Of a DNA stretch of 64,000 nt, positions 1 through 64,000 are shown in pieces. A program made the position numbers and the translations under genes. The stretch is taken from positions 460,063 through 524,062 of the forward strand of contig CAVZMI010000023.1 of the NCBI GenBank assembly GCA_963776275.1. Direction: 5' to 3'. The notes under the pieces were generated by a model that had not been told where the DNA came from, made no database searches, and worked only from the letters and a program-made list of their open reading frames with translations. Within the stretch, counting starts at the first letter, position 1. The number at the start of each line of letters is the position of its first letter. This DNA comes from Ignavibacteriota bacterium. Its GTDB lineage: Bacteria; Bacteroidota; Ignavibacteria; UBA10030; CAVZMI01.

Positions 1-755
1 TCTTCCCGGAGTAGGCGTCGACGGAGATACGAGAGGTATCTCCGATTTTTACCTGAACGATATCGTTCTCATCAATATCGACCTGGGCTTCCATACTTTT
101 TAAATCCGCGACAGTCATGATCTCCGTCCCCTGCATGAACGAACTTCCGCTCGCACGCTCGCCGAGCCTGGAGATAAGGTTGCTTATCGTACCATCAATC
201 GGTGAGTAGATTGTTGTTTTCCGGAGGCTTTCTTCCGCCTGGTTGAGCGCGGCTTTGGCAGACTCCCATTGCGCTTTCTGGACAGAATAGTTGGTTTTTG
301 CCGTCTCAAGGTGCCTGATCGGATATAAGTTTCTTTTCAAAAAGTCCCTTCGCTCTGTTATAGTCGGCTTCAGCTTTTATCATGGTCGCTTCGCCGACAA
401 CCAGCATTGCTTTTTGCTGATCTCGTTGTGCGATATAAAAATCTGGTTTTACTTTAACGAGCAGGTCTCCCTTCTTCACCTTCTGTCCTTCTTTAACGGG
501 CAGTGCGATGATTTCACCGGAGACTTCGGCATTTATTTTCACCTGGAGTTCAGGCTGTATTTTACCGGTTGCTGAAACGATCTGTGTGATCGTTCGTTTT
601 TCGACTTTTTCAGTCTGGACGATAATGACCGTCTCACGTTTGCTTCCCAACACTACCAGCAATACCAGTGCAAGAACAACCACACCGATGATTGATAAAA
701 TAATCACTTTCTTTTTCGATTTGCGGCTTTTTGTACCATTAGCCATGACACTCAT
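1..755 (-). CDS. Efflux RND/ABC transporter periplasmic adaptor (HlyD/MacA family), 3'-partial, apparent +1 frameshift at ~312
   Basis: N-terminal TM, SATGKIQPE and AEVSGEI..LPVKEGQKVKKGDLL lipoyl motif. Removing one base at 310-315 continues DLETAKTNYSVQKAQWESAKAALNQAEESLRKTTIYSPIDG to the window edge. Downstream of TolC. Confidence 0.9.
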
Positions 756-773
756 TACTCCTTTTCTATCGAA

Positions 774-2114
774 TTAGTACGGAATTGTTCCCACCGCTAG
801 ATCGACATTCTTCTTTGCGGTTATATAATTATAGACAGCGTTGACTTTATTCGACAATGCTGTTGAATAATTCGCATTCGCAGTCAGGAGATCCAGCAGC
901 GTGCTCGCCCCCAGCCGATATTTCTCCTCCTGAATTTTTCGATCTTCATCTGCCGAGCGTACATTTTTTTGCGACACATCCACCTGTTTCATAGCGGCAT
1001 CCAGATCGAGTAATGCTTTTTTAATGTCCACCTGAACCGACCGCTCTGTCTGCATCATTTGTGCTTCGGCGTTTTTGTATGATACTCGCGCTGTTTGAAC
1101 CTGGTTATCAGTCTGAAATCCATTGAAGAGCGGAAGCGAAACATTGATCCCCCACGAGAGTGTACGGTTATCATTGAGTTTATTTATTTCAGACGCGCTT
1201 AATCCATATGAAACCGAACCGTTAACGGTGGGAAAGTATCCGCTCTGAGCCATTGTAATGCTAGAGCTGGCGGCATTCATTTCTTCAATAGCACCCTTAT
1301 AGTCGGGGCGAAGTGAGAGCGCCTGCTGAGTAAGCGCTTGAAAGTCTTTATATTGTGCATTCAATAAAGTAAATTCGGCGGTATCTACTTCTGCTTTTAT
1401 CGTTGGATCAGAAAATTGATAGTTGTCATTCACATTCAATCCGAGAAAAAGAATGATATCGGCTTTTGCCTTTTCAAAATTATTCTGTGCCTGTATCAGC
1501 ACCAGTTCATCATTTCCGACTTGATATTGCTGGCGATATACATCTGCAATCGCTCTTGCGCCAAGACGATTCATCTCGACAATCTGATCGAGCTGGCGTT
1601 GACTGCGCTTCCGATTATCTTCACTGACTCCTACAAGAGCATCATTTCGCAGGACATTAAGATAAAGCGATTGAGCCTGAAAAACCGTACTCTGTCTGAC
1701 ACGATATAAATTTTGCTCGGCGGCAACTGCATTCGATGTTGCCCGATTTACATTCGAGGTATTTTCAAAACCATTGAAAAGCGTCATATCGGCACTCACT
1801 GCCGTCCGAAAGTAATTGCTTGTCGATGTGTTCGGTAAAGGTACTGCAATGCCATTGAGAAATTGATACTCCGTGCGCGACTGTGATCGACTCCATGAAC
1901 CATTTGCACCGACCGAGGGGAGAAGTGCCCCATAGGCTGCCCTTACATTGCTTTCTTGGCCGTCAGCAACATTCTTTTGTTGAATGACACTCAGATTACG
2001 TTCAAGTGCTATTTGTACGGCGGCATCAATTGAAACCACCCGCGTTGTCTCCTGTGCAAAAGAAAATGATACCACGAAAAACAGTATAAATGTACTGCGA
2101 AGCATAGATTTCAT
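774..2114 (-). CDS. TolC-family outer membrane efflux protein
   Basis: Signal peptide, two OEP repeats (ALERNLS..., YFPTV...LPLFNGF..., YRLGASTLLDL), upstream of the adaptor. Confidence 0.92.
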   Translation of the reverse strand: MKSMLRSTFILFFVVSFSFAQETTRVVSIDAAVQIALERNLSVIQQKNVADGQESNVRAAYGALLPSVGANGSWSRSQSRTEYQFLNGIAVPLPNTSTSNYFRTAVSADMTLFNGFENTSNVNRATSNAVAAEQNLYRVRQSTVFQAQSLYLNVLRNDALVGVSEDNRKRSQRQLDQIVEMNRLGARAIADVYRQQYQVGNDELVLIQAQNNFEKAKADIILFLGLNVNDNYQFSDPTIKAEVDTAEFTLLNAQYKDFQALTQQALSLRPDYKGAIEEMNAASSSITMAQSGYFPTVNGSVSYGLSASEINKLNDNRTLSWGINVSLPLFNGFQTDNQVQTARVSYKNAEAQMMQTERSVQVDIKKALLDLDAAMKQVDVSQKNVRSADEDRKIQEEKYRLGASTLLDLLTANANYSTALSNKVNAVYNYITAKKNVDLAVGTIPY

Positions 2115-2171
2115 AAGATTTTTCTCCAGTAGAATGAAATTCTTCTATAATTAACGCGGTTATAAGGGAAA

Positions 2172-2187
2172 TGTTTCGCGTAAAACA
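2172..2187. promoter_or_regulatory. parS-like palindrome TGTTTCGCGTAAAACA
   Basis: 14/16 match to the parS consensus TGTTTCACGTGAAACA. parAB lie about 12 kb away. Confidence 0.45.
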
Positions 2188-2189
2188 AT

Positions 2190-2218
2190 AATATACGAAA
2201 AATCGTGCTTAAAAACAA
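2190..2218 (-). promoter_or_regulatory. Sigma70-type promoter for the tolC operon
   Basis: TTGTTT-N17-TATATT on the minus strand. The same TTCGTATATT -10 context occurs at 7196 and 61918. Confidence 0.55.
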
Positions 2219-2279
2219 TGTAACAATTCATCGTCCTAAACTTATTCCGACGGATAACTCATCATCGATTTATTATCCT

Positions 2280-3734
2280 CTACTTTCCGGAGGAATCGGA
2301 GTTGAGAATTGTATCTTTGATTCTCAGTAAAAATTCGAGAGCGGCATCATGCTCATTGGGAATTATCCCGTCAAGAATCGCATTCTCAATTGCTGTCTTA
2401 AGTTTTCCGATAATAGGACCTGGCGCAAGACCGCACACCTGCATAATCTCATCGCCTTTCACAGGCGGCTGCCAATTCCTAATCCGATCCTTCTCTTCGA
2501 CCTCTCTCATCTTCGCATAGACCCGGTCATAGTTGGCGGTATATTGCGCCACCAGCATCGGATTTTTTGACGTGATATCCGCTTTACAGAGAATCATAAG
2601 ATCATCGACTTCATTTCCCGCTTCGAAGAGAAGCCGACGCACAGCAGAATCCGTCACGCCGTCGTCGACGAGTGCCATCGGACGCAGGTGAAGCCGCACA
2701 AGTTTTTCAACGTAGGAAAGCGGTTCGAGCGGTAACCGCAGACGATGGAAAATTCCCTTTTGCATCCGTGCGCCGATTTCTTCATGTCCATAAAACGACC
2801 ATCCGATCCCCTCGCGGAACATCTTCGTACGCGGTTTTGCAATATCATGAACCAAAGCGGCAAATCGGAGCCAGACATTGTCCGTCACGGTACTGATATT
2901 ATCGACTACCTTGAGCGTATGAAGCAATACATCCTTGTGATAGTATTTCCGTCCATCGTCGGGGCTCGTACCAATGTCGTCCCGCTGATCCACTCCCGCC
3001 ATTGTGTCGACCTCGGGAAGAACGATCTTCATCAATCCGCTCTCGTACATTAATTTGAGACCCAGCGAAGGCCGTTCGCTCTTCATGAGTTTTAAAAATT
3101 CGTCGGTGATGCGTTCCTGCGAAACGATTGTAATTCGGTCTGTCATTCTCGCGATTGCAGCAAAGGTCTCTACGTCAATTGAAAATCCGAGCTGTGCTGC
3201 GAACCGGACGGCCCTCATCATCCGGAGTGGGTCGTCACCAAAGGTCTGCATTGGTTCGAGTGGAGTGCGGAGTATTTTTCGTTCGATGTCGCTTTTACCG
3301 TCAAATGGATCCTCAACCTCGCCATAACGTGATTCATTAAGCGATGCTGCAAGTGCATTGACTGTGAAATCACGCCGTGCAAGATCATCGGCGAGACTCC
3401 CTCCTTCGACATCGGGCTTTCGTGACGATTCACTGTAACTCTCTTTCCGTGCACCTACAAATTCTATAATGCGATCGTCCAGCGGCAGCATCGCCGTGCC
3501 AAATTTTTCATAGACGATAATGTTTTTACGTTTCAATACCGAGGCGACTTTTTTCGCAAAGGCGACCCCATCACCAACTACGACAATATCGATATCTTTG
3601 ACCTCTCTTCCGAGAAGCAGATCGCGTACATATCCGCCGACGACAAATGCTTCTACACCCAGCTCGTCGGCAATACCGCCGATGCGTTTGAGAATCGGAT
3701 CGGAAAGAGATAATATTTCAGGTTTTTCGTTCAT
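2280..3734 (-). CDS. cca: CCA tRNA nucleotidyltransferase with HD domain
   Basis: VGGYVRDLLLG..DIDI, DLARRDFTVNA, DDPLRMMRAVRF, HDIAKP motifs. ATG chosen at 3734. Confidence 0.9.
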   Translation of the reverse strand: MNEKPEILSLSDPILKRIGGIADELGVEAFVVGGYVRDLLLGREVKDIDIVVVGDGVAFAKKVASVLKRKNIIVYEKFGTAMLPLDDRIIEFVGARKESYSESSRKPDVEGGSLADDLARRDFTVNALAASLNESRYGEVEDPFDGKSDIERKILRTPLEPMQTFGDDPLRMMRAVRFAAQLGFSIDVETFAAIARMTDRITIVSQERITDEFLKLMKSERPSLGLKLMYESGLMKIVLPEVDTMAGVDQRDDIGTSPDDGRKYYHKDVLLHTLKVVDNISTVTDNVWLRFAALVHDIAKPRTKMFREGIGWSFYGHEEIGARMQKGIFHRLRLPLEPLSYVEKLVRLHLRPMALVDDGVTDSAVRRLLFEAGNEVDDLMILCKADITSKNPMLVAQYTANYDRVYAKMREVEEKDRIRNWQPPVKGDEIMQVCGLAPGPIIGKLKTAIENAILDGIIPNEHDAALEFLLRIKDTILNSDSSGK

Positions 3735-3744
3735 GATGCTTCTC

Positions 3745-3790
3745 CCCACGGCTTACGCCGTGGGTTAAGGTCTTGCGCCCTACGGAACTT
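3745..3790. repeat. REP-like palindrome CCCACGGCTTACGCCGTGGG
   Basis: Perfect CCCACGGC/GCCGTGGG stem followed by GCCCTACGG, a motif also at ~9448. Confidence 0.6.
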
Positions 3791-3818
3791 GTCAGTGATG
3801 TAATGCTTTTTTTTCAAC

Positions 3819-3901
3819 AGCCGGGTTACCGAGTAGTCCTGTTACGCGATAGTGGAACAGGAACGTCCTTTGACTAGCTCAGGACAAGTATCGAGGTAAC
3901 C
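3819..3901 (+). repeat. Hairpin repeat family copy A (AGCCRGGTnnnCGAGT...TATCGAGnnnACC)
   Basis: GGTTACC/GGTAACC terminal stem with an internal GTCCTTTGACTAGCTCAGGAC mini-hairpin. Termini shared with copies at 9852-10156 and 63346-63659. Confidence 0.8.
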
Positions 3902-3944
3902 ATATTAAAACCGCGAGTACAGAATACTTGGAGAAAATATTTCA

Positions 3945-4964
3945 TCAGCTTACTTGATCAATGACTTTTCTATATTTTAATTGTTGTTTTTCAATTGACG
4001 CTATGATTTCCTGTGCGACTTCAAGTGCCCGTTTTCCGTCTTGTGCACTCACCACAGGCACTGTATCATCAATTATTGACTGAAGAAAAAGTTCGAGTTC
4101 ATATTGTAATGCATTCACTTTTTTGGGCTTTGGCCGCTCATAGACAATGTTTCTCTTAACCGGTCCAGAATCGATCTGTCCAAGAAGTCTGGTTGCTTTT
4201 ACCGAGCGATCGTTCGAATCGACAAGGCGAAATATCTCCACAGTTCCTCCGGAGAAATCGATCGAAATGTAGGCGTTACTCTGGAAGAGCCGCATCTTCC
4301 TCATTGCGCGCTGCGAAATCCGGCTTGCGGTCACATTCGCGACGCAGCCGTTTGCAAACTGGATTCGTGCGTTTGCGATATCGATGTTTTCCGACACAAT
4401 ACCCACACCGCTTGCATCGATTTTCTCGACCGGTGCTTTCACAAGGCTGAGTATGATATCAATATCGTGAATCATCAGATCAAGTACGACTGCGACATCG
4501 GTCCCGCGTGGTTTGAATTGTGCCATCCGGTGCGACTCGATGAATAGAGGATCAAGATTCATATGTTCTACAGAAAGAATAGCAGGATTGAATCGTTCAA
4601 TATGCCCGATTTGAACTTTCTTCCTTGTACGCTCGGATTCGGCGATTAGCAATTCGGCTTCCTTCACGGTCTTCGTGATGGGCTTTTCAATAAACAGATG
4701 AAGTCCTTTCCTGAGCGCTTGCAGAGCGATATCCAAATGCGTTGAGGTCGGAGTCGCAATACTAACTGCATTTACAGCAGTGTATAATTCGTCGATTGTC
4801 GCAAATGAACGTACCCGGAATTCTTTTGCCACAGAACAAGCCCGCTCTGCATTGATGTCATAGACACCGATAAATTCTGCGGTCTTAATCGACGAGTACA
4901 TTTTTGCGTGAAGGGAACCGAGATGCCCTACTCCGACAACGCCGACTTTTACTTTGCCGTCCAT
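3945..4964 (-). CDS. Gfo/Idh/MocA oxidoreductase (UDP-GlcNAc 3-dehydrogenase GnnA-like)
   Basis: GVGHLG Rossmann motif, EKP, GHIERFNPA, DLMIHDID. Confidence 0.85.
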   Translation of the reverse strand: MDGKVKVGVVGVGHLGSLHAKMYSSIKTAEFIGVYDINAERACSVAKEFRVRSFATIDELYTAVNAVSIATPTSTHLDIALQALRKGLHLFIEKPITKTVKEAELLIAESERTRKKVQIGHIERFNPAILSVEHMNLDPLFIESHRMAQFKPRGTDVAVVLDLMIHDIDIILSLVKAPVEKIDASGVGIVSENIDIANARIQFANGCVANVTASRISQRAMRKMRLFQSNAYISIDFSGGTVEIFRLVDSNDRSVKATRLLGQIDSGPVKRNIVYERPKPKKVNALQYELELFLQSIIDDTVPVVSAQDGKRALEVAQEIIASIEKQQLKYRKVIDQVS

Positions 4965-4973
4965 AAAAACACC

Positions 4974-6512
4974 TTACTCTTTTTTCAGAAATGCTTTCGG
5001 TTGGGCGTTATGCCGCACCTTATATACTGTATAATATATTACATGAAAGTCTGATGTCCTCATCCCGTAGAATGCACGATGAAAAAGCGGGACGAGATCC
5101 TCGTCCATGAGGCGCTCCGCCACAAAAGCCCGATCGATAACGTAATCGGGAATACATGATGAAAAATAAAGTCTTTTTACCATAATGTCGTCGTAGGTAT
5201 GTCCCTGACGTCTGAGCTTTATCATTTCCGGTGTAACCACTCCCATTGGATCACATATCTTCCTATGTGAATAATAGCCGATGACGCCGGCATCCGGAAC
5301 CGTGACTGTTGCATCCGGCGATGTGTTGTTCTCGAGCCACGAGGCGATGTACTGAAATACATCTTCGGTCCCCTGGGCGATATCCCGCATATACGGCTGG
5401 ACGGAGCGGCGATAGACGAATTGGTTCTGGATCAAGACCATCGCCGTCAAAATAATAAAGATATTATAATCGAGTCTTTGAAACAAATTATATTCTTCAT
5501 GAATATTTTTCATCCCCCAGAATCCAAGTATCGTGATAAAAGGGATGATCAGCAGCAGCGAGCGCTGCGCAATAGCTGTCCCGCAACTCAGAAAAAATAC
5601 CGACAATATAATGACCCAGCCGGCGGGCAGCACAAGCATCCGCAATTCAGTTCGTTCAGATGCCGTCTGTTTCCGGCTTTTTCGGACTGCGATGATAAGT
5701 CCGATTAAAAAGAACAGAGCAGTAACGGCATCCGATTCACCAATGTACGCGGCAAAAGCTGTTAATCCCCGAAGGTTTCCGGCAGTACCCCCATCCGCAA
5801 AAAAAGAATTCGAAAGTACCGTTCCGAATGTCCGGAGCGCAAAAATATACCAGGGAAGGACGACAAGACAAAATGCAAGAAGTGATAAGCTGACGGTTTT
5901 AATAACCCGCCTCCGCTCAATGGTATTGAAAAAGATATCGGCAATGATAATAACGATAAAGACGACCGCCTCCGGCCTGACGAGTGCCAGCAATCCTGCG
6001 ATGACGGAGCCGATGACGTACTCGTTCCGCATGCAATACCAGGCGGCTAGCAATGCTAAAAATACCGCCAGTGAAGTTTCCAGTCCGCTCGACGACCACT
6101 GAAGGAATGATATGTTCATCGAAAAAGCGAGCATTGCCAGAAGCGCAAGAATTCTATGACGGAGTATTTCATTTGCGAGCAGGGAAAAAACAATAAGTCC
6201 GAGAGATGCAATAAATAGATCGAGCGCCTTGGTACCGAGTGCGACGTCGATAGAAAAAAAGTTCTCGCATGAAATCAGAAGCGTCCAGAGCGGACTCGTA
6301 ACGCCATATGACGGCTCATGCGGATTAAATGAGAAACCTCCTCCATTAGCGATATTCCGGGCATACTGGAGATAAACATATGTCTCATCCGGTGTATAAT
6401 AAAAATGAGCTATTGATGCACCGAAGAAAATCAAAACGATCGCCGCAAGTCCGAAAACGAGCAGCCGTTTTTGTGATGGTGTATATTCGGATTCTTCGAT
6501 TGATGTATTCAT
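4974..6512 (-). CDS. Multi-pass membrane glycosyltransferase (GT-C superfamily)
   Basis: DETYVYLQYARNIANGGGFSFN..GVTSPLW, SGLET, RPEA, DAGVIGYYS motifs and about 11 TM helices. Confidence 0.7.
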   Translation of the reverse strand: MNTSIEESEYTPSQKRLLVFGLAAIVLIFFGASIAHFYYTPDETYVYLQYARNIANGGGFSFNPHEPSYGVTSPLWTLLISCENFFSIDVALGTKALDLFIASLGLIVFSLLANEILRHRILALLAMLAFSMNISFLQWSSSGLETSLAVFLALLAAWYCMRNEYVIGSVIAGLLALVRPEAVVFIVIIIADIFFNTIERRRVIKTVSLSLLAFCLVVLPWYIFALRTFGTVLSNSFFADGGTAGNLRGLTAFAAYIGESDAVTALFFLIGLIIAVRKSRKQTASERTELRMLVLPAGWVIILSVFFLSCGTAIAQRSLLLIIPFITILGFWGMKNIHEEYNLFQRLDYNIFIILTAMVLIQNQFVYRRSVQPYMRDIAQGTEDVFQYIASWLENNTSPDATVTVPDAGVIGYYSHRKICDPMGVVTPEMIKLRRQGHTYDDIMVKRLYFSSCIPDYVIDRAFVAERLMDEDLVPLFHRAFYGMRTSDFHVIYYTVYKVRHNAQPKAFLKKE

Positions 6513-7165
6513 AAAGGAAACGTGTCTTTAATCCATATAAGAAGTTCCTCGGCAGAATAAAACACCATATCGGGCTGCATCGCCAGCACCTCCGGTTTCA
6601 TATACGAATCCCACACAACGGCAGCCGTTTTTACTCCTACGGAATGCGCTGCCTTCATATCAGAAACTGAATCGCCTACCATCAATACTTCTTCATTACT
6701 CAGACCGTACTTCTCCATGATTTTGGAAATTCCTTCCGAGGAAGGCTTATGATTGACGACATCGGAACCCGTAACAAGCATATCGAAATGTTTAAGTATA
6801 CCGGACAGCTCTAGTGTAATCGTTGTTGTCCGAATTCCTTTCCCCGTAAACACTGCCAGTATCATTCCCAGTTTCTTAAGATGCTCGAGCATCTCAACAA
6901 CACCGGGATACAGAGGGGCAAGGGAGGCATGCTGTTCTGCGTAGTATGCATAATAGTCTTCACATGCCGCTGAAGCAATTTCTTTGCCGAGCATCTTCTC
7001 GATGCATACTTCCTCCGGTGAACCGAAGAGCGCTATTATTTCCGGTTCAGAAAATGTTTTATGAAGGTATTTTTGCGCTATGTGGTTGAAAGTGTCGAAA
7101 ATGAGCTTGTTCGTCTGGGCCAGAGTCCCGTCAATGTCAAAAATAACGCATCGCAGTTTGTTCAC
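6509..7165 (-). CDS. HAD-superfamily phosphatase (PGP/PpaX-like)
   Basis: FDIDGTL, TGK, HKP, MVGDSVSD motifs. GTG start. Confidence 0.9.
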   Translation of the reverse strand: MNKLRCVIFDIDGTLAQTNKLIFDTFNHIAQKYLHKTFSEPEIIALFGSPEEVCIEKMLGKEIASAACEDYYAYYAEQHASLAPLYPGVVEMLEHLKKLGMILAVFTGKGIRTTTITLELSGILKHFDMLVTGSDVVNHKPSSEGISKIMEKYGLSNEEVLMVGDSVSDMKAAHSVGVKTAAVVWDSYMKPEVLAMQPDMVFYSAEELLIWIKDTFPL

Positions 7166-7195
7166 TAAGCCCTCATTAGTAGTTAAAATATCTTA

Positions 7196-7224
7196 AATAT
7201 ACGAAAGGGCAAGCCGAGGTACAA
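7196..7224 (-). promoter_or_regulatory. Sigma70-type promoter for the HAD/GT-C/oxidoreductase operon
   Basis: TTGTAC-N17-TATATT. Confidence 0.6.
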
Positions 7225-7271
7225 GGAGTTGAGAGAGAGGGCAAGAACCTATTGAGATGGCTATCTCTAAG

Positions 7272-7395
7272 GAAAAATTAAAAAGTAAAAAGGAAAAAGG
7301 GGTAGAAAAATAAGAAAAGGAGTTATTCCGATTCTGCTTGTGCTTTAACATATTTTTCACTTTTTCCTTTTTCCTTTTTCCTTTTTCCTTTATCT
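7272..7395. repeat. Inverted pair of degenerate heptamer arrays (AAAAAGG)n / (CCTTTTT)n
   Basis: Purine-rich array at 7272-7320 and complementary pyrimidine array at 7352-7395. Confidence 0.6.
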
Positions 7396-7403
7396 TAATC
7401 TCG

Positions 7404-7447
7404 ACCCCTCGACTCTCCCGACTGCGTCGGGATCGCTCGGGGTAAAC
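7404..7447 (-). repeat. REP-like GAG..TCGA hairpin with a nested TCCCGAC..GTCGGGA palindrome
   Basis: Minus strand reads CCCC-GAG-CGA[TCCCGACGCAGTCGGGA]GAG-TCGA-GGGG. Confidence 0.65.
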
Positions 7448-7470
7448 CTCAACCTGCTCCTGGAGGCTTT

Positions 7471-8643
7471 CTGACAAATCGTGTTTTACTAAAAAAAGGC
7501 CATGATGCCCGCCTGCTTGCCGGCCATCTCTGGGTTTTCAGCAATGAGATTCATTCCATTGAAGGGAGTCCGGTGGTAGGTGATGTGGTCGATGTCCGCC
7601 GGATCGACGGAAAATTTATCGGGCGGGGTTTTTATCATCCCCATTCATTAATAACTGTCCGGCTCGTCACGCGGACTGATGAGGAAATTACTCCCGCTCT
7701 CTTCACGCAGCGAATTTCCTCGGCTCTCTCGCTCCGCAAAAAAATCTATCCGGCATCGAACACATACCGGCTGGTGCACGGGGAAAGCGATTTCCTCCCC
7801 GGGTTGATCATCGACAGGTTCAACGACCTCTTTTCAATCCAGACTTTTTCTGCGGGTGTAGATCATTGGCTCGATCAAATAGTCAAGATCCTTATCGGAA
7901 TGTTACAACCGCAGGCAATTATCGAACGGAATGAATCGGCGTTACGAACACTCGAAGGGCTGCCGGCCCGCACCGGGATACTATATGGTGCGGAATCATC
8001 CACAACAATCGATATTGATGGAATTAAATACGCCATTGATGTGTTAGAAGGACAGAAGACGGGTTTTTACCTTGATCAGCGCGAAAATCGAAAAAGTCTT
8101 CGAAAATATACGGAAGGATCAACGGTACTCGATTGCTTTTGTAACGACGGTGGATTCGCATTAAACGCCGCCGCTGCCGGAGCATCAAATATAGAGGGGG
8201 TAGACAGCTCGGACAGCGCAATTACGCGTGCGAGGATGAACGCGGAAACAAATGGGTACAGCACCCGATGCATATTCCATATCGGCGACGTATTCGAAAC
8301 ACTCAGAAATTTTATCGATCAAGGTCGGTTATTTGATGTTGTTGTTCTCGATCCCCCGTCATTCACAAAGAGCCGGAAAACCGTCAATACGGCCAAACGG
8401 GGCTATGCTGAGATCAATACGAATGCGATGAAAATTTTATCACAAGGCGGGATGCTTGCAACTTCCTCATGTTCTCACCATATTACAGAAGAGACTTTTA
8501 TGGATATTATCAAGGAGAGTGCGGTTGCTGCCGGACGGCAAATCCAACTCCTTGAATGGCATGGAGCGGCTCCCGACCATCCGGTGCTCCCGGCAATGCC
8601 TGAGACACAGTATTTAAAATTCGGAATTTTTAGAATCCTATAA
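7471..8643 (+). CDS. rlmI: Class I SAM-dependent rRNA methyltransferase (RlmI/YccW family), probable CTG start
   Basis: YRLVHGESDFLPGLIIDRF, GQKTGFYLDQRENR, LDPPSF. The conserved PUA N-terminus (LKKGHDARLLAGHLWVFSNEI) lies upstream of the ORF-track start, in frame from CTG at 7471 after GGAGG. Confidence 0.85.
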   Translation: MTNRVLLKKGHDARLLAGHLWVFSNEIHSIEGSPVVGDVVDVRRIDGKFIGRGFYHPHSLITVRLVTRTDEEITPALFTQRISSALSLRKKIYPASNTYRLVHGESDFLPGLIIDRFNDLFSIQTFSAGVDHWLDQIVKILIGMLQPQAIIERNESALRTLEGLPARTGILYGAESSTTIDIDGIKYAIDVLEGQKTGFYLDQRENRKSLRKYTEGSTVLDCFCNDGGFALNAAAAGASNIEGVDSSDSAITRARMNAETNGYSTRCIFHIGDVFETLRNFIDQGRLFDVVVLDPPSFTKSRKTVNTAKRGYAEINTNAMKILSQGGMLATSSCSHHITEETFMDIIKESAVAAGRQIQLLEWHGAAPDHPVLPAMPETQYLKFGIFRIL

Positions 8644-8663
8644 GAGAATTCGAGAAAAACAAA

Positions 8664-9365
8664 ATGCGAAAACTGATAGTAACAGGATTTCTGATTTTAC
8701 TTGGAGTCATAGGAAGCACGACTCCTTCGAATGCCCGGGGTCCAGACTCGACGATGGTGTTTGCCAATCCTAATAATCCTCTCATCACAACGGATACATC
8801 ATCATACACGAACGTCTATGGACTCGATATTCTTTTTTCAAATAATGGATTTGGCGTCGGCTTTTTCCTTCGTAAGGAATATAGCCGTACTTTCCAGGGA
8901 TTTATATCGCTGGCAATCTCAGAAGCAAAAGATGAACAGGAAGTTGAGTACTATGATCCATATACGTATCAATCCTATGTCCCCGGAAAAGTGAACCGGT
9001 TCCTCGTATTTCCGTTGACTGTCGGTATTCAGTACAGACTCTTTGAAGATGAAATCCTCGACACTTTCCGTCCTTATATATCCGGAGGAATCGGACCTGC
9101 AATTGTGCTCTCGAGTCCTTATGAAAAGGAATTCTTCAGCAGTCTGAGTTATGCTCAGGCGCACTACACGTTCAATGCTTATATCGGAGGCGGAGCGTTT
9201 TTCGGGAGTGATAAGATAAACATCATGGGAGTGAGTTTTCGTTATTATTTCATCCCGGTATTCAATGGAATCCCCAGTCTGGTGGATGCTAATTCTGGCC
9301 TTGTGACAAAGAAAAAAGAATTCGGCGGATTCTTTATCTCTCTGAATTTTGGCTCAAGCTTTTAG
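8664..9365 (+). CDS. Exported protein, probable outer-membrane beta-barrel
   Basis: Signal peptide, alternating aromatic/Gly strands (FRPYISGGIG), terminal Phe. Confidence 0.65.
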   Translation: MRKLIVTGFLILLGVIGSTTPSNARGPDSTMVFANPNNPLITTDTSSYTNVYGLDILFSNNGFGVGFFLRKEYSRTFQGFISLAISEAKDEQEVEYYDPYTYQSYVPGKVNRFLVFPLTVGIQYRLFEDEILDTFRPYISGGIGPAIVLSSPYEKEFFSSLSYAQAHYTFNAYIGGGAFFGSDKINIMGVSFRYYFIPVFNGIPSLVDANSGLVTKKKEFGGFFISLNFGSSF

Positions 9366-9389
9366 CGGTTCGGGTCCAGATATAGCTCC

Positions 9390-9850
9390 TCCATATGCCA
9401 CCCTTACAGGATTCTATTTTCCCAAAAGCTATTTCTATAAACATAACGCCCCTACGGGGTTTTGTAAATATTGAATTATGCCTACGACCTGTAGAGAATT
9501 ACGACCTGTCCGCCGGAGCGGCTTGCCCACCGGAGTTACACGAAGGCGGGAGCGAAGGCGGAGTCGAGAATGCAGAATGATTTGAATGACGACCCCAACG
9601 GGGTCGGATATTAGAGCGGCGGACGAAGTCCGCCGTTATGGGGAGAAAAGAGATTTAGAACCCTGAAAGGGTGAGATATCAAAAAACACAAATGAGGTAT
9701 TTTACCCTTACAGGGTAACATTATTTTTCTTTTTTTTGTTGGGGTTCGTGGTGAGTGAGTCCCGATTACTTGTCCCAAGCTTGTCGAGGGATATCGGGAC
9801 GAGTCGAACCACAAGCCCCAACCTTCTCTATGTGACCCCTTTGGGGTCAT
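9390..9850. repeat. Cluster of REP-like palindromes
   Basis: CCCCTACGGGG, CCGCCGGAG..GAAGGCGG, GACCCCAACGGGGTC, GGCGGACGAAGTCCGCC, ACCCTGAAAGGGT, GTCCCAAGCTTGTCGAGGGA, TGACCCCTTTGGGGTCA. Confidence 0.7.
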
Positions 9851-9851
9851 C

Positions 9852-10156
9852 AGCCAGGTGACCGAGTTAGGTCGCCATAGAAAGAGCCATATCGAGGCAA
9901 CCACAGAGAAGAGATTTTATAAAGTCCGGAATAGCCAGGTGACCGAGTTAGGTCGCCATAGAAAGAGCCATATCGAGGCAACCGCTTTAGAGTTGCCATT
10001 TTTTGAGGTTACCTCGATATGGCTATTGAATTTGCTAATTGACTTGGTAACCTGGCTATTGCATTCTCATCCGGATATCAACAGCCAGGTGGCCGAGTTA
10101 AATTGCGATATATTAAGCCACCCTTCGATGTACTCAGGGTGAATATCGAGGCCACC
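9852..10156. repeat. Hairpin repeat family copies B-E
   Basis: Identical 51-bp copies at 9852-9902 and 9933-9983, an inverted copy at 10007-10057, and a copy at 10083-10156 with nested CACCCTTCGATGTACTCAGGGTG. Confidence 0.85.
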
Positions 10157-10227
10157 GCTTTCCAAGAGAAAAATTTAAGAATAATCCGAGTTAGCCTAAG
10201 AGGATCAGAGGGATGGAGAGTTTTGGA

Positions 10228-10815
10228 TTATTTCATCTTCTGCACTTCCAAATAGCGATAGCAGTCGACGAGGTGATCGTTGACCATTCCAGCGGCCTGC
10301 ATGAAAGAATAGCAGATCGTAGGCCCTACAAATGTAAATCCCCTGCTCTTCATATCCCTGCTCATCGTTTCTGCCTCTCGTGATGTTGCCGGAAGCTGCG
10401 ACAGTCTCCGGTATCGATGTACCAGCATTTTCCCATCCGTAAATTGCCAGATGTATGAGTCGAACGATCCGAATTCTTGCCGGACCTTCAAAAAATGCCG
10501 TGCGTTCGATATTGTAGCTTTGATCTTGAGGCGATTCCTCACGATGCCTGGATTTGCCAGAAGCCGTTGAACATCTTTTATTGTATACCGGGCAATTCGC
10601 GCCGGATCAAAATTGTGAAATGCTTTTCGAAAATTTTCCCGTTTCTTCAGCACTATTTCCCAGCTCAAGCCGGCCTGGACAGCATCGAGAATCATGAATT
10701 CGAAAAGTTTCCTGTCTTCATGAATCGGAACACCCCACTCATGATCGTGATAGTCTATCATCAGGGGATTACTGGAAGTCCACCCGCACCTCTTTTTTCC
10801 ATCAGAGAATACCAT
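10228..10815 (-). CDS. tag: DNA-3-methyladenine glycosylase I
   Basis: RCGW, YHDHEWGVP, QAGLSW..VLKKRENF, FVGPTICYSFMQAAGMVNDH..C. Confidence 0.95.
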   Translation of the reverse strand: MVFSDGKKRCGWTSSNPLMIDYHDHEWGVPIHEDRKLFEFMILDAVQAGLSWEIVLKKRENFRKAFHNFDPARIARYTIKDVQRLLANPGIVRNRLKIKATISNARHFLKVRQEFGSFDSYIWQFTDGKMLVHRYRRLSQLPATSREAETMSRDMKSRGFTFVGPTICYSFMQAAGMVNDHLVDCYRYLEVQKMK

Positions 10816-10834
10816 TCTATTATTTCCATCAATT

Positions 10835-11379
10835 CTACTGAAATAAAATCTTTACAATGAACAATGCCCCCAACGCCCCGGCAAGATCGGCCATGAGTCC
10901 GGCCGGAACGGCATGACGCGTAGTCTTGATATTTGCAGCACCAAAATAAACTGCGAGGACATAGAATGTTGTTTCTGAACTTCCATAAATCGTTGAGACC
11001 AGGACTCCAACGAACGAATCGGTCCGTAGGTTTTCATGATGTCGGTCATTAAACCGAGTGATCCGCTTCCCGAGAGAGGTCGCATTAATACCATCGGCAA
11101 TGCTTCCGCCGGCATACCGATGAGTCGTGTAACTGGATCGAGCAGCATCACCAGAAAATCGAGCGCCCCGCTTGCACGAAATATTCCGATGGCAACGAGC
11201 ATACCGACTAAATACGGAATGATCCGCAGTGCAACGTTGAAACCTTCTTTTGCCCCGTCGATAAACACATCATAGACTTTCACCCGCTTGAAAAATGCAT
11301 AGAGAAGGAATACAACTATGATGAGTGGAATTGCAAGGGCCGCAACAAGACCGATAATGGAACGGAAGAGATCGACCAT
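10835..11379 (-). CDS. spmB: Spore maturation protein B-like membrane protein (gate domain), apparent -1 frameshift at ~11021
   Basis: FIDGAKEGF, RPLSGSGS. Adding one base restores YGPDSFVG..STIYGSSETTFYVLAVYFGA..RHA..AGLMAD to TAG at 10835. Confidence 0.85.
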
Positions 11380-12440
11380 CACTTTATCCCCCCTTCATCT
11401 TTTATTGTTATTTCCCGGAATGCTTTTTCCTCTTCTTCGGTGAGTTCGATCTGCTTCCGAAATACCGGAAGACGCTGGAGTAATTTCGCCGTTGCAATGC
11501 CAACAATGGTTGCACACGACGCACCGAAGATCGACGTACCAATAATCACCGCCGGGTTGGCCGAGCCTATGCCGACACGAATTGCCAGTGCGGTCGCAGG
11601 AATCAGTGTCAGCCCCCCCGTGTTGATTGCTAAAAACGTTACCATTGCATTTGTGGCAACGCCCTTCTTTCGATTTAAGGTATTCAACTCATCCATCGCT
11701 TTCAAGCCAAACGGTGTAGCGGCGTTGCTCAGCCCCAACATATTCGCGGCAATATTCATGACCATCGCAGCCATCGCCGGATGGTTTTCAGGAACATCCG
11801 GAAAGAGGCGCGTCATAATCGGAGAAAGCCCCCGTGTTATTAACCCGGCGAGACCGGCTACCTCTGCGACTTTCATAATGCCAAGCCATAGTGCCATGAC
11901 GCCGACCAGCCCAAGAGCAATCGTTACGGCAATATTTGCGTATTCTAAAACCGCCTGAGTCACCGCGCGAATCCTTACCAGGGTTATAGATTCAAAAACA
12001 ATAGACGCCTGATGTCCTGTCCCCCCGCCGGAATGTAGTACAATTTTTCCGTTCAATTTGTCTTTTACACCGGCAGCCTTTGCCATTTTCTGCCACCATA
12101 GGTGAGATTTTTCCGAGAGAAGAAGCTGGAATGTACCGGTCCCATCTCCCATTAAGGTGACAGACGCCGGTTGTATAATAAAAGTTGTATCATCCCGACC
12201 TGGTTGAGGCCCGGATGCCGAGGAGAGACGATAAAAATCCGAAAAACGAGTGAAGGGAAGAATAATAAGACAAGGTCGTGATTGACAGGGTTGTGCAAGC
12301 GTATCGTGATCGGTAAATCGGACAGCCACTTCGAGAGCTTCACCGTTCCGGTATGTGTTCCGGACTTGATCGTTGATATCGCTGCCAACTGCAACTGCAA
12401 TTCCCAGAACGATGAGTCCGATCCAGATGTAGTTTAACAT
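11379..12440 (-). CDS. spmA: Spore maturation protein A-like (nucleoside recognition gate domain) with an extra periplasmic segment
   Basis: MLNYIW, MALWLGIMK, ANMLGLSNAATPFGLKAM, FLAINT motifs. Confidence 0.88.
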   Translation of the reverse strand: MLNYIWIGLIVLGIAVAVGSDINDQVRNTYRNGEALEVAVRFTDHDTLAQPCQSRPCLIILPFTRFSDFYRLSSASGPQPGRDDTTFIIQPASVTLMGDGTGTFQLLLSEKSHLWWQKMAKAAGVKDKLNGKIVLHSGGGTGHQASIVFESITLVRIRAVTQAVLEYANIAVTIALGLVGVMALWLGIMKVAEVAGLAGLITRGLSPIMTRLFPDVPENHPAMAAMVMNIAANMLGLSNAATPFGLKAMDELNTLNRKKGVATNAMVTFLAINTGGLTLIPATALAIRVGIGSANPAVIIGTSIFGASCATIVGIATAKLLQRLPVFRKQIELTEEEEKAFREITIKDEGGIK

Positions 12441-12554
12441 TGTCTCACCCTGTTTTTTCCTACTCTTGCGCCAAGGGTCGTCAGACTTCGACGAACTCTG
12501 TCGAGCGCATAAGCCTATGGTTTAGTGTTCTTATACCCGACAGCCGTGGAAGAG

Positions 12555-12636
12555 TCCTCTGTGTTCTCTGTGGTAATCTTTAACAAAGATAAAATATAAC
12601 CACAGAGGTCACAAAGGAAAAAATGAGAACACAGAG
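12555..12636. repeat. CTCTGTG/CACAGAG inverted repeat element
   Basis: CTCTGTGTTCTCTGTGGT ... ACCACAGAGG ... GAGAACACAGAG. Confidence 0.55.
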
Positions 12637-12637
12637 T

Positions 12638-13228
12638 TTAAAAAGAAACCTTGAAGTTGATTGCTATTCCTGTCGGCTGTGGAAATGGCTGCAGCATCAC
12701 CTTCGAATTTTTATTAAAATCGAACAAGCTTGCATCGACGAACGCATCGAGAATGTTGATAGCATATAAAAGGCCGAGATACCAGGCAAAACCATCGCGC
12801 TCGTCGCGGTAAAACTCACGAATGGTCAGCAGGCGGCTGTTTCCATTTCGTTGAGTCGGAGTGATACTTGCGTTATATTGATCGCGGTAATCACGATAGA
12901 GGTTATCGGTCTGGATCCATTCATATACGAACCATCCGCCGATTCCGAGTATAACCGGAGTTTTCCAGTATGATTCGTTATATATCTGACCGGCACCGGG
13001 AAGAACAGCCGAGAGCCCCATTGCAAGAATCGTCGATTTTGTCTGATGATAGGGTGCAGAGAGCGAATCTTCCACTCCAGACACTTTCACCGTATCACCC
13101 TGAATATAAGGAGATGTGAGAGAAATAAGGGGAGAACGGAACGTCGCCTTCTCGACTGTGTCTTGTGCGCTGAGCGGAGCGGCACCAGTCAGAAATATCA
13201 CAAGCGCTATAGGGATTATTTTCCTCAT
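12638..13228 (-). CDS. DUF5683-like exported/membrane protein
   Basis: SAVLPGAGQIYN..YWK.P and YAINILDAFVDASL motifs. Confidence 0.8.
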   Translation of the reverse strand: MRKIIPIALVIFLTGAAPLSAQDTVEKATFRSPLISLTSPYIQGDTVKVSGVEDSLSAPYHQTKSTILAMGLSAVLPGAGQIYNESYWKTPVILGIGGWFVYEWIQTDNLYRDYRDQYNASITPTQRNGNSRLLTIREFYRDERDGFAWYLGLLYAINILDAFVDASLFDFNKNSKVMLQPFPQPTGIAINFKVSF

Positions 13229-13231
13229 AGA

Positions 13232-13615
13232 TTAGAGGACGGCAATGACCTCAATTTCGACGCTGACATCCCGGGGAAGCCGTACAACCTGGATGGCACT
13301 CCGTGCCGGGCTGTTCGTCCCAAAATATTCTCCGTACACTTCATTCATCGCTGTAAAATCTTTCATGTCTGTCAAGAACACCGTTGTTTTTACCACGTTG
13401 GCATATGAAGCTCCGGCTTCATGGAGTATCGTACCGATATTTTCACAGACCTGGCGTGTCTGGGCCTTGATATCTCCGATAATGACGGCATTTGTCGCCG
13501 GATCGATCGGAATCTGACCGGCGAGAAAAAGCATCTTCCCCGATGCTTCTATTGCCTGATTGTAAGGCCCGATCGGAAGTGGCGCCTTCGGTGTTTTAAT
13601 GACAATTTTTCCCAT
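13232..13615 (-). CDS. ridA: RidA/YjgF enamine deaminase
   Basis: [34 protein letters not shown]...VEIE. Confidence 0.93.
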
Positions 13616-13617
13616 AC

Positions 13618-14541
13618 TTATATATTTCTTTTTTCAAGATCGGAAATGAGCTCGACAATCCTTTCGAGATCATCCTGAGAATAATATTCTATCGTGATTT
13701 CCCCTTTTCCTGTCGGGTGAGATTTGATCTGGACTTTAGTACCCAGAGCATGACGAAGCCGTGATTCCATATTCCTGATTCCACCATCGGCCGGTGAAAG
13801 TGTGGCGGGTGTCCCTTTCCGTGGAACCGGTATTTTATTTCCGATCGTGCGAACAAGTTCTTCCACTCTTCTTACCGACAATCCCTGCCGGGTGATGCGA
13901 TGCCAGATCTTCAATTGTACGGCTTCGTTTGGTAATGCAATGAGCGCGCGGGCATGTCCCATACTGATCTCTTCTCGCCGGAGACTCAATTGAACTTGGG
14001 CGGGAAGTTTTAATAGTCTCAGAAAATTAGTTACCGTTGTCCGGTCTTTCCCTATTTTTTGGGCAACAAGTTCCTGTGTGAGATCACATTCATCAATCAA
14101 CCGCTGATAGGAGATCGCCACTTCAATCGGATTCAGGTGCTCACGCTGGAGGTTTTCGACCAGCGCCAGCTCGAGCATTTCTTCATCTCTTTTTACTTCG
14201 ACGATATAGGCGGGGATCGTTTTCAGTCCGATCTCCTGAGATGCACGTACACGCCGTTCACCCGAAATAAGACCATAATTACCGTCAGCTGTCCGACGTA
14301 CGGTAATCGGTTGTATGACTCCTTTCTCGCGGATCGAGCGTTTCAAATCCTCTTGCGCTTCAACATTGAAATCCAATCGAGGTTGAAACGGGTTGGGCTT
14401 GATGCGATCAAGTTCAATGCTTGCAATGATGTTTGTCTGTTCTGAATCATCCCTGCGTACTTCAGGCGCGGTACGCGGTTCTTCGGGTGTCGATCGCTGG
14501 AGTAAAGCACTCAATCCCTTTCCTAAGACCGTTTTGCTCAT
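13618..14541 (-). CDS. parB: Chromosome partitioning protein ParB
   Basis: [36 protein letters not shown] ([14 protein letters not shown]). Confidence 0.96.
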
Positions 14542-15341
14542 AGAGTATGCTGTTCTCCGATCTTCGTTTGGGTAAGATGATTGTTATGAGTGAGAATTTC
14601 TTTCGCGAGCTCCATATAATTTCTGGTACCGCTTGAGACCGCATCATAAAGAATAATCGGCTTTCCAAAACTCGGAGCTTCGCTCAAGCGGACATTCCGA
14701 TTGATAATCGTATGAAAAACCTTTTCACCAAAATATTTCTTCACTTCCTCCACAATTTGATTCGAGAGACGTAATCGACTGTCGAACATAGTCATGAGAA
14801 CACCCTCGATTGCCAACGAAGGATTTAATCCCTTTTTTATGATATTGATAGTATTGAGAAGCTGACTGAGACCTTCCAGCGCGTAATATTCACATTGAAC
14901 GGGGATTAGAACGGTATCAGCAGACGTCAATGCATTAAGCGTAAGAAGTCCAAGAGAAGGCGGACAATCAATAATAATATATTTATAGGTATTACGGACC
15001 TTTTCGAGGGCATGCCTGAGCAGAAGTTCGCGTTCGGGTAATTCTACAAATTCGACCTCTGCGCCGACGAGATTCACATTTGATGGGAGAACCGAAAGGT
15101 ATGGGACGGCAGTCTCAACAATAACATTCGCGGGTTCTTCCCCGCCGAGAAGGACTTCATATATCGATTTTCCATCGTTTTTTTTATCGATCCCCACGCC
15201 GCTTGTGGCATTCGCCTGCGGATCAATATCGACAAGTAAAGTAGAAAATTCCGCTACGGAAAGGCACGCGGCAAGGTTGACCGCTGTCGTCGTTTTCCCA
15301 ACTCCTCCTTTTTGGTTCGTTATTGTTATAATCTTCCCCAA
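14538..15341 (-). CDS. parA: Chromosome partitioning ATPase ParA/Soj
   Basis: [44 protein letters not shown] start at 15341 with GGAG RBS. Confidence 0.96.
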
Positions 15342-15500
15342 TACGGACTCCAACAAAATTTCACCATAGTTAAACCGACGGTAATTATCATTTCTCCCCA
15401 CCAAGGAAAAATCAGACATGTATCGCTCAGCCGGTATAATCTGGAGTGGTGGGACCTTTTATGAATCCTCCGCAGAGATGGCGTGAAACCGTGTGAAACA

Positions 15501-15529
15501 AATATAAATCAATTTTTAAGGGATTGCAA
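15501..15529 (-). promoter_or_regulatory. Sigma70-type promoter for parAB
   Basis: TTGCAA-N17-TATATT, immediately followed by TGTTTCAC-AC-GGTTTCACG. Confidence 0.6.
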
Positions 15530-15539
15530 TCAAAATATT

Positions 15540-15720
15540 AGTTATCAACAGCTTATCAACGACTTTTTTAAAGGTTAATTTCGAAACCACAAATACTAAT
15601 TTTTATTCTAAAGACGATGAAATTTGCTGTCCCTGAGAACTGGTAATTATCAACACCCTTCACCAGTTATCCACATCATACCGTCTTCAAAATAATACAG
15701 GAGGAGTTAAATTCTACTTG
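15540..15720. other. Candidate replication origin (DnaA-box cluster)
   Basis: TTATCAACA 15542, TTATCAACG 15553, TTATCAACA 15647, perfect TTATCCACA 15667, with an AT-rich tract between. Intergenic, upstream of parA. Confidence 0.55.
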
Positions 15721-15764
15721 TCCTATTTGACGGTTGACTTAGAATTATAGCCCGTTATTGGCAA

Positions 15765-16385
15765 TCATGCTCCAACCAGCACCACGATTAATTCTCTGGT
15801 TCCGTGCATCCCTTTAACGAGGATTTTTTCAATATCTGCCGTACGGCTTGGTCCGGTAATAAACGTCAACGAGCTTGCTTTATGCATCCAATCAACATCA
15901 GATTTCTGAAGATGGGCAAAATATTCTTCAAGCGTCGAAACGCATTGCCCCGGACGTGCGATGACACAATGCGTCCGTGTAACAAGCGACAAGACTTTCT
16001 TTTTATTCTCGCCTCCCGATAGAATGACGGTCCCGGTCTCGGCAATAAGTGCATCACAAGTCGTTATTCCTCCCTCACTCTGAACAGGCTCTCCCTCAAG
16101 AGAAAAACCTTCGTACGGGATATCATGAAGATACGGCGTCGATTCCACACAGACTCGATCCAACGTTGAAAATATTTGAGACAGAATTACCGGCAATTCT
16201 TTTTTTGTACAACGGACCATCCTTCCACCGACTTTTTCAAGCGCATCGTTGAATTGTTTATGCAGCATTTCATACGACTCGGGATTCGACTGTTGCAGCG
16301 ATTTTTCTCTTTCGATTGTTTCATAATCCACCGCAGTGAGATTCCGACGGATCCGGCTTATAATATTTTCACGTGTTGAGTTCAT
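15765..16385 (-). CDS. lutC: Lactate utilization protein C (LUD domain)
   Basis: IAETGTV, FITGPSRTADIE..LV.GMHG. Confidence 0.88.
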   Translation of the reverse strand: MNSTRENIISRIRRNLTAVDYETIEREKSLQQSNPESYEMLHKQFNDALEKVGGRMVRCTKKELPVILSQIFSTLDRVCVESTPYLHDIPYEGFSLEGEPVQSEGGITTCDALIAETGTVILSGGENKKKVLSLVTRTHCVIARPGQCVSTLEEYFAHLQKSDVDWMHKASSLTFITGPSRTADIEKILVKGMHGTRELIVVLVGA

Positions 16386-16391
16386 TGATTT

Positions 16392-17792
16392 TTAATCATT
16401 CTTTATTTGTTGACTTTCCCACCATTCATGAAACGATTCGTTCGCTGGTAGGGGGAAATCGCGCGTCACCGACCACGCCGGAACAGACAGCGACCCTTTT
16501 CTTTTCCATAACCGTGCGATAATGCGTGAAGATCGAAGTGCCAGACGGTAGAGAAACTCGCTCATCATGACAGTTTTCCACACCGAAAAGACAAATCGCT
16601 CAACGAGAGGAGACAGGCGTTTTTCAATTACCCGACTTCGCTGATAGAGGAGAAGATGGTGTATATTAATTTTCACGGGACAGATTTCAGAACAGCTCCC
16701 GCAGAGCGATGAGGCGAACGGAAGCGACGTTGCCTGTTCAATCGGATATAATGATGGAGTGAGAATCGATCCGATCGGTCCGGTATATACCGAACCATAT
16801 GCATGTCCGCCGACATTCTGAAACACCGGACATGTATTTGAACAGGCGCCGCACCTGATGCAGTACAACACCTCGCGCATGACAGAATCGCCTACTATCG
16901 CACTCCGGTTGTTATCCACCAGAATAACTATTATCTCATCCGGTCCATTTGTATCTTGAGACTTTCGAGGCGATTGAATTACCGAAACGTAGCTCGTCAT
17001 TAGCTGACCTGTGGCGCTCCGCGGCAATAGTTTCAAAAACAGCGGAAGATCCGAAATCGCCGGAAGGATTTTTTCTATCCCGGTGATGACGATGTGCGTT
17101 TTCGGTAATGTCGTCACGAAGCGTGCGTTTCCTTCATTTTCAATAATGACAATCGAGCCTGTATCAGCAATAAGGAAATTCGCTCCCGAGATTCCCATTT
17201 GAGCCGAAAAAAATTTTTCTCGCAGGATCTTCCTCGCAATTCCTGTCAGCTCGCCGGGATCATCTGTGTATTCCGTGTTGAGTTTTGATGAAAAAAGCTC
17301 CCCTATTTGCGATCGCGAGAGATGGAGCGCCGGTGCCGTAATATGCGACGGCGGCTCGTCGTTCAATTGTACAATATATTCACCCAGATCAGTCTCGACA
17401 ACTTCAATGTTCTGCTTTTCGAGATATTTATTCAGTCCGATTTCCTCAGTAACCATAGACTTAGATTTTACAACAAGCCGGGCATTTCTTTTTCGTGCTA
17501 TCAGCGCAACAAGCTCATTTGCTTCATCGGCGGTCTCGGCCCAGAGTACTTTTACACCGTGCGACACTGCATTGCGTTCGAACTCCTCCAGATATTGTGC
17601 AAGATGTCCTATCACATGGCGCTTGACGGAATATGCACGATTTCGAAGCTCTTCCCAATTTGTCATTTCATCGACTACCGCAGCACGGGCGGCCAAAGCG
17701 TAATGTGTCGCGTTGAGCAGGTTCTTCCGAAGCTGTTTATCGTGAAGCTTCTCTTTCGAATCCACTTTGAATTTGTTCACGTTCAGATGCAT
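16392..17792 (-). CDS. lutB: Lactate utilization Fe-S protein B
   Basis: KSKSMVTEE, ETDLGEYIVQL...PSHI..PA, CIRCGAC...CPV, CGSC..ICPV. Confidence 0.93.
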   Translation of the reverse strand: MHLNVNKFKVDSKEKLHDKQLRKNLLNATHYALAARAAVVDEMTNWEELRNRAYSVKRHVIGHLAQYLEEFERNAVSHGVKVLWAETADEANELVALIARKRNARLVVKSKSMVTEEIGLNKYLEKQNIEVVETDLGEYIVQLNDEPPSHITAPALHLSRSQIGELFSSKLNTEYTDDPGELTGIARKILREKFFSAQMGISGANFLIADTGSIVIIENEGNARFVTTLPKTHIVITGIEKILPAISDLPLFLKLLPRSATGQLMTSYVSVIQSPRKSQDTNGPDEIIVILVDNNRSAIVGDSVMREVLYCIRCGACSNTCPVFQNVGGHAYGSVYTGPIGSILTPSLYPIEQATSLPFASSLCGSCSEICPVKINIHHLLLYQRSRVIEKRLSPLVERFVFSVWKTVMMSEFLYRLALRSSRIIARLWKRKGSLSVPAWSVTRDFPLPANESFHEWWESQQIKND

Positions 17793-17795
17793 GGT

Positions 17796-18509
17796 TTATT
17801 GTCGCGCAAGAATTTCGGTCAGATGAATTGATTTTACCCTACTACTATGCCGGCGGAGATACCCCTCGATGTTCATCAGGCAACTCGAGTCATTAGCTAC
17901 GACATACCGCGCACCACTCTTTTCAATAGCAGCGACTTTTTGTTCGACCATTACCGTCGAAAGTTCCGGAAACTTCACTGCAAATGTCCCCCCGAAACCA
18001 CAGCAGCGTGTACTGTCTTCCATTTCAACGAATTCGAGTCCCTTAACATTCCGCAGCAGAATCCGCGGTTCATCTTTTATACCAAGTTCGTGAAGTAGAT
18101 GACATGCATCATGATAAGTAACCCTTTCCTCAAATCGGGCTCCGACATCGTAGATTTTGAGAATTTTTACCAGAAATTCCGAAAACTCGAACGTACGTGC
18201 GCATAATGCTTTCTGATCTTCGCTCAGTCCCCCTTCGAAAAGCTCATTGTAAAGATTCCGAACCATTCCGACACATGAACCGGAAGGAGCGACAATATAC
18301 TGACTCCGGTCAAAGACCTTCATCCACCGGGCGGCTACAGCGCGAGCATCGTGACGGTATCCAGTGTTCATCGCCGGTTGCCCGCAACAGGTTTGTGATG
18401 TTCTATAGTCGACCTCCACGCCTATACGCCGTAAGATTTCAACCATAGCAATTCCCGTGGCAGGGTAAAAAGAATCGACCAGACAGGGTATGAATAGTGT
18501 GACGCGCAT
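17796..18509 (-). CDS. lutA: Lactate utilization protein A (CCG domains)
   Basis: QTCCGQP, SGSC, YHDACH, CCGFGGTF, SSCLM. Confidence 0.93.
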   Translation of the reverse strand: MRVTLFIPCLVDSFYPATGIAMVEILRRIGVEVDYRTSQTCCGQPAMNTGYRHDARAVAARWMKVFDRSQYIVAPSGSCVGMVRNLYNELFEGGLSEDQKALCARTFEFSEFLVKILKIYDVGARFEERVTYHDACHLLHELGIKDEPRILLRNVKGLEFVEMEDSTRCCGFGGTFAVKFPELSTVMVEQKVAAIEKSGARYVVANDSSCLMNIEGYLRRHSSRVKSIHLTEILARQ

Positions 18510-18537
18510 GAGAGATTAAAAAGAAAAAGCTTTGTCG

Positions 18538-19095
18538 TTATTTAGACGCTTTTCTGTCAAAGCCGGCTTCCTCACGATATTTTTGATAGCAGTCAGGACA
18601 TAGTCCATGAGAAAACTGCGCCTGGGTATGTGTCGCGATATATTCCCCAACCTGTTTCCAATATTCTTCGTCATCACGAATTTTTTTGCATCTCGCGCAA
18701 ATGGGGATTAGCCCCCATAATGTCTACACATTACTGAGAGCGTCTTTGAGTTCTTTTGAAAGTGACCGTTCTTTTACAAGCAATTGATAGTATGAGATCG
18801 AGAACGAGAGAAAAGCCAGCAGTCGTATTCCCGTGTTCCAATACCCATAGAGAATGTGGCTGTATTGACGGCCGGAATATTGGTCGGAGATAAACCAGAC
18901 AATCGCGCTCAAAAAAGAAATACTGATGGAGTACCTTAGACCCAGCAGCCGGGCGGCCAAGGCAACAGGAATGAAATAAAAAATAAAAAATCCGAATTCC
19001 CACCCGGTTAAATTATCCACAACACCGAGGGCGAGTACACTCATAAAGATGACAATAAATATTATGATGCGTCGTATAGAATTTTTCTCAATCAT
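18538..19095 (-). pseudogene. Membrane sensor (DUF4118-like TM bundle plus PICxxCKK/HGxCPxC domain) interrupted by in-frame TAG at 18724-18726
   Basis: After ALSNV* the same frame continues TLWGLIPICARCKKIRDDEEYWKQV...FSHGLCPDCY to TAA at 18538. Confidence 0.75.
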
Positions 19096-19196
19096 ATCCT
19101 TACCCTCTCTTGCCTAAAAGAATGCCTGGCAACATCATAGTAAGAAGTCGGCTGAACCATTGTTTCATGGCATCTCATGGAGAAAATCGATTATCA

Positions 19197-20159
19197 TCAC
19201 ACTGCTTCAATCGTCGATGGCGGTTTCGTTGTTATGTTATATGTGACACTGACAACACCGGGCACCTTGCGGACAATCTCACGGGAAAGCTTCGCAAGCA
19301 TTTTGAAGGAAAGCCGCGTCGGTGTTGCTGTCCGTGCGTCGACGCTTTCCCAGCAGCGTACTTCGATCTGCTGACCGAAATCGCGTTTGCCGTCGCGCAT
19401 CCCGGTTACACGGTCTTCATGAAGAATGGCCATGTATTGAAATGCACCGGTCCCCTTGAGCATTTTTTCAACAATGACGGTCGCTTTACGAACTGTTTCA
19501 ATGCGATCCGGTGTTACTTCGCCGATTACACGCGCCGAGAGCGCCGGCCCCGGAAAAGGAATGCGTTTGAAGATCCCCTGTGGAAGCCCGAGTGCTTTAC
19601 CGACTTTCCTCACACCATCCTTACGAAGCTGAATCAGTGGCTCGATGATACGGTATCCGAAAGTTTCCTGCGGGTCGATGCCGAGCTGCTCGAAAACATT
19701 ATGTTGCCGCTTGATGCCTGCGATGGTCTCATCGACATCGGTAAGGATTGTTCCCTGGAGAAGATATTTCGCCGCACTATCCCTGACAATTCGGCCAAAG
19801 ACGTTTTTATAAAAAGTCTGGGTTATCGCCTCACGCTTTGCTTCCGGATCTGTAATTCCTTTGAGCGCAGCGAAGAATTCTGCACGTGCATCGACCACTT
19901 CCACTTCTACGCCGAGCTTTTTGAAAATATTAACGACCTGTTCGGGTTCACCCTCACGCATGAGTCCGTTCTGGATGAAGACTGTCTTCAAATGTTTTCC
20001 CAGTGCCCGATGTCCGAGCATCGTAACCGTCGACGAATCGACACCGCCCGAAAGTGCATTGATTACCATCCCGTCACCGACGGCATTTTTAATTTCTTCC
20101 ACCTTATCATTAATGAAACTCCTGGTGTTAAGGGCCCTGGCTGTGATTTCTTTAATCAT
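19197..20159 (-). CDS. GMP synthase ATP-pyrophosphatase subunit (GuaA C-terminal part / GuaAB), no glutaminase domain
   Basis: ALSGGVDS, DPEAKR, LLQGT, IKRQHNV, PFPGPAL, YNITTKPPSTIE. ATG 20159 with AGGAGG RBS. Confidence 0.88.
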   Translation of the reverse strand: MIKEITARALNTRSFINDKVEEIKNAVGDGMVINALSGGVDSSTVTMLGHRALGKHLKTVFIQNGLMREGEPEQVVNIFKKLGVEVEVVDARAEFFAALKGITDPEAKREAITQTFYKNVFGRIVRDSAAKYLLQGTILTDVDETIAGIKRQHNVFEQLGIDPQETFGYRIIEPLIQLRKDGVRKVGKALGLPQGIFKRIPFPGPALSARVIGEVTPDRIETVRKATVIVEKMLKGTGAFQYMAILHEDRVTGMRDGKRDFGQQIEVRCWESVDARTATPTRLSFKMLAKLSREIVRKVPGVVSVTYNITTKPPSTIEAV

Positions 20160-20311
20160 ATGGCAACCTCCTTTACATTTGCTATTACCATTCCAATTAA
20201 TTGTTTGAACAGTATCTTGAGAAAATTTTTCGCAAAAAGCAAAAAATGCGATATTACCACATCGGTCGAATATCTTTGAGGTACTATGCTCCTTCATTTA
20301 TATACGATGAA

Positions 20312-20385
20312 GCAGTCCCGCTTCGACGAGCGTCCGCCTCGTCGAGACCGACGGCAGTCGGGCGAGACGGGAAGCGAGGCGAGAC
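20312..20385. repeat. GC-rich nested palindrome (REP-like)
   Basis: GTCCCGCTTCG..CGACGAG/CTCGTCG..CCGAC/GTCGG..AAGCGAGGC arms. Confidence 0.5.
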
Positions 20386-20474
20386 AGCTTTGCTGTAATT
20401 AAATATTCATAGGGATACTAACAATTCGATGATACCCAAGGTCGTGATTGTAAACAACCTTATGTGAGATTTTT

Positions 20475-23096
20475 TTATTCTAAGAAGCAGACAGCATGCT
20501 GGTGTTGCGGATCGGCTACAACTTTTGCAAATGCACCACGAACCGTCTGAGGCACATCGATTAACTGAAGAATCGGCTCATACTCACCGGCTTGAGGAAA
20601 CAAGTCAAGCAGAACATTCTGAGCCGTGCTAAAGAATTCCCCTTGAAATTCCGTTGCAGAACTATCAGGATAGACCGGTAAATAAATGATCTGACCTTCA
20701 ACCAAATCCTGAAAGAAATGTGTACCATACGATACTTCGGGCACGTGGCCGGCTTCTTCTAAGGCTACCTCGACCAATACCGACGCATTATCGATATCGG
20801 AGTAGGTCACATTGACACCCAGATTGATATTGCCGCTCCCCCATCGACCCGGTCCCATCATGATGATTTTATTCTCCTTGATTTCCTGATGGCGGTTGAT
20901 TTGCCCGACCATGCGGCCGAGTTTCTTTTTTAACTCGAGAGAAGTCAGATGGCTGTAGCATTGGGGATCGATGTAAAGGATATAGCGGATTTTCTCGACA
21001 ATACCGCCGCAGATCATGCGCTGTGAACGAAACAGAATCTGACGCCGCTCAAGGTTTTCCGGTAATGAGACGTTTGCCTGTGAACCGGGTAACATCAGCG
21101 GACGGCATTGCAGGAGATTTATATGGACGCGATCGTCTGAGTCCACAGAGGCTGTAAACTCCGTATCTACCGGTTGTCCGTACGCCTTCTCCAGTATAGT
21201 TAAAATTTTTCCCATCAGCGGCACAAAATCTGTACGGCCGAGCAGGTTATTAAATGTCAGCACCCACTGTCCTGCATCCCCTTCAACCATCCAGGAGATA
21301 GGATCATAGGGATGGTTGTCGCGCATAAGCGAGACAAGCAAATGTAAATTTGGGTATTTGTTGTCGGCCAAAACATCAACAAGGTCTCTGCTGGAAAACT
21401 GATTCGCTTCTATATCGAGTAGGTCCACCTGGTGTTGAGAGTATTTAGCGATCTTGGCCCCCACTTCCGGGCGCAACGATGGATGGCTGATGGCGATCAT
21501 GCGGGGGTAATCCGAACCGATACGCTCTACCGCACGAGTACCCAGTCCGAATACCAGTCGGATCATTCCTTTCCTCGAATCGATGCGGTCATTCCAGGCG
21601 TAGAGATTATGCGAATAGGCGACTCCTGCGAGCGACGGGAAAAAGAAGTGCCGGTACGGCATACCAGATACCCGCTGTACCAGGATAGCCATCTGTTCAT
21701 CGTTTTCGCCTAACCCGCGTTTTCTACGGTAGGAAAGAGCATCAGGGTTGAGAGCGCTTGCATATACTTGTTTGACAGCTTCCATAAAAGCTGCAAGGCG
21801 TGCATCGGGATCACCCTGGTTGGCACAAAAAACACTGCGATACTTACCGGCAAACGCGTTCCCAAAACTATCTTCCAGCAAACTACTGGATCGAATAATG
21901 ATCGGCGCCTGGCCGTAGTAGTCGAGCATCATGCGAAATTGTTCTATAATCGCTGCCGGAAAATCGCCGGCGAGAAAACGCTCTTCCACTTCTTTAAATT
22001 CTTCGATTGAAATTTCTGAACTCCGCGTCAATCGCAAGCGGAGCCGAAAAAGATCGTTGTTGATAAGAAAAGTAAAAAAGACATCCGAGCCGATGTAGAA
22101 CGAGTCGTGGTCTTCAAGCCGTTCGGAAAATTCCATTCCGCTTTTCTCTTTTTCTGCCAGTAAAATTCGCCGCGCCAGCAACATGCCGGCTGCTTTACCG
22201 CCAACGCGTCCGGATCCGATAAGACGGTTCCGTATGGCAAATAGATCTGCCAGTGTAAAATATTGTTCTGCTAGCCGATTAAAGAAAGGATGCTGACCAA
22301 TGAGGAGACGGCAAAATTCTTGCTTCAATGCCAGTTGTTCCGGATCTTTTTCGTCAAGGCCGGTGGAAGAATCTCTGTAGTGCATTAGCTTTTGGTACAC
22401 ACTTTCCCAGGGAGCCAGAGATTGTATCACATCGCCCAAGGGCAATTGTTGAGACGAAGTTAAAACTTCCGACGCCGTACGACTATGTGCAAGTGGTATC
22501 CATTTATCACCGTCGACGATATGAGGCAAAAACATTTGCGGCGAGTACCGATCCCAAACCTTGATGGGATGAAGATACATCTGGCCTTTGGCGTGATAGA
22601 TATCCAGCAGGATTTGTGTCGTATCGCGAATACGGGCAACAGAATGATGTGCATGCTTGCCGCGTGTCAGAGCAAAGTAGGTTACCGTGCCCAGTTCAAA
22701 CAGGTATGGACATGTCACCTGGAAAAAATTCGCGAGCGATTCATCGGTCGCCCATTCTACCACCAGAGTAGATAAATTATCGAAGACATAGAAAACCCTG
22801 GGGCCGTGGGCTTCGATGAGTTGATGAACTTCCCGGGTAAAAGAATCAAAGCCCAGGCCCGGATTAAGCTCGATTGTTTCCAGTCCCGGACGCGGTGCCA
22901 GGACGGGCGGGTGAGAGGCAAATCGTATATAAACCAGCGGCCAGTGTTCATCAATAGCAGCCTTTGCAAAAGGCTCAACGAAGTGACGATAGTCTTCGAG
23001 GCGATCAACCTGTAAGACGACATTGTCGCCCAGCCTGATTCCCTGCAGAACCTCATCCAGGGCAGTAATTCCGCTATGAACTGCATTAGAAATCAT
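20475..23096 (-). CDS. PEP/pyruvate-binding (PPDK_N ATP-grasp) protein with an N-terminal degenerate RecA/KaiC-like domain
   Basis: SGITALDEVL.G...GDNV N-terminus, GGKAAG, IRSSSLLED....FAGKY, MAILVQ, GLGTRAV, LLQCRP, GPGRWGS, SYGTHFFQDL. Confidence 0.85.
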   Translation of the reverse strand: MISNAVHSGITALDEVLQGIRLGDNVVLQVDRLEDYRHFVEPFAKAAIDEHWPLVYIRFASHPPVLAPRPGLETIELNPGLGFDSFTREVHQLIEAHGPRVFYVFDNLSTLVVEWATDESLANFFQVTCPYLFELGTVTYFALTRGKHAHHSVARIRDTTQILLDIYHAKGQMYLHPIKVWDRYSPQMFLPHIVDGDKWIPLAHSRTASEVLTSSQQLPLGDVIQSLAPWESVYQKLMHYRDSSTGLDEKDPEQLALKQEFCRLLIGQHPFFNRLAEQYFTLADLFAIRNRLIGSGRVGGKAAGMLLARRILLAEKEKSGMEFSERLEDHDSFYIGSDVFFTFLINNDLFRLRLRLTRSSEISIEEFKEVEERFLAGDFPAAIIEQFRMMLDYYGQAPIIIRSSSLLEDSFGNAFAGKYRSVFCANQGDPDARLAAFMEAVKQVYASALNPDALSYRRKRGLGENDEQMAILVQRVSGMPYRHFFFPSLAGVAYSHNLYAWNDRIDSRKGMIRLVFGLGTRAVERIGSDYPRMIAISHPSLRPEVGAKIAKYSQHQVDLLDIEANQFSSRDLVDVLADNKYPNLHLLVSLMRDNHPYDPISWMVEGDAGQWVLTFNNLLGRTDFVPLMGKILTILEKAYGQPVDTEFTASVDSDDRVHINLLQCRPLMLPGSQANVSLPENLERRQILFRSQRMICGGIVEKIRYILYIDPQCYSHLTSLELKKKLGRMVGQINRHQEIKENKIIMMGPGRWGSGNINLGVNVTYSDIDNASVLVEVALEEAGHVPEVSYGTHFFQDLVEGQIIYLPVYPDSSATEFQGEFFSTAQNVLLDLFPQAGEYEPILQLIDVPQTVRGAFAKVVADPQHQHAVCFLE

Positions 23097-23249
23097 ACTA
23101 TTATATTCTCAAGTCAACAAATTACCCTTATTAATGGAAATGGGGTTGTATCTCTGTCTCCTAGTATTCATTTTATTATTTCTTACATAAAAAACAAGTG
23201 ACTTGAGTAAAAAAGAATGGAGTAAAAAGGGGGATAGAAAATGTGACTG

Positions 23250-23856
23250 TCACTCCAGCACCTTCAACATTTCGCTCGCAATAAGGCGGTTTCCCTCATC
23301 GTTCATATGAACACTATCGTAGGTCAGGATACCGGCTTCTTTATTGTCAGGATTATTCGTTTTGAGGTACTTGACAAATGCTTTTCGCAAATCGCAAATA
23401 GTGCTGCCCATTTCCCATGCCACACTCCGGCAGATTTCGGAATATTCATCGAGCTGCATATCAAGCTGATTGCTGCCGTCCCATTTCTCGCCTATAACAC
23501 TTGGAGTACAGAGAATAACCCGACCGCCGGTATGCTGGATTTTCGCAATGACTTCCTTCAGGCCCGATATATAGATATCTTTTGGTGTGCCGCTTAGTCC
23601 GGGAGTAATAGTATGCCAGAACGTCGTTGATCCCGATATAAACGAAAACGATATCCGGTTTCTTTGCAATCACATCCCGATCGACTCGCATCTGAAGGTC
23701 TGTCACCTTGTTGCCGCCGATACCCGCCCCAATAATCTCAACCGAAGGCCACTTTTTCATCAGCTGGTTTTTTATAAGCGTGATGTACCCTTCGGGTTGC
23801 AGCCCTAATTCAGTAATTGAATCGCCAAAGAATATGATTCTGCCGGCACTTTTCAA
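23250..23856 (-). pseudogene. SGNH/GDSL hydrolase with a frameshift at ~23620 and a degraded N-terminus
   Basis: FFGDSIT, GIGGNKV, IGIND in one frame and WH...TPSVIGE...D.VH in another. In-frame TGA just upstream. Confidence 0.7.
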
Positions 23857-24020
23857 GGAACTTTTCCTTCAATGCAACTGGCAAGTACCTGTCGAAAAAA
23901 ATGGTTGTTAAAAATTCAGATGAACCAGGACCGATTCCTTTCTTTTGCAGATTCACATTCCCATTGAACGTATGATATTAACCTATATCAAATCCTTACC
24001 AAAACTGCTTGAAGACCTGT

Positions 24021-24449
24021 CTAAATTGAAGTGCCGACACCCTGACTTCCGGATACAGGATTGAAGAGTTTTATTGTCTCGTTATTCAGCAGCACCCAGA
24101 TACTATAGACCCCTAATATCGTACCGAGTGGAACGCGCACCAGGTTAAAGAACGAGATAACAAGGAGGAGAATTCTCGCCCATTCCTTACGCTTGAGCAC
24201 ACCTATCGCCCCTATGATTCCCAAGATAGAGAATGAAATAATAATTATTGCTACAATCAAGAGAATGAGCGGTATGATATTCAACACTTCGATGGGAATC
24301 TCGTGCGGTTTGATGGAACCTGATCTGATAAGAAAATCGAAAAGACCTCCAAACCCCATTGCAATAACAATGAGAACCATTGCGACGATAATAGCCAGAC
24401 CGCGGTAGACGATGTTAAGAACTCCGACCAGTGTAATGTGTTTTTCCAT
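24021..24449 (-). CDS. Small integral membrane protein
   Basis: Several TM helices, WARILL...PLGTILGVYSIWVL, AGGAG RBS. Confidence 0.75.
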   Translation of the reverse strand: MEKHITLVGVLNIVYRGLAIIVAMVLIVIAMGFGGLFDFLIRSGSIKPHEIPIEVLNIIPLILLIVAIIIISFSILGIIGAIGVLKRKEWARILLLVISFFNLVRVPLGTILGVYSIWVLLNNETIKLFNPVSGSQGVGTSI

Positions 24450-24524
24450 TTTTTCTCCTTTTAGGATGTCATTAAGATAATCGCTTCCAAATTCATATTT
24501 CTATACGCATTCATTCAGAGAAAG

Positions 24525-25475
24525 TTATACCCTCATATTGTTTATCGCTTGAATAACCTCTTGCGAGGAAATATCACGAATCGTCCTTCCCGGCGCAGGC
24601 CGCAGAACAGTACACTGCTGTCCCAGAGGTCGAAATTTGCGATAGTTCCATTCTACATCCGGAAATAATGCCACCTGTGGAATGTTAAACGCAGAAGCAA
24701 TATGGACAATCGACGTATCGGGAGTGACGACAAGATGTGCATGGGGCATTAATGCGATGACATCATCGATTGCAGGGGAACTGAACAGCGTAATATCCGG
24801 AATATCTCTGAGAAGAGTCCCGGCATTTTTTCGATCTCTCGGATGAAAGACGATTAAAACCTTATATCCCCGGGACAAACAGTATCTAGCCGATTCTTTC
24901 CATTTTTCGACCGGCCAGTATCTCGACTCATCCCCAGCGGATATATTGAGCAGTATCCTCTTTGAATCCCCAGCACCGATATGAAACACGACTCTTTGTT
25001 CTGCGCGTGAATCGATAAATAATTCCGGCGTGAGGTTGTGTAAACCTTGAATGCCTAGATGTTCAAGGGTGCGAAGATTGCGCTCCACCGCATGAAGTCC
25101 GGAAAAATCTTCCTGAGATGGGATCCCGGTTGTAAATCTTTTTTCACCTGCCCTGTTATATCCGATGGAATTCTTCGCTCCTCCAATTCGTGCAAGAAAC
25201 GATCCCTCCCTCGAATAATGATCCTTCGGATCAATCCACCAATCATAATGCTCAAGCTGCAAACGAATAATCAGTGCCGCGAGTGAAAATGGATCTTTTC
25301 TGTACACGATGATTTTTTGCAGCCGCGGATTATTCTTCACGACAGGAACACCATGCCGCGACACGAGGATGTGAATTCGTGCCCCGGGCATCGCCTCTGA
25401 GATAGCGCGAAACATCGGCGTTGTGAGGATAGCATCGCCGATGCGGCCTATCTGGACAATAAGGATCTTCATCAA
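24525..25475 (-). CDS. Glycosyltransferase family 9 (ADP-heptose:LPS heptosyltransferase-like)
   Basis: RIGDAILTTP, RYWP, TPDTSIVHIASAF..PQVALF. Confidence 0.9.
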   Translation of the reverse strand: MMKILIVQIGRIGDAILTTPMFRAISEAMPGARIHILVSRHGVPVVKNNPRLQKIIVYRKDPFSLAALIIRLQLEHYDWWIDPKDHYSREGSFLARIGGAKNSIGYNRAGEKRFTTGIPSQEDFSGLHAVERNLRTLEHLGIQGLHNLTPELFIDSRAEQRVVFHIGAGDSKRILLNISAGDESRYWPVEKWKESARYCLSRGYKVLIVFHPRDRKNAGTLLRDIPDITLFSSPAIDDVIALMPHAHLVVTPDTSIVHIASAFNIPQVALFPDVEWNYRKFRPLGQQCTVLRPAPGRTIRDISSQEVIQAINNMRV

Positions 25476-25740
25476 AATATTGCGCTTCTATTCAACGTAT
25501 CAACATCATTTTCTTCGTCTCGATGTATGAGCCGACTTTCAACCGATAGAAATAGTATAAAATAAAAACCCTGTGGATGTCGAATTTAACGATAGTTGTA
25601 TAATGAATATTTTCCTGAATAGCAAGTCTTTCATCTTTTGAGTATAAGGGCGATCATTGCGTCAAATCGGGTTTCGGGAAGATACTCTATGAACTTCTGA
25701 ATGGCGTTTATAACTTATTGGACTTTCAATTTCACTGTTT

Positions 25741-26289
25741 TTATTTCTCACTGAGCAGTTTTTGAATTTCATTTTCAAACATACTCTGTGTATGATACCC
25801 CTGAAGCACGTTTCGTACGATCCCTTTCCTGTCGATCACAAATGTCGTGGGGATTGCCTCGAAATTTCCGTAATTCATAACAACCTCATACGATGCCATC
25901 AACTGTGGATAATTCATTCCGGCACTTTTCACAAAATTTTTAACGATGCGGGGGCCATTCTCATCAAGCGATACTCCGATAAATGTAAATCCTTTTTTCT
26001 CATATTTTTTCTGCAATAGAATAAATGCGGGGATCTCAACCCGGCATGGCGGGCACCAAGTTGCCCAAAAATTGAGGATAATAACCTTACCCTTAAATTC
26101 CGAGAATGACATGGCCTTTCCATCAAGATTGTTAAGTACAAACTCCGGGGCCGGTTGTCCTATAAGCGAACCTGTCGATGGCTGCGTCGCAGCCAGCATG
26201 TTAATTCTAATAAAAAAAATGACAAGAAATATGCTTATCACCATCAGTGCGGAGTGTTTATGTATTCCTCTCTGCTGCATATCCTTCAT
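25741..26289 (-). CDS. TlpA/ResA-like thiol-disulfide reductase
   Basis: APEF, NFWATWCPPCR.EIP, IPTTFVIDR.G. Start codon uncertain (ORF extends to 26346). Confidence 0.9.
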   Translation of the reverse strand: MKDMQQRGIHKHSALMVISIFLVIFFIRINMLAATQPSTGSLIGQPAPEFVLNNLDGKAMSFSEFKGKVIILNFWATWCPPCRVEIPAFILLQKKYEKKGFTFIGVSLDENGPRIVKNFVKSAGMNYPQLMASYEVVMNYGNFEAIPTTFVIDRKGIVRNVLQGYHTQSMFENEIQKLLSEK

Positions 26290-26338
26290 AGACATACAAC
26301 CCTTCGATAATAGACTTTTCAACGCGTTCATCTGCAAC

Positions 26339-26566
26339 CTATGCAATTCCGCATGAACCGCCGCAGCATTCGGAAGAACATGGCGGCATATCGGATTCGC
26401 TTTTTTTACCCGCTCCCGACCTACCTACATTGGTTGTCGACATTAAACGGCTATAGTGCGTCGACCGACAGTCCGGGCAAACAATATCATCGATCACTTC
26501 ACGAGAGAGATGTAATATCTCATATTTCGATCCGCATTCATTGCATTTATATTCGTATATTGGCAT
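26339..26566 (-). CDS. FmdB-family zinc-ribbon regulatory protein
   Basis: MPIYEYKC..CG...CPDC and a Cys-rich tail (CCGGSC). Confidence 0.9.
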   Translation of the reverse strand: MPIYEYKCNECGSKYEILHLSREVIDDIVCPDCRSTHYSRLMSTTNVGRSGAGKKSESDMPPCSSECCGGSCGIA

Positions 26567-26570
26567 AATA

Positions 26571-27021
26571 TTATGATACTATTGAAATCGATGGTTTAAC
26601 TTCAACAGGTGTATTAATTGAATTCGCAATCACACATCCTTCATGCGCTTCGCGTACAATTTGTGCGACATCGGCTTCCGTAACGCTCCCCTTCACGTTA
26701 ATTCTCGGCAGTATCCGGGCACTTACAAATCGATAATTGCCTTCGACGAAATCGAGCGTCGCTTCTGCTTCGCTTTTATACGAAATCAGGATAATCCCTT
26801 TCCGGAGAAGGGAAGCGACAAAGGTATTCATCAGGCAAATATTCAGTGCCGCCACGAAGAGATCTTCAGGAGTCCAGACATTTGGAACTCCTTTAAATTC
26901 AGGTGGACTCGCCACCGAGATATCGGGTTTTCCCTCTCCTCGCAGAAGACCGGTGCGTTCCCCGGTTCCATTGCACCTTTGTTTTATATTGAAACACTTT
27001 ATACTTCTTCATTGGTTCCAT
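26571..27021 (-). CDS. OsmC-family peroxiredoxin, apparent +1 frameshift at ~26966
   Basis: SPPEFKG...WTPEDLFVAAL..C and AHEGC.IANS. Removing one base joins MEPMKKYKVFQYKTKVQWTGERTG. Confidence 0.85.
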
Positions 27022-27067
27022 ATCGATTCATATCCTTTATTATACATTGGTTTTGTGAACTAAAGAG

Positions 27068-27331
27068 TCACCCATGGGAATGTGAAAGATTTTTCCCGGA
27101 TTTTGACCGTTCCTTTTTAAGTGACTTCAGCAAGAGTTTCTGAACAGCAGGAGGAACCGGTCCGGTTGTATAACTACGATACAGCTTTACCGTTTCTTTC
27201 ATTGAAGCGAGATAGGCGCTGCAGTCCGGGCATTCGGCAAGATGGCGGTGTATTTCGATGCAGCGCGGAGAATCGACATCGGCATCGAGATTGTCACAGA
27301 TGAAACGGAGCACTTGAGTACACTTCTTCAT
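27068..27331 (-). CDS. Soluble zinc-binding anti-sigma factor (zf-HC2/ZAS)
   Basis: HLAECPDC (HxxxCxxC) plus three more Cys. Starts right after the ECF sigma stop. Confidence 0.85.
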   Translation of the reverse strand: MKKCTQVLRFICDNLDADVDSPRCIEIHRHLAECPDCSAYLASMKETVKLYRSYTTGPVPPAVQKLLLKSLKKERSKSGKNLSHSHG

Positions 27332-27332
27332 G

Positions 27333-27926
27333 CTACTTCCCCATATACGGGTCGAGCTGATTTCTGAGAAAAATCCGTGCGCGGCGCAGACGCGATTTAA
27401 CAGCCGGAATGCTGAGATGAAGAATCCTTGCCGTTTCTGCAGCAGACTGTTCTTCGACATCACGCAAGATAAACACCACTCTGTATTCCATCGGTAGTTT
27501 TTGAATCGCACGATCAAGATGCTCTTTCAACTCATGGTTCATGACACCGGCGATCGGCGAATCATTCCAGGTGCCGCTATGTTCACCCGGTTCTTCATGA
27601 TCCGGAAATTCGGAATCGAGTGAAATCGATTCATCGTCCAACCTCCTGCGGCGATGTTTCATCAGGCAGTTATTTGCAACGATACTGTAAAGCCACGTTG
27701 AGAATTTCGATCGACCGTCGAACTGGTCGAGCTTCCTGTAGACATTCACGAAGGTATCCTGTAACGTCTCGGCTGCTTTGTCCTTATTCCGGCAGACTTT
27801 GAAAGCAAATCCGTATACTATCTGTTCATACCGGCGCACAAGTAGTGTAAATGCCTTTTCGTCACCCCTGCGTGCCCGTTCAATAAGGATCAGATCTCCG
27901 GCAGTATTATCCCGTTGCGTCGTCAT
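27333..27926 (-). CDS. ECF RNA polymerase sigma factor
   Basis: GDEKAF..LV.RY, F..RSKFSTWLY.I..N, LP..YR.VF.LRD, AVKSRLRRAR. Confidence 0.93.
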   Translation of the reverse strand: MTTQRDNTAGDLILIERARRGDEKAFTLLVRRYEQIVYGFAFKVCRNKDKAAETLQDTFVNVYRKLDQFDGRSKFSTWLYSIVANNCLMKHRRRRLDDESISLDSEFPDHEEPGEHSGTWNDSPIAGVMNHELKEHLDRAIQKLPMEYRVVFILRDVEEQSAAETARILHLSIPAVKSRLRRARIFLRNQLDPYMGK

Positions 27927-27981
27927 ATAATATGATGCAACAATTCTATAAAAGATTCAATATGCCTTAATACAATTTCTA

Positions 27982-29184
27982 TTAACGACATCGTATTATA
28001 ATGATTGATATTTCTGCCGGTGCCTGAAAGCGAAAAGGCGCCCCTGTCAGGCCGATGCCATTCGTCACACTGACAAGCATAGATCCGACATTGTAAAAAC
28101 CTTTAACATATGGGGTCTCGATTCTAGACAGAATAATCGGCCACCATGGAAGTCCGAGTACGACTTGCCCGCCATGTGTATGACCGCTTAAAAACAGGTT
28201 GTATCTGTGCTGCGAGGCGCTGTCGACAAGCCACCGCACGGCCGAGTGAGTGAACAGGATTTGGAGATCGGCAGAATCTGTTCCCTGTTTTGAAAATATC
28301 GATGGAGCCGCCCATCGCCCGTAGAAATTATTAATCCCGAAAAGTTTTATATTTGACATTCCAGCACGAATCGTCGATACCGAGTCTTCGAGAACGATCA
28401 CACCATTCTCACGAAGATGCTTCGTCACCTGTTCCGCATCCGCCCACGCGTCATGATTTCCCAGGCAGGCATAAGTTCCGTACTTCGCATTCATTTTGCC
28501 GATGACTCGGGCACCTTGTTGAATATATTTTGTCCCTGCCGTTACGATATCTCCGGTAAAAATTATCAGATCGGGTTGGAGTGCCTGGACTTTCTGAATA
28601 GCATCAGTAAATATTGTGCCACTCGTGCGATCATCCACCTGAATATCGCTTACATGGACAATCCGAAATCCATCCAATGATTTCGGAAGCTCCGGAATAA
28701 TATATTCTTTTATTGAAATCCGGACCGATGATGTATCGCTTATGATCTTCACCAGAACGTAGCAAATCATAGGCACGGTGAATGCGATGATAATTCTACC
28801 CTGCAGGTGGAGCCACCGCTCCTTTGAGTGTCTGTACAGCCAGTATAGGAACATTCTTAAAAGATCGGTGAGAATAAATGCGATCCCGAGTTGTGCCGTG
28901 CAAACAAGACCGTACCAGTAGGGATAGATAAAGATAAAATCGATGACTCTTATCTGGCCCAGGGCAACTCCCACAGCCCATGGACGATCAATAAAATAAG
29001 CGGCCAGAAGCAATAGAGGAACGCAGAACAACCAAGCAGCGATGATAAAAAGGATTTTTTTTACTCTGCGTCGCTGAAATTGAAATCCATAGACAAGAGC
29101 GTTTGTGAGTTTCTTCCCGACATACCAGTATAAAAACAGAAAGGGAACCGCAAGGACAAGATGCAGATAGATCGGCCAGGGCAT
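27982..29184 (-). CDS. Membrane-anchored metallophosphoesterase (YkuE-like)
   Basis: Four N-terminal TMs, SDIQ, TGDIV, LGNHD, SGHTHGGQ. Confidence 0.88.
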   Translation of the reverse strand: MPWPIYLHLVLAVPFLFLYWYVGKKLTNALVYGFQFQRRRVKKILFIIAAWLFCVPLLLLAAYFIDRPWAVGVALGQIRVIDFIFIYPYWYGLVCTAQLGIAFILTDLLRMFLYWLYRHSKERWLHLQGRIIIAFTVPMICYVLVKIISDTSSVRISIKEYIIPELPKSLDGFRIVHVSDIQVDDRTSGTIFTDAIQKVQALQPDLIIFTGDIVTAGTKYIQQGARVIGKMNAKYGTYACLGNHDAWADAEQVTKHLRENGVIVLEDSVSTIRAGMSNIKLFGINNFYGRWAAPSIFSKQGTDSADLQILFTHSAVRWLVDSASQHRYNLFLSGHTHGGQVVLGLPWWPIILSRIETPYVKGFYNVGSMLVSVTNGIGLTGAPFRFQAPAEISIIIIRCR

Positions 29185-29393
29185 AGAATAAGGTTGATAA
29201 TGGTTATAGAAAAAAACAAGTCTTTAAATATACCAAACAGAGAGGAAAAAATCAGTAGGAAAAATATGATGTGATTCCAAAAGGATTGAATAGATATCGT
29301 TCGGCAACCTTCGATAAAGGCATGCCCTATGTTCTGCTGACAATTTCTCCGCGGAGGTTTGCGGTTCCGCTGTCGTAAACATATGAGTATATT

Positions 29394-29771
29394 TTATGAA
29401 TCCAGCCCCACATCAACGATTGGCAGATCCCAGTGTGCAAGCAGGATCTCGAACCGCCGCTGTTCTTCCTTCTGAAATGTCTTCTGATCCGGGTACAATT
29501 TTCTCTTCAGGGCACTTTCATCGAATCCGGAATCCAGCATCTGAATATTTTTCCATACAATCGTAATCCTGTAATCCCAACGTCCATCTTCGGTGGCATG
29601 AAAGCGCGGCCTCGCGGCCGTGATCTGTAAAATTTGACCCATTTCCATTCGTTTTTGCAGCACCGGGTAATGGTTTTTCTTGAATAGCCGGATGAATTCA
29701 TCCGCGTACCCCCATCGGGCTTTATAATAATATTCCACGGTGTATGGTTTGTTGTTTTCGTGTAATTTCAT
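29394..29771 (-). CDS. Conserved hypothetical protein (dimeric alpha/beta-barrel-like)
   Basis: AGGAG RBS, YYKARWG.ADEF..LFKKNHYP, EEQRRFEILLAHWD. Confidence 0.65.
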   Translation of the reverse strand: MKLHENNKPYTVEYYYKARWGYADEFIRLFKKNHYPVLQKRMEMGQILQITAARPRFHATEDGRWDYRITIVWKNIQMLDSGFDESALKRKLYPDQKTFQKEEQRRFEILLAHWDLPIVDVGLDS

Positions 29772-29793
29772 TGCGTTATTTTTCTCCTTATCC

Positions 29794-30255
29794 TTAATTA
29801 TTCTTCCGGTTGCCCTCGACTATTCCTTCCAGCAGTAATAATCTATTACGGAGAGATTCATTGGTGATCTCGACGCTCTCGTTCTCCGTATCCACTACAT
29901 AAATAAACACCCACGTCCCGGTTAATTCCGACGGCTGGACAAAATTTCCCTTCAACTCCATTTTCCCACTGAGTGTCGAATCTATTACATTATACAAACC
30001 TGACAGAGTATCGTCAGCAGTGACTGTGATATGATAGACAGTGTCTCTAAAATTATACCGTACGACCTCTAAATTTATCTGATGTGGATTAGATGAGAGG
30101 GTTGCGAAAAATATTTTATCTCCACCGCCTGCTCTCGTAAATGATAATTTTTGAAATGTTACGGAATATTCTGAGTCGATACCGTTGTCACAGCCGGATG
30201 CAATAAAAAAGATAAATATCAATGATGCAACGATTATCGCCTTGTGGCTTTTCAT
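29794..30255 (-). CDS. Hypothetical lipoprotein
   Basis: Lipobox-like IASGC after a hydrophobic stretch. Confidence 0.65.
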   Translation of the reverse strand: MKSHKAIIVASLIFIFFIASGCDNGIDSEYSVTFQKLSFTRAGGGDKIFFATLSSNPHQINLEVVRYNFRDTVYHITVTADDTLSGLYNVIDSTLSGKMELKGNFVQPSELTGTWVFIYVVDTENESVEITNESLRNRLLLLEGIVEGNRKNN

Positions 30256-30269
30256 GTGAACCTCGTTTA

Positions 30270-31451
30270 TTATTTCAACACCAACATTTTCCTTATCCGG
30301 CTCGACTCTCCACAGCGCAGTTCATAGAAATAAATTCCCGAAGAAAGATCTCTCGAATGAAATTCAACTGAATACGCACCTGTCGCCTGAACTCCTTCTA
30401 CCAATTTCCGCACTTCACGTCCTAGGAGATCATAAATCGTTAAAGATACAAAAACCGATTGGGGTATTGAATACTGAATGGTTGTTGTCGGATTGAACGG
30501 ATTCGGGTAATTCTGAAGCAGTGTAAATCCTTCCTGCTTAGATTCATAATTATCACCCCTTACGGCAACCACCTGTGATTTGTTCTTGGAAAATACCCAT
30601 GGAAGGAGAAATTGATTTGTATAGGCACTATCCCAGACGCTGTGGCCGACATTTTCATATTCGGAATAGAGAAGATTTGCCCCGGCATTTATTGAATCGG
30701 CGAGCTCGATGTCGTTCATACCGCTACAATCACCGTTTTTGCAGTGCGTATACACAACATGCCGTCCCGACTTTTCAAGCGCTGCAATCATTACACGAGA
30801 ATATATGACCGGCACGGTGTTATCGATGGCGCCGTGGAAATTCCATATGGGGATATGTTTAATGATTTCGACCTTTGTCGTATCTCCGAGACCGCACAAA
30901 GGAACCGCCGCAGCAAACCGGTTCGGATACCGGACAATCATATCCCAGGTTCCGAGTCCCCCCATCGAAAGGCCAGTGATATAAATCCGGTTGGTATCGA
31001 CTGAAAACTCCCGTATGAGCGAATCTAGAATATCGTTCACCGTAAGCAATTCATTGCTGATCGGAGTATTATCGACAAGATAAGATGCCTCTGTCCAGCT
31101 TATGTTCGTCCAGTTATGATAGATCGGGCATTGCGGTACGACGATCAAGCAGGGCCATTGCATCTGATTCGAATCCAGAGCCCAGACTGTTGCCATATGG
31201 TTTTTTTTCACAGCCTCGTCGTTATCTCCCCGTTCACCCGCACCATGCAGGCAAAGGACAAGGGGGTAATGCACCAGGGAATCATAATTATCAGGTTTGA
31301 ATACATGATACGGGAGTGTCGTACTTCCGAATGTATGATGCCGTTTCTGGAATTTTAAAAGGATCTCATCCACTGTTTGAGCTTGATTGGTGCCGAAGAA
31401 TAAAATTATCATGAATAACAACAGGTGCATTACTTTTAAGGGAGTCATCAT
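30270..31451 (-). CDS. Secreted alpha/beta-hydrolase (COG4099-like) with T9SS C-terminal sorting domain
   Basis: LHGAGERG, GLSMGG nucleophile elbow, FHG..D..VP, GHSVW, LLQNYPNPFNP...KMLVLK. Confidence 0.88.
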   Translation of the reverse strand: MMTPLKVMHLLLFMIILFFGTNQAQTVDEILLKFQKRHHTFGSTTLPYHVFKPDNYDSLVHYPLVLCLHGAGERGDNDEAVKKNHMATVWALDSNQMQWPCLIVVPQCPIYHNWTNISWTEASYLVDNTPISNELLTVNDILDSLIREFSVDTNRIYITGLSMGGLGTWDMIVRYPNRFAAAVPLCGLGDTTKVEIIKHIPIWNFHGAIDNTVPVIYSRVMIAALEKSGRHVVYTHCKNGDCSGMNDIELADSINAGANLLYSEYENVGHSVWDSAYTNQFLLPWVFSKNKSQVVAVRGDNYESKQEGFTLLQNYPNPFNPTTTIQYSIPQSVFVSLTIYDLLGREVRKLVEGVQATGAYSVEFHSRDLSSGIYFYELRCGESSRIRKMLVLK

Positions 31452-31515
31452 AATTTTTCTTTTTCCTGATAATCGTCATATGAGAGCACACGACGGAACT
31501 CCGATATTTTATTGA

Positions 31516-31968
31516 TTACAACTCCCTGTAGACATCGACGAGATGGATCAGATCACTCTCTCCCTGCGGTACACCGGCTGTGCACCGGACTACATAGTGA
31601 TTATTCGGCAAATTTCCGAATTCGGCGTGTATCATGTACGTACAAATACATCTGCAAAGGTGTTGCGCAGTATCGACAACAGCCACAACAATTGTATCTG
31701 TTCCGGCAGTGGAAGTAACGGTGAACCGGTTTGAGTCGGGACAACAATTGCCTCTCACCGAGAAATCAATAATAAGCTTATCAATAAACGTATAGATGAA
31801 AACAGAATCTGAAACAGTCGGCTTTTGCAGGCTATGCTCCCCACACTTGCCGTACTGATAGGAAAATGAAACGGGGCCCTGTGTTTCAGGGTTAGCCGAT
31901 TTTTCCTTGCATGAAAAGCAAAGAAGGGCAGTCAATCCCACGGCTATCACTAACACTGGTTTGTTCAT
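31516..31968 (-). CDS. Cys-rich lipoprotein, paralog 2
   Basis: CFSCKEKSANPETQ lipobox, NCCPDSNRF, LCRCIC. Confidence 0.75.
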   Translation of the reverse strand: MNKPVLVIAVGLTALLCFSCKEKSANPETQGPVSFSYQYGKCGEHSLQKPTVSDSVFIYTFIDKLIIDFSVRGNCCPDSNRFTVTSTAGTDTIVVAVVDTAQHLCRCICTYMIHAEFGNLPNNHYVVRCTAGVPQGESDLIHLVDVYREL

Positions 31969-32023
31969 TGAAATCCCTCCCCGTGATTTGACAGAACGAT
32001 TAATAAAATCTTCAACGCTTAGC

Positions 32024-32476
32024 TTATTTATTTCGATATACATACGCAAGATGAATCAAGTTGATCCCTCCTTGCGGTTTTCCGATTGTACACCGAACTA
32101 GATAGTGATCATTCGGTAGATTTTCAAATTCGGCATGGATCATATACGGACAATCACAATTGCAGAGATCTTGTGCGGAATCAATTACTGCTACAACGAT
32201 CGTATCAATACCTGAGGCAGAAGAAACACTGAACCGGTTTGAATCCGGACAGCAGTTAGCGGTCACCGAGAAATCAATGATCAGCTTATCATTAAAAGTA
32301 TACGTGAATATTGAATCTGAAATACCTGTCTTTGAAAGAACCCCTTTCATACATTTGCTGGACTGAAATGAAAATGAGCCGGGATTCTGAGTTTCAGGAT
32401 TAGCCGATTTTTCCTTGCATGAGAAGCAAAGAAAGGTAATCAATCCGATGGTTGTCACTAACACCGGTTTAATCAT
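32024..32476 (-). CDS. Cys-rich lipoprotein, paralog 1
   Basis: Same motifs (NCCPDSNRF, LCNCDC) and same length as its neighbour. Confidence 0.75.
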   Translation of the reverse strand: MIKPVLVTTIGLITFLCFSCKEKSANPETQNPGSFSFQSSKCMKGVLSKTGISDSIFTYTFNDKLIIDFSVTANCCPDSNRFSVSSASGIDTIVVAVIDSAQDLCNCDCPYMIHAEFENLPNDHYLVRCTIGKPQGGINLIHLAYVYRNK

Positions 32477-32607
32477 GGGAGTCTTCCCCCTTTTAATTCC
32501 GAAGATATTGCAATCTATGTAAAAACTTATCGGTTGAGAAGAAATTCGCGCTGCTGCTCTGGTTGTGCTGTCTATTCAGTCAGCAGACTCTACTCGGATT
32601 GTAAATG

Positions 32608-32766
32608 TTACTGTTTTCTAAATCCACGTGAAAGTCCGCCTAGTAAAACCAATGCAACGGCAAAAATGCATCCGCTGGCTATTGGAGTGATAGTTCCAGT
32701 AACCAACAATATCGCGAGTATAATGCAAATCACCAGAAAGAGAAAACCTGCTGTTTTCCGAGACAT
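32608..32766 (-). CDS. 52-aa two-TM small membrane protein (not in ORF track)
   Basis: MSRKTAGFLFLVICIILAILLVTGTITPIASGCIFAVALVLLGGLSRGFRKQ*, with basic residues flanking the hydrophobic helices. Confidence 0.6.
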   Translation of the reverse strand: MSRKTAGFLFLVICIILAILLVTGTITPIASGCIFAVALVLLGGLSRGFRKQ

Positions 32767-32965
32767 GGAATAATTCTTCTTATGTTACAATCTCCAAGCA
32801 CAATATGAGTTTGTTCTCATGATTTACGGATTTTGCACTCTTCCGGTTTCAAATACTTATAGACTAAAACACAATCCCCGCGATAATTAGAAAAGATAAC
32901 AATAGGCTCCAGCGACTCATTGATTATTTCATATCATTACTTCAATCGAGATTCCTTAGGTTTTA

Positions 32966-34616
32966 TCATCTCAGCACACTTAACGGTAGATTTCTATCAA
33001 ATGTCGTTTTACTGATCTGAGGATTTTGTTTTCCTCCTGTAAGAGTTGAAACCGACGTACGAAGGTAATCAACGATCTCACCAAGTGTGACGATGCCGTC
33101 GTTGTTCGCGTCGGCCGGGATAGCTTTCATTACACGTCCCTCGGTATCTGTGATCTTCCCGCCGAGTCCGGCAACCAGGAAATATGTGAATAATCCGTGC
33201 TCCCAGTAGACCCATCCTTCGCGCGAGATTTCTCCTTCGGAGCTTGAGGTGATTGAGAGGAGTCCGGGTTTCGACCGGCCAAGCTCCTGCAGATACCGGT
33301 TGATGAGATTTTTATCGGTATCTAGCGATCGCCGCCCGATAAAAAAAACATTCACGTTGCCGCTGAAACATGCATCTGAAAAAACAATCACACGCTCGGC
33401 AGGAATTATTTTCGTCACGGCATTTTGAATTTCTTTCATCGCCACAGCGGTTTTTTCGAGATCGCGAAGCCTGGTGTCGCTCATCAGGAAATACGATTGA
33501 TCACGGCTGAGCGACGATCCGTGTCCCGAGAAGAAGATCATTACCAAATCCTCTCGTTTCGTTTTTGCCAGGAACGAGAAGAGCGCTTCCGTAAAATTTT
33601 TTCGCGTCGCCTGCTCGTTGAGAAGGACTAGAATATGGTCGTCGTTAAAGGCGCCGCCGTTCGGGCTTTTAAGAAAATCGGCAAAAGCCTGCGCATCACG
33701 GTGGGCGTAGCGCAATTGCGGGATAGTCGTATCACTATACGCACTGACACCGACGATAACTGCCCAGCGAGAACCGACGGAATATTTCATCCGTTGGATC
33801 GTCAGCTTCCGGGTCGATGAATTCCTCATCCGGTCGGCTGCAGTTACTATTATAGTATCCAGACCTTCATGTAATGGAACACGCTGCACAGTCGTCAAAA
33901 ACGTTCGGACCGAATCTATACGAATCGGTGTATCATTGAGAGATAATAATGCCACTCCGCTCGAATCACGAGACCGCTATTTCTACAGAACAGACAGAAT
34001 CGGTTGTCACAATATAATCGGTACCGCGGTTTGTTTTAAGTGCTATCTCGGGTCCCGAAGTATCGACTCCTGCAACAATATTTTTGGGGAGCGTACGCAT
34101 ACGGAGATGTTCCTCGGCAAATTCTCCAAATATACTCATGGCGCGCAACCGTTTGAGGAACACCGATGCCGAATCATCGACGACCATGGCCCCGTCGTTC
34201 CTTTTTCGGACGCGGATCTCGGTAAATTTTTCGGTGCTGGCAAAAAGAATCAGCTCTTCTTCACCAAAGGGAGACCGCACTTCGAACAGCGTGGGCAGCT
34301 GATATGTCCGGTCTTCCTGAATATAGTCGCTTGTATCCCGCATATTTGGAACCAGCTGTAAAGTATATCCAGCCGCATCCTGATACAATACCCGGACATA
34401 GCACGGCTTTGTCGCCCGGACATACACCCGGAAACGATCTCCTTCGGTATACCGAACCATCTGAGAATCGGTCGTCATTGTTGAGAGAAGCGGATTCCTG
34501 TCGGTCGATAGGTGGACACTAAGCGCCTGTCCGAATGCAGCCGAACTTAAGAGCAGAAACATCAGCACTCTGGAGAGGATCACTGAGAAAAATAGATTAT
34601 TCGATTGCGATTTCAT
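32966..34616 (-). CDS. Exported DUF4384 + Ig-like + caspase (peptidase C14) protein, apparent +1 frameshift at ~33971
   Basis: Signal peptide, DUF4384 (Y.EGD...PFGEE...FAS), caspase WAVIVGVS.Y, FSGHG, SDACFSG, HGLFTY. One-base removal joins the ORFs 33966-34757 and 32966-33955. Confidence 0.82.
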
Positions 34617-36525
34617 ATACCGGGATCTCCTCATCAAGTCCTTTGACCTTGATTTTTTTACACTGAACCATCCGTACATGAGGGGAAGTTTCTCGGTAGG
34701 TTTCTTCCGATAGTAAAATTCCTTCTGGGGGTGCATACATCTCGAGCCGTTGGGCAAGGTTCACATTTGCACCGAGTACCGTGTAATCCATTCTGCGTTC
34801 TGTTCCCATATTACCGACAATGACCTCGCCGGTATGGATACCGATTCGAATTTTCAAGGATAGTCGGCCCTCGGGTTCCCATTGTTCTTTCAACGCCCGG
34901 CATTGCCGCTGCATTTCACGTGCCGCATGAACAGCATTAAGCGCATGATTCTCTACTCTTACCGGATCACCGAAAAAAACCATCAGACCATCGCCGATGT
35001 ATTTATCGATTGTCCCTTCATGCTGAAAAACAATTCCAGCCATTGCATCAAAATATTCATTGAGCGTACGTTTTATTTCTTCCGGTGAACGACTCGAACA
35101 ATAGGGAGTAAATCCGACGATATCGCTGAAAAGAATCGTGAGCCTGCGTTTTTCTCCGAGCGACAGTAGATCGGGCTGATCGACGATTTTCCGGACGACA
35201 GCCGGACTAAAATAACGCTCCAGTGTTTGCCGTAGGAATTGTCTCTCTCTTTGCTCGCTGAGAGTCCTGAGAATCACAAGACCTCCACACACCATCACCA
35301 GGCTGAGAAGACCCGGAAGAGTAAGAAAAAGCACACGATAAAAAAGAAACGCATAGACGCACGTAGCGACATGCAAAAGGACACAAATTCCGAAAAGGCC
35401 GAGTAGCACCAACGGACGAACACGGGAAGAAAACAGGGTGAGAAGCGCCACAAGAAGAACCGCCAGACCGATACTCATCCAGAAAGGTGCTGGGCGAAGA
35501 AAATTTTCGGTGAGTATTGAATTGACCACCATACTGTGAATTCCGACCAGAGGAAATTTATTTTCAAGCGGCGTCGGTCCGATATCGGAACTTCCGGTAG
35601 CAGTCTCGCCCACGAAGACAAGGGCGCCGGCAAATTCGCCTTCAATATCAGCGCGCGTTTCGGGATTTGTGGCATTATCGATGATGTTCGTAAACGAGTA
35701 ATGAGCTAGATCCTTCCAGTGTCCCGGAAAATTCAGTAATATTCTTCCCCGGTCATCGATCGGGACAACAATGTTTTTGCTATTTCCACCGGTAAAAGAT
35801 GCTCCGTGAAGGATGATCGAAGAACCGAAATTAACGGTGATGCTATCGGGCGGGACCTGCAGATAGTCGCACACAATCCTGAACGCCAGACTCGGATAAT
35901 ACGCTCCGTTGAAACTCATCAGCAGCGGCATGCGGCGGTACACTCCGTCAGGGTCGGCCTCTGCATTAATGAAACCGATGCCTTTACTTGCGCTGAGCAG
36001 CGCCGGCATACTGGCAACCACCGGTGTCGAGCCGATCAGCGGATTTCCTTTCCGTGCGACACGGATCGACCATTTTGTGCTGTCAACGATTTGAACACGC
36101 CGGTTTTCCCCCCTTTGAACGACCGACGGATTATCCGAAGGTGTAAATGCAATTGCATTGAACATCATGCCGGCCGAACGGGCTGAGGCAATAAACGTCG
36201 AATCATCATGCGCAAAACCGGGTCGTGCAAAAATGATGTCGAATGCCACGCTTTGCGCACCGGCGCGTTTGAGAAACGAGAGAAGATCGGCGTAGAAAGC
36301 ACGGCTCCAGACGTACCGATCCACACGCGCCATCGACGCATCGTCGATATTGACATGGGCGATATTTTCATCGATCGGTTCGGGGCCGGACCAGGCATAC
36401 CGGAGCTGAAACAGCAGATCGCTTGTGCGATCTTCCCAGCCTCCGACCGTCGCGGGGAAAAGGAACAATGCACCATGAACGAGAATCAGTACCATTAGAG
36501 CCAGAATAAGCGACGAGATTCTCAA
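34597..36525 (-). CDS. CHASE2-domain class III adenylate cyclase
   Basis: N-terminal TM, CHASE2 (FDIIF, DPDGVYRR.PL), 3 TM, cyclase FSDIVGFT, DKYIGDG, DYTVLG..VNLAQRLE. TTG start chosen at 36525. Confidence 0.9.
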   Translation of the reverse strand: MRISSLILALMVLILVHGALFLFPATVGGWEDRTSDLLFQLRYAWSGPEPIDENIAHVNIDDASMARVDRYVWSRAFYADLLSFLKRAGAQSVAFDIIFARPGFAHDDSTFIASARSAGMMFNAIAFTPSDNPSVVQRGENRRVQIVDSTKWSIRVARKGNPLIGSTPVVASMPALLSASKGIGFINAEADPDGVYRRMPLLMSFNGAYYPSLAFRIVCDYLQVPPDSITVNFGSSIILHGASFTGGNSKNIVVPIDDRGRILLNFPGHWKDLAHYSFTNIIDNATNPETRADIEGEFAGALVFVGETATGSSDIGPTPLENKFPLVGIHSMVVNSILTENFLRPAPFWMSIGLAVLLVALLTLFSSRVRPLVLLGLFGICVLLHVATCVYAFLFYRVLFLTLPGLLSLVMVCGGLVILRTLSEQRERQFLRQTLERYFSPAVVRKIVDQPDLLSLGEKRRLTILFSDIVGFTPYCSSRSPEEIKRTLNEYFDAMAGIVFQHEGTIDKYIGDGLMVFFGDPVRVENHALNAVHAAREMQRQCRALKEQWEPEGRLSLKIRIGIHTGEVIVGNMGTERRMDYTVLGANVNLAQRLEMYAPPEGILLSEETYRETSPHVRMVQCKKIKVKGLDEEIPVYEIAIE

Positions 36526-36532
36526 CCTGGCC

Positions 36533-37210
36533 TTACCGATGCTCGATCGTGATCGTCCTGATGTAGAGTCCTGTGGCTTCAACTTCTGTCGCGAATTGGG
36601 ATAGATCAACGCGGTCAACTTCTTTTTCATCGCCGATACCACGGACATTTCCGGCAATGGCAATCGGCTTTTCAGCCATTGAAGTGAATTTCCGATACTG
36701 TTTCCGATATGAATTGATTTGTTGAATTACCTCTTGTGTCACCTTCTTTGCTGTTTGTTCATCCTGTTTCTTCAAGCTGACAAGCAGTTTCTCGAGTGCT
36801 GACAACCGTTCACCCGAGGCAATTATATAAAATGTTTCTCGCCCGGTATTCGAATCGAGTGAATACCAGAGTCGTCCGCGCGGCATGGTATAGGAAACAT
36901 CGGTGGAGACCGATGTCCCGATTTCTTGCGACGAGTATGGGAAGAGAAGCGTCATTCCCCCGCGCGAATCCTGAAACATCACATAGATATAGCAGCGTGA
37001 GAGCGGTTGGATCAGCATTTTAAACGAATCTCCGGTGTATAGTACCGTATCACGTTGGATATTGATAATCGCTTTCTTGCCGTCCACCGACATTTTCCCC
37101 ACTAGCGCCCACCGGAAGGAAATCTGGCGAGGCGTTTCCTGTGCAATAAGCAGAGAGATGCAGAATATTGCGAAGAGCGCTAATAACATGAATCTTTTTG
37201 ATATGATCAT
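36533..37210 (-). CDS. Exported DUF4384-domain protein
   Basis: Signal peptide, GDSFK...YIYV..QDS.G...LLFP, W..LD..TG.E.FYIIAS. Confidence 0.8.
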   Translation of the reverse strand: MIISKRFMLLALFAIFCISLLIAQETPRQISFRWALVGKMSVDGKKAIINIQRDTVLYTGDSFKMLIQPLSRCYIYVMFQDSRGGMTLLFPYSSQEIGTSVSTDVSYTMPRGRLWYSLDSNTGRETFYIIASGERLSALEKLLVSLKKQDEQTAKKVTQEVIQQINSYRKQYRKFTSMAEKPIAIAGNVRGIGDEKEVDRVDLSQFATEVEATGLYIRTITIEHR

Positions 37211-37314
37211 TGTCACCTCTTCATTTATTTCAATATTTTTAAAATCAAACCACCGACCACACGAAGAATTCGAAAACGGTTTTGGAGTACCTGAACATAC
37301 GTAATAATAGTCGT

Positions 37315-39864
37315 TTATGGCACTAAAGTCATTGGCAGATTTCGGTCATACGCACCGCTGGCGAATGGATGCTGCTGCGCCTTCGTCGCACGTCGTACAT
37401 TCTCGTTCACATAATCGAGCAGTTCGCCAAGACGTACGATATGATCTTTGTCGTAGTCTGCTTCACCTTTCAAACCCTGCAGAAGGTAATATGTAAAGAC
37501 GCCGTGTCCTCCGCCCCATTGGTTTCCTTCCTGAGATTTTTCTTTTGCTTCAGCAGCACTGAAGGTGCAGATGCTCGGATCTGTACGTGAAAGATCTGCA
37601 AGGAATTCATTAATGAGTTCGGAGGTTGCCAATCCCCGCGATGCTATATCGCCGCCGATCCCGGCGCTGTGACATGCATCGGCAAAAACAATCACTTTAT
37701 TTGATTTGACGTAATATTTTATCGCATCCTGGATTTCCTGCATCCTGACAGCGGTCGCTCCCGGCCTCGATATATCCGAATCATACGCGAGCAAATACGG
37801 GACATTGGGCCGTGTGGGATCCGGCACGCCGTGTCCGGCAAAATAAATAATCACAACGTCATCTTCGATGGGGTTTTTTAAAAAATCGGTGATCGCCCCG
37901 CGTATATTGACCGTCGTGGCTTCCTTATTTGTCAGTTTCAGCACATTATTTTTTGAAATCCCACCTCCGCCTTTCTCACGGGATGAGACAAGAAGCTCAT
38001 AGAAATCTTCGGCATCACGATGTGCATAACGTAACGTTGGGATATTTGTGTCACGATAATCGGATACACCGATAACAACGGCCCAGTACTGACCCCGGAA
38101 CACTTTTTCGTTCGGTCTCTTTTCCTCGACAATATAATTTACTTCTCGTTTTACATCGAGCGTTGTCCGCGCGATATTCCGGTACTTATCGATCGCTTCG
38201 ATTTCAATGTGATTCGTTCCGAGTGTAAGCAGTGCCTCACTGCTGAACTGCACTCCCCCTTCAATCGGTGAAAGATTTGCTTCGATGTTATTGACTCTCA
38301 CGACTGCAACACCGTTTGCATCTTTGGCAACACCCTTAATCGCTATCGATGATTCCTTTATCGAAATAACTGTGTCGTTCTTCGCTATGCCAATTCCGCG
38401 CTGGGCAATCACCTGAGGTTCAAGCAGAACGATCGTCGGCGGAATAATATCTTTCGCGGGATGAAGATCGCCAGCTGCTGCACCCGGGACGACTCCTATT
38501 CCAGGCTGAATTCCAGCCCCCTCGGTTTTCTGTTCGGTCTTTTGGGCGAGACCCCCTTTTCTCACAGTTATGAATTGATCTGTCACGCCTCCGATTTGAT
38601 CGCAGACTTCGATAAAATGAGTTTTCAGTGTGTTGTCAATCCGTATGGTCGATCTGAACTTGACCCCTCCACTTTTCATGCCGTACTGTCGGGATTCAGC
38701 ATCTGTGAGTGGAACGAGGGGAAGTTCATTATTATCGAATATCACATCGGCAATTCCAAGATCGCCTGACGTAATGCCGGTAAGGGTCAGCGAATCAGAG
38801 AGTGTTTCAAAGTCGACCGATGCAGAAGCAGCGACTTTTTCCGGAAGTGCAGGTTCGATGATTCGAATAGCCGCCAAAATAGGCTGCCGATTTTGTCCGA
38901 GTCCTTCAACATTCCATACCTTCACGGTTTTATCGGCTGAACCTGTAACAAATTTTTTCCCGTCTTTACTCACGGCAAGCGATGTCACAGGCGCGGTATG
39001 CGCCATCGGGAGTGTTATTGTCGATTTTTTAAATAGATCGATAACAGCGATTTTCCCATCCTTCGTAGGCAAGAGAACATATTTTCCATCGGGTGTGATT
39101 TCCAAAAAATGATTTCCGGAAGAACGGCCTTTATATTGAGAAAGAATCTGTTGTGTAACAAGATCCCAATGAAGAATGGTGTTATTTCCATCGGCAGATA
39201 CGAGCTGGAGACCGTCGGATGAAAAAGCGCACGCCGCAATATAGGAATTATGTCCGCGGAGTGTACCAACCTGCATATTCCGATTCAGATGAATCAATGC
39301 AATCGAATGATCATCCAGTCCGCACGCGATAAAATGTCCATTGGGTGAAAACTCGATTGTCGTTACATTCCCCGCCAATGACACAACACCGATTTCTTTT
39401 TGGGTAGTTGCGCGATAAAAACGGATAGTCTTATCGTTCAAAGCCACCCCAAAGACGCGCGCATCGGGCGAGAGTGCAAGTGCGGTTACCCGTGACGGCA
39501 TCGAATACATCCTGTCGTACCGGGTCGATGATGTCGCCGATAATGTTGTATAGACAACCGAACTGCTTTTTCCTGTATTCGTACTCATAAGAACTACTCG
39601 TTCATTGGCATTCGAAACGGCTAGAGAATATTTCACATCGGTCAGAGTCTGGACGACACTGTCACGGAGCAGATCCCATACTTTCAATGTTGCATCCCAA
39701 TCGCGCGTGATTAACGTCGTACCGTTAGAACTCAATGAAAGAAACTCGATACCGGCATTTTGCTGCCCGAGTGTCTCTAGAAGGGTGATTACCGGCTGTG
39801 CTTCAATGGTAGCTGCCATCACCACTAATAACACAGCAACCAACAGCCATCGTGAATGTTTCAT
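37315..39864 (-). CDS. Exported WD40-repeat + Ig-like + caspase (peptidase C14) protein
   Basis: Signal peptide, about 7 WD40 repeats (GH...FS.DG..L.S.D..I..WD), caspase YFAGHG, FADACHS, GHGVFTY. Confidence 0.9.
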   Translation of the reverse strand: MKHSRWLLVAVLLVVMAATIEAQPVITLLETLGQQNAGIEFLSLSSNGTTLITRDWDATLKVWDLLRDSVVQTLTDVKYSLAVSNANERVVLMSTNTGKSSSVVYTTLSATSSTRYDRMYSMPSRVTALALSPDARVFGVALNDKTIRFYRATTQKEIGVVSLAGNVTTIEFSPNGHFIACGLDDHSIALIHLNRNMQVGTLRGHNSYIAACAFSSDGLQLVSADGNNTILHWDLVTQQILSQYKGRSSGNHFLEITPDGKYVLLPTKDGKIAVIDLFKKSTITLPMAHTAPVTSLAVSKDGKKFVTGSADKTVKVWNVEGLGQNRQPILAAIRIIEPALPEKVAASASVDFETLSDSLTLTGITSGDLGIADVIFDNNELPLVPLTDAESRQYGMKSGGVKFRSTIRIDNTLKTHFIEVCDQIGGVTDQFITVRKGGLAQKTEQKTEGAGIQPGIGVVPGAAAGDLHPAKDIIPPTIVLLEPQVIAQRGIGIAKNDTVISIKESSIAIKGVAKDANGVAVVRVNNIEANLSPIEGGVQFSSEALLTLGTNHIEIEAIDKYRNIARTTLDVKREVNYIVEEKRPNEKVFRGQYWAVVIGVSDYRDTNIPTLRYAHRDAEDFYELLVSSREKGGGGISKNNVLKLTNKEATTVNIRGAITDFLKNPIEDDVVIIYFAGHGVPDPTRPNVPYLLAYDSDISRPGATAVRMQEIQDAIKYYVKSNKVIVFADACHSAGIGGDIASRGLATSELINEFLADLSRTDPSICTFSAAEAKEKSQEGNQWGGGHGVFTYYLLQGLKGEADYDKDHIVRLGELLDYVNENVRRATKAQQHPFASGAYDRNLPMTLVP

Positions 39865-39874
39865 TTTCGTATTC

Positions 39875-42800
39875 CTATCGTACAAGAGCCATTTTCTTTG
39901 TGATACTCATACCGTTCACATTAAGGCTATAGAAATAAACTCCCGAAGCCAGACCCGACGCATTCACCATCACATCATAATATCCTGCAGGCTGATCGCT
40001 ATCGACAAGCTTTATTGCTTCCTGGCCGACAATAGTATAGAGAATTAGGGTGACGTGTCCCGGTTCGGGAATCTGGTACCTGATCAACGTCGATGGATTA
40101 AACGGATTCGGATAATTTTGAGCCAGTGCATACTTGGCCGGAATAGTACTCGCACCACCTGTCATTTGAGTGACATAATAGCGTTCGCCGACAATAAGTT
40201 CAAGCAAGCGAGTCCCGTCAGCCGAATATATGTCACGGAATGATTGCTGCCGCATATCGTACAGGGCATCTCGCGCCCGATCGAATAAAAATACTCCATA
40301 ACGGCTGGGTATATGTTGTAGATTTTTTAATTCAAGCCGAACCATCGTGTGCGGCGCATCCCGCAATTCCAGATCCCATGTCAATCCATTCTCAATCGAC
40401 GGCCTTATATCGGCTGCGAGACGATCAGAGATATCCGGGCTTTTCGGATTCGGGAAAAAGAGCGAGACGGTATTCGGCATCGCAGGTGGTTCATATACAA
40501 CATAGGCATTATTCTTTTCAGAGACTTTTGTATTCACGCCAAAGTATGTGATCTTATCGAATGATACATCGTCCGATGCGATAATTTGTCCTACCCATTC
40601 ATTATCATCCCGGCCTCCGGAATCCAGTGCATTTTCCGCGTTTTGAAAATATCTATAAACAGAATTCGGTTCATCACTGCACGTGGTTGAGAGCTTTTGT
40701 AGAACTGCATCGGGATTTTTCAATTTGAGAAGGCATGTATCGGTGACATGGATCGCCAGTCCTTCCCACGGTCTGAATCCCGCCGATGTTCCAAAATCCC
40801 AACCGCTTTGCGAGCCTGATCCGGAGTAGTAGAAGGAAGACGTCGTAAGATTATTGACTGCTGGTAAGAGTTCCAAATCCGACAGTGCCAGTTGATAAGG
40901 GAAAAGATCGCCGACAATATTCCATCCGGGTTCGAGCCTGGCACCGGGTACACGAAGATAGCCCAACGATAAGGCACCGCCCAGGGTATTCCGAAGTTTT
41001 ATGCTCTTCGATGTAATGAGCATGTATGCATGACCGATCTGGAGATCAAAATCATTTGTTGTACTCCACTCATCATATACGGCCGTTTTAATGAAGCGGA
41101 ACAATCTCCATTCCGATCCGTTTGTTCCTAATGAATTTTGACCGGAGAAAAAGTGCGATACCTTTTGATCGCCGAGTCCGACTGGTACTGAAAAAAGCCG
41201 ATAATCTGTTTGGTTCGTCCCGCTGTGCGTGGAAGACGAAAACTTGTCAGCCGCAACGGTAATCACAATCGGATTGAATTGATCTTCTGCGACTCCATTC
41301 CACACACTCGTATTCCCGCTTAGATCGGAGGCAACGATGCGGTAATCTATCCCGTCGGTTGTTACCGCGGCATCCGGTATTGTCGCCGACGGAGGCGTCA
41401 TTCCCCGATTGAATGCAGTCCGCTGCCAAGCACCCTTTCCTGTCCGGTAATCAACATAAAAATCCTGTACTCCGCCTGGATCGGAAACATCTGCGACGAT
41501 AGTAATAGCATTTCCGGGTAGCTTGACAACGGGCACACTCACGTTCGATATCACCGGCGGGGTATTATCGACAACAGCAGTTCCTCGGATAATTGTTTGA
41601 GCTACAGGTTTCGTCAGATCATTACTATAGAGCAGTAACATTCCATATCTCAAACCATCCGATTTCGGTGACCAGCGAAGTGTCACCTGCTGATTGCCGC
41701 CACCGGTTATAGAAATAGGGTAGACAACACTTACGAGTTTAAATTCTGATGCGCTGCCAGTCGACATTTGCACCCGGATTGAATCGACCCGGAGATCAAC
41801 CGATCCGGTATTTTGAATTGAGAAATTCTGGTCAGCATCCAGACCTGCAATGACGGTGCCAAATGAAATAGTATCTTGTACGGCAATTTTGGTCCTTGTA
41901 CCCCAGTTCCATGAATGAACACCTGAGCCGATGGTCTTGACAGATCATTAGAATAGAGTATCAGTACGCCGTTTAATACCCCTCCTGATTTCGGCGACCA
42001 GCGGAGCGTCACCTGTCGACTAACACCACTTGTAATAATGAAAGGATATACTACGCTAACGAGTTGTAAATCCGAAATATTGCCGGCGGATAGCTGCACC
42101 TTCATCGAATCGATGTGAAGATCGCTCGATCCTATATTCTGAATCGTGAGATTCTGGTCAGCATCCAGACCTGTAATGACGGTGCCAAACGAAATAGTAT
42201 CCTGAACGGCAATTTTGGGTCCTTGAACCGCAGTCCCGCGAACAACCACTTGAGCTATCGATTTTGTTGGATCATTATTATACAGTATCAACATTCCATT
42301 TCTCAGACCCGCTGATTTCGGTGTCCAACGAAGTGTTATCTTTTCATTGACACCATTTTTAATAATAAGTGGATAGACTACATTCAGAAGCTGGAATTCC
42401 GATACATCGCCTGTGGTCATCTGCAGCCGTATCGAATCAACATGGAGATCACTCGATCCTATATTCTGAATCGTAAGATTCAGATCGGAATATAGACCAA
42501 CCATGACAGTCCCCAATGGAAGTGTATCCTGAACGGCAATTTTTGGTCACTTGGAGTCCGATCCCTTGAAGTGGAACAGATGCTATTTCGAGTGTCGGAT
42601 CATTACTATAGAGTAAGAGATTTGCATCACGGACACCCCCCGTGGTTGGTGCGAAATGGAGTGTTAATGTTGTAGTCTCGTCTTGTTGTAATAAAATGCT
42701 TATAGCTGCATTTGAAATTGAGAAATCGTTTGGATTTGCACCACCGATCCGTATTGAATCGATCTGTAGCGCTTCCCCTCCTACATTTTGTATCGTAATA

Positions 42801-44710
42801 GATTGATTGTCAGATGCACCGACGTTAACGCTTTTGAATTGGACTCTTATCGGTGGAGAAATCACCGGGAACGTAGGGATCCCCCGCCAGACACCACTGC
42901 CGTCGGTTCCGGCAAAAATCATCCCATTAGATGTAAAGCCGAACGACCAAATAAACACACTTGTTAAATCCTGATTTGTCCGATACCAGCTAAGTCCATT
43001 ATCATCGGAAATATAAACCCCGTCATTCGAAGTTCCACAGAAAATGAACCCTCGAGGCCCCATTTCAAATATGTTGATATCAGGTCCGCTCAATACCTGT
43101 ACCCATGAATCGCCATTATCCGTAGATCGAAAGATGCCGATATTAGTTCCAACCAGAAGTACGTTTGTTGTCTTTGTCAAAGGAAAAGATGACAGATTCC
43201 AAAGAATTTTCGTCGTGATGCCTGTCCCAACTTGTGTCCAGGTATTACCGTCGTTGGTTGACCTATAGATACTAAAAGCGCTATCAATTAAAAAAAGTGC
43301 GCCTGATTGAGTTACTGTGAACGAATAGATATACCCTGTTGCAAGTGTAGATGATATTGATGTCCATGTTTTTCCGGTATCGGAACTTCGATAAACCCCG
43401 CCCGTACTTTGTGCATACATTATACCTACTGTATTCATCGTGATAATACATACTGTATGATCGTCTGAAGGAATGCCATTGTTACTCGCAGTCCATGTAT
43501 CACCATTATCGGTTGAGAAATATACACCTCTTCCTGTTCCTGCAAATAGTGAACCATTAGGATGCACCATGATGGAATAAATCGTAGTAGTTCTGATCTC
43601 GTTGCCGACGTGAAGCCAGTTCTTTCCATAATCGGTTGTATGATATAATCCATTGTATGGAGAGCCGGCAAAGAGACCTCCTATCGACTGATGCTTGAGG
43701 GAATAAATAGCGGTACCGGTTAATCCATAATTCTGCTCTGTCCAGCTTGCCCCGTTATTTGTCGAACGATAAATCCCAATCCCGAGGAAGCCTGCATATA
43801 CTGCGCCTGTTTTATCGAGGACGAAAGAACGAGTATTTGGTGCAGGAACACTTGCACTCATGGGAGTCCAATTCCCTCCACCATCAGTTGATGCTAATAC
43901 TCCGTTCAAATCTGTTCCTGCATAGATCGTTCCGTCAATCGGATTGCGACAAAGTGCGACTACCTTCAGACCGTCCATTATCAATCCACTCAGTATACAT
44001 GTATTACCATCATCAACGGATAGATACATACCATCGGAGGCACCGACATAGATAATATTGAGCGTTGGATGAACGATAATCGAATAGCAGATTTTCCCGG
44101 CGATGAGATTCCCTGACGGGTACCACGTTTCACCATAATCAGAAGAGCGGAACATACCACTGCTTGTCCCGGCAACGATTGCTCCCGAGTGGGATTGTGC
44201 GAGTGAAAGAACATTGAGATCCGTTAAACCCAGGTTGACCGAAATCCAAGATGTGCCATAATCGACTGACCGATATATGCCATCTGAAGTCCCGGCGAAA
44301 AGAACTCCACCCGGGATGACGAGGATCGCTTGTACGCTCACATCCGCGATATCGGTTGTTGATATTAGACTCCAGCTTGTTCCCTGGTCATACGAGCGAT
44401 ATATTCCCGAGTAATTTGTGCCGGCATAAAGTATTCCCGTAGTATTATCCACGGCAAGTGACCTGACATACGTATTTTCTATCCCGATATTTACCGGTTG
44501 CCAAGTTGTCGCCTGATCAAGAGAGTGAAAAACTCCATTTCCGTATGTGCCTGCATAGACGATTCCAAGATAATCATCAACTGCAAGCGCACGAACCGTG
44601 CCGCCGTACGGACCATTTGTCTTTTCCCATCGGATTTGTGAAAAAACAGACGGTGAAAGAAAAACTAATAAACCAAGTATAAGAATAAACCGTGGCCCTG
44701 CGTGTCTCAT
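39875..44710 (-). CDS. Large (~1600 aa) secreted protein: BNR/Asp-box beta-propellers, four Ig-like (ASH/choice-of-anchor D) domains, T9SS CTD, with apparent frameshifts at ~42548 and ~41890
   Basis: More than 12 S.D.G.TW repeats, I.N.G...L repeats, AQNYPNPFNP..KKMALVR. The frames rejoin at the repeated QGPKIAVQD linker. Confidence 0.82.
41560..42550 (-). repeat. Intragenic triplication, period 327 bp
   Basis: CCTGAACGGCAATTTT-type anchors at 42528, 42201 and 41875, with near-identical flanks. Confidence 0.8.
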
Positions 44711-44799
44711 TGCACTAACCTTATAATATCATTGCGATTAAAACATCGGATTTATTTCCTGACTTTACGGATCGTGGACTGTATGCAAAATATCCTCCA

Positions 44800-45489
44800 T
44801 CATGGCAAATTTGGTGGTTCAGGAAGCTTCGTCGGTCCTTCTGTTCCTCCACCCCCCTTACTTCCACTAATGAGAACCGCCGCCAGCACTCCACCACCGA
44901 CGACAACACCGCCGATAATCCAGTAGATTGTTGAATTTGATTCTGCCTCCTTTTTTACTTCTGGTTTTTGCGGAGGCTGTTCCTGCTTTTCTTTTGTCGT
45001 CAGGGGCGTTAGAGGCTTCATTCCTTCAGCCGTCTTTGCCAGAAGATCGGCAAGAATACCTTTATATTGCGAATAGAGCGTTACACTCCCTTCTAGGTAG
45101 TCCATTGTTTGTTCGTAAATCACGCGTGACTGGGTAACATTTACGAGACTGACTTTCAGCGTGTAGCCGGTTTCGACTTGTGTCACAACTCCGAATACTA
45201 CTGCATCGAGTCCGATCTGTTTCCCAACCAAGGCGGCAGTATTTGCATCCTCGACGACCGGGAAAGATCCTTCTGCCAATTCGTCAATCAATGCCGCCCG
45301 ATCCTTGATCACCAGTTTCCCATCGACAGCAAGTGTAGCAGCAAAAAGATCGGAAAAACGATCGGCGATAAGCTGCGACGTGTTGACAGGTTTAAACGGA
45401 CAAACGCCAATGGTAACATCGACGAGTTGTTGACCATATATAAGAGATGTAAAGAAAAAAAATACAAAAGAAGCGCGAAGAATTTTCAT
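44800..45489 (-). CDS. Exported CsgG/TolB-N-like protein with a C-terminal Gly-rich hydrophobic tail
   Basis: Signal peptide, DR..L..EL, A..VGK.IG.DAVVFG.V, LVNV motifs, YWIIGGVVVGGGVLAAVL tail, GAGGAG RBS. Confidence 0.7.
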   Translation of the reverse strand: MKILRASFVFFFFTSLIYGQQLVDVTIGVCPFKPVNTSQLIADRFSDLFAATLAVDGKLVIKDRAALIDELAEGSFPVVEDANTAALVGKQIGLDAVVFGVVTQVETGYTLKVSLVNVTQSRVIYEQTMDYLEGSVTLYSQYKGILADLLAKTAEGMKPLTPLTTKEKQEQPPQKPEVKKEAESNSTIYWIIGGVVVGGGVLAAVLISGSKGGGGTEGPTKLPEPPNLP

Positions 45490-45729
45490 GCGTACACTCC
45501 TCGGCATAATAGTACGGGAAGACCGCTCATTGTTAATGTTATGAGAATCTGGAAGAAAATCAAGCCTCTTCATATGCCTATGCGTAATTGTTTTTTCCTG
45601 ACCCATTCCGTATCTTGGAAAAACCTTATATGCTCCGAAACCTGCGGGTTGACCGATATTCAGGTTCCGTTGCACGTACCGGAAACGTAGGATGACAGAC
45701 AGGTACCTTGAATATATGGAGACAATATT

Positions 45730-46902
45730 TTGTTCGAAAAACCATCATATCCGCGTTTAATCTTTGTCGACTATTTGCGATTTGCAGCAGTGTTATTCAT
45801 GCTGCAGGGACACACGTTCGATGCCCTTCTTCAACCAACAACAAAGGTAATTTATTCATATAAAATTTTTAATCTGTTCCACGGACTTACAGCGCCCATG
45901 TTTCTGTTCAGTGCCGGATTTGCATTTGCAGTCTCTTCAATCCGGCACATCGATCAGTATATTCAATATTCCCCGAAACTAGAAAAACGTTTTCTTCGAT
46001 ACATTGCGCTGCTGGGTATCGGATACTTACTTCACCTTCCGTATTTCTCACTTCAAAAACTTTTTTATGAGACTGCGTCGTGGGAATTTGAACAGCTCTG
46101 GAATGTCGATACGCTTCAGTGTATCGGAGTAAGCCTTATTCTTCTGCAGACGCTTGTATTCGTTCTTAAAGACGAAAAGAAGTATCTTGTCGTGACGAGC
46201 TTCTTGGCCGGATTCGCGATTCTTCTTGCGCCGCTCATGTGGAACCTGCCTCGGGTGAATTGGCTTCATCCCGCACTCGTTTCATATATCAATGGTGAAT
46301 ACGGGAGCTTTTTCCCGATGTTCCCCTGGTTTGGATTCATCGCATTCGGTTCGGTTGTCGGACAACTCTTTTTACTTGCTACCAAAGCTAAACAGCCGGA
46401 ACGCTTTGTTCTCTTAATGATGATCGTCGGGGCGAGTATGATCCTGGCTGGACTTATCCTGGTACATTTACACATTCCTTTCTATCCAATACACGATTGG
46501 TACAAGACAAATCCTCTCTATAGTATGATCCGACTGGGTATGATTATGTTGTTCTGCGGAATGCTCTGGTATGGTGAACAACACAGCCGTAAGTATTTGC
46601 ATGAGACGACAAAAAAGAAGATACGCCCGCTACAAATGCTAGGTCGCGAATCGTTAATGATTTACGTTGCCCATCTTATTGTTCTATACGGCTCACCGCT
46701 CAATCATGGTGCCGGATATTATTTAGGCACGACGCTGAATCTCTGGCAAAGCACGTTTGTATTCGGAATCCTCTTTTTTACAATGCTTCTTCTGGCAATT
46801 GCCTGGCATACATTAAAGAAGCGCTATTCTATGCACATACGGTTTGTTTTGTTTGCGACAACAGTATCGTTGATAATGCTCTTTGTCACGAGAGAATATT
46901 AA
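45730..46902 (+). CDS. Membrane acyltransferase (DUF1624/HGSNAT-like)
   Basis: RL.FVDYLR..AVLFMLQGH, APMFLF.AG, DTLQCIG, FP.FPW, LGRESL.IY..H. Confidence 0.82.
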   Translation: MFEKPSYPRLIFVDYLRFAAVLFMLQGHTFDALLQPTTKVIYSYKIFNLFHGLTAPMFLFSAGFAFAVSSIRHIDQYIQYSPKLEKRFLRYIALLGIGYLLHLPYFSLQKLFYETASWEFEQLWNVDTLQCIGVSLILLQTLVFVLKDEKKYLVVTSFLAGFAILLAPLMWNLPRVNWLHPALVSYINGEYGSFFPMFPWFGFIAFGSVVGQLFLLATKAKQPERFVLLMMIVGASMILAGLILVHLHIPFYPIHDWYKTNPLYSMIRLGMIMLFCGMLWYGEQHSRKYLHETTKKKIRPLQMLGRESLMIYVAHLIVLYGSPLNHGAGYYLGTTLNLWQSTFVFGILFFTMLLLAIAWHTLKKRYSMHIRFVLFATTVSLIMLFVTREY

Positions 46903-48803
46903 ATTTCTTCTTTCCGTATTGTTTCAAGCGCTTCGATCGACCGGCGTCCTATTTTCAGAGTCTCATTTGTGATCTGCGCAATATTGTGTATCACACTGCG
47001 GAGGCGTTCAACGAGAAGTTGATAAATCAGATTCTGGAGTGTTTCATCAAGAAGACGAGTCTGTGTATTGTACAATTCCAATACTTTTATTTCTGTTGAT
47101 CCGAGTCCTTTAAGAATTGTCGTACGAATTGATTTCCTCACCTTTTCTTTCTTCAAATGGAATTTTACACCTAAACTTGACAGTAAGCCGTTGATGATCA
47201 TCTTTGAAATCGGTTGTGTATACGCAAGCGAAACCGATGTCACAATGGAACCGGGTTGAAAACCCTGCACACTCGATTCGCACTGTTGTTCGATCTGTCT
47301 AATCAAATGCCGGGTAATCAGGTTTGTCAGCACATTCCGAAAATCCTTTCCTATTTCTATTTGGTGTCCGTTATCTTCTGTCTGTTCCTTGATGTGTTCT
47401 ACGTGCTGACGGCAGTCTTCGAGAATACGATGACATTCCTGGTGGACGTCCGCTTTCCACCGCTGGAGCGCATTGTTCAGTCGTTCACGCAGCTCCTCGC
47501 GGATTTCTACCTCGAATTTCATCGTAATCGATTCTGTTGTCGATTGTTGATTACGAAGCACATGGTTTACACCGGTGTCGGAAAAAATTTCATCTAAAGC
47601 AAGATCGACCCTGATACGCCGGTGCTGGATGAAATTGTGTAGTGCGTCGCGTTCGGCCTCGGCATGAGTCATCACAGCCGTGTGAAATTGATGGAGACTA
47701 TAGGAAACATTCCGTAGAAACATTAGCACACGATCGAGAGTGGATCGAAGAGTGTGGAGATCCGCCATGCTTTCCCTGATAACATTCTCGGTGTGATTGA
47801 GCGGATTCAGAATCCGGAGCTCCTTTCCTTCATCGGCAATAATATGGAGGACCCTGTCGATCAGTTGATGGATATTGCTATCTTTCTGCTGCTCGAGTCC
47901 CTGTTTGCGATCTCCATGATGTTCCATATCAAGTCCGATTCGGGCCAGACGGGCTGAGATAGGAACGATATCCAGGCTTTTCATTAGTTCTACGACACCA
48001 TATTTCGGATTACGCAGCGTAGCTTCAACATATTTTACCATCTCTGTAATATCGCGTTTTTTCAACGGGATACGTGCATCCGTATCGATGTCTTTCGCCA
48101 TATCGCACTGAGTGATGACGAATAGAATTCTCTTTTTCTCGCCGTATAGATCTTCTTTAATGTTCCGGAACTCGCTACCGCGAAGAACTGCATCGCTATT
48201 GGACAGAAATAAAACAAGGTCGGCTTTTTTAACATAGGAGACAGCCAGTTCATGATTCCGCGGTGAAATCGATCCGATACCCGGCAGATCTACAACCCGG
48301 AGGGTCTCGACATCGCACCACTGGATTTCTTTCGTGGTTTCTGTAGGTTTCACTTCAAACTCTTCAAGACGTATCTGCGATCCATCAGAGAGTACCGCAT
48401 GAAACAACAGCAGATCCTGTTTCAGGCCATGCACTTTTTTGCCGACAAGAAGATTCGCAAGGTAGCTCTTTCCGGAATTTACCTTCCCGAATATTACAAT
48501 GCGGAACCGATCGGCATTTTCATGATAATCCATGAAATCATCATGCAGAAGTTCGATCGGAGCAAGAATATGGTGATGAAGCTCTTCAATCGCCACCGGA
48601 AGAAAATTTTTCAACCATTCATCATCCCGATGTTCTTTATCCGGTTCTAGAGTTCCAATATTGTATTGACAAGCCTCACACATACGTCGCAGTGCAGTGA
48701 CATACATATCCTTTGCCATTTCGATACTGTGAAGAACCTGCAGATACCTTTTGGTGGACGACCGGAAATATGATCGGAATGAATAGAGTTTATTGGTGAG
48801 CAT
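46899..48803 (-). CDS. Dynamin-like GTPase (LeoA/CrfC-like) with a helical C-terminal stalk
   Basis: G1 GKVNSGKS, G2 PTETT, G3 DLPG, G4 TQCD, ISARLA, long helical tail. Confidence 0.8.
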   Translation of the reverse strand: MLTNKLYSFRSYFRSSTKRYLQVLHSIEMAKDMYVTALRRMCEACQYNIGTLEPDKEHRDDEWLKNFLPVAIEELHHHILAPIELLHDDFMDYHENADRFRIVIFGKVNSGKSYLANLLVGKKVHGLKQDLLLFHAVLSDGSQIRLEEFEVKPTETTKEIQWCDVETLRVVDLPGIGSISPRNHELAVSYVKKADLVLFLSNSDAVLRGSEFRNIKEDLYGEKKRILFVITQCDMAKDIDTDARIPLKKRDITEMVKYVEATLRNPKYGVVELMKSLDIVPISARLARIGLDMEHHGDRKQGLEQQKDSNIHQLIDRVLHIIADEGKELRILNPLNHTENVIRESMADLHTLRSTLDRVLMFLRNVSYSLHQFHTAVMTHAEAERDALHNFIQHRRIRVDLALDEIFSDTGVNHVLRNQQSTTESITMKFEVEIREELRERLNNALQRWKADVHQECHRILEDCRQHVEHIKEQTEDNGHQIEIGKDFRNVLTNLITRHLIRQIEQQCESSVQGFQPGSIVTSVSLAYTQPISKMIINGLLSSLGVKFHLKKEKVRKSIRTTILKGLGSTEIKVLELYNTQTRLLDETLQNLIYQLLVERLRSVIHNIAQITNETLKIGRRSIEALETIRKEEI

Positions 48804-49803
48804 TGAAGTCATTCCGGAGTGATTGAAATTTATTGAGTGCCGCATTGATCCGTTGCATTCGTGAATTTACAGCTGAGGACTTCCTTTCAAAATACTTCTG
48901 CGCATTGTCATACACCATTTGAATATTCCCGCTAACCGATTGTACGAATGCGTCGCTCATGAGCTTCTGGACCTCGAGCAATCCACTGACCACAGCCGGC
49001 ACACCATCATCGTCCGACATCCCACGTTCAGCCGCGAGGGCTCGAAGTCGTTCGATCGCTCTCTCTTCAAATTTTATCCGAAGAATGGGTACAATCAAAA
49101 CCGACCCTGTCTTCTTGTCGAACCATTCAGAAAGTGATGCCAGTGCTTCGTCGATTTGTTCTGATAGCTGACGGGCGAGATTATGAATCTCGGTCTGTTT
49201 AACAACGACTGTAGCGAATTCTCTCGAGATTTTTATCCCGGGTGCTGTCGTCAAGGTTTCCCGCTCGGCAAAGGTTTCTGCATTTGGAATTCGGTCTGTA
49301 AAGAAATTTTTTATGCGGTTTTGACAGGTATTGACAACTTCATTGATATCGCGCTGGCGATCATTCCACGATTGCCGTAATTCTTCAAGTGTTGTCGTTT
49401 CTTTTTCAAGCTGTGTCTGCTCTTTCTGGAGTGCATCGAGAACATTGTCAATATATGAAATGAACAAATAGGCTGCAGTGCGGATTTTCAACTGGGCGCC
49501 GCGATCGCGGATGGTCTCGATAATGAAATACTGCAGTTCTCGCAAACCACTTGCCTGGATTTTCCGGGCATTTCCCTCACGTATACCTTCAAGAGCAAAT
49601 CGGGCCGAGAAAATCAAGAATGTAGGTTTCCGTACTCCAAGAGCATGGATTTGTTTTACGAGCGCTTTCCGTACAATCTCGTAGTTTGGAACATATTCTT
49701 TCTTCTGCAGTATCCCGCGACGACGGAGTAAATATATTCCGATAATTCCGAATTGGAGAATTACAAGAATTACTAGCAGGATAACAAGTGTAGAGGTTTC
49801 CAT
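48790..49803 (-). CDS. C-terminal part of a dynamin-like protein (FSARFAL motif plus helical stalk) with an N-terminal TM anchor
   Basis: TM at residues ~5-26, then FSARFALEG..SGL..L homologous to ISARLARIG..SNI..L of the neighbour, then coiled coil. Confidence 0.7.
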   Translation of the reverse strand: METSTLVILLVILVILQFGIIGIYLLRRRGILQKKEYVPNYEIVRKALVKQIHALGVRKPTFLIFSARFALEGIREGNARKIQASGLRELQYFIIETIRDRGAQLKIRTAAYLFISYIDNVLDALQKEQTQLEKETTTLEELRQSWNDRQRDINEVVNTCQNRIKNFFTDRIPNAETFAERETLTTAPGIKISREFATVVVKQTEIHNLARQLSEQIDEALASLSEWFDKKTGSVLIVPILRIKFEERAIERLRALAAERGMSDDDGVPAVVSGLLEVQKLMSDAFVQSVSGNIQMVYDNAQKYFERKSSAVNSRMQRINAALNKFQSLRNDFNAHQ

Positions 49804-49833
49804 GTATAAAAGAATCTCTGTTTTTGCCTGATA

Positions 49834-50364
49834 TCAGTCATCTCTTTTCTTATTGAGAACATATACAACATCTTTTGCTGGTATAAGATGGTCACGGAGA
49901 AATATCTGGGTTACCGCGTCAAGATCTCCCTCCTTATCGGAGAAGAGGAACACGACAAGGTCGGCAAGGTGCAGTTCTTTAAGCAACATTGCTTCGTCGC
50001 GAGTATCTTCAATAGAATCTATTCCCGGTGTGTCGACGATTGAAATTCCATTCCACTCTTTCTTTGAAACACGATCGGTTTTCCGGACAGCTCCGGTCGG
50101 GAAAAATTCATCCTGCTCGATGACCGCGTTGGCCGTGGAACTTTTTCCTGCCTTACTGACCCCGGCGAATAAAACGCTTAATGTGTTTTCCTTAACTCCC
50201 GCATACGTTTTTTCGACCAATCGAAAATCGTCGATAAGATTCGGAGGGATAACTTCTGCATAAGTGGCCACCGCATCCCATACTGAGGTTTTCAGTGCAT
50301 TAATACTACCGAATGCAATACCAATGCTACTTAGAATATGTTTTACTTCCGCCTCGAAGTTCAC
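49834..50364 (-). CDS. N-terminal part (G1-G4) of a dynamin-like GTPase
   Basis: GVSKAGKS, RKT, DTPG, VLNK, ending just after G4. GTG start with GGAG. Confidence 0.78.
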   Translation of the reverse strand: MNFEAEVKHILSSIGIAFGSINALKTSVWDAVATYAEVIPPNLIDDFRLVEKTYAGVKENTLSVLFAGVSKAGKSSTANAVIEQDEFFPTGAVRKTDRVSKKEWNGISIVDTPGIDSIEDTRDEAMLLKELHLADLVVFLFSDKEGDLDAVTQIFLRDHLIPAKDVVYVLNKKRDD

Positions 50365-50439
50365 CTGTGCTCCATGTCGTGGATACCAATGGTGATAAGA
50401 TAATTGTGGATGGAAAAATATTTACAATAATTCGAGAGA

Positions 50440-50468
50440 AGTATAGCAAGAATTTGAACTGAAATCAA
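50440..50468 (-). promoter_or_regulatory. Sigma70-type promoter for the dynamin-like operon
   Basis: TTGATT-N17-TATACT. Confidence 0.6.
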
Positions 50469-50510
50469 GCGAGTGGAGATACGACCTTCAAGGTCTTCTC
50501 TGATATCGGG

Positions 50511-53500
50511 TTAATGTACGGTTTCCTGGATGAATATAACTTTGGGAAATTTTTCGTTCGACTCAATATTGAAGAGATCTAGATCGAGTACTGCCGCGAT
50601 TCGATACTCTTTCTCTACGGCTTTTGAGAGCGCATCGAGCGCTTCATTATCTTTATGGTATATTGCATATGCGCGAGCAAGTGCGTATTGGAATGTCGGG
50701 TTATCGGGATTTGCCTTCGCAACGTGCTGTACTTCAGCAAAACCATCGGCAAATTTTCCCAGGCGCATGGTACTGAGACCCATCATCATACGGGCTTGTG
50801 CATCGTTGGTATTTCTGTCAAGTGCCGTAGATGCATTTTTCTTTGCTTTTTCCAGATACTGATCCCCCTCAAGCCGTCTTCCGATTCCCTGATAGATCCG
50901 ACCCAGACGATAAAGTATAAAATAGTCATCTGGTGATTTCGCAAGGAGGGTAAGGTACGTAGAAATTGCCAGATCGTTCATATCAGCACGATTGAACGCG
51001 TCGGCCATAAGGTACATTGTTGTTTCATAAATGTGATGTGATTGAATGCTGATCGCCCGTTTATAGTCTTGCGTTGCTTCTTTGAACCTCTGCTGAAAAT
51101 GATTATTAAGGGCTGAAGCCAACCAAGCCCGGTACGAATGCGGATTGAGTGTAGTTGCAGAACGGATATGGTCGTCTGCTGTTGAAAAATCATTGAAAAC
51201 GATCGATGCGATTGCCAGCTCCGCGTGAGCATCAGCATTGCTCGATGAAATTTGCAGCGCTTCGATTGCGGAGGTGCGTGCTTCAGAAAATCTTGCTGTC
51301 AGCCTGTAGAATGTCGCACGATCCACAATCCCGATAACCGATTGGGAATTCAGCTCAATCGCTTTTTGAGCTGCAACAAATGCTCGATTTCCGATGTTGT
51401 TATTAGCACTTCCAAGGATTTCGCAACTATCGAGAAGCACATATGCGAGCCATCCATAGGCATCTGCAAAGTGTGTATCACTTGTGATTGATGCTTCGAA
51501 CGCAGTGATTGCACTGCTGATTGAGTTTCCTTCAATGCTGGATATTCCCTGGAAAAATTGCCCGATGGCATCGCGGCGGGAACTCGAGGACACTACAGGA
51601 AGTCCATCGAGCTCGCTGGAGAGTTCAAATGTTTCGGCAACCGCTGTGCGGAGATCCTTTCGAAGTTGTGTAAGTGATTCTAGCCGTCCCACAACTATAA
51701 TATTTGATAGTTGCCGTAATGAATCTGCAATATCTAGAGTGACTTCAACCTGGTTTTTATCAAATTTCACTTTCCCTGAAATCAAGTGAGTTGCATGCAT
51801 CTCCTGGAGATATTGAGAAGGCGATTTGTCCGTTCCATTGGCAGAAATCAATGGATCGCTAACCTGAACATGGGGAATAACCGCGAGGTCGCTTGCTAAA
51901 AGAACTGCAAGTCCTTGTCCGATTCCTTCGTCGGCTCCTTCAACTGTAAAGGATTGAACTGCCACCATATAATTTTTTGGGAAGAGTCGATGTAAAAGTG
52001 GACGTGACACGATTCCCAGAAGAATTACTAGAATGGCGGCCCCAAGGGTTATGCCGAACCATCGGTTGATGACAAAACCGGGTTTTACCTCTTCGCGGAC
52101 TTCGACTGTCGAAGGCTCACTGACAACACCGCCGGTTGTCTCGGAGACTTCCGCTTCGGATGCAACGTGTTCTCCGCCAAGCACTCCGAGCATCTCATTC
52201 GTTTTTCGAAGATTCTCCTGAGCTGCCCGTATTTTCTCTTCCCACTGACGTGCTTGTGGATTTGCCGGATCGATCGCATAGATGTGAACGACTTCATTGA
52301 TTGCATCATCGAATCTGTGTTTCCGATAGAAATCCTGCGCCCTGACGATGAACATTTGAATTTGATTTTCGCGTTCGCGTTTCCGGCGCTTTTCTTCCTC
52401 TTCCGCACGGCGCTGCATTTCCTGCTCTTCGCGTTCGCGGGCCTGCTGTATTTCAATATCCTTGATTTTTACTTCGAAGACCCTCGCCGCCGCATTACCC
52501 GAGTCCAGGATATATATACGCGAAAGTTCATTACGTGCTTTCTCAAGATCTCCTTCACGGAGATAGAGCTCGCCTTTTTCAAGGTACTCGGCGATTTTCT
52601 TCAGATGTGCTTCTCGTTTCTCAAGTTCCTCTTTTCGCCGTCGATCTTCTTCGGCTGCTAACCGCCGTGCTTCTTCTTCTGCTTTCCGACGGGCGTCTTC
52701 GGCCTCCCGGCGGCGACGTTCCTCTTCTTCACGACGCGTCCGAGCCTCGAGACGCAGTCGCGCTTCCTCCTGGGCAATCCGGAGGCGGTTTTCCATCAAA
52801 CGAACATCCTCATTATTCGGATCAAGTTTATATGCCCGTGTGATTTCTTCTGATGCTCTATCGAACTGTTCAACCGTGAGGTAGTCGTTTGCGGCCTGCA
52901 GATAGACCGAAATGGCTTTTCTCAGCGCAGCTTTCCGCTCTTCTTCTTTTCGTTTGAGACGGGTTTCCTCTTCTTTTCGCCGTCGATCTTCTTCCTCACG
53001 GTGCCGACGAAGTTCTTCTTCGGCTTTGCGCTGCTCTTCTAATTGACGTTTCCGTCTTTCAAGGTGCCTGTGTATTCCTTCGAGCCTCTTCCTCCCGTCG
53101 ACGACGTTCTTCTTCCTGACGCCGCCGTTCTTCCTCTTCCATTTGTCGTGCATGGCGCAGTTCTTCCGGTGCGGGAAGCGTTTCTGGAATCGTATCCAGC
53201 ATAACCTGATAAACTTCTATAGGCTCCTGAATATTCTTCAACTGCCGTTTTCCAAGATAGAGAACATCAAGAAGCATTTTATTCCGGAGCTGCTGAAATA
53301 CATCGCTCGATATACTGATTCGACCAGCGTCACTTGTCGCTTCGATACGGGCTGCAATATTGACCGCATCACCAAAAATATCGTTACCCTTGATCACTAC
53401 ATCACCCATGTGAATGCCGATCCGTACAAACACACGTTCCAATTCGGTAGCCTGGCTGCGATTATATTCCCAAAGTTTTTCCTGCGCTTCTACCGCACAT

Positions 53501-55122
53501 CGAACTGCATTTACGGCGCTAGAGAAATCCACCATGTAGGCATCACCAATGGATTTGATGACCTTCCCACTGTATTTTGAAAATAGTGATTCCATGATCG
53601 AATTATGCATCTGCAACACGCGCATTGCAATCGTTTCATTCTCCCCCATCTTCTTTGAGAAGCCCCTAATGTCGGTAAAGACAATACTGGAAAGCTTCCT
53701 CTCTTCAGTCTCTCCTTCAGCAATTGGCGGGACGATGAATTCTTCCACCATCGGTAAATGTGGAAGTTGACGTACAGGCGGTGGAATGTTGACTACCGGT
53801 TGCTGTGATACCGGTTGTTGAGAAACCGGCAGCTGTGAAACCGGCGGCTTAAGCGGTGATTGAGGCAAAGGTTTCTCAACTTTATCTGGTGGTATTTCCG
53901 GTTCGATGGTTGCCTCAATAAACGCTGCTTTTCGTGCTTCCTCCTCTGCACGCCTGAGAATTTCATCTGTCAACAAATCACGCGACTGAGCTTTTGTGGG
54001 CTCGGGTTTTTTCTGTTCATCACGGGATTGTTCGGGCTTCAGTGGCTCTGATGCAGGTAAATCCGGTTTTTGGGGTTTGGGTTTTTCCAGTTCAGGCTTC
54101 GGCAATTCGGATTTCGTTAATTCAGGTTTGGGTAATTCGGACTTTTGTAATATCGTTTTAGACGGCTCTGGCTTTAGCTGTTCTAATGTCTTCATTGGAG
54201 ATTTCGGCGGAAGCTGTTCTATCTGCTTCTGAATAATTGTTACAAGATTACTTATCGCTTCGGTCGCCTGTTTCTCCCTTGCCTCACCCATGAACCCCAG
54301 TGTCGACATGAGCCGTTTGATTTCAACCAATAGATCGCTTGCATGAGGATATCGCCATGCAGGGTTCTTGGACAATAATCGTTTTATAATTAATCCAACG
54401 TCCTGAGGAACACTCGATACAATATTTGAGATAGCCGGTGGTTCTGTATACATGATAGCATAAATTAGCTCATCCATGTTCCTACCGGAAAACGGAAGCT
54501 TACCTGTTACCAGCTGGAATAGAATCACACCGAGCGAATAAAGATCACTTCGTCCGTCAACGGTCTCCTTTTTTAAGAGTTCTGGAGATTGAAAGACGAG
54601 CGAGAGAAGATGCTCCTCATCGTTGATTAGCGATGCAAAATCTTTCATTCGAATCGTGGGAAGATCGAGTAACTTAATTTTCCCATCCGGAGTGAGAATG
54701 ATATGATCGGTCCGAAGTGAGCCAATAGTGACTTCCTTAAGATGTAGAAGGTCAAAGACTTCAAGGATTTTCTCCACGATAATAAATGCAAGTCGTAACT
54801 GGGGAATCTGGAACTCAAGCAGGTCCCTGAGACTTATCCCTTCGATAAAATCTGTGACGTAAAAAAATTCACCGTTGATTTCACTGTTCTCAATAACATT
54901 ACACGAGGACGGATGCTGAAATGACTGTGAGGTGTTCATGTCATCGACGAATCTTTTCCATTCTGCCTTTCTCATCACAAAGCCAGCTAAAAAATCCCGT
55001 GGGGGGAATTTCAGCGCAACAAGACGATTGGTTTTATTATCCATCGCCTTGATGACACGGCCAAACGGACCTTCATCAAATTCTTTGATGACTGTATAAT
55101 GTAGGATTACTGTTCCCGCCAT
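50511..55122 (-). CDS. Pseudokinase - class III adenylate cyclase - E/R helix/TPR - TM - TolB-N-like/TPR receptor (~1540 aa), apparent +1 frameshift at ~53065
   Basis: Kinase fold (VALK, SPE, SDLYSLGVILFQL.TGKLPF), cyclase (FTDIRGFS, KSIGDA, DIFGDAVNIAARIE). The E/R-rich helix continues across the frameshift, followed by a TM (WFGITLGAAILVILLGIV) and TPRs. Confidence 0.8.
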
Positions 55123-55223
55123 ACTCCAGAACTCTTTTTTCTGAAGAAAGATAAATCATGAAATCGTTATAACGTATGTTATATATCACAGAAATTCAAG
55201 AGAAATTTGAAATCCGCCCTATT

Positions 55224-58200
55224 TTATTCCCAAATACATGATCCATTCCGCGAAAAAGAACATTCAAGACAATGCGTCAGATTCTTTGAAAATCTATCCC
55301 CCCGTAGATTTCCTATTATCCTTCCCATCTCTTCCTCGAATCGGTCTATTTCGAACTTTCGGATTAGCACCGTAGCCGCAGCACCCGGTAGATCTGTAAA
55401 ATAGAGCGTTACGGGAATATCGATTTGACTTGTATACCGACTCACAAGCCATGCATAAACCATTATTTGATAACGATATGCCTGGATTTTCGAAGCTGGT
55501 GATATACTATTCATGCTGTCAGTCTTGTAATCGATTACTTCCCATATTCCATTGATCTGCACAAGCCTATCGATCGTGCCTGTAATAAAATCATTTCCAA
55601 GTTTTCCGTCAAGACGATACTCAGTAAATATCTGATCGGCGCTCAATACCCGCCGGCCAGCATCAGATGAACAGAAAGAGGTGATTTCCCGTTCCGCTCT
55701 CCCGACCGTGTCCAGTATGTTTCTGTTACCGCTCAATCCCTGCTCCGCAACGACCTCCTCAATGAACAAAGAGAGATGTGTCATTGACTCCTGTGAGAGT
55801 ACTTTCTGCAACACCCGATGAATAAGCGTTCCATAAGTCGTAGCAGAAAGCGGCTCAGTATCTTCTTCATCTTCATCACTATAGTGATAGGATTCCCGAC
55901 GAATCTCTGCCATCCCAAGATGATAAAGAAGATGATATTTGAGCGGACAATCATGATACGTTTTTATTTGAGTTGCCGAAAAATATTCACCTTCCTCACC
56001 TGAGGGAATAGACTGAACATTAGCAAGCGGAAATTCTCCGAAGAGTGTTTGCCCGCGTGATAGAGATATGTCGACAGGAAATTCATCCGGGCGACAGAAC
56101 CATTCGACCGTCAGCGGGAATTTATTCTCAATACTTTCATACACTCCATCATGAAGAATCAATCTCTGCAACGTAACTTCTTTTGTCGTGCGACCTCGTT
56201 CCTCCGGGTTGTCAATCCCCAATCCTTCCTGTACCCATGTCGACGCGGCCATCGGACGAGAACGTTGAGAAGTGGTTCCGGAAAGTATAAGAAGATCACG
56301 CGCGCGGGTGCATGCGACATAGAATATTCGCTGCTCTTCCGCTTCGGTCTTCCGGCGGCTCCTCTGGCGGAGTATCTCGGTCAGCGGTACAGGAAATTCC
56401 TTATCGAAATCTGCCGGCTGAACGACCGTATATCCGATGTATCCTTTCATATCAATAAAAGGTTCGCTGTCATAGTGAAAATCCTTCTGGAGATATGGCA
56501 CTATGACGGCACCAAATTCCAATCCCTTTGCCGCATGAATCGTCATGACATGAATAGCATTCTCTGTCTCGTCAATCGAAGCCTGTCCTTCCTGTTCCTC
56601 TTCTTCGATCAATACCCGAAGCCGCTCGACAAAATCATACTGATTACTAAATCCTCGCGCTTCAAATGATCGGGCAATCTGGAGAAGTTTTTTCACGTTC
56701 GCTGTATGCTGGGCTGAACGATGCGATGCAGCTGCCACTCCGTTATACCCCGTCCTAAGAATTACCTCGAGGATACAATCCGAAAGTGATTGCCTACCGG
56801 CTCGGAGAAGATCGCTGCGAAGGATATCGACAGCCCGTATCAGATGTCGATCTGCATCGGGATGACGGGCCGTCCAAGCACATGCCTTCGACCAAAAATC
56901 AGTACCCTCTTCTACAAGACTGACTCGGTACAGCGATGCATCAGAACATGCAAAAAAGGGAGAGCGGAGAATACCGGCCAGAGCAGTATCATCATGAGGA
57001 TTCAGAAAAAACTGAAAGTAATTAAAGAAATCATATAACTCCTGGGTCTGATAGAATCCTCCACCACTGTAAATGACATAGGGAACGTGATAATGCAACA
57101 ATGCCTGTTCGAGCCGATGAAGATTGGTACGACTTCGAAGCAGGATGGCTATATCTCCGAATTTGATGGGACGAGGTTCTTCACTGCGTTTATCAATAAT
57201 CGTGTACTCATCACGATGCAGAGATAGAATACGACGGGCAATCATTTCTTCTTCGATACCATAGAGCGAAGTTTCCGCCTTCGTTTCCTCTGGATTTTTT
57301 ATCCTGTTCGACGGAAGCAGTAACTCAACCTTTCCTGGAGCTGATGTTGTTCTGGCAACAATGAGTGGAGTGTACGGAACACTAAATTTATTCCTGGCCT
57401 GATCCATACATTTGGTAAAGATCATATTGACAAATGCCGCTATCGACGGCAGAAGTCGAAAACTCTCGGCAAGCGTTACATTGCCTGCGCGTTCGAGCGG
57501 TGTCGATTGAAGGATAGTACCATGCCAGAAGAATGGTTCGGGCCGGTGTGCATGTGCGGCGATATCATCAATCGTGTGCATGAAAATCTCTACTTCGGCA
57601 TTACGAAATCCATAAATTGATTGCTTCGGATCTCCTACGACAAAGAGATTCCCACACGCGAATGTTTCGACAAGGGAAAGCAGGATTTCATACTGAAGAC
57701 GATTTGTATCCTGAAATTCATCAACCATAATGTAGGTATATGTCTTCGATAGCTTTTGACGGATTTCGGATTTAGACAACAATGCCTTGACGTATATCTG
57801 AAGATCTTCAAAATCAAGCTGTGCGTTTTCAGCTTTGCGGCGGTTGTATGTGGTCAGGATTTCCTGAAATACCGAAAGGAATGTCCGGCTGCTTGCAAGT
57901 AAAAGTCTGTGGGCATCATCCCTGCCAGCCATCCCCTCGATCAACGGCCTGACGGCTGAAGCTGCCGATTGAATTGCGGCAAGAGAGTGATGACATTGCT
58001 CTTCTATGTTTTTTACATCAAAAATACCCGACCGGAGATGATAATCATTACGAAGAAACAGCCGCCATAATAAACTAAATGAATCAAGCCGGGTGTTCAC
58101 GGAGTTCGCAGAAAGAAATGCGTCGAGAGCGCTCTGAATTTCCCTTTTTTTCTTTTGCTGGATTCTATTGGTCAGTTCATGAAACGCCTCGTTGAGAGAT

Positions 58201-58886
58201 TGTGCAAGAAGGATTTCATCGACATAGTGATCAACTACAGTATTCCACTCTGCAAGAATCTCATCGTCAGGTCTCGAATATTCCCGTATAAAATGTTCGG
58301 CAATTTCCCGTTTTGAAAGAAGATGATGGATGATATTGACGACAGCGTTGCGTCCCAGCATCCGGACAACATGAAGCAATTCCTTGCGGTGGGGGTGTTC
58401 AGGCGTTCCGAGAATTGCTTGAAATACCTCGTTTGCCGCTTCACCAATCAGCGATTGCTGATCCACCACTTCAAGGATCGTAAACGAAGCATCAATCCCT
58501 CCACCCGTTCCGATAAGGTCAGGACGGGATGTCGGAACATCAACGGGGTATTCACGGAGCAGACGTGCACAGAAGGAATGAATGGTCCCGATGATTGCAG
58601 AGGATAACTGCTCACGAAGGATTTCAAGCCGGTACCGTTCATGCAGATCTTCGGCTTCCTCATATCTTCGATGGATTGTCTCGGCTATGCGCTGCCGGAG
58701 CTCGCCGGCAGCTTTTTCAGTAAATGTGAGTGCAACAACTTCGTGAGCGGTCGCATGGCCATACTGGATGATATCGACATACCGTTCGACAAGAACGGTG
58801 GTCTTTCCCGACCCCGCATTGGCAATAACAGAGAGATGACGATTGACATCGTGAGCTTTTTTTTGATTCTCGGTCAGATACGACAT
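55224..58886 (-). CDS. AddA/UvrD-like SF1 helicase with a C-terminal PD-(D/E)xK nuclease
   Basis: ANAGSGKT, TFTEKAA, TIHSF, VDEFQDT, VGDPKQSIYGFR, MTIHAAKGLEF, YVACTRA, GTIDRL..IDYKT. Confidence 0.92.
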   Translation of the reverse strand: MSYLTENQKKAHDVNRHLSVIANAGSGKTTVLVERYVDIIQYGHATAHEVVALTFTEKAAGELRQRIAETIHRRYEEAEDLHERYRLEILREQLSSAIIGTIHSFCARLLREYPVDVPTSRPDLIGTGGGIDASFTILEVVDQQSLIGEAANEVFQAILGTPEHPHRKELLHVVRMLGRNAVVNIIHHLLSKREIAEHFIREYSRPDDEILAEWNTVVDHYVDEILLAQSLNEAFHELTNRIQQKKKREIQSALDAFLSANSVNTRLDSFSLLWRLFLRNDYHLRSGIFDVKNIEEQCHHSLAAIQSAASAVRPLIEGMAGRDDAHRLLLASSRTFLSVFQEILTTYNRRKAENAQLDFEDLQIYVKALLSKSEIRQKLSKTYTYIMVDEFQDTNRLQYEILLSLVETFACGNLFVVGDPKQSIYGFRNAEVEIFMHTIDDIAAHAHRPEPFFWHGTILQSTPLERAGNVTLAESFRLLPSIAAFVNMIFTKCMDQARNKFSVPYTPLIVARTTSAPGKVELLLPSNRIKNPEETKAETSLYGIEEEMIARRILSLHRDEYTIIDKRSEEPRPIKFGDIAILLRSRTNLHRLEQALLHYHVPYVIYSGGGFYQTQELYDFFNYFQFFLNPHDDTALAGILRSPFFACSDASLYRVSLVEEGTDFWSKACAWTARHPDADRHLIRAVDILRSDLLRAGRQSLSDCILEVILRTGYNGVAAASHRSAQHTANVKKLLQIARSFEARGFSNQYDFVERLRVLIEEEEQEGQASIDETENAIHVMTIHAAKGLEFGAVIVPYLQKDFHYDSEPFIDMKGYIGYTVVQPADFDKEFPVPLTEILRQRSRRKTEAEEQRIFYVACTRARDLLILSGTTSQRSRPMAASTWVQEGLGIDNPEERGRTTKEVTLQRLILHDGVYESIENKFPLTVEWFCRPDEFPVDISLSRGQTLFGEFPLANVQSIPSGEEGEYFSATQIKTYHDCPLKYHLLYHLGMAEIRRESYHYSDEDEEDTEPLSATTYGTLIHRVLQKVLSQESMTHLSLFIEEVVAEQGLSGNRNILDTVGRAEREITSFCSSDAGRRVLSADQIFTEYRLDGKLGNDFITGTIDRLVQINGIWEVIDYKTDSMNSISPASKIQAYRYQIMVYAWLVSRYTSQIDIPVTLYFTDLPGAAATVLIRKFEIDRFEEEMGRIIGNLRGDRFSKNLTHCLECSFSRNGSCIWE

Positions 58887-58897
58887 TGGATTTGTTC

Positions 58898-60334
58898 TTA
58901 TCCTTTAATGACGCCGAGAGGAACCAGCTTTGCAACCTTACGGGAAATTCCCGCTTCATGAACAACACGCACGACTTCACTCACATCTTTGTAGGCATCG
59001 GGATTCTCTTCGGTCAGTCCGCTTTTCGACGCGCCCTTCACACGGATGCCTTTGGATTCTAAATTTTTCACCAACTCATCAGCGGTGATTTCTTTTTTTG
59101 CCGCAGTTCTGCTTTTCGCGCGTCCGGCTCCATGACAGGTCGACCCGAATGTCTCTTTCATCGCTCCTTCTGTTCCCACGAGCACATATGAACATGTCCC
59201 CATACTTCCGGGAATCAGCACCGGTTGTCCTACATCCTGATATTCTTGTGGAAGATCGGGATGGTGCGGTGGAAACGCACGGGTTGCTCCTTTCCGGTGA
59301 ATAAGCAGCTGCCGGCGAACACCATCGACATCATATTCCTCTCGCTTGGCAATGTTATGCGCAACATCGTACACCACACGCAATGATCCGGGTCCAATCA
59401 CCTTTGCAAATGCTTCACGGGTCCAGTGTGTAATCATCTGCCGGTTACAGAACGCAAAGTTCGCAGCAGCAGCCATTGCACTAAGATACTGCTCTCCCTC
59501 TTTAGAGCGAATCGGAACACACGCCAGCTGACGGTCGACAACAGTTATGTTAAATTTCTTCATCCCACTCTGCATGATCTCGAGATAGTCGGTGCACACC
59601 TGGTGTCCTAATCCCCGCGACCCGGTGTGGATTAATACTACGACTTGATCTATGTGCAAACCCAACACACGGGCAATCTCGGTATCAAAAATTTCATCGA
59701 CTCTCTGGATCTCCAAAAAATGATTACCCGAGCCGAGCGTTCCAAGTTGACCCTTACCCCGTTCCTTTGCACGGTCACTTACGTAATCAGGATTTACACC
59801 GGCAATTTTTCCGCGTTCTTCAATATGTTCGACATCTTCATGGTTCCCATAGCCATTCGCGACCGCCCATTGAGCACCATCGCATAGCACGGTATTCAAT
59901 TCTTGCTTCACGACTTTCGCCACACCGGTCTTTCCGGTACCACATGGAATATCATGAAAGAGCTGCGTGAGGAGCTGATCCATTCGAGGCACAATGTCCT
60001 TTACCAAATATTGTGTCGTAAGCAACCGTACACCGCAATTAATATCGAAACCGACACCGCCGGCCGAGACAACTCCATGTTCCAGATCAGCCGCGGCGAC
60101 ACCGCCGATGGCAAAGCCATATCCCTGGTGTGCGTCGGGCATGGCGAGAGATTTTCCGACGAGACCCGGGAGCGTCGCTACATTCGCGATCTGTTCAATC
60201 GTAAGATCATGTTCGATCTGTCCAATGAGTGCTTCGCTTGCAAAGATCAATCCGTCGATCTTCATCCCCTGTCGAGACGATTTGGGAATGAGATACCTGT
60301 AGTCATCGATTTTCTTTATGTTTATTGTGCTCAT
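58898..60334 (-). CDS. rtcB: RNA ligase RtcB (archaeal/eukaryal-type)
   Basis: MPDAHQGYGF, GFDINCG, LGSGNHF, HTGSRG, HN, HRKGATRA, PGSMG, HGAGR. Confidence 0.96.
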   Translation of the reverse strand: MSTINIKKIDDYRYLIPKSSRQGMKIDGLIFASEALIGQIEHDLTIEQIANVATLPGLVGKSLAMPDAHQGYGFAIGGVAAADLEHGVVSAGGVGFDINCGVRLLTTQYLVKDIVPRMDQLLTQLFHDIPCGTGKTGVAKVVKQELNTVLCDGAQWAVANGYGNHEDVEHIEERGKIAGVNPDYVSDRAKERGKGQLGTLGSGNHFLEIQRVDEIFDTEIARVLGLHIDQVVVLIHTGSRGLGHQVCTDYLEIMQSGMKKFNITVVDRQLACVPIRSKEGEQYLSAMAAAANFAFCNRQMITHWTREAFAKVIGPGSLRVVYDVAHNIAKREEYDVDGVRRQLLIHRKGATRAFPPHHPDLPQEYQDVGQPVLIPGSMGTCSYVLVGTEGAMKETFGSTCHGAGRAKSRTAAKKEITADELVKNLESKGIRVKGASKSGLTEENPDAYKDVSEVVRVVHEAGISRKVAKLVPLGVIKG

Positions 60335-60747
60335 ATATCAACAAATACCCTTATTGTCCATCGTCCGTTACGCTCACCAACAAATAATTGATGAAATGTC
60401 ACGGCTTTAATATCCATTCGTGTGGTATGCCGGTCCTGCAAGAAGAGTTCACCGTGGATAGTTGCTTTCAATGTATGACTAACTAGCGAATGAATTTCGA
60501 TTTTTGAGCAGACGAAGTGTTCAGCATCGAAAAGGTAGACGAGCTCGTTCAGCCACTTCACAAGAAGAGCTTCGTCGTCATCAGCCTCGATTTCGATTCT
60601 TTGCAATATTTGAGTGCGGACTGTCTCCGGATCGACTATAATTGAGATGAGCCCCTCAGCAGCCGACACAAAAGCCTCGCCCAGCGTCGAGCCGGTCGCT
60701 TCAATACCGATATCCGCAGGATGCTCGAGCAGTTTAAAAGAGACCAT
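60331..60747 (-). CDS. Archease
   Basis: EHPADIG, LV.WLNEL, IKAVTFH, FVDI C-terminus. ATGA overlap with rtcB. Confidence 0.93.
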   Translation of the reverse strand: MVSFKLLEHPADIGIEATGSTLGEAFVSAAEGLISIIVDPETVRTQILQRIEIEADDDEALLVKWLNELVYLFDAEHFVCSKIEIHSLVSHTLKATIHGELFLQDRHTTRMDIKAVTFHQLFVGERNGRWTIRVFVDI

Positions 60748-60751
60748 AGAG

Positions 60752-60925
60752 ATTGACGATTTTTGATTTTGGATTTCCGATTTTAAATAACGTTCACCAT
60801 ATTCTCGCAGCGTTCATGCAAATTATTATTCGATATTCAAAAATAAAGTCCACAGAATGCAATTCATTTTATCTGTGGACACATTGCAGTACATTCGGAA
60901 ATCGGCAATCGGAAATCAACAATGC
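60752..60925. repeat. Inverted pair of heptamer arrays (TTTxGAT)n / (ATCxxAA)n
   Basis: GATTTTTGATTTTGGATTTCCGATTT ... ATTCGGAAATCGGCAATCGGAAATCAACAAT. Confidence 0.6.
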
Positions 60926-60962
60926 ACGAGTGTTCTAATAAAGTTTGCTTAAGGATTTTCTT

Positions 60963-61876
60963 CTACTCCACTTCTTTTCCCGTCAATTTCCTGATAGCTT
61001 CTCGGTAAAGCTCCGATGTTTTTTCAATCACCTCATCGGGCATAATCCGGACCGGGCGGTCGTTTGTTGAAATTGATGGAAAGAAGATAATCCCGTACAA
61101 ATTGCTTATCGTAACTGGCCTGCGCCCGTCCCGGTTGATATGCATTTTTCGGCCAAAACCGCGACGAATCGGGCGTCACTAACCTCGTCGATGAGGATCA
61201 GACCCCCGTCCGGTTCAAGTCCGAATTCAAATTTCGTATCGGCAATAATAATGCCGCGTGCTTCGGCTATTTCACACCCGCGTTGATAAATTGCAATGGC
61301 AGCGGTCCGCACCCTTTCTGCAACATTCTTCCCCAGGATTTTTATTGCATCCGCAAACGATATATTCTGGTCATGGACACCGACATCTTCTTTCGTCGAC
61401 GGTGTAAAGATCGGTTCGGGTAAGCGCGAGGATTCGACAAGTCCGGCCGGAAGCGGAATACCGCAGACCGACTGTGTTGTCTTATAATCGATCCACCCTG
61501 AACCGGAAAGATACCCGCGCACGACACATTCGATCATAAGCGGATTAGATTTTTTCACAAGCATTGTCCGACCGCGAAGGATATCACTGTACGGGGCACA
61601 TTCCTTGGGGAACCTGTCGACATCAACCGAAACAAGATGATTCGGAATGATATCTTTTGTTTGATCGAACCAGAACCCCGAAATCTGCGTCAGTACTTTC
61701 CCCTTATACGGTATCCCCTGCGGCATAACGACATCAAAAGCAGAGAGCCTATCGGTCGCGACGATGAGTAAATATTCGCCTGCTTCATATATATCGCGGA
61801 CTTTGCCGCGTTTAATAAATTTCAGCTTTGGAAAATTTGTCTCGATGACAACCTGCGGCGTCTGCTTTACACCCAT
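60963..61876 (-). CDS. purC: SAICAR synthetase, apparent frameshifts at ~61180 and ~61048
   Basis: [41 protein letters not shown]. Alternative frames give [19 protein letters not shown] and MPDEVIEKT. Confidence 0.92.
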
Positions 61877-61917
61877 GGGTATTCTCAGATTAATGAAAGA
61901 TGATGTATTAAAAAAGA

Positions 61918-61945
61918 AATATACGAAAGATTTTGGGAAAGGCAA
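61918..61945 (-). promoter_or_regulatory. Sigma70-type promoter for purC
   Basis: TTGCCT-N16-TATATT. Confidence 0.5.
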
Positions 61946-61974
61946 GAAAGAGAAAACTTTAAAACAGAAGGGAG

Positions 61975-63144
61975 CTACTGTGGAAGCAGGAGGGTAAATT
62001 TACTTCCCACACCCGGTATACTTGAGACATTCAATGTCCCCCCATTGATTTCGGCGAAGGTACGGGAGATATAGAGACCGAGGCCGATTCCCTGTTGTTC
62101 GTTCCGGTTTCGGCCAACCTGATAAAATCGCTCAAATATGTGCGGAAGTTCATGGGACTCGATACCCGAACCACTATCCTGAACCTCGACACTTATCGCC
62201 CGATCAAGGATCGTGAGACTCAACTTGATAACCCCGTCCTTCGACGTATACGTTATCGCATTATCCATCAACCGTCTGAGAATCTCCCGAACCTGGACTT
62301 CACATCCGGTGACCCGAACATCCTGACGCGGCATTTCTTTTATCAGGGTAATCTCTTTTTCTTTCGCCCGTTCCATAAATTGCAGTTTAACTTCATCTAC
62401 GACACGGGAGAGATCGAATGGTGCACGGCACTGATGCGCCTCTCGCATTGCATATGATGCCTCAATACGCGCCACGGTCAGAAATTCCTCCATGAGAATC
62501 TGGAGACGATCGGTTCCGTCCTTGAGAATCTGATAAAACTTTCTCAGGCTGTCCTCATCGAAATTGACCGATTCATCCGTAAGAATATCCGAGACTCCTT
62601 TAATGTGCGTAAGCGGTGTTCGGAATTCATGAGAAAATAGATGAAGCAATTTTTTCTTGATTGTGTCGAGTTCCGTGTCCAGCGCTTTCTTGATCTGTCC
62701 CGCCCGATGGAGCCGGCCTTTTATCACCGAGAGGAGCAACGGCATATCCACCGGCTTTGAAAGAAAATCATCAACGCCGAGTTCTTTACTCTGGCGGTAC
62801 GACTCATAATCATTATATGCCGTAAGATAAATGAACGGCAGTCCGCTCCAATGTGGATTTTTTGACAGACGCTTAAAAAATTCAAATCCATCCATCTGCG
62901 GCATTCGGATGTCGGATATAATCAGATCGGGAATGGATTGAATCATAATGGCAAGAGCCTGCTGGCCATCTTCGGCTTCAACAATAGTATATCCCTGCTC
63001 TCCAAGCATTTTGCGAAGGAGCACTCGAAAGGCGAGATCATCATCAACAATAAGAATCGTCGCGCTTGATGAATTATCCGAAGTTTTTTGTGTCACTGTA
63101 TGTTCTCTGATGACCGACTCAATATCGAATTCTCGATAAAACAT
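61975..63144 (-). CDS. Hybrid response regulator / histidine kinase (REC-HisKA-HATPase)
   Basis: [43 protein letters not shown]. Start uncertain. Confidence 0.9.
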
Positions 63145-63345
63145 GGCTCATTTTTCCCCCCTCCACTTCCAACATATCAATATCACTATTTTCATGTTGT
63201 GACGCAGTCCACATTGAGACCTACATCACGTGGGCGAGCCAGAGACTCATCCATGCCAGCATTCGTTGGTCATGTAAAGTGGGCTCGTCTCGGGGCTGTC
63301 CAAGAATAAAATATTTCTACCAATTATTCAAATGCTTTCAACATA

Positions 63346-63659
63346 GGTTCCCTCGATACTTGTCCCGAGCTTGTCGAGGGACGTCCTGCCCCAAACAACG
63401 GGATAGGACTACTCGGGAACCTGGCTTATGAATTGCCAGGTCATCGAGTTAAAAAGGCTTTTAAGCAGCCACATCGAGATGACCTCGATACTTGTCCTGA
63501 GCTTGTCGAAGGACGCCCTGCCCAAAGAACAGGGCAGGACTACACTTCGACAGGCTCAGTGCGTCGCTCGGTAACCTGGCTATATAACACATAAGGAAAT
63601 AGCCAGGTTGTCGAGTAATCACGTCCCGCCTAAGCGGGACGCGATGTATCGAGACAACC
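63346..63659. repeat. Hairpin repeat family copies F-I in alternating orientation
   Basis: 63346-63426 (-), 63434-63484 (+), 63478-63581 (-), 63601-63659 (+), all with AGCCAGG..GAG / TCGA..ACC-type termini. Confidence 0.85.
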
Positions 63660-63760
63660 ATGAAAATGATCACGTTGAAATTTTTTACTGTCTGAGATTT
63701 TGTTACGGTAAAAATTACTTTATAGACAGCCCCTCATCGAGTCGGGCTGGAGTTTTCAGT

Positions 63761-64000
63761 TTAGAAGGAACATTTTTTCCCGACTGCTTTTCGGAGCCGA
63801 TGTAGATAATCCTCACGTGGAATTTCTGTCGCTCCCATCGAAAGGAGATGAGGTGTGATGAATTGAGTGTCGAGAAGTGTAAAACCATGTGAGCGCAAAC
63901 GTTCGATTAGTCCGACAAGAGCTACTTTCGACGCATCACGCTTGATGTGAAACATCGACTCACCAAAGAATCCCCCACCTATTGCAACCCCGTATAATCC
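63761..64000 (-). CDS. aat: Leucyl/phenylalanyl-tRNA--protein transferase, 5'-partial
   Basis: [17 protein letters not shown]....ASKVAL...LLDTQ..TPHL.SMGA.EI.R..Y. Confidence 0.93.

What the first reader, a model, noticed from the sequence alone, without database searches (positions are those of the whole stretch)
32966..45489. Putative extracytoplasmic caspase-to-cAMP signalling system (six-gene operon)
Seen: contiguous co-oriented genes with gaps under 110 bp: CsgG-like protein, giant T9SS beta-propeller, WD40-caspase, DUF4384, CHASE2-adenylate cyclase and DUF4384-caspase. Both caspases keep the His-Gly and Asp-Ala-Cys dyad, and both have signal peptides, as do the DUF4384 and CsgG-like proteins. 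The cyclase keeps its metal-binding Asp pair, Lys/Asp ATP specificity and N..R. Known: characterised bacterial caspase-like systems act mostly in the cytoplasm, and CHASE2 is an extracytoplasmic sensor of unknown ligand. Inference: a surface sensor triggers a two-step periplasmic protease cascade whose product is read by CHASE2, producing cAMP. I know of no characterised pathway like this.
Basis: partly seen in the sequence, partly recalled or inferred. Interest (0 to 1): 0.78.

Follow-up and report, generated by a model that had tools for sequence, protein, structure and literature searches.

The report
Secreted caspase, DUF4384, CHASE2 cyclase module
A gene trio kept together in several bacterial phyla encodes an exported caspase-family protease, a small exported protein of unknown function and a membrane sensor that makes cAMP, which suggests an untested way of turning a protease event outside the cell into a signal inside it.

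Summary
Two split the giant T9SS protein and one splits the DUF4384-caspase. A 96%-identical relative is intact. Another gene in the window is also split, so assembly error is likely.

I surveyed 79 CHASE2-cyclase loci. Eight have a DUF4384 protein gene directly upstream of the cyclase. Seven of those eight also encode a caspase-fold protease (C14 or CHAT). None of the other 71 does. These cyclases form one clade (97% SH-aLRT support). All the proteases and DUF4384 proteins start with signal-peptide-like segments. The catalytic residues are kept.

The conserved unit is therefore three genes, not six. The CsgG-like gene, the T9SS giant and the second caspase are not part of the core found across phyla.

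My best reading is that the protease acts on or with the DUF4384 protein, and that CHASE2 reads the result and sets cAMP. This is inferred, not shown. A similar cluster was noted in passing in Psychroflexus torquis (PMC3914696), but no such cluster has been characterised.

The parts
44800..45489 (-). CsgG/LpoB-like exported protein (229 aa) with an N-terminal signal-like segment and a C-terminal TM helix (residues 191-209). It is not part of the conserved core.
   Evidence: ORF and hydropathy. No Pfam or NCBIfam match at E <= 0.01; weak TolB_N/LptE matches at E 0.01-0.03. Atlas look-alikes score 0.97 with 209 of 256 shared features, in clusters that are 100% PF03783 CsgG. Homologues in L059 match CsgG/LpoB.
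39875..44710 (-). Giant exported protein (about 1610 codons if read through): BNR/Sortilin-type beta-propeller, four tandem Ig-like (ASH / choice-of-anchor D) repeats, an unassigned region and a T9SS type A sorting domain. Two compensating frameshifts, near 42548 and 41890, break it into 3 ORFs. It is not part of the conserved core.
   Evidence: Pfam. NCBIfam: F510_1955 family 197.8 bits (cut-off 175), choice-of-anchor D 64.7 (cut-off 45), TIGR04183 33.3 (cut-off 23). Junction DNA. tblastn with one repeat places repeats 1 and 4 in frame 1 and repeats 2 and 3 in frame 2.
37315..39864 (-). Exported WD40 beta-propeller / Ig-like / caspase (C14, metacaspase-like) protease, 849 aa. Catalytic His678 (37831-37833) and Cys731 (37672-37674); Asp617 in the RD motif.
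   Evidence: Pfam WD40 and Peptidase_C14. Aligns to metacaspase-4 6w8s. Invariant GHG and DAC. Residue coordinates. Signal-like N-terminus. Orthologues sit at the same position in L001 and L002.
36533..37210 (-). Exported DUF4384 partner protein, 225 aa: signal-like segment, beta-sandwich, long helix, then the conserved loop motif AE[KR]P.x[IL].G.x.R[GS] (P182-G191, 36638-36667; Arg190 at 36641-36643), then a C-terminal beta-hairpin.
   Evidence: Pfam DUF4384 41.3 bits. Alignment A2 of 22 partners shows invariant G187 and R190. The Arg is kept in 142 of 151 family representatives. AF2 model pLDDT 82.7, with the motif in the lowest-confidence stretch (blocks 171-200 score 63, 52 and 60). A homologue lies directly upstream of the cyclase in 8 of 79 loci.
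34597..36630 (-). CHASE2 class III adenylate cyclase: TM1, periplasmic CHASE2, three TM helices, cytoplasmic cyclase. The start is uncertain (ATG 36630, TTG 36525 or ATG 36495). In the numbering from TTG 36525: metal Asp468 and Asp512, Lys508, Asp580, Asn589, Arg593.
   Evidence: Pfam CHASE2 168.6 and Guanylate_cyc 102.5 bits. TM scan. Aligns to CyaB 3r5g and Cya2 2w01/6fht. Invariant columns in A1. Residue coordinates and start candidates.
32966..34616 (-). Exported DUF4384 / Ig-like / caspase fusion, broken by one extra base near 33968 into ORFs 33966-34616 and 32966-33955. In the second ORF: His145 (33521-33523) and Cys196 (33368-33370).
   Evidence: Pfam DUF4384 60.1 and Peptidase_C14 66.0 bits. 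Junction. Intact relatives P0080-P0085 (531-555 aa, 77-96% identity). The alignment places the break at ...VEIAV|RDSSG.... Residue coordinates.

Best explanation
**The conserved unit**
The working unit is three genes. All the sensing parts lie outside the cytoplasm.
1. A Sec-exported caspase-fold protease that carries a variable binding domain. Here that domain is a WD40 propeller. In relatives it is an FGE-sulfatase/C-type-lectin-like domain, LamG, or TPR with a CHAT protease.
2. A small exported DUF4384 protein, encoded immediately upstream of the cyclase.
3. A CHASE2 receptor fused to a class III adenylate cyclase.

**Proposed mechanism (inferred)**
- The DUF4384 protein is the periplasmic partner or pro-ligand of this CHASE2 subfamily. 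FecR-domain proteins hold the same place at other CHASE2 cyclases.
- When its binding domain engages a target, the protease processes the DUF4384 protein.
- One candidate cleavage site is the family-wide invariant Arg in a flexible loop.
- CHASE2 reads the change and switches cAMP synthesis.

**What is shown and what is inferred**
- Shown: the linkage, the export signals, intact active sites, and co-inheritance of the cyclase with its partner type.
- Inferred: physical contact, cleavage, the cleavage site, and the direction and sign of the signal.

**The remaining genes of the window**
- The CsgG-like gene and the T9SS giant look like local additions, probably co-transcribed here.
- The DUF4384-caspase fusion is an accessory found in this lineage only.
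For: **Linkage**
- Among 79 CHASE2-cyclase loci, a DUF4384 partner gene lies directly upstream of the cyclase in 8: L001-L004, L008, L017, L031 and L039.
- Pfam confirms 5 of these above the cut-off and 2 below it. L039 is found by profile only.
- A C14 caspase is present in L001-L004 and L008, and a CHAT protease in L031 and L039. That is 7 of 8, and the eighth (L017) is cut by the contig end 610 nt upstream.
- None of the other 71 loci has either protease. Fisher p = 2.8e-9. This is not corrected for shared ancestry.

**Co-inheritance**
- In a tree of 72 cyclases, the 9 DUF4384-linked ones plus L020 form one clade (97% SH-aLRT).
- That clade splits into a C14 subclade (99%) and a CHAT subclade (100%).
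- It spans MAGs labelled Ignavibacteriota, Thermodesulfobacteriota, Deltaproteobacteria and Spirochaetota.

**The linkage survives rearrangement**
- The protease gene lies upstream on the same strand (L001-L004), convergent downstream (L008), or 1-5 kb downstream (L031, L039).
- Its accessory domain is swapped between loci.

**Location**
- Every protease and DUF4384 protein in these loci begins with a signal-like hydrophobic segment.

**Activity**
- GHG and DAC are invariant in 9 of 9 caspase domains. The cyclase catalytic set is intact.
- The Asp of 'RD' and the Asp of 'DAC' align with metacaspase positions. I recall these as the acidic S1 pocket, which would fit cleavage after Arg or Lys.
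- Orthocaspases cleave after basic residues (PMC6426788, abstract start in the search listing).

**The DUF4384 partner**
- The family has 270 representatives at E <= 1e-30, and almost all of the best 150 are 200-275 aa with a full-length match.
- The loop Arg is kept in 142 of 151. It sits in the least confident part of a good model.

**Context from papers (passages read)**
- Removing CHASE2 from S. meliloti CyaD1 gives constitutive cAMP (PMC5498481, figure legend).
- The S. meliloti CHASE2 cyclases respond to a signal of protein nature, uL2, through NsrA (PMC13001267).
- CHASE2 sensors with an exported FecR partner are known from Burkholderia (PMC5192318). They occur in 27 of my 79 loci.
Against: - No experiment or structure shows contact or cleavage.
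- The loop motif is equally conserved in the CHAT subclade, where the protease type differs. Its constraint may therefore come from the constant partner, CHASE2, as a docking element rather than a cleavage site.
- The association traces to one clade. It counts as roughly one evolutionary origin, not eight independent events.
- L020 lies inside the clade but has an acyl-CoA dehydrogenase gene, not DUF4384, upstream.
- L017 has no protease in the 10 kb held downstream.
- DUF4384 is also fused to caspases, including in this window. The domain may therefore serve the protease as an escort or inhibitor rather than serve the receptor.
- A catalytic Cys in an oxidising periplasm needs protection.
- Signal peptides were judged without a trained predictor.
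- In this window the second caspase and the giant are frameshifted. If those breaks are real, part of the local system is decaying.
Confidence: 0.42

Rival explanations
1. The signal runs the other way, or in parallel. CHASE2 senses something unrelated and cAMP controls expression of the neighbouring genes. The exported caspases are output effectors, for example for surface remodelling, feeding or attack on neighbours. The DUF4384 protein is their escort, inhibitor or immunity factor rather than a receptor ligand.
For: DUF4384 is fused directly to caspases in about 25 clusters related to the window's own fusion. A paper notes it as often fused to proteases (bioRxiv 10.1101/2022.08.17.504292, passage). 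The proteases carry binding domains (WD40, LamG, FGE-sulfatase-like) that could select substrates. Exported clan CD proteases that act as effectors exist, such as gingipains (recalled, not checked here).
Against: The stand-alone DUF4384 gene always abuts the cyclase gene (gap or overlap of a few bases up to about 100 nt), not the protease gene. It stays there when the protease gene moves or changes type. The cyclase phylogeny tracks the partner type. No cAMP receptor protein gene was found among the window ORFs scanned.
Confidence: 0.22
2. This is a six-gene operon in which the T9SS surface propeller senses a cue, the WD40-caspase then activates the DUF4384-caspase in a two-step cascade, and the product is read by CHASE2.
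For: All six genes are co-oriented with gaps of at most 104 nt. Both caspases keep their dyads. Close relatives appear to keep the DUF4384-caspase on the same contigs as the cyclase. Matching contig lengths are 80045, 14554 and 10850 for the cyclase and fusion hits, and 306040 for the DUF4384 and fusion hits.
Against: L001 and L002 have the orthologous WD40-caspase, DUF4384 and cyclase, but no CsgG-like gene, giant or second caspase. No DUF4384-caspase fusion occurs in any of the 79 loci. In L059 the CsgG-like and T9SS giant pair occurs with a cyclase that lacks both caspase and DUF4384. T9SS cargo genes are common near these loci. In the window the giant and the second caspase are frameshifted.
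Confidence: 0.1
3. This is a conflict or programmed-death system of the kind catalogued for caspase, WD40, TPR and FGE-sulfatase proteins. The caspase would be a death or anti-invader effector and the cyclase a nucleotide signal generator, as in Pycsar.
For: PADLOC models for 'caspase' and PycC match (E 3e-15 and 9e-32). NCBIfam's nearest caspase model is the EACC1-associated type. Caspase-CHASE2 fusions are listed among conflict systems (PMC8195603, passage).
Against: The NCBIfam scores (87.9 and 97.5 bits) fall below the cut-off of 140. The PycC matches cover only the generic class III cyclase domain, and the specificity residues are Lys/Asp as in adenylate cyclase CyaB. No STAND/AP NTPase, EAD adaptor, Pycsar effector or mobile-element gene is present nearby. 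All the protease parts are exported, whereas those systems act in the cytoplasm.
Confidence: 0.1
4. The neighbours are not functionally linked, and the clustering reflects shared ancestry of one genomic segment.
For: All the DUF4384-linked loci fall in one cyclase clade, so the statistical association could be a single inherited arrangement.
Against: The clade spans four phylum-level labels. Gene order, strand and protease type all change between members, yet the trio persists. The genes flanking the trio differ in every locus.
Confidence: 0.08

Closest known systems
CHASE2 adenylate/guanylate cyclases CyaD1, CyaD2 and CyaK of Sinorhizobium meliloti, with the outer-membrane protein NsrA
   Same: The receptor architecture is the same: TM, CHASE2, TM helices, class III cyclase. 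The signal is 'of protein nature' (plant uL2) and needs an accessory envelope protein (PMC13001267, passages). Removing CHASE2 gives constitutive cAMP (PMC5498481, figure legend).
   Different: The accessory protein there is a beta-barrel, NsrA. No protease or DUF4384 protein is reported. The window's cyclase belongs to a separate clade defined by its DUF4384 partner.
Exported FecR-domain (LysM-FecR) protein plus CHASE2 sensor operons, such as the Burkholderia 'BiofilmReg' operon, and the FecR-type CHASE2-cyclase loci found here
   Same: A small exported protein is encoded beside a CHASE2 sensor (PMC5192318, passages). FecR-like ORFs occur in 27 of my 79 loci and lie directly upstream in 5.
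   Different: The partner here is DUF4384, not FecR. None of the 27 FecR-type loci has a caspase or CHAT gene. The Burkholderia output is a histidine kinase.
Caspase-CHASE2 fusion proteins (Trichodesmium erythraeum metacaspase; EACC2-caspase-CHASE2)
   Same: A caspase domain and CHASE2 are functionally coupled (PMC3501461 and PMC8195603, passages).
   Different: In the fusions the caspase is predicted to be cytoplasmic and is the output of CHASE2. Here the caspase is a separate, exported protein on the same side of the membrane as CHASE2, and the output is a cyclase.
Psychroflexus torquis genomic island 15 cluster
   Same: It is described as holding four WD40-repeat metacaspases, several flagged with signal peptides, together with a CHASE2 protein (PMC3914696, text passage and Fig. 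9 legend). This is the closest thing in print to the present cluster.
   Different: That paper only annotated the cluster and loosely linked it to programmed cell death or algal interaction. It mentions no DUF4384 partner and no cyclase. I could not inspect that genome.
Type III-E CRISPR 'Craspase': Csx29 (a caspase-like CHAT protease) cleaving Csx30
   Same: A caspase-fold protease cleaves a dedicated signalling substrate, and one group of Csx30 C-terminal domains is DUF4384 (bioRxiv 10.1101/2022.08.17.504292, passage).
   Different: Craspase is cytoplasmic and RNA-guided, and its output is a sigma factor.
Extracellular protease-to-receptor signalling, such as Spätzle processing for Toll and protease-activated receptors (recalled analogy, not checked here)
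   Same: The logic of the best explanation matches: a recognition module activates an extracellular protease, the protease converts a pro-ligand, and a membrane receptor reads it.
   Different: There is no homology. Those systems are eukaryotic and use serine proteases. The resemblance is in how the system would work, not in family membership.

Membership tests
Peptidase C14 (caspase/metacaspase/orthocaspase), both window copies | Pfam PF00656 match above the gathering score | tested here: met
   60.3 and 66.0 bits against a cut-off of 21.4.
Peptidase C14 (caspase/metacaspase/orthocaspase), both window copies | Catalytic His-Cys dyad in the p20 region | tested here: met
   G-H-G and D-A-C are invariant in 9 of 9 aligned domains. 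They align to the His and Cys of AtMC4 6w8s.
Peptidase C14 (caspase/metacaspase/orthocaspase), both window copies | Basic (Arg/Lys) P1 specificity, as in metacaspases and orthocaspases | tested here: inconclusive
   Asp in 'RD' and Asp in 'DAC' are conserved and align to metacaspase positions. Their role as the S1 pocket is recalled from metacaspase structures. No activity assay was possible.
Class III adenylate cyclase | Two metal-binding Asp, substrate-specifying Lys and Asp, transition-state Asn and Arg | tested here: met
   Asp468, Asp512, Lys508, Asp580, Asn589 and Arg593. These columns are invariant in A1. The motifs are identical to adenylate cyclase CyaB 3r5g, and Lys stands where guanylate-type Cya2 2w01 has Glu.
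CHASE2 receptor | PF05226 match flanked by one N-terminal and several C-terminal TM helices, so that the domain faces outward | tested here: met
   168.6 bits. TM segments at 40-58 and then 383-454 of the 677-aa form.
DUF4384 (PF14326) | Pfam match above the gathering score | tested here: met
   41.3 bits (stand-alone) and 60.1 bits (fusion) against a cut-off of 27. Profile-profile comparison of the two types gives 96% probability over 85 columns.
T9SS cargo (giant protein) | C-terminal type A sorting domain | tested here: met
   TIGR04183 33.3 bits against a cut-off of 23. Pfam PF18962 scores only 23.3 against 27. The C-terminal 90-100 residues match T9SS tails of proteins in L023, L030, L039 and L061.
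CsgG curli secretion channel | PF03783 match and a full-length CsgG architecture | tested here: not met
   No Pfam or NCBIfam match at E <= 0.01. The protein is 229 aa with a C-terminal TM helix. Only look-alike clusters and L059 homologues carry CsgG/LpoB labels. It is best called CsgG/LpoB-like, not a CsgG channel.
   Only the protease, DUF4384 and cyclase recur. The CsgG-like and giant pair recurs once, in L059, without the trio.
Pycsar / nucleotide-signalling defence | Pyrimidine cyclase with an adjacent effector | tested here: not met
   PycC models match only the generic cyclase domain. The specificity residues are of the adenylate type. No effector model matched any of the 8 proteins tested.
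NTPase-regulated caspase conflict systems (EACC1/EACC2, STAND-caspase) | EACC or EAD module or STAND NTPase in the protein or the neighbourhood, with cytoplasmic location | tested here: not met
   NF047832 scores 87.9 and 97.5 bits against a cut-off of 140. No NTPase lies among the neighbours. The proteases carry export signals.
Protease-processed pro-ligand plus receptor (working model) | The protease cleaves the DUF4384 protein, and CHASE2 binds it or its product | not testable with these tools
   This needs biochemistry or a reporter host. See the decisive next steps.

The most novel reading that the evidence does not exclude
A subfamily of CHASE2 receptors has a protein ligand made on demand. 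An exported, target-sensing caspase-fold protease cuts a dedicated periplasmic pro-ligand, the DUF4384 protein, at its invariant loop Arg. The cut form switches the cyclase. This would be a bacterial counterpart of the Spätzle/Toll logic. It would give the first defined input for a CHASE2 domain, the first signalling role for an extracytoplasmic bacterial caspase homologue, and a function for DUF4384 as a caspase-substrate module, in line with Csx30.
Probability: 0.25. Interest if true: 0.85.

Novelty: new variant of a known kind. Interest (0 to 1): 0.62.

Why it matters
- **CHASE2.** The domain is widespread, yet its inputs are almost unknown. The only studied cyclases with it respond to a protein signal through an accessory envelope protein (PMC13001267).
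- **Bacterial caspase homologues.** They are usually discussed as cytoplasmic death or defence effectors.
- **What this module offers.** It pairs an exported, apparently active caspase-fold protease and a small DUF4384 protein with one CHASE2-cyclase clade, and the pairing is kept across phyla. That gives a concrete hypothesis testable with three components and a simple readout: cAMP in a cya-deficient host.
- **What a test could settle.** It would show how at least one CHASE2 family is switched, what DUF4384 does, and what exported bacterial caspases are for.
- **For annotation.** A DUF4384 gene directly upstream of a CHASE2 gene predicts a nearby exported caspase or CHAT gene: 7 of 8 here against 0 of 71.

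Tried and rejected
- **Complex prediction.** I folded the CHASE2 periplasmic domain (residues 14-340 of P0001, alignment A1) with the mature DUF4384 protein (residues 24-225, alignment A2). The score was 0.02 against a mark of 0.32, which gives no verdict either way.
- **Fold search.** The DUF4384 model searched against the PDB gave 0 matches at E <= 0.001. Only generic beta-sandwiches appeared (RhoGDI, Der p 2, GlgE N-domain), so the fold gave no functional lead.
- **Promoter and terminator scan of 32000-46200.** It found 32 promoter-like sites against 23.8 +/- 5.3 expected, and 9 terminator-like sites against 12.9 expected. None was informative for operon limits.
- **Rfam.** There were no matches at gathering thresholds across the whole window.
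- **Cluster-member look-up.** The organism therefore remains unnamed. T9SS tails, DUF5683 and the nearest cyclase relatives point to Ignavibacteriota or the FCB group, by inference only.
- **Defence-system reading.** PADLOC gave only generic caspase and cyclase matches.
- **Programmed frameshifting or phase variation in the giant gene.** I considered this because both breaks sit at homologous repeat positions beside a short A-run. I rejected it as unlikely because the runs are only 4-5 bases and another gene in the window is split as well.
- **Literature.**
  - Searches for DUF4384, CHASE2+caspase, CHASE2+FecR, CHASE2+'CHAT domain', CHASE2+metacaspase, DUF928, CHASE2 since 2021, and orthocaspase+periplasm were run.
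  - None of the listings or passages I read described a DUF4384-CHASE2 pairing or a characterised exported caspase-to-cyclase pathway.
  - PMC7475262 holds both words, but it lists them only as separate accessory domains.
- **Not checked.**
  - The bioRxiv supplements (Csx30 groups) were closed.
  - No trained signal-peptide predictor was available.

Full report
**1. What is in the sequence**

The finding covers 32966-45489, and every gene in it reads on the minus strand. In transcription order:

| Gene | Coordinates | Notes |
|---|---|---|
| CsgG/LpoB-like exported protein | 44800-45489 | No Pfam match at E <= 0.01 |
| Giant exported protein | 39875-44710 | BNR/Sortilin propeller, four Ig-like repeats, T9SS sorting tail |
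| WD40-Ig-caspase | 37315-39864 | |
| DUF4384 protein (225 aa) | 36533-37210 | |
| CHASE2 class III cyclase | 34597-36630 | Start uncertain |
| DUF4384-Ig-caspase | 32966-34616 | |

- NCBIfam confirms the T9SS tail (33.3 bits, cut-off 23) and calls the propeller an F510_1955-family protein (197.8 bits, cut-off 175).
- Gaps between the genes are 89, 10, 104 and 7 nt, and the last pair overlaps by 20 nt. A 489-nt gap follows.
- The surrounding window is ordinary chromosome: parAB, lutABC, guaA-like, rtcB/archease and an ECF sigma factor, with no mobile-element genes.

**2.

Two of the six 'genes' are broken.
- *The giant protein.* It is three ORFs. tblastn with one Ig-like repeat puts repeats 1 and 4 in one frame and repeats 2 and 3 in another. 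The frame changes fall exactly at the repeat boundaries. At the DNA level there is one extra base near 42548 and one missing A in an A-run near 41890.
- *The DUF4384-caspase.* It is split by one extra base near 33968.
  - Relatives at 96, 88, 84, 82, 80 and 77% identity are single proteins of 531-555 aa carrying both domains.
  - The window's two ORFs align to them end to end, meeting at ...VEIAV|RDSSG....
- *Cause.* A GDSL lipase gene elsewhere in the window is also split, and two further gene pairs look suspicious. The parent contig is 524 kb. Assembly error is therefore the likelier cause, but real decay is not excluded.

**3. Active sites and location**

- Both caspase domains align to plant and yeast metacaspases (6w8s, 4f6o), with the His of GHG and the Cys of DAC in place. 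These motifs are invariant in 9 of 9 aligned domains from the window and relatives.
- Two Asp residues (in RD and in DAC) occupy positions that I recall as the acidic S1 pocket of metacaspases. That would fit cleavage after Arg or Lys.
- The cyclase domain matches adenylate cyclase CyaB (3r5g, E 1e-37). It shares the IDK..GD and MDYT..G..VN.A.R.E motifs. It has Lys where the guanylate-type Cya2 (2w01) has Glu.
- A hydropathy scan and inspection of the N-termini show signal-like segments on the CsgG-like protein, the giant, both caspases and the DUF4384 protein. The cyclase has the topology TM, CHASE2, then three or four TM helices, then the cyclase domain. No trained predictor was available.

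**4. Do the genes co-occur elsewhere?**

*The survey.* A profile of 26 CHASE2-cyclases (A1) retrieved 79 loci from species-representative genomes. The best were 37-40% identical, so the window's own lineage is not represented. I translated all six frames of every locus (4272 ORFs of 70 aa or more) and searched them with the window proteins and with profiles.

*DUF4384.*
- A DUF4384 partner lies directly upstream of the cyclase in 8 of 79 loci: L001-L004, L008, L017, L031 and L039.
- Pfam confirms five of these above the cut-off and two below it. L039 is found by profile only.

*Proteases.*
- C14 caspases occur in L001 and L002 (WD40-caspase), L003 and L004 (caspase with an FGE-sulfatase-like domain) and L008 (caspase-LamG, convergent downstream).
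- CHAT proteases occur in L031 (with a TPS/ShlB two-partner secretion pair) and L039.
- That is 7 of the 8 loci. The eighth, L017, ends 610 nt upstream of the DUF4384 gene.
- None of the other 71 loci has a caspase or CHAT ORF. Fisher p = 2.8e-9, which overstates independence.
- Every one of these proteases and DUF4384 proteins begins with a signal-like segment.

*Other partner types.* By contrast, 27 of the 79 loci hold a FecR-like ORF, directly upstream of the cyclase in 5. None of those overlaps the DUF4384 set.

**5. Phylogeny**

- I built a quick maximum-likelihood tree of 72 cyclases. Eight short rows were left out: L018, L043, L052, L064, L066, L067, L069 and L078.
- All nine DUF4384-linked cyclases, including the window's, fall with L020 in one clade (SH-aLRT 97).
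- That clade divides into a C14-linked subclade (99) and a CHAT-linked subclade (100).
- L020 has no DUF4384 gene upstream, and its contig ends just after the cyclase.
- The clade mixes MAGs labelled Ignavibacteriota, Thermodesulfobacteriota, Deltaproteobacteria and Spirochaetota. The trio has therefore been kept together while moving between lineages, while the protease gene changed position and strand, and while its accessory domain was swapped.

**6. The DUF4384 partner**

- A profile search of 1.84 billion representatives found 6023 proteins at E <= 1e-3 and 270 at E <= 1e-30. Almost all of the best 150 are 200-275 aa with a full-length match.
- The family signature outside the DUF4384 sandwich is a loop motif, AE[KR]P.x[IL].G.x.R[GS]. 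The Arg is kept in 142 of 151 sequences, with 7 gaps and 2 substitutions.
- In an AF2 model of good overall confidence (pLDDT 82.7), this motif sits in the least confident stretch.
- A conserved motif in a flexible loop suggests either a cleavage site or a docking peptide.
- The motif is equally conserved in the CHAT subclade. That fits docking to the constant partner, CHASE2, at least as well as cleavage.
- The DUF4384 domain of the caspase fusion is homologous only over the sandwich (hhalign 96%, 85 columns).

**7. Which parts belong together**

- *Core:* the protease, the DUF4384 protein and the CHASE2-cyclase.
- *The CsgG-like gene and the giant are not core.*
  - They are missing from L001 and L002, whose trio is orthologous.
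  - They recur once, in L059, divergent from a CHASE2-cyclase that has no DUF4384 and no caspase.
  - T9SS cargo genes are frequent near these loci in general.
  - In the window they are probably co-transcribed with the trio, since only 10 nt separate them from the next gene. That is local.
- *The DUF4384-caspase fusion is not core either.*
  - It is absent from all 79 loci.

**8. How it most likely works**

*Shown:*
- a conserved, co-inherited trio;
- sensing parts that are exported;
- intact active sites.

*Inferred:*
- The DUF4384 protein is the periplasmic partner or pro-ligand of this CHASE2 clade.
- The protease, guided by its binding domain, processes it, possibly after the invariant Arg.
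- CHASE2 converts the change into cAMP synthesis.

*Support from papers (passages read):*
- CHASE2 deletion makes CyaD1 constitutive (PMC5498481).
- The S. meliloti CHASE2 cyclases sense a protein signal through an accessory envelope protein (PMC13001267).
- Exported FecR partners accompany other CHASE2 sensors (PMC5192318).
- A group of Csx30 substrates of the caspase-like Csx29 have a DUF4384 C-terminal domain (bioRxiv 10.1101/2022.08.17.504292).
- FGE-sulfatase/C-type-lectin-like domains on orthocaspases are diversified binding modules (PMC7517822).

*Main rival:* cAMP is upstream and the proteases are effectors, with DUF4384 as their escort or inhibitor.

**9. Comparison with what is known, and novelty**

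- Caspase-CHASE2 fusions are known, but the caspase there is cytoplasmic (PMC3501461, PMC8195603).
- A cluster of signal-peptide-bearing WD40-metacaspases with a CHASE2 protein was drawn for Psychroflexus torquis, without analysis (PMC3914696).
- My literature searches turned up no description of the DUF4384-CHASE2 pairing and no characterised exported caspase-to-cyclase pathway.
- I file the finding as a new variant of a known kind: a CHASE2 sensor with an exported accessory protein. The protease-processed-ligand reading is the bolder possibility.

**10. Limits**

- There was no signal-peptide predictor.
- The association rests on one clade.
- The tree used the quick method.
- The mechanism is untested.

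Noticed in passing
window 23250-23856 (-): A GDSL lipase gene is split into two overlapping ORFs in different frames. Pfam profile positions 1-80 fall in one ORF and 81-178 in the other. This is evidence that frameshifts in this window are not confined to the finding.
   Followed up: partly
window 50511-55122 (-): This is a second class III cyclase in the window. A Ser/Thr kinase-cyclase protein (53059-55122) overlaps a long TPR protein (50511-53153) by 95 nt in another frame. It may be one frameshifted kinase-cyclase-TPR gene.
   Followed up: no
window 46899-50364 (-): There are three dynamin-like GTPase ORFs in a row. The last two (49834-50364 and 48790-49803) are in the same frame and are separated by a TGA and 9 codons.
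   Followed up: no
L010, L023, L024, L028, L029, L030, L038, L040, L050, L053, L061, L073 (2.4-2.9 kb upstream of the cyclase): Bacteroidota and Ignavibacteriota CHASE2-cyclases of another clade share a different upstream set: a roughly 400-aa protein, a FecR-domain protein, and (in most of these loci) a protein of about 810 aa with no Pfam family. Atlas clusters for the 810-aa protein hold 61-307 members, all labelled hypothetical. This is a second, uncharacterised accessory set for CHASE2.
   Followed up: partly
L031 6011-17729; L039 4923-16542: These loci show the CHAT-type version of the module. L031 runs TPS (haemagglutinin-like) protein, DUF4384, CHASE2-cyclase, two small ORFs, TPR-CHAT, ShlB/FhaC transporter. 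L039 runs DUF4384-like protein, cyclase, two exported unknowns, VWA-TPR-OmpA, TPR-CHAT.
   Followed up: partly
L059 384-12118: A redoxin, two CsgG/LpoB-like proteins, a 1469-aa BNR/LamG/Fn3 T9SS protein and a TPR protein lie divergent from a CHASE2-cyclase that lacks DUF4384 and caspase. The CsgG-like and giant pair is homologous to the window's.
   Followed up: partly
window 41573-42856 (-): Both frameshifts in the giant gene fall at the same position of consecutive Ig-like repeats, next to a CCAAAA(A)TTGCC tract. This could reflect polishing errors in near-identical repeats.
   Followed up: partly
window 30270-31451 (-) and 32024-32476 (-): Two further exported proteins lie just downstream of the finding. 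One is an esterase/peptidase S9-like protein with a T9SS tail. The other is a 150-aa protein with a lipoprotein-like N-terminus and no family match.
   Followed up: no
window 58898-60747 (-): An RtcB RNA ligase and archease gene pair lies next to an AddA-like UvrD/PD-(D/E)XK helicase-nuclease gene (55224-58886).
   Followed up: no
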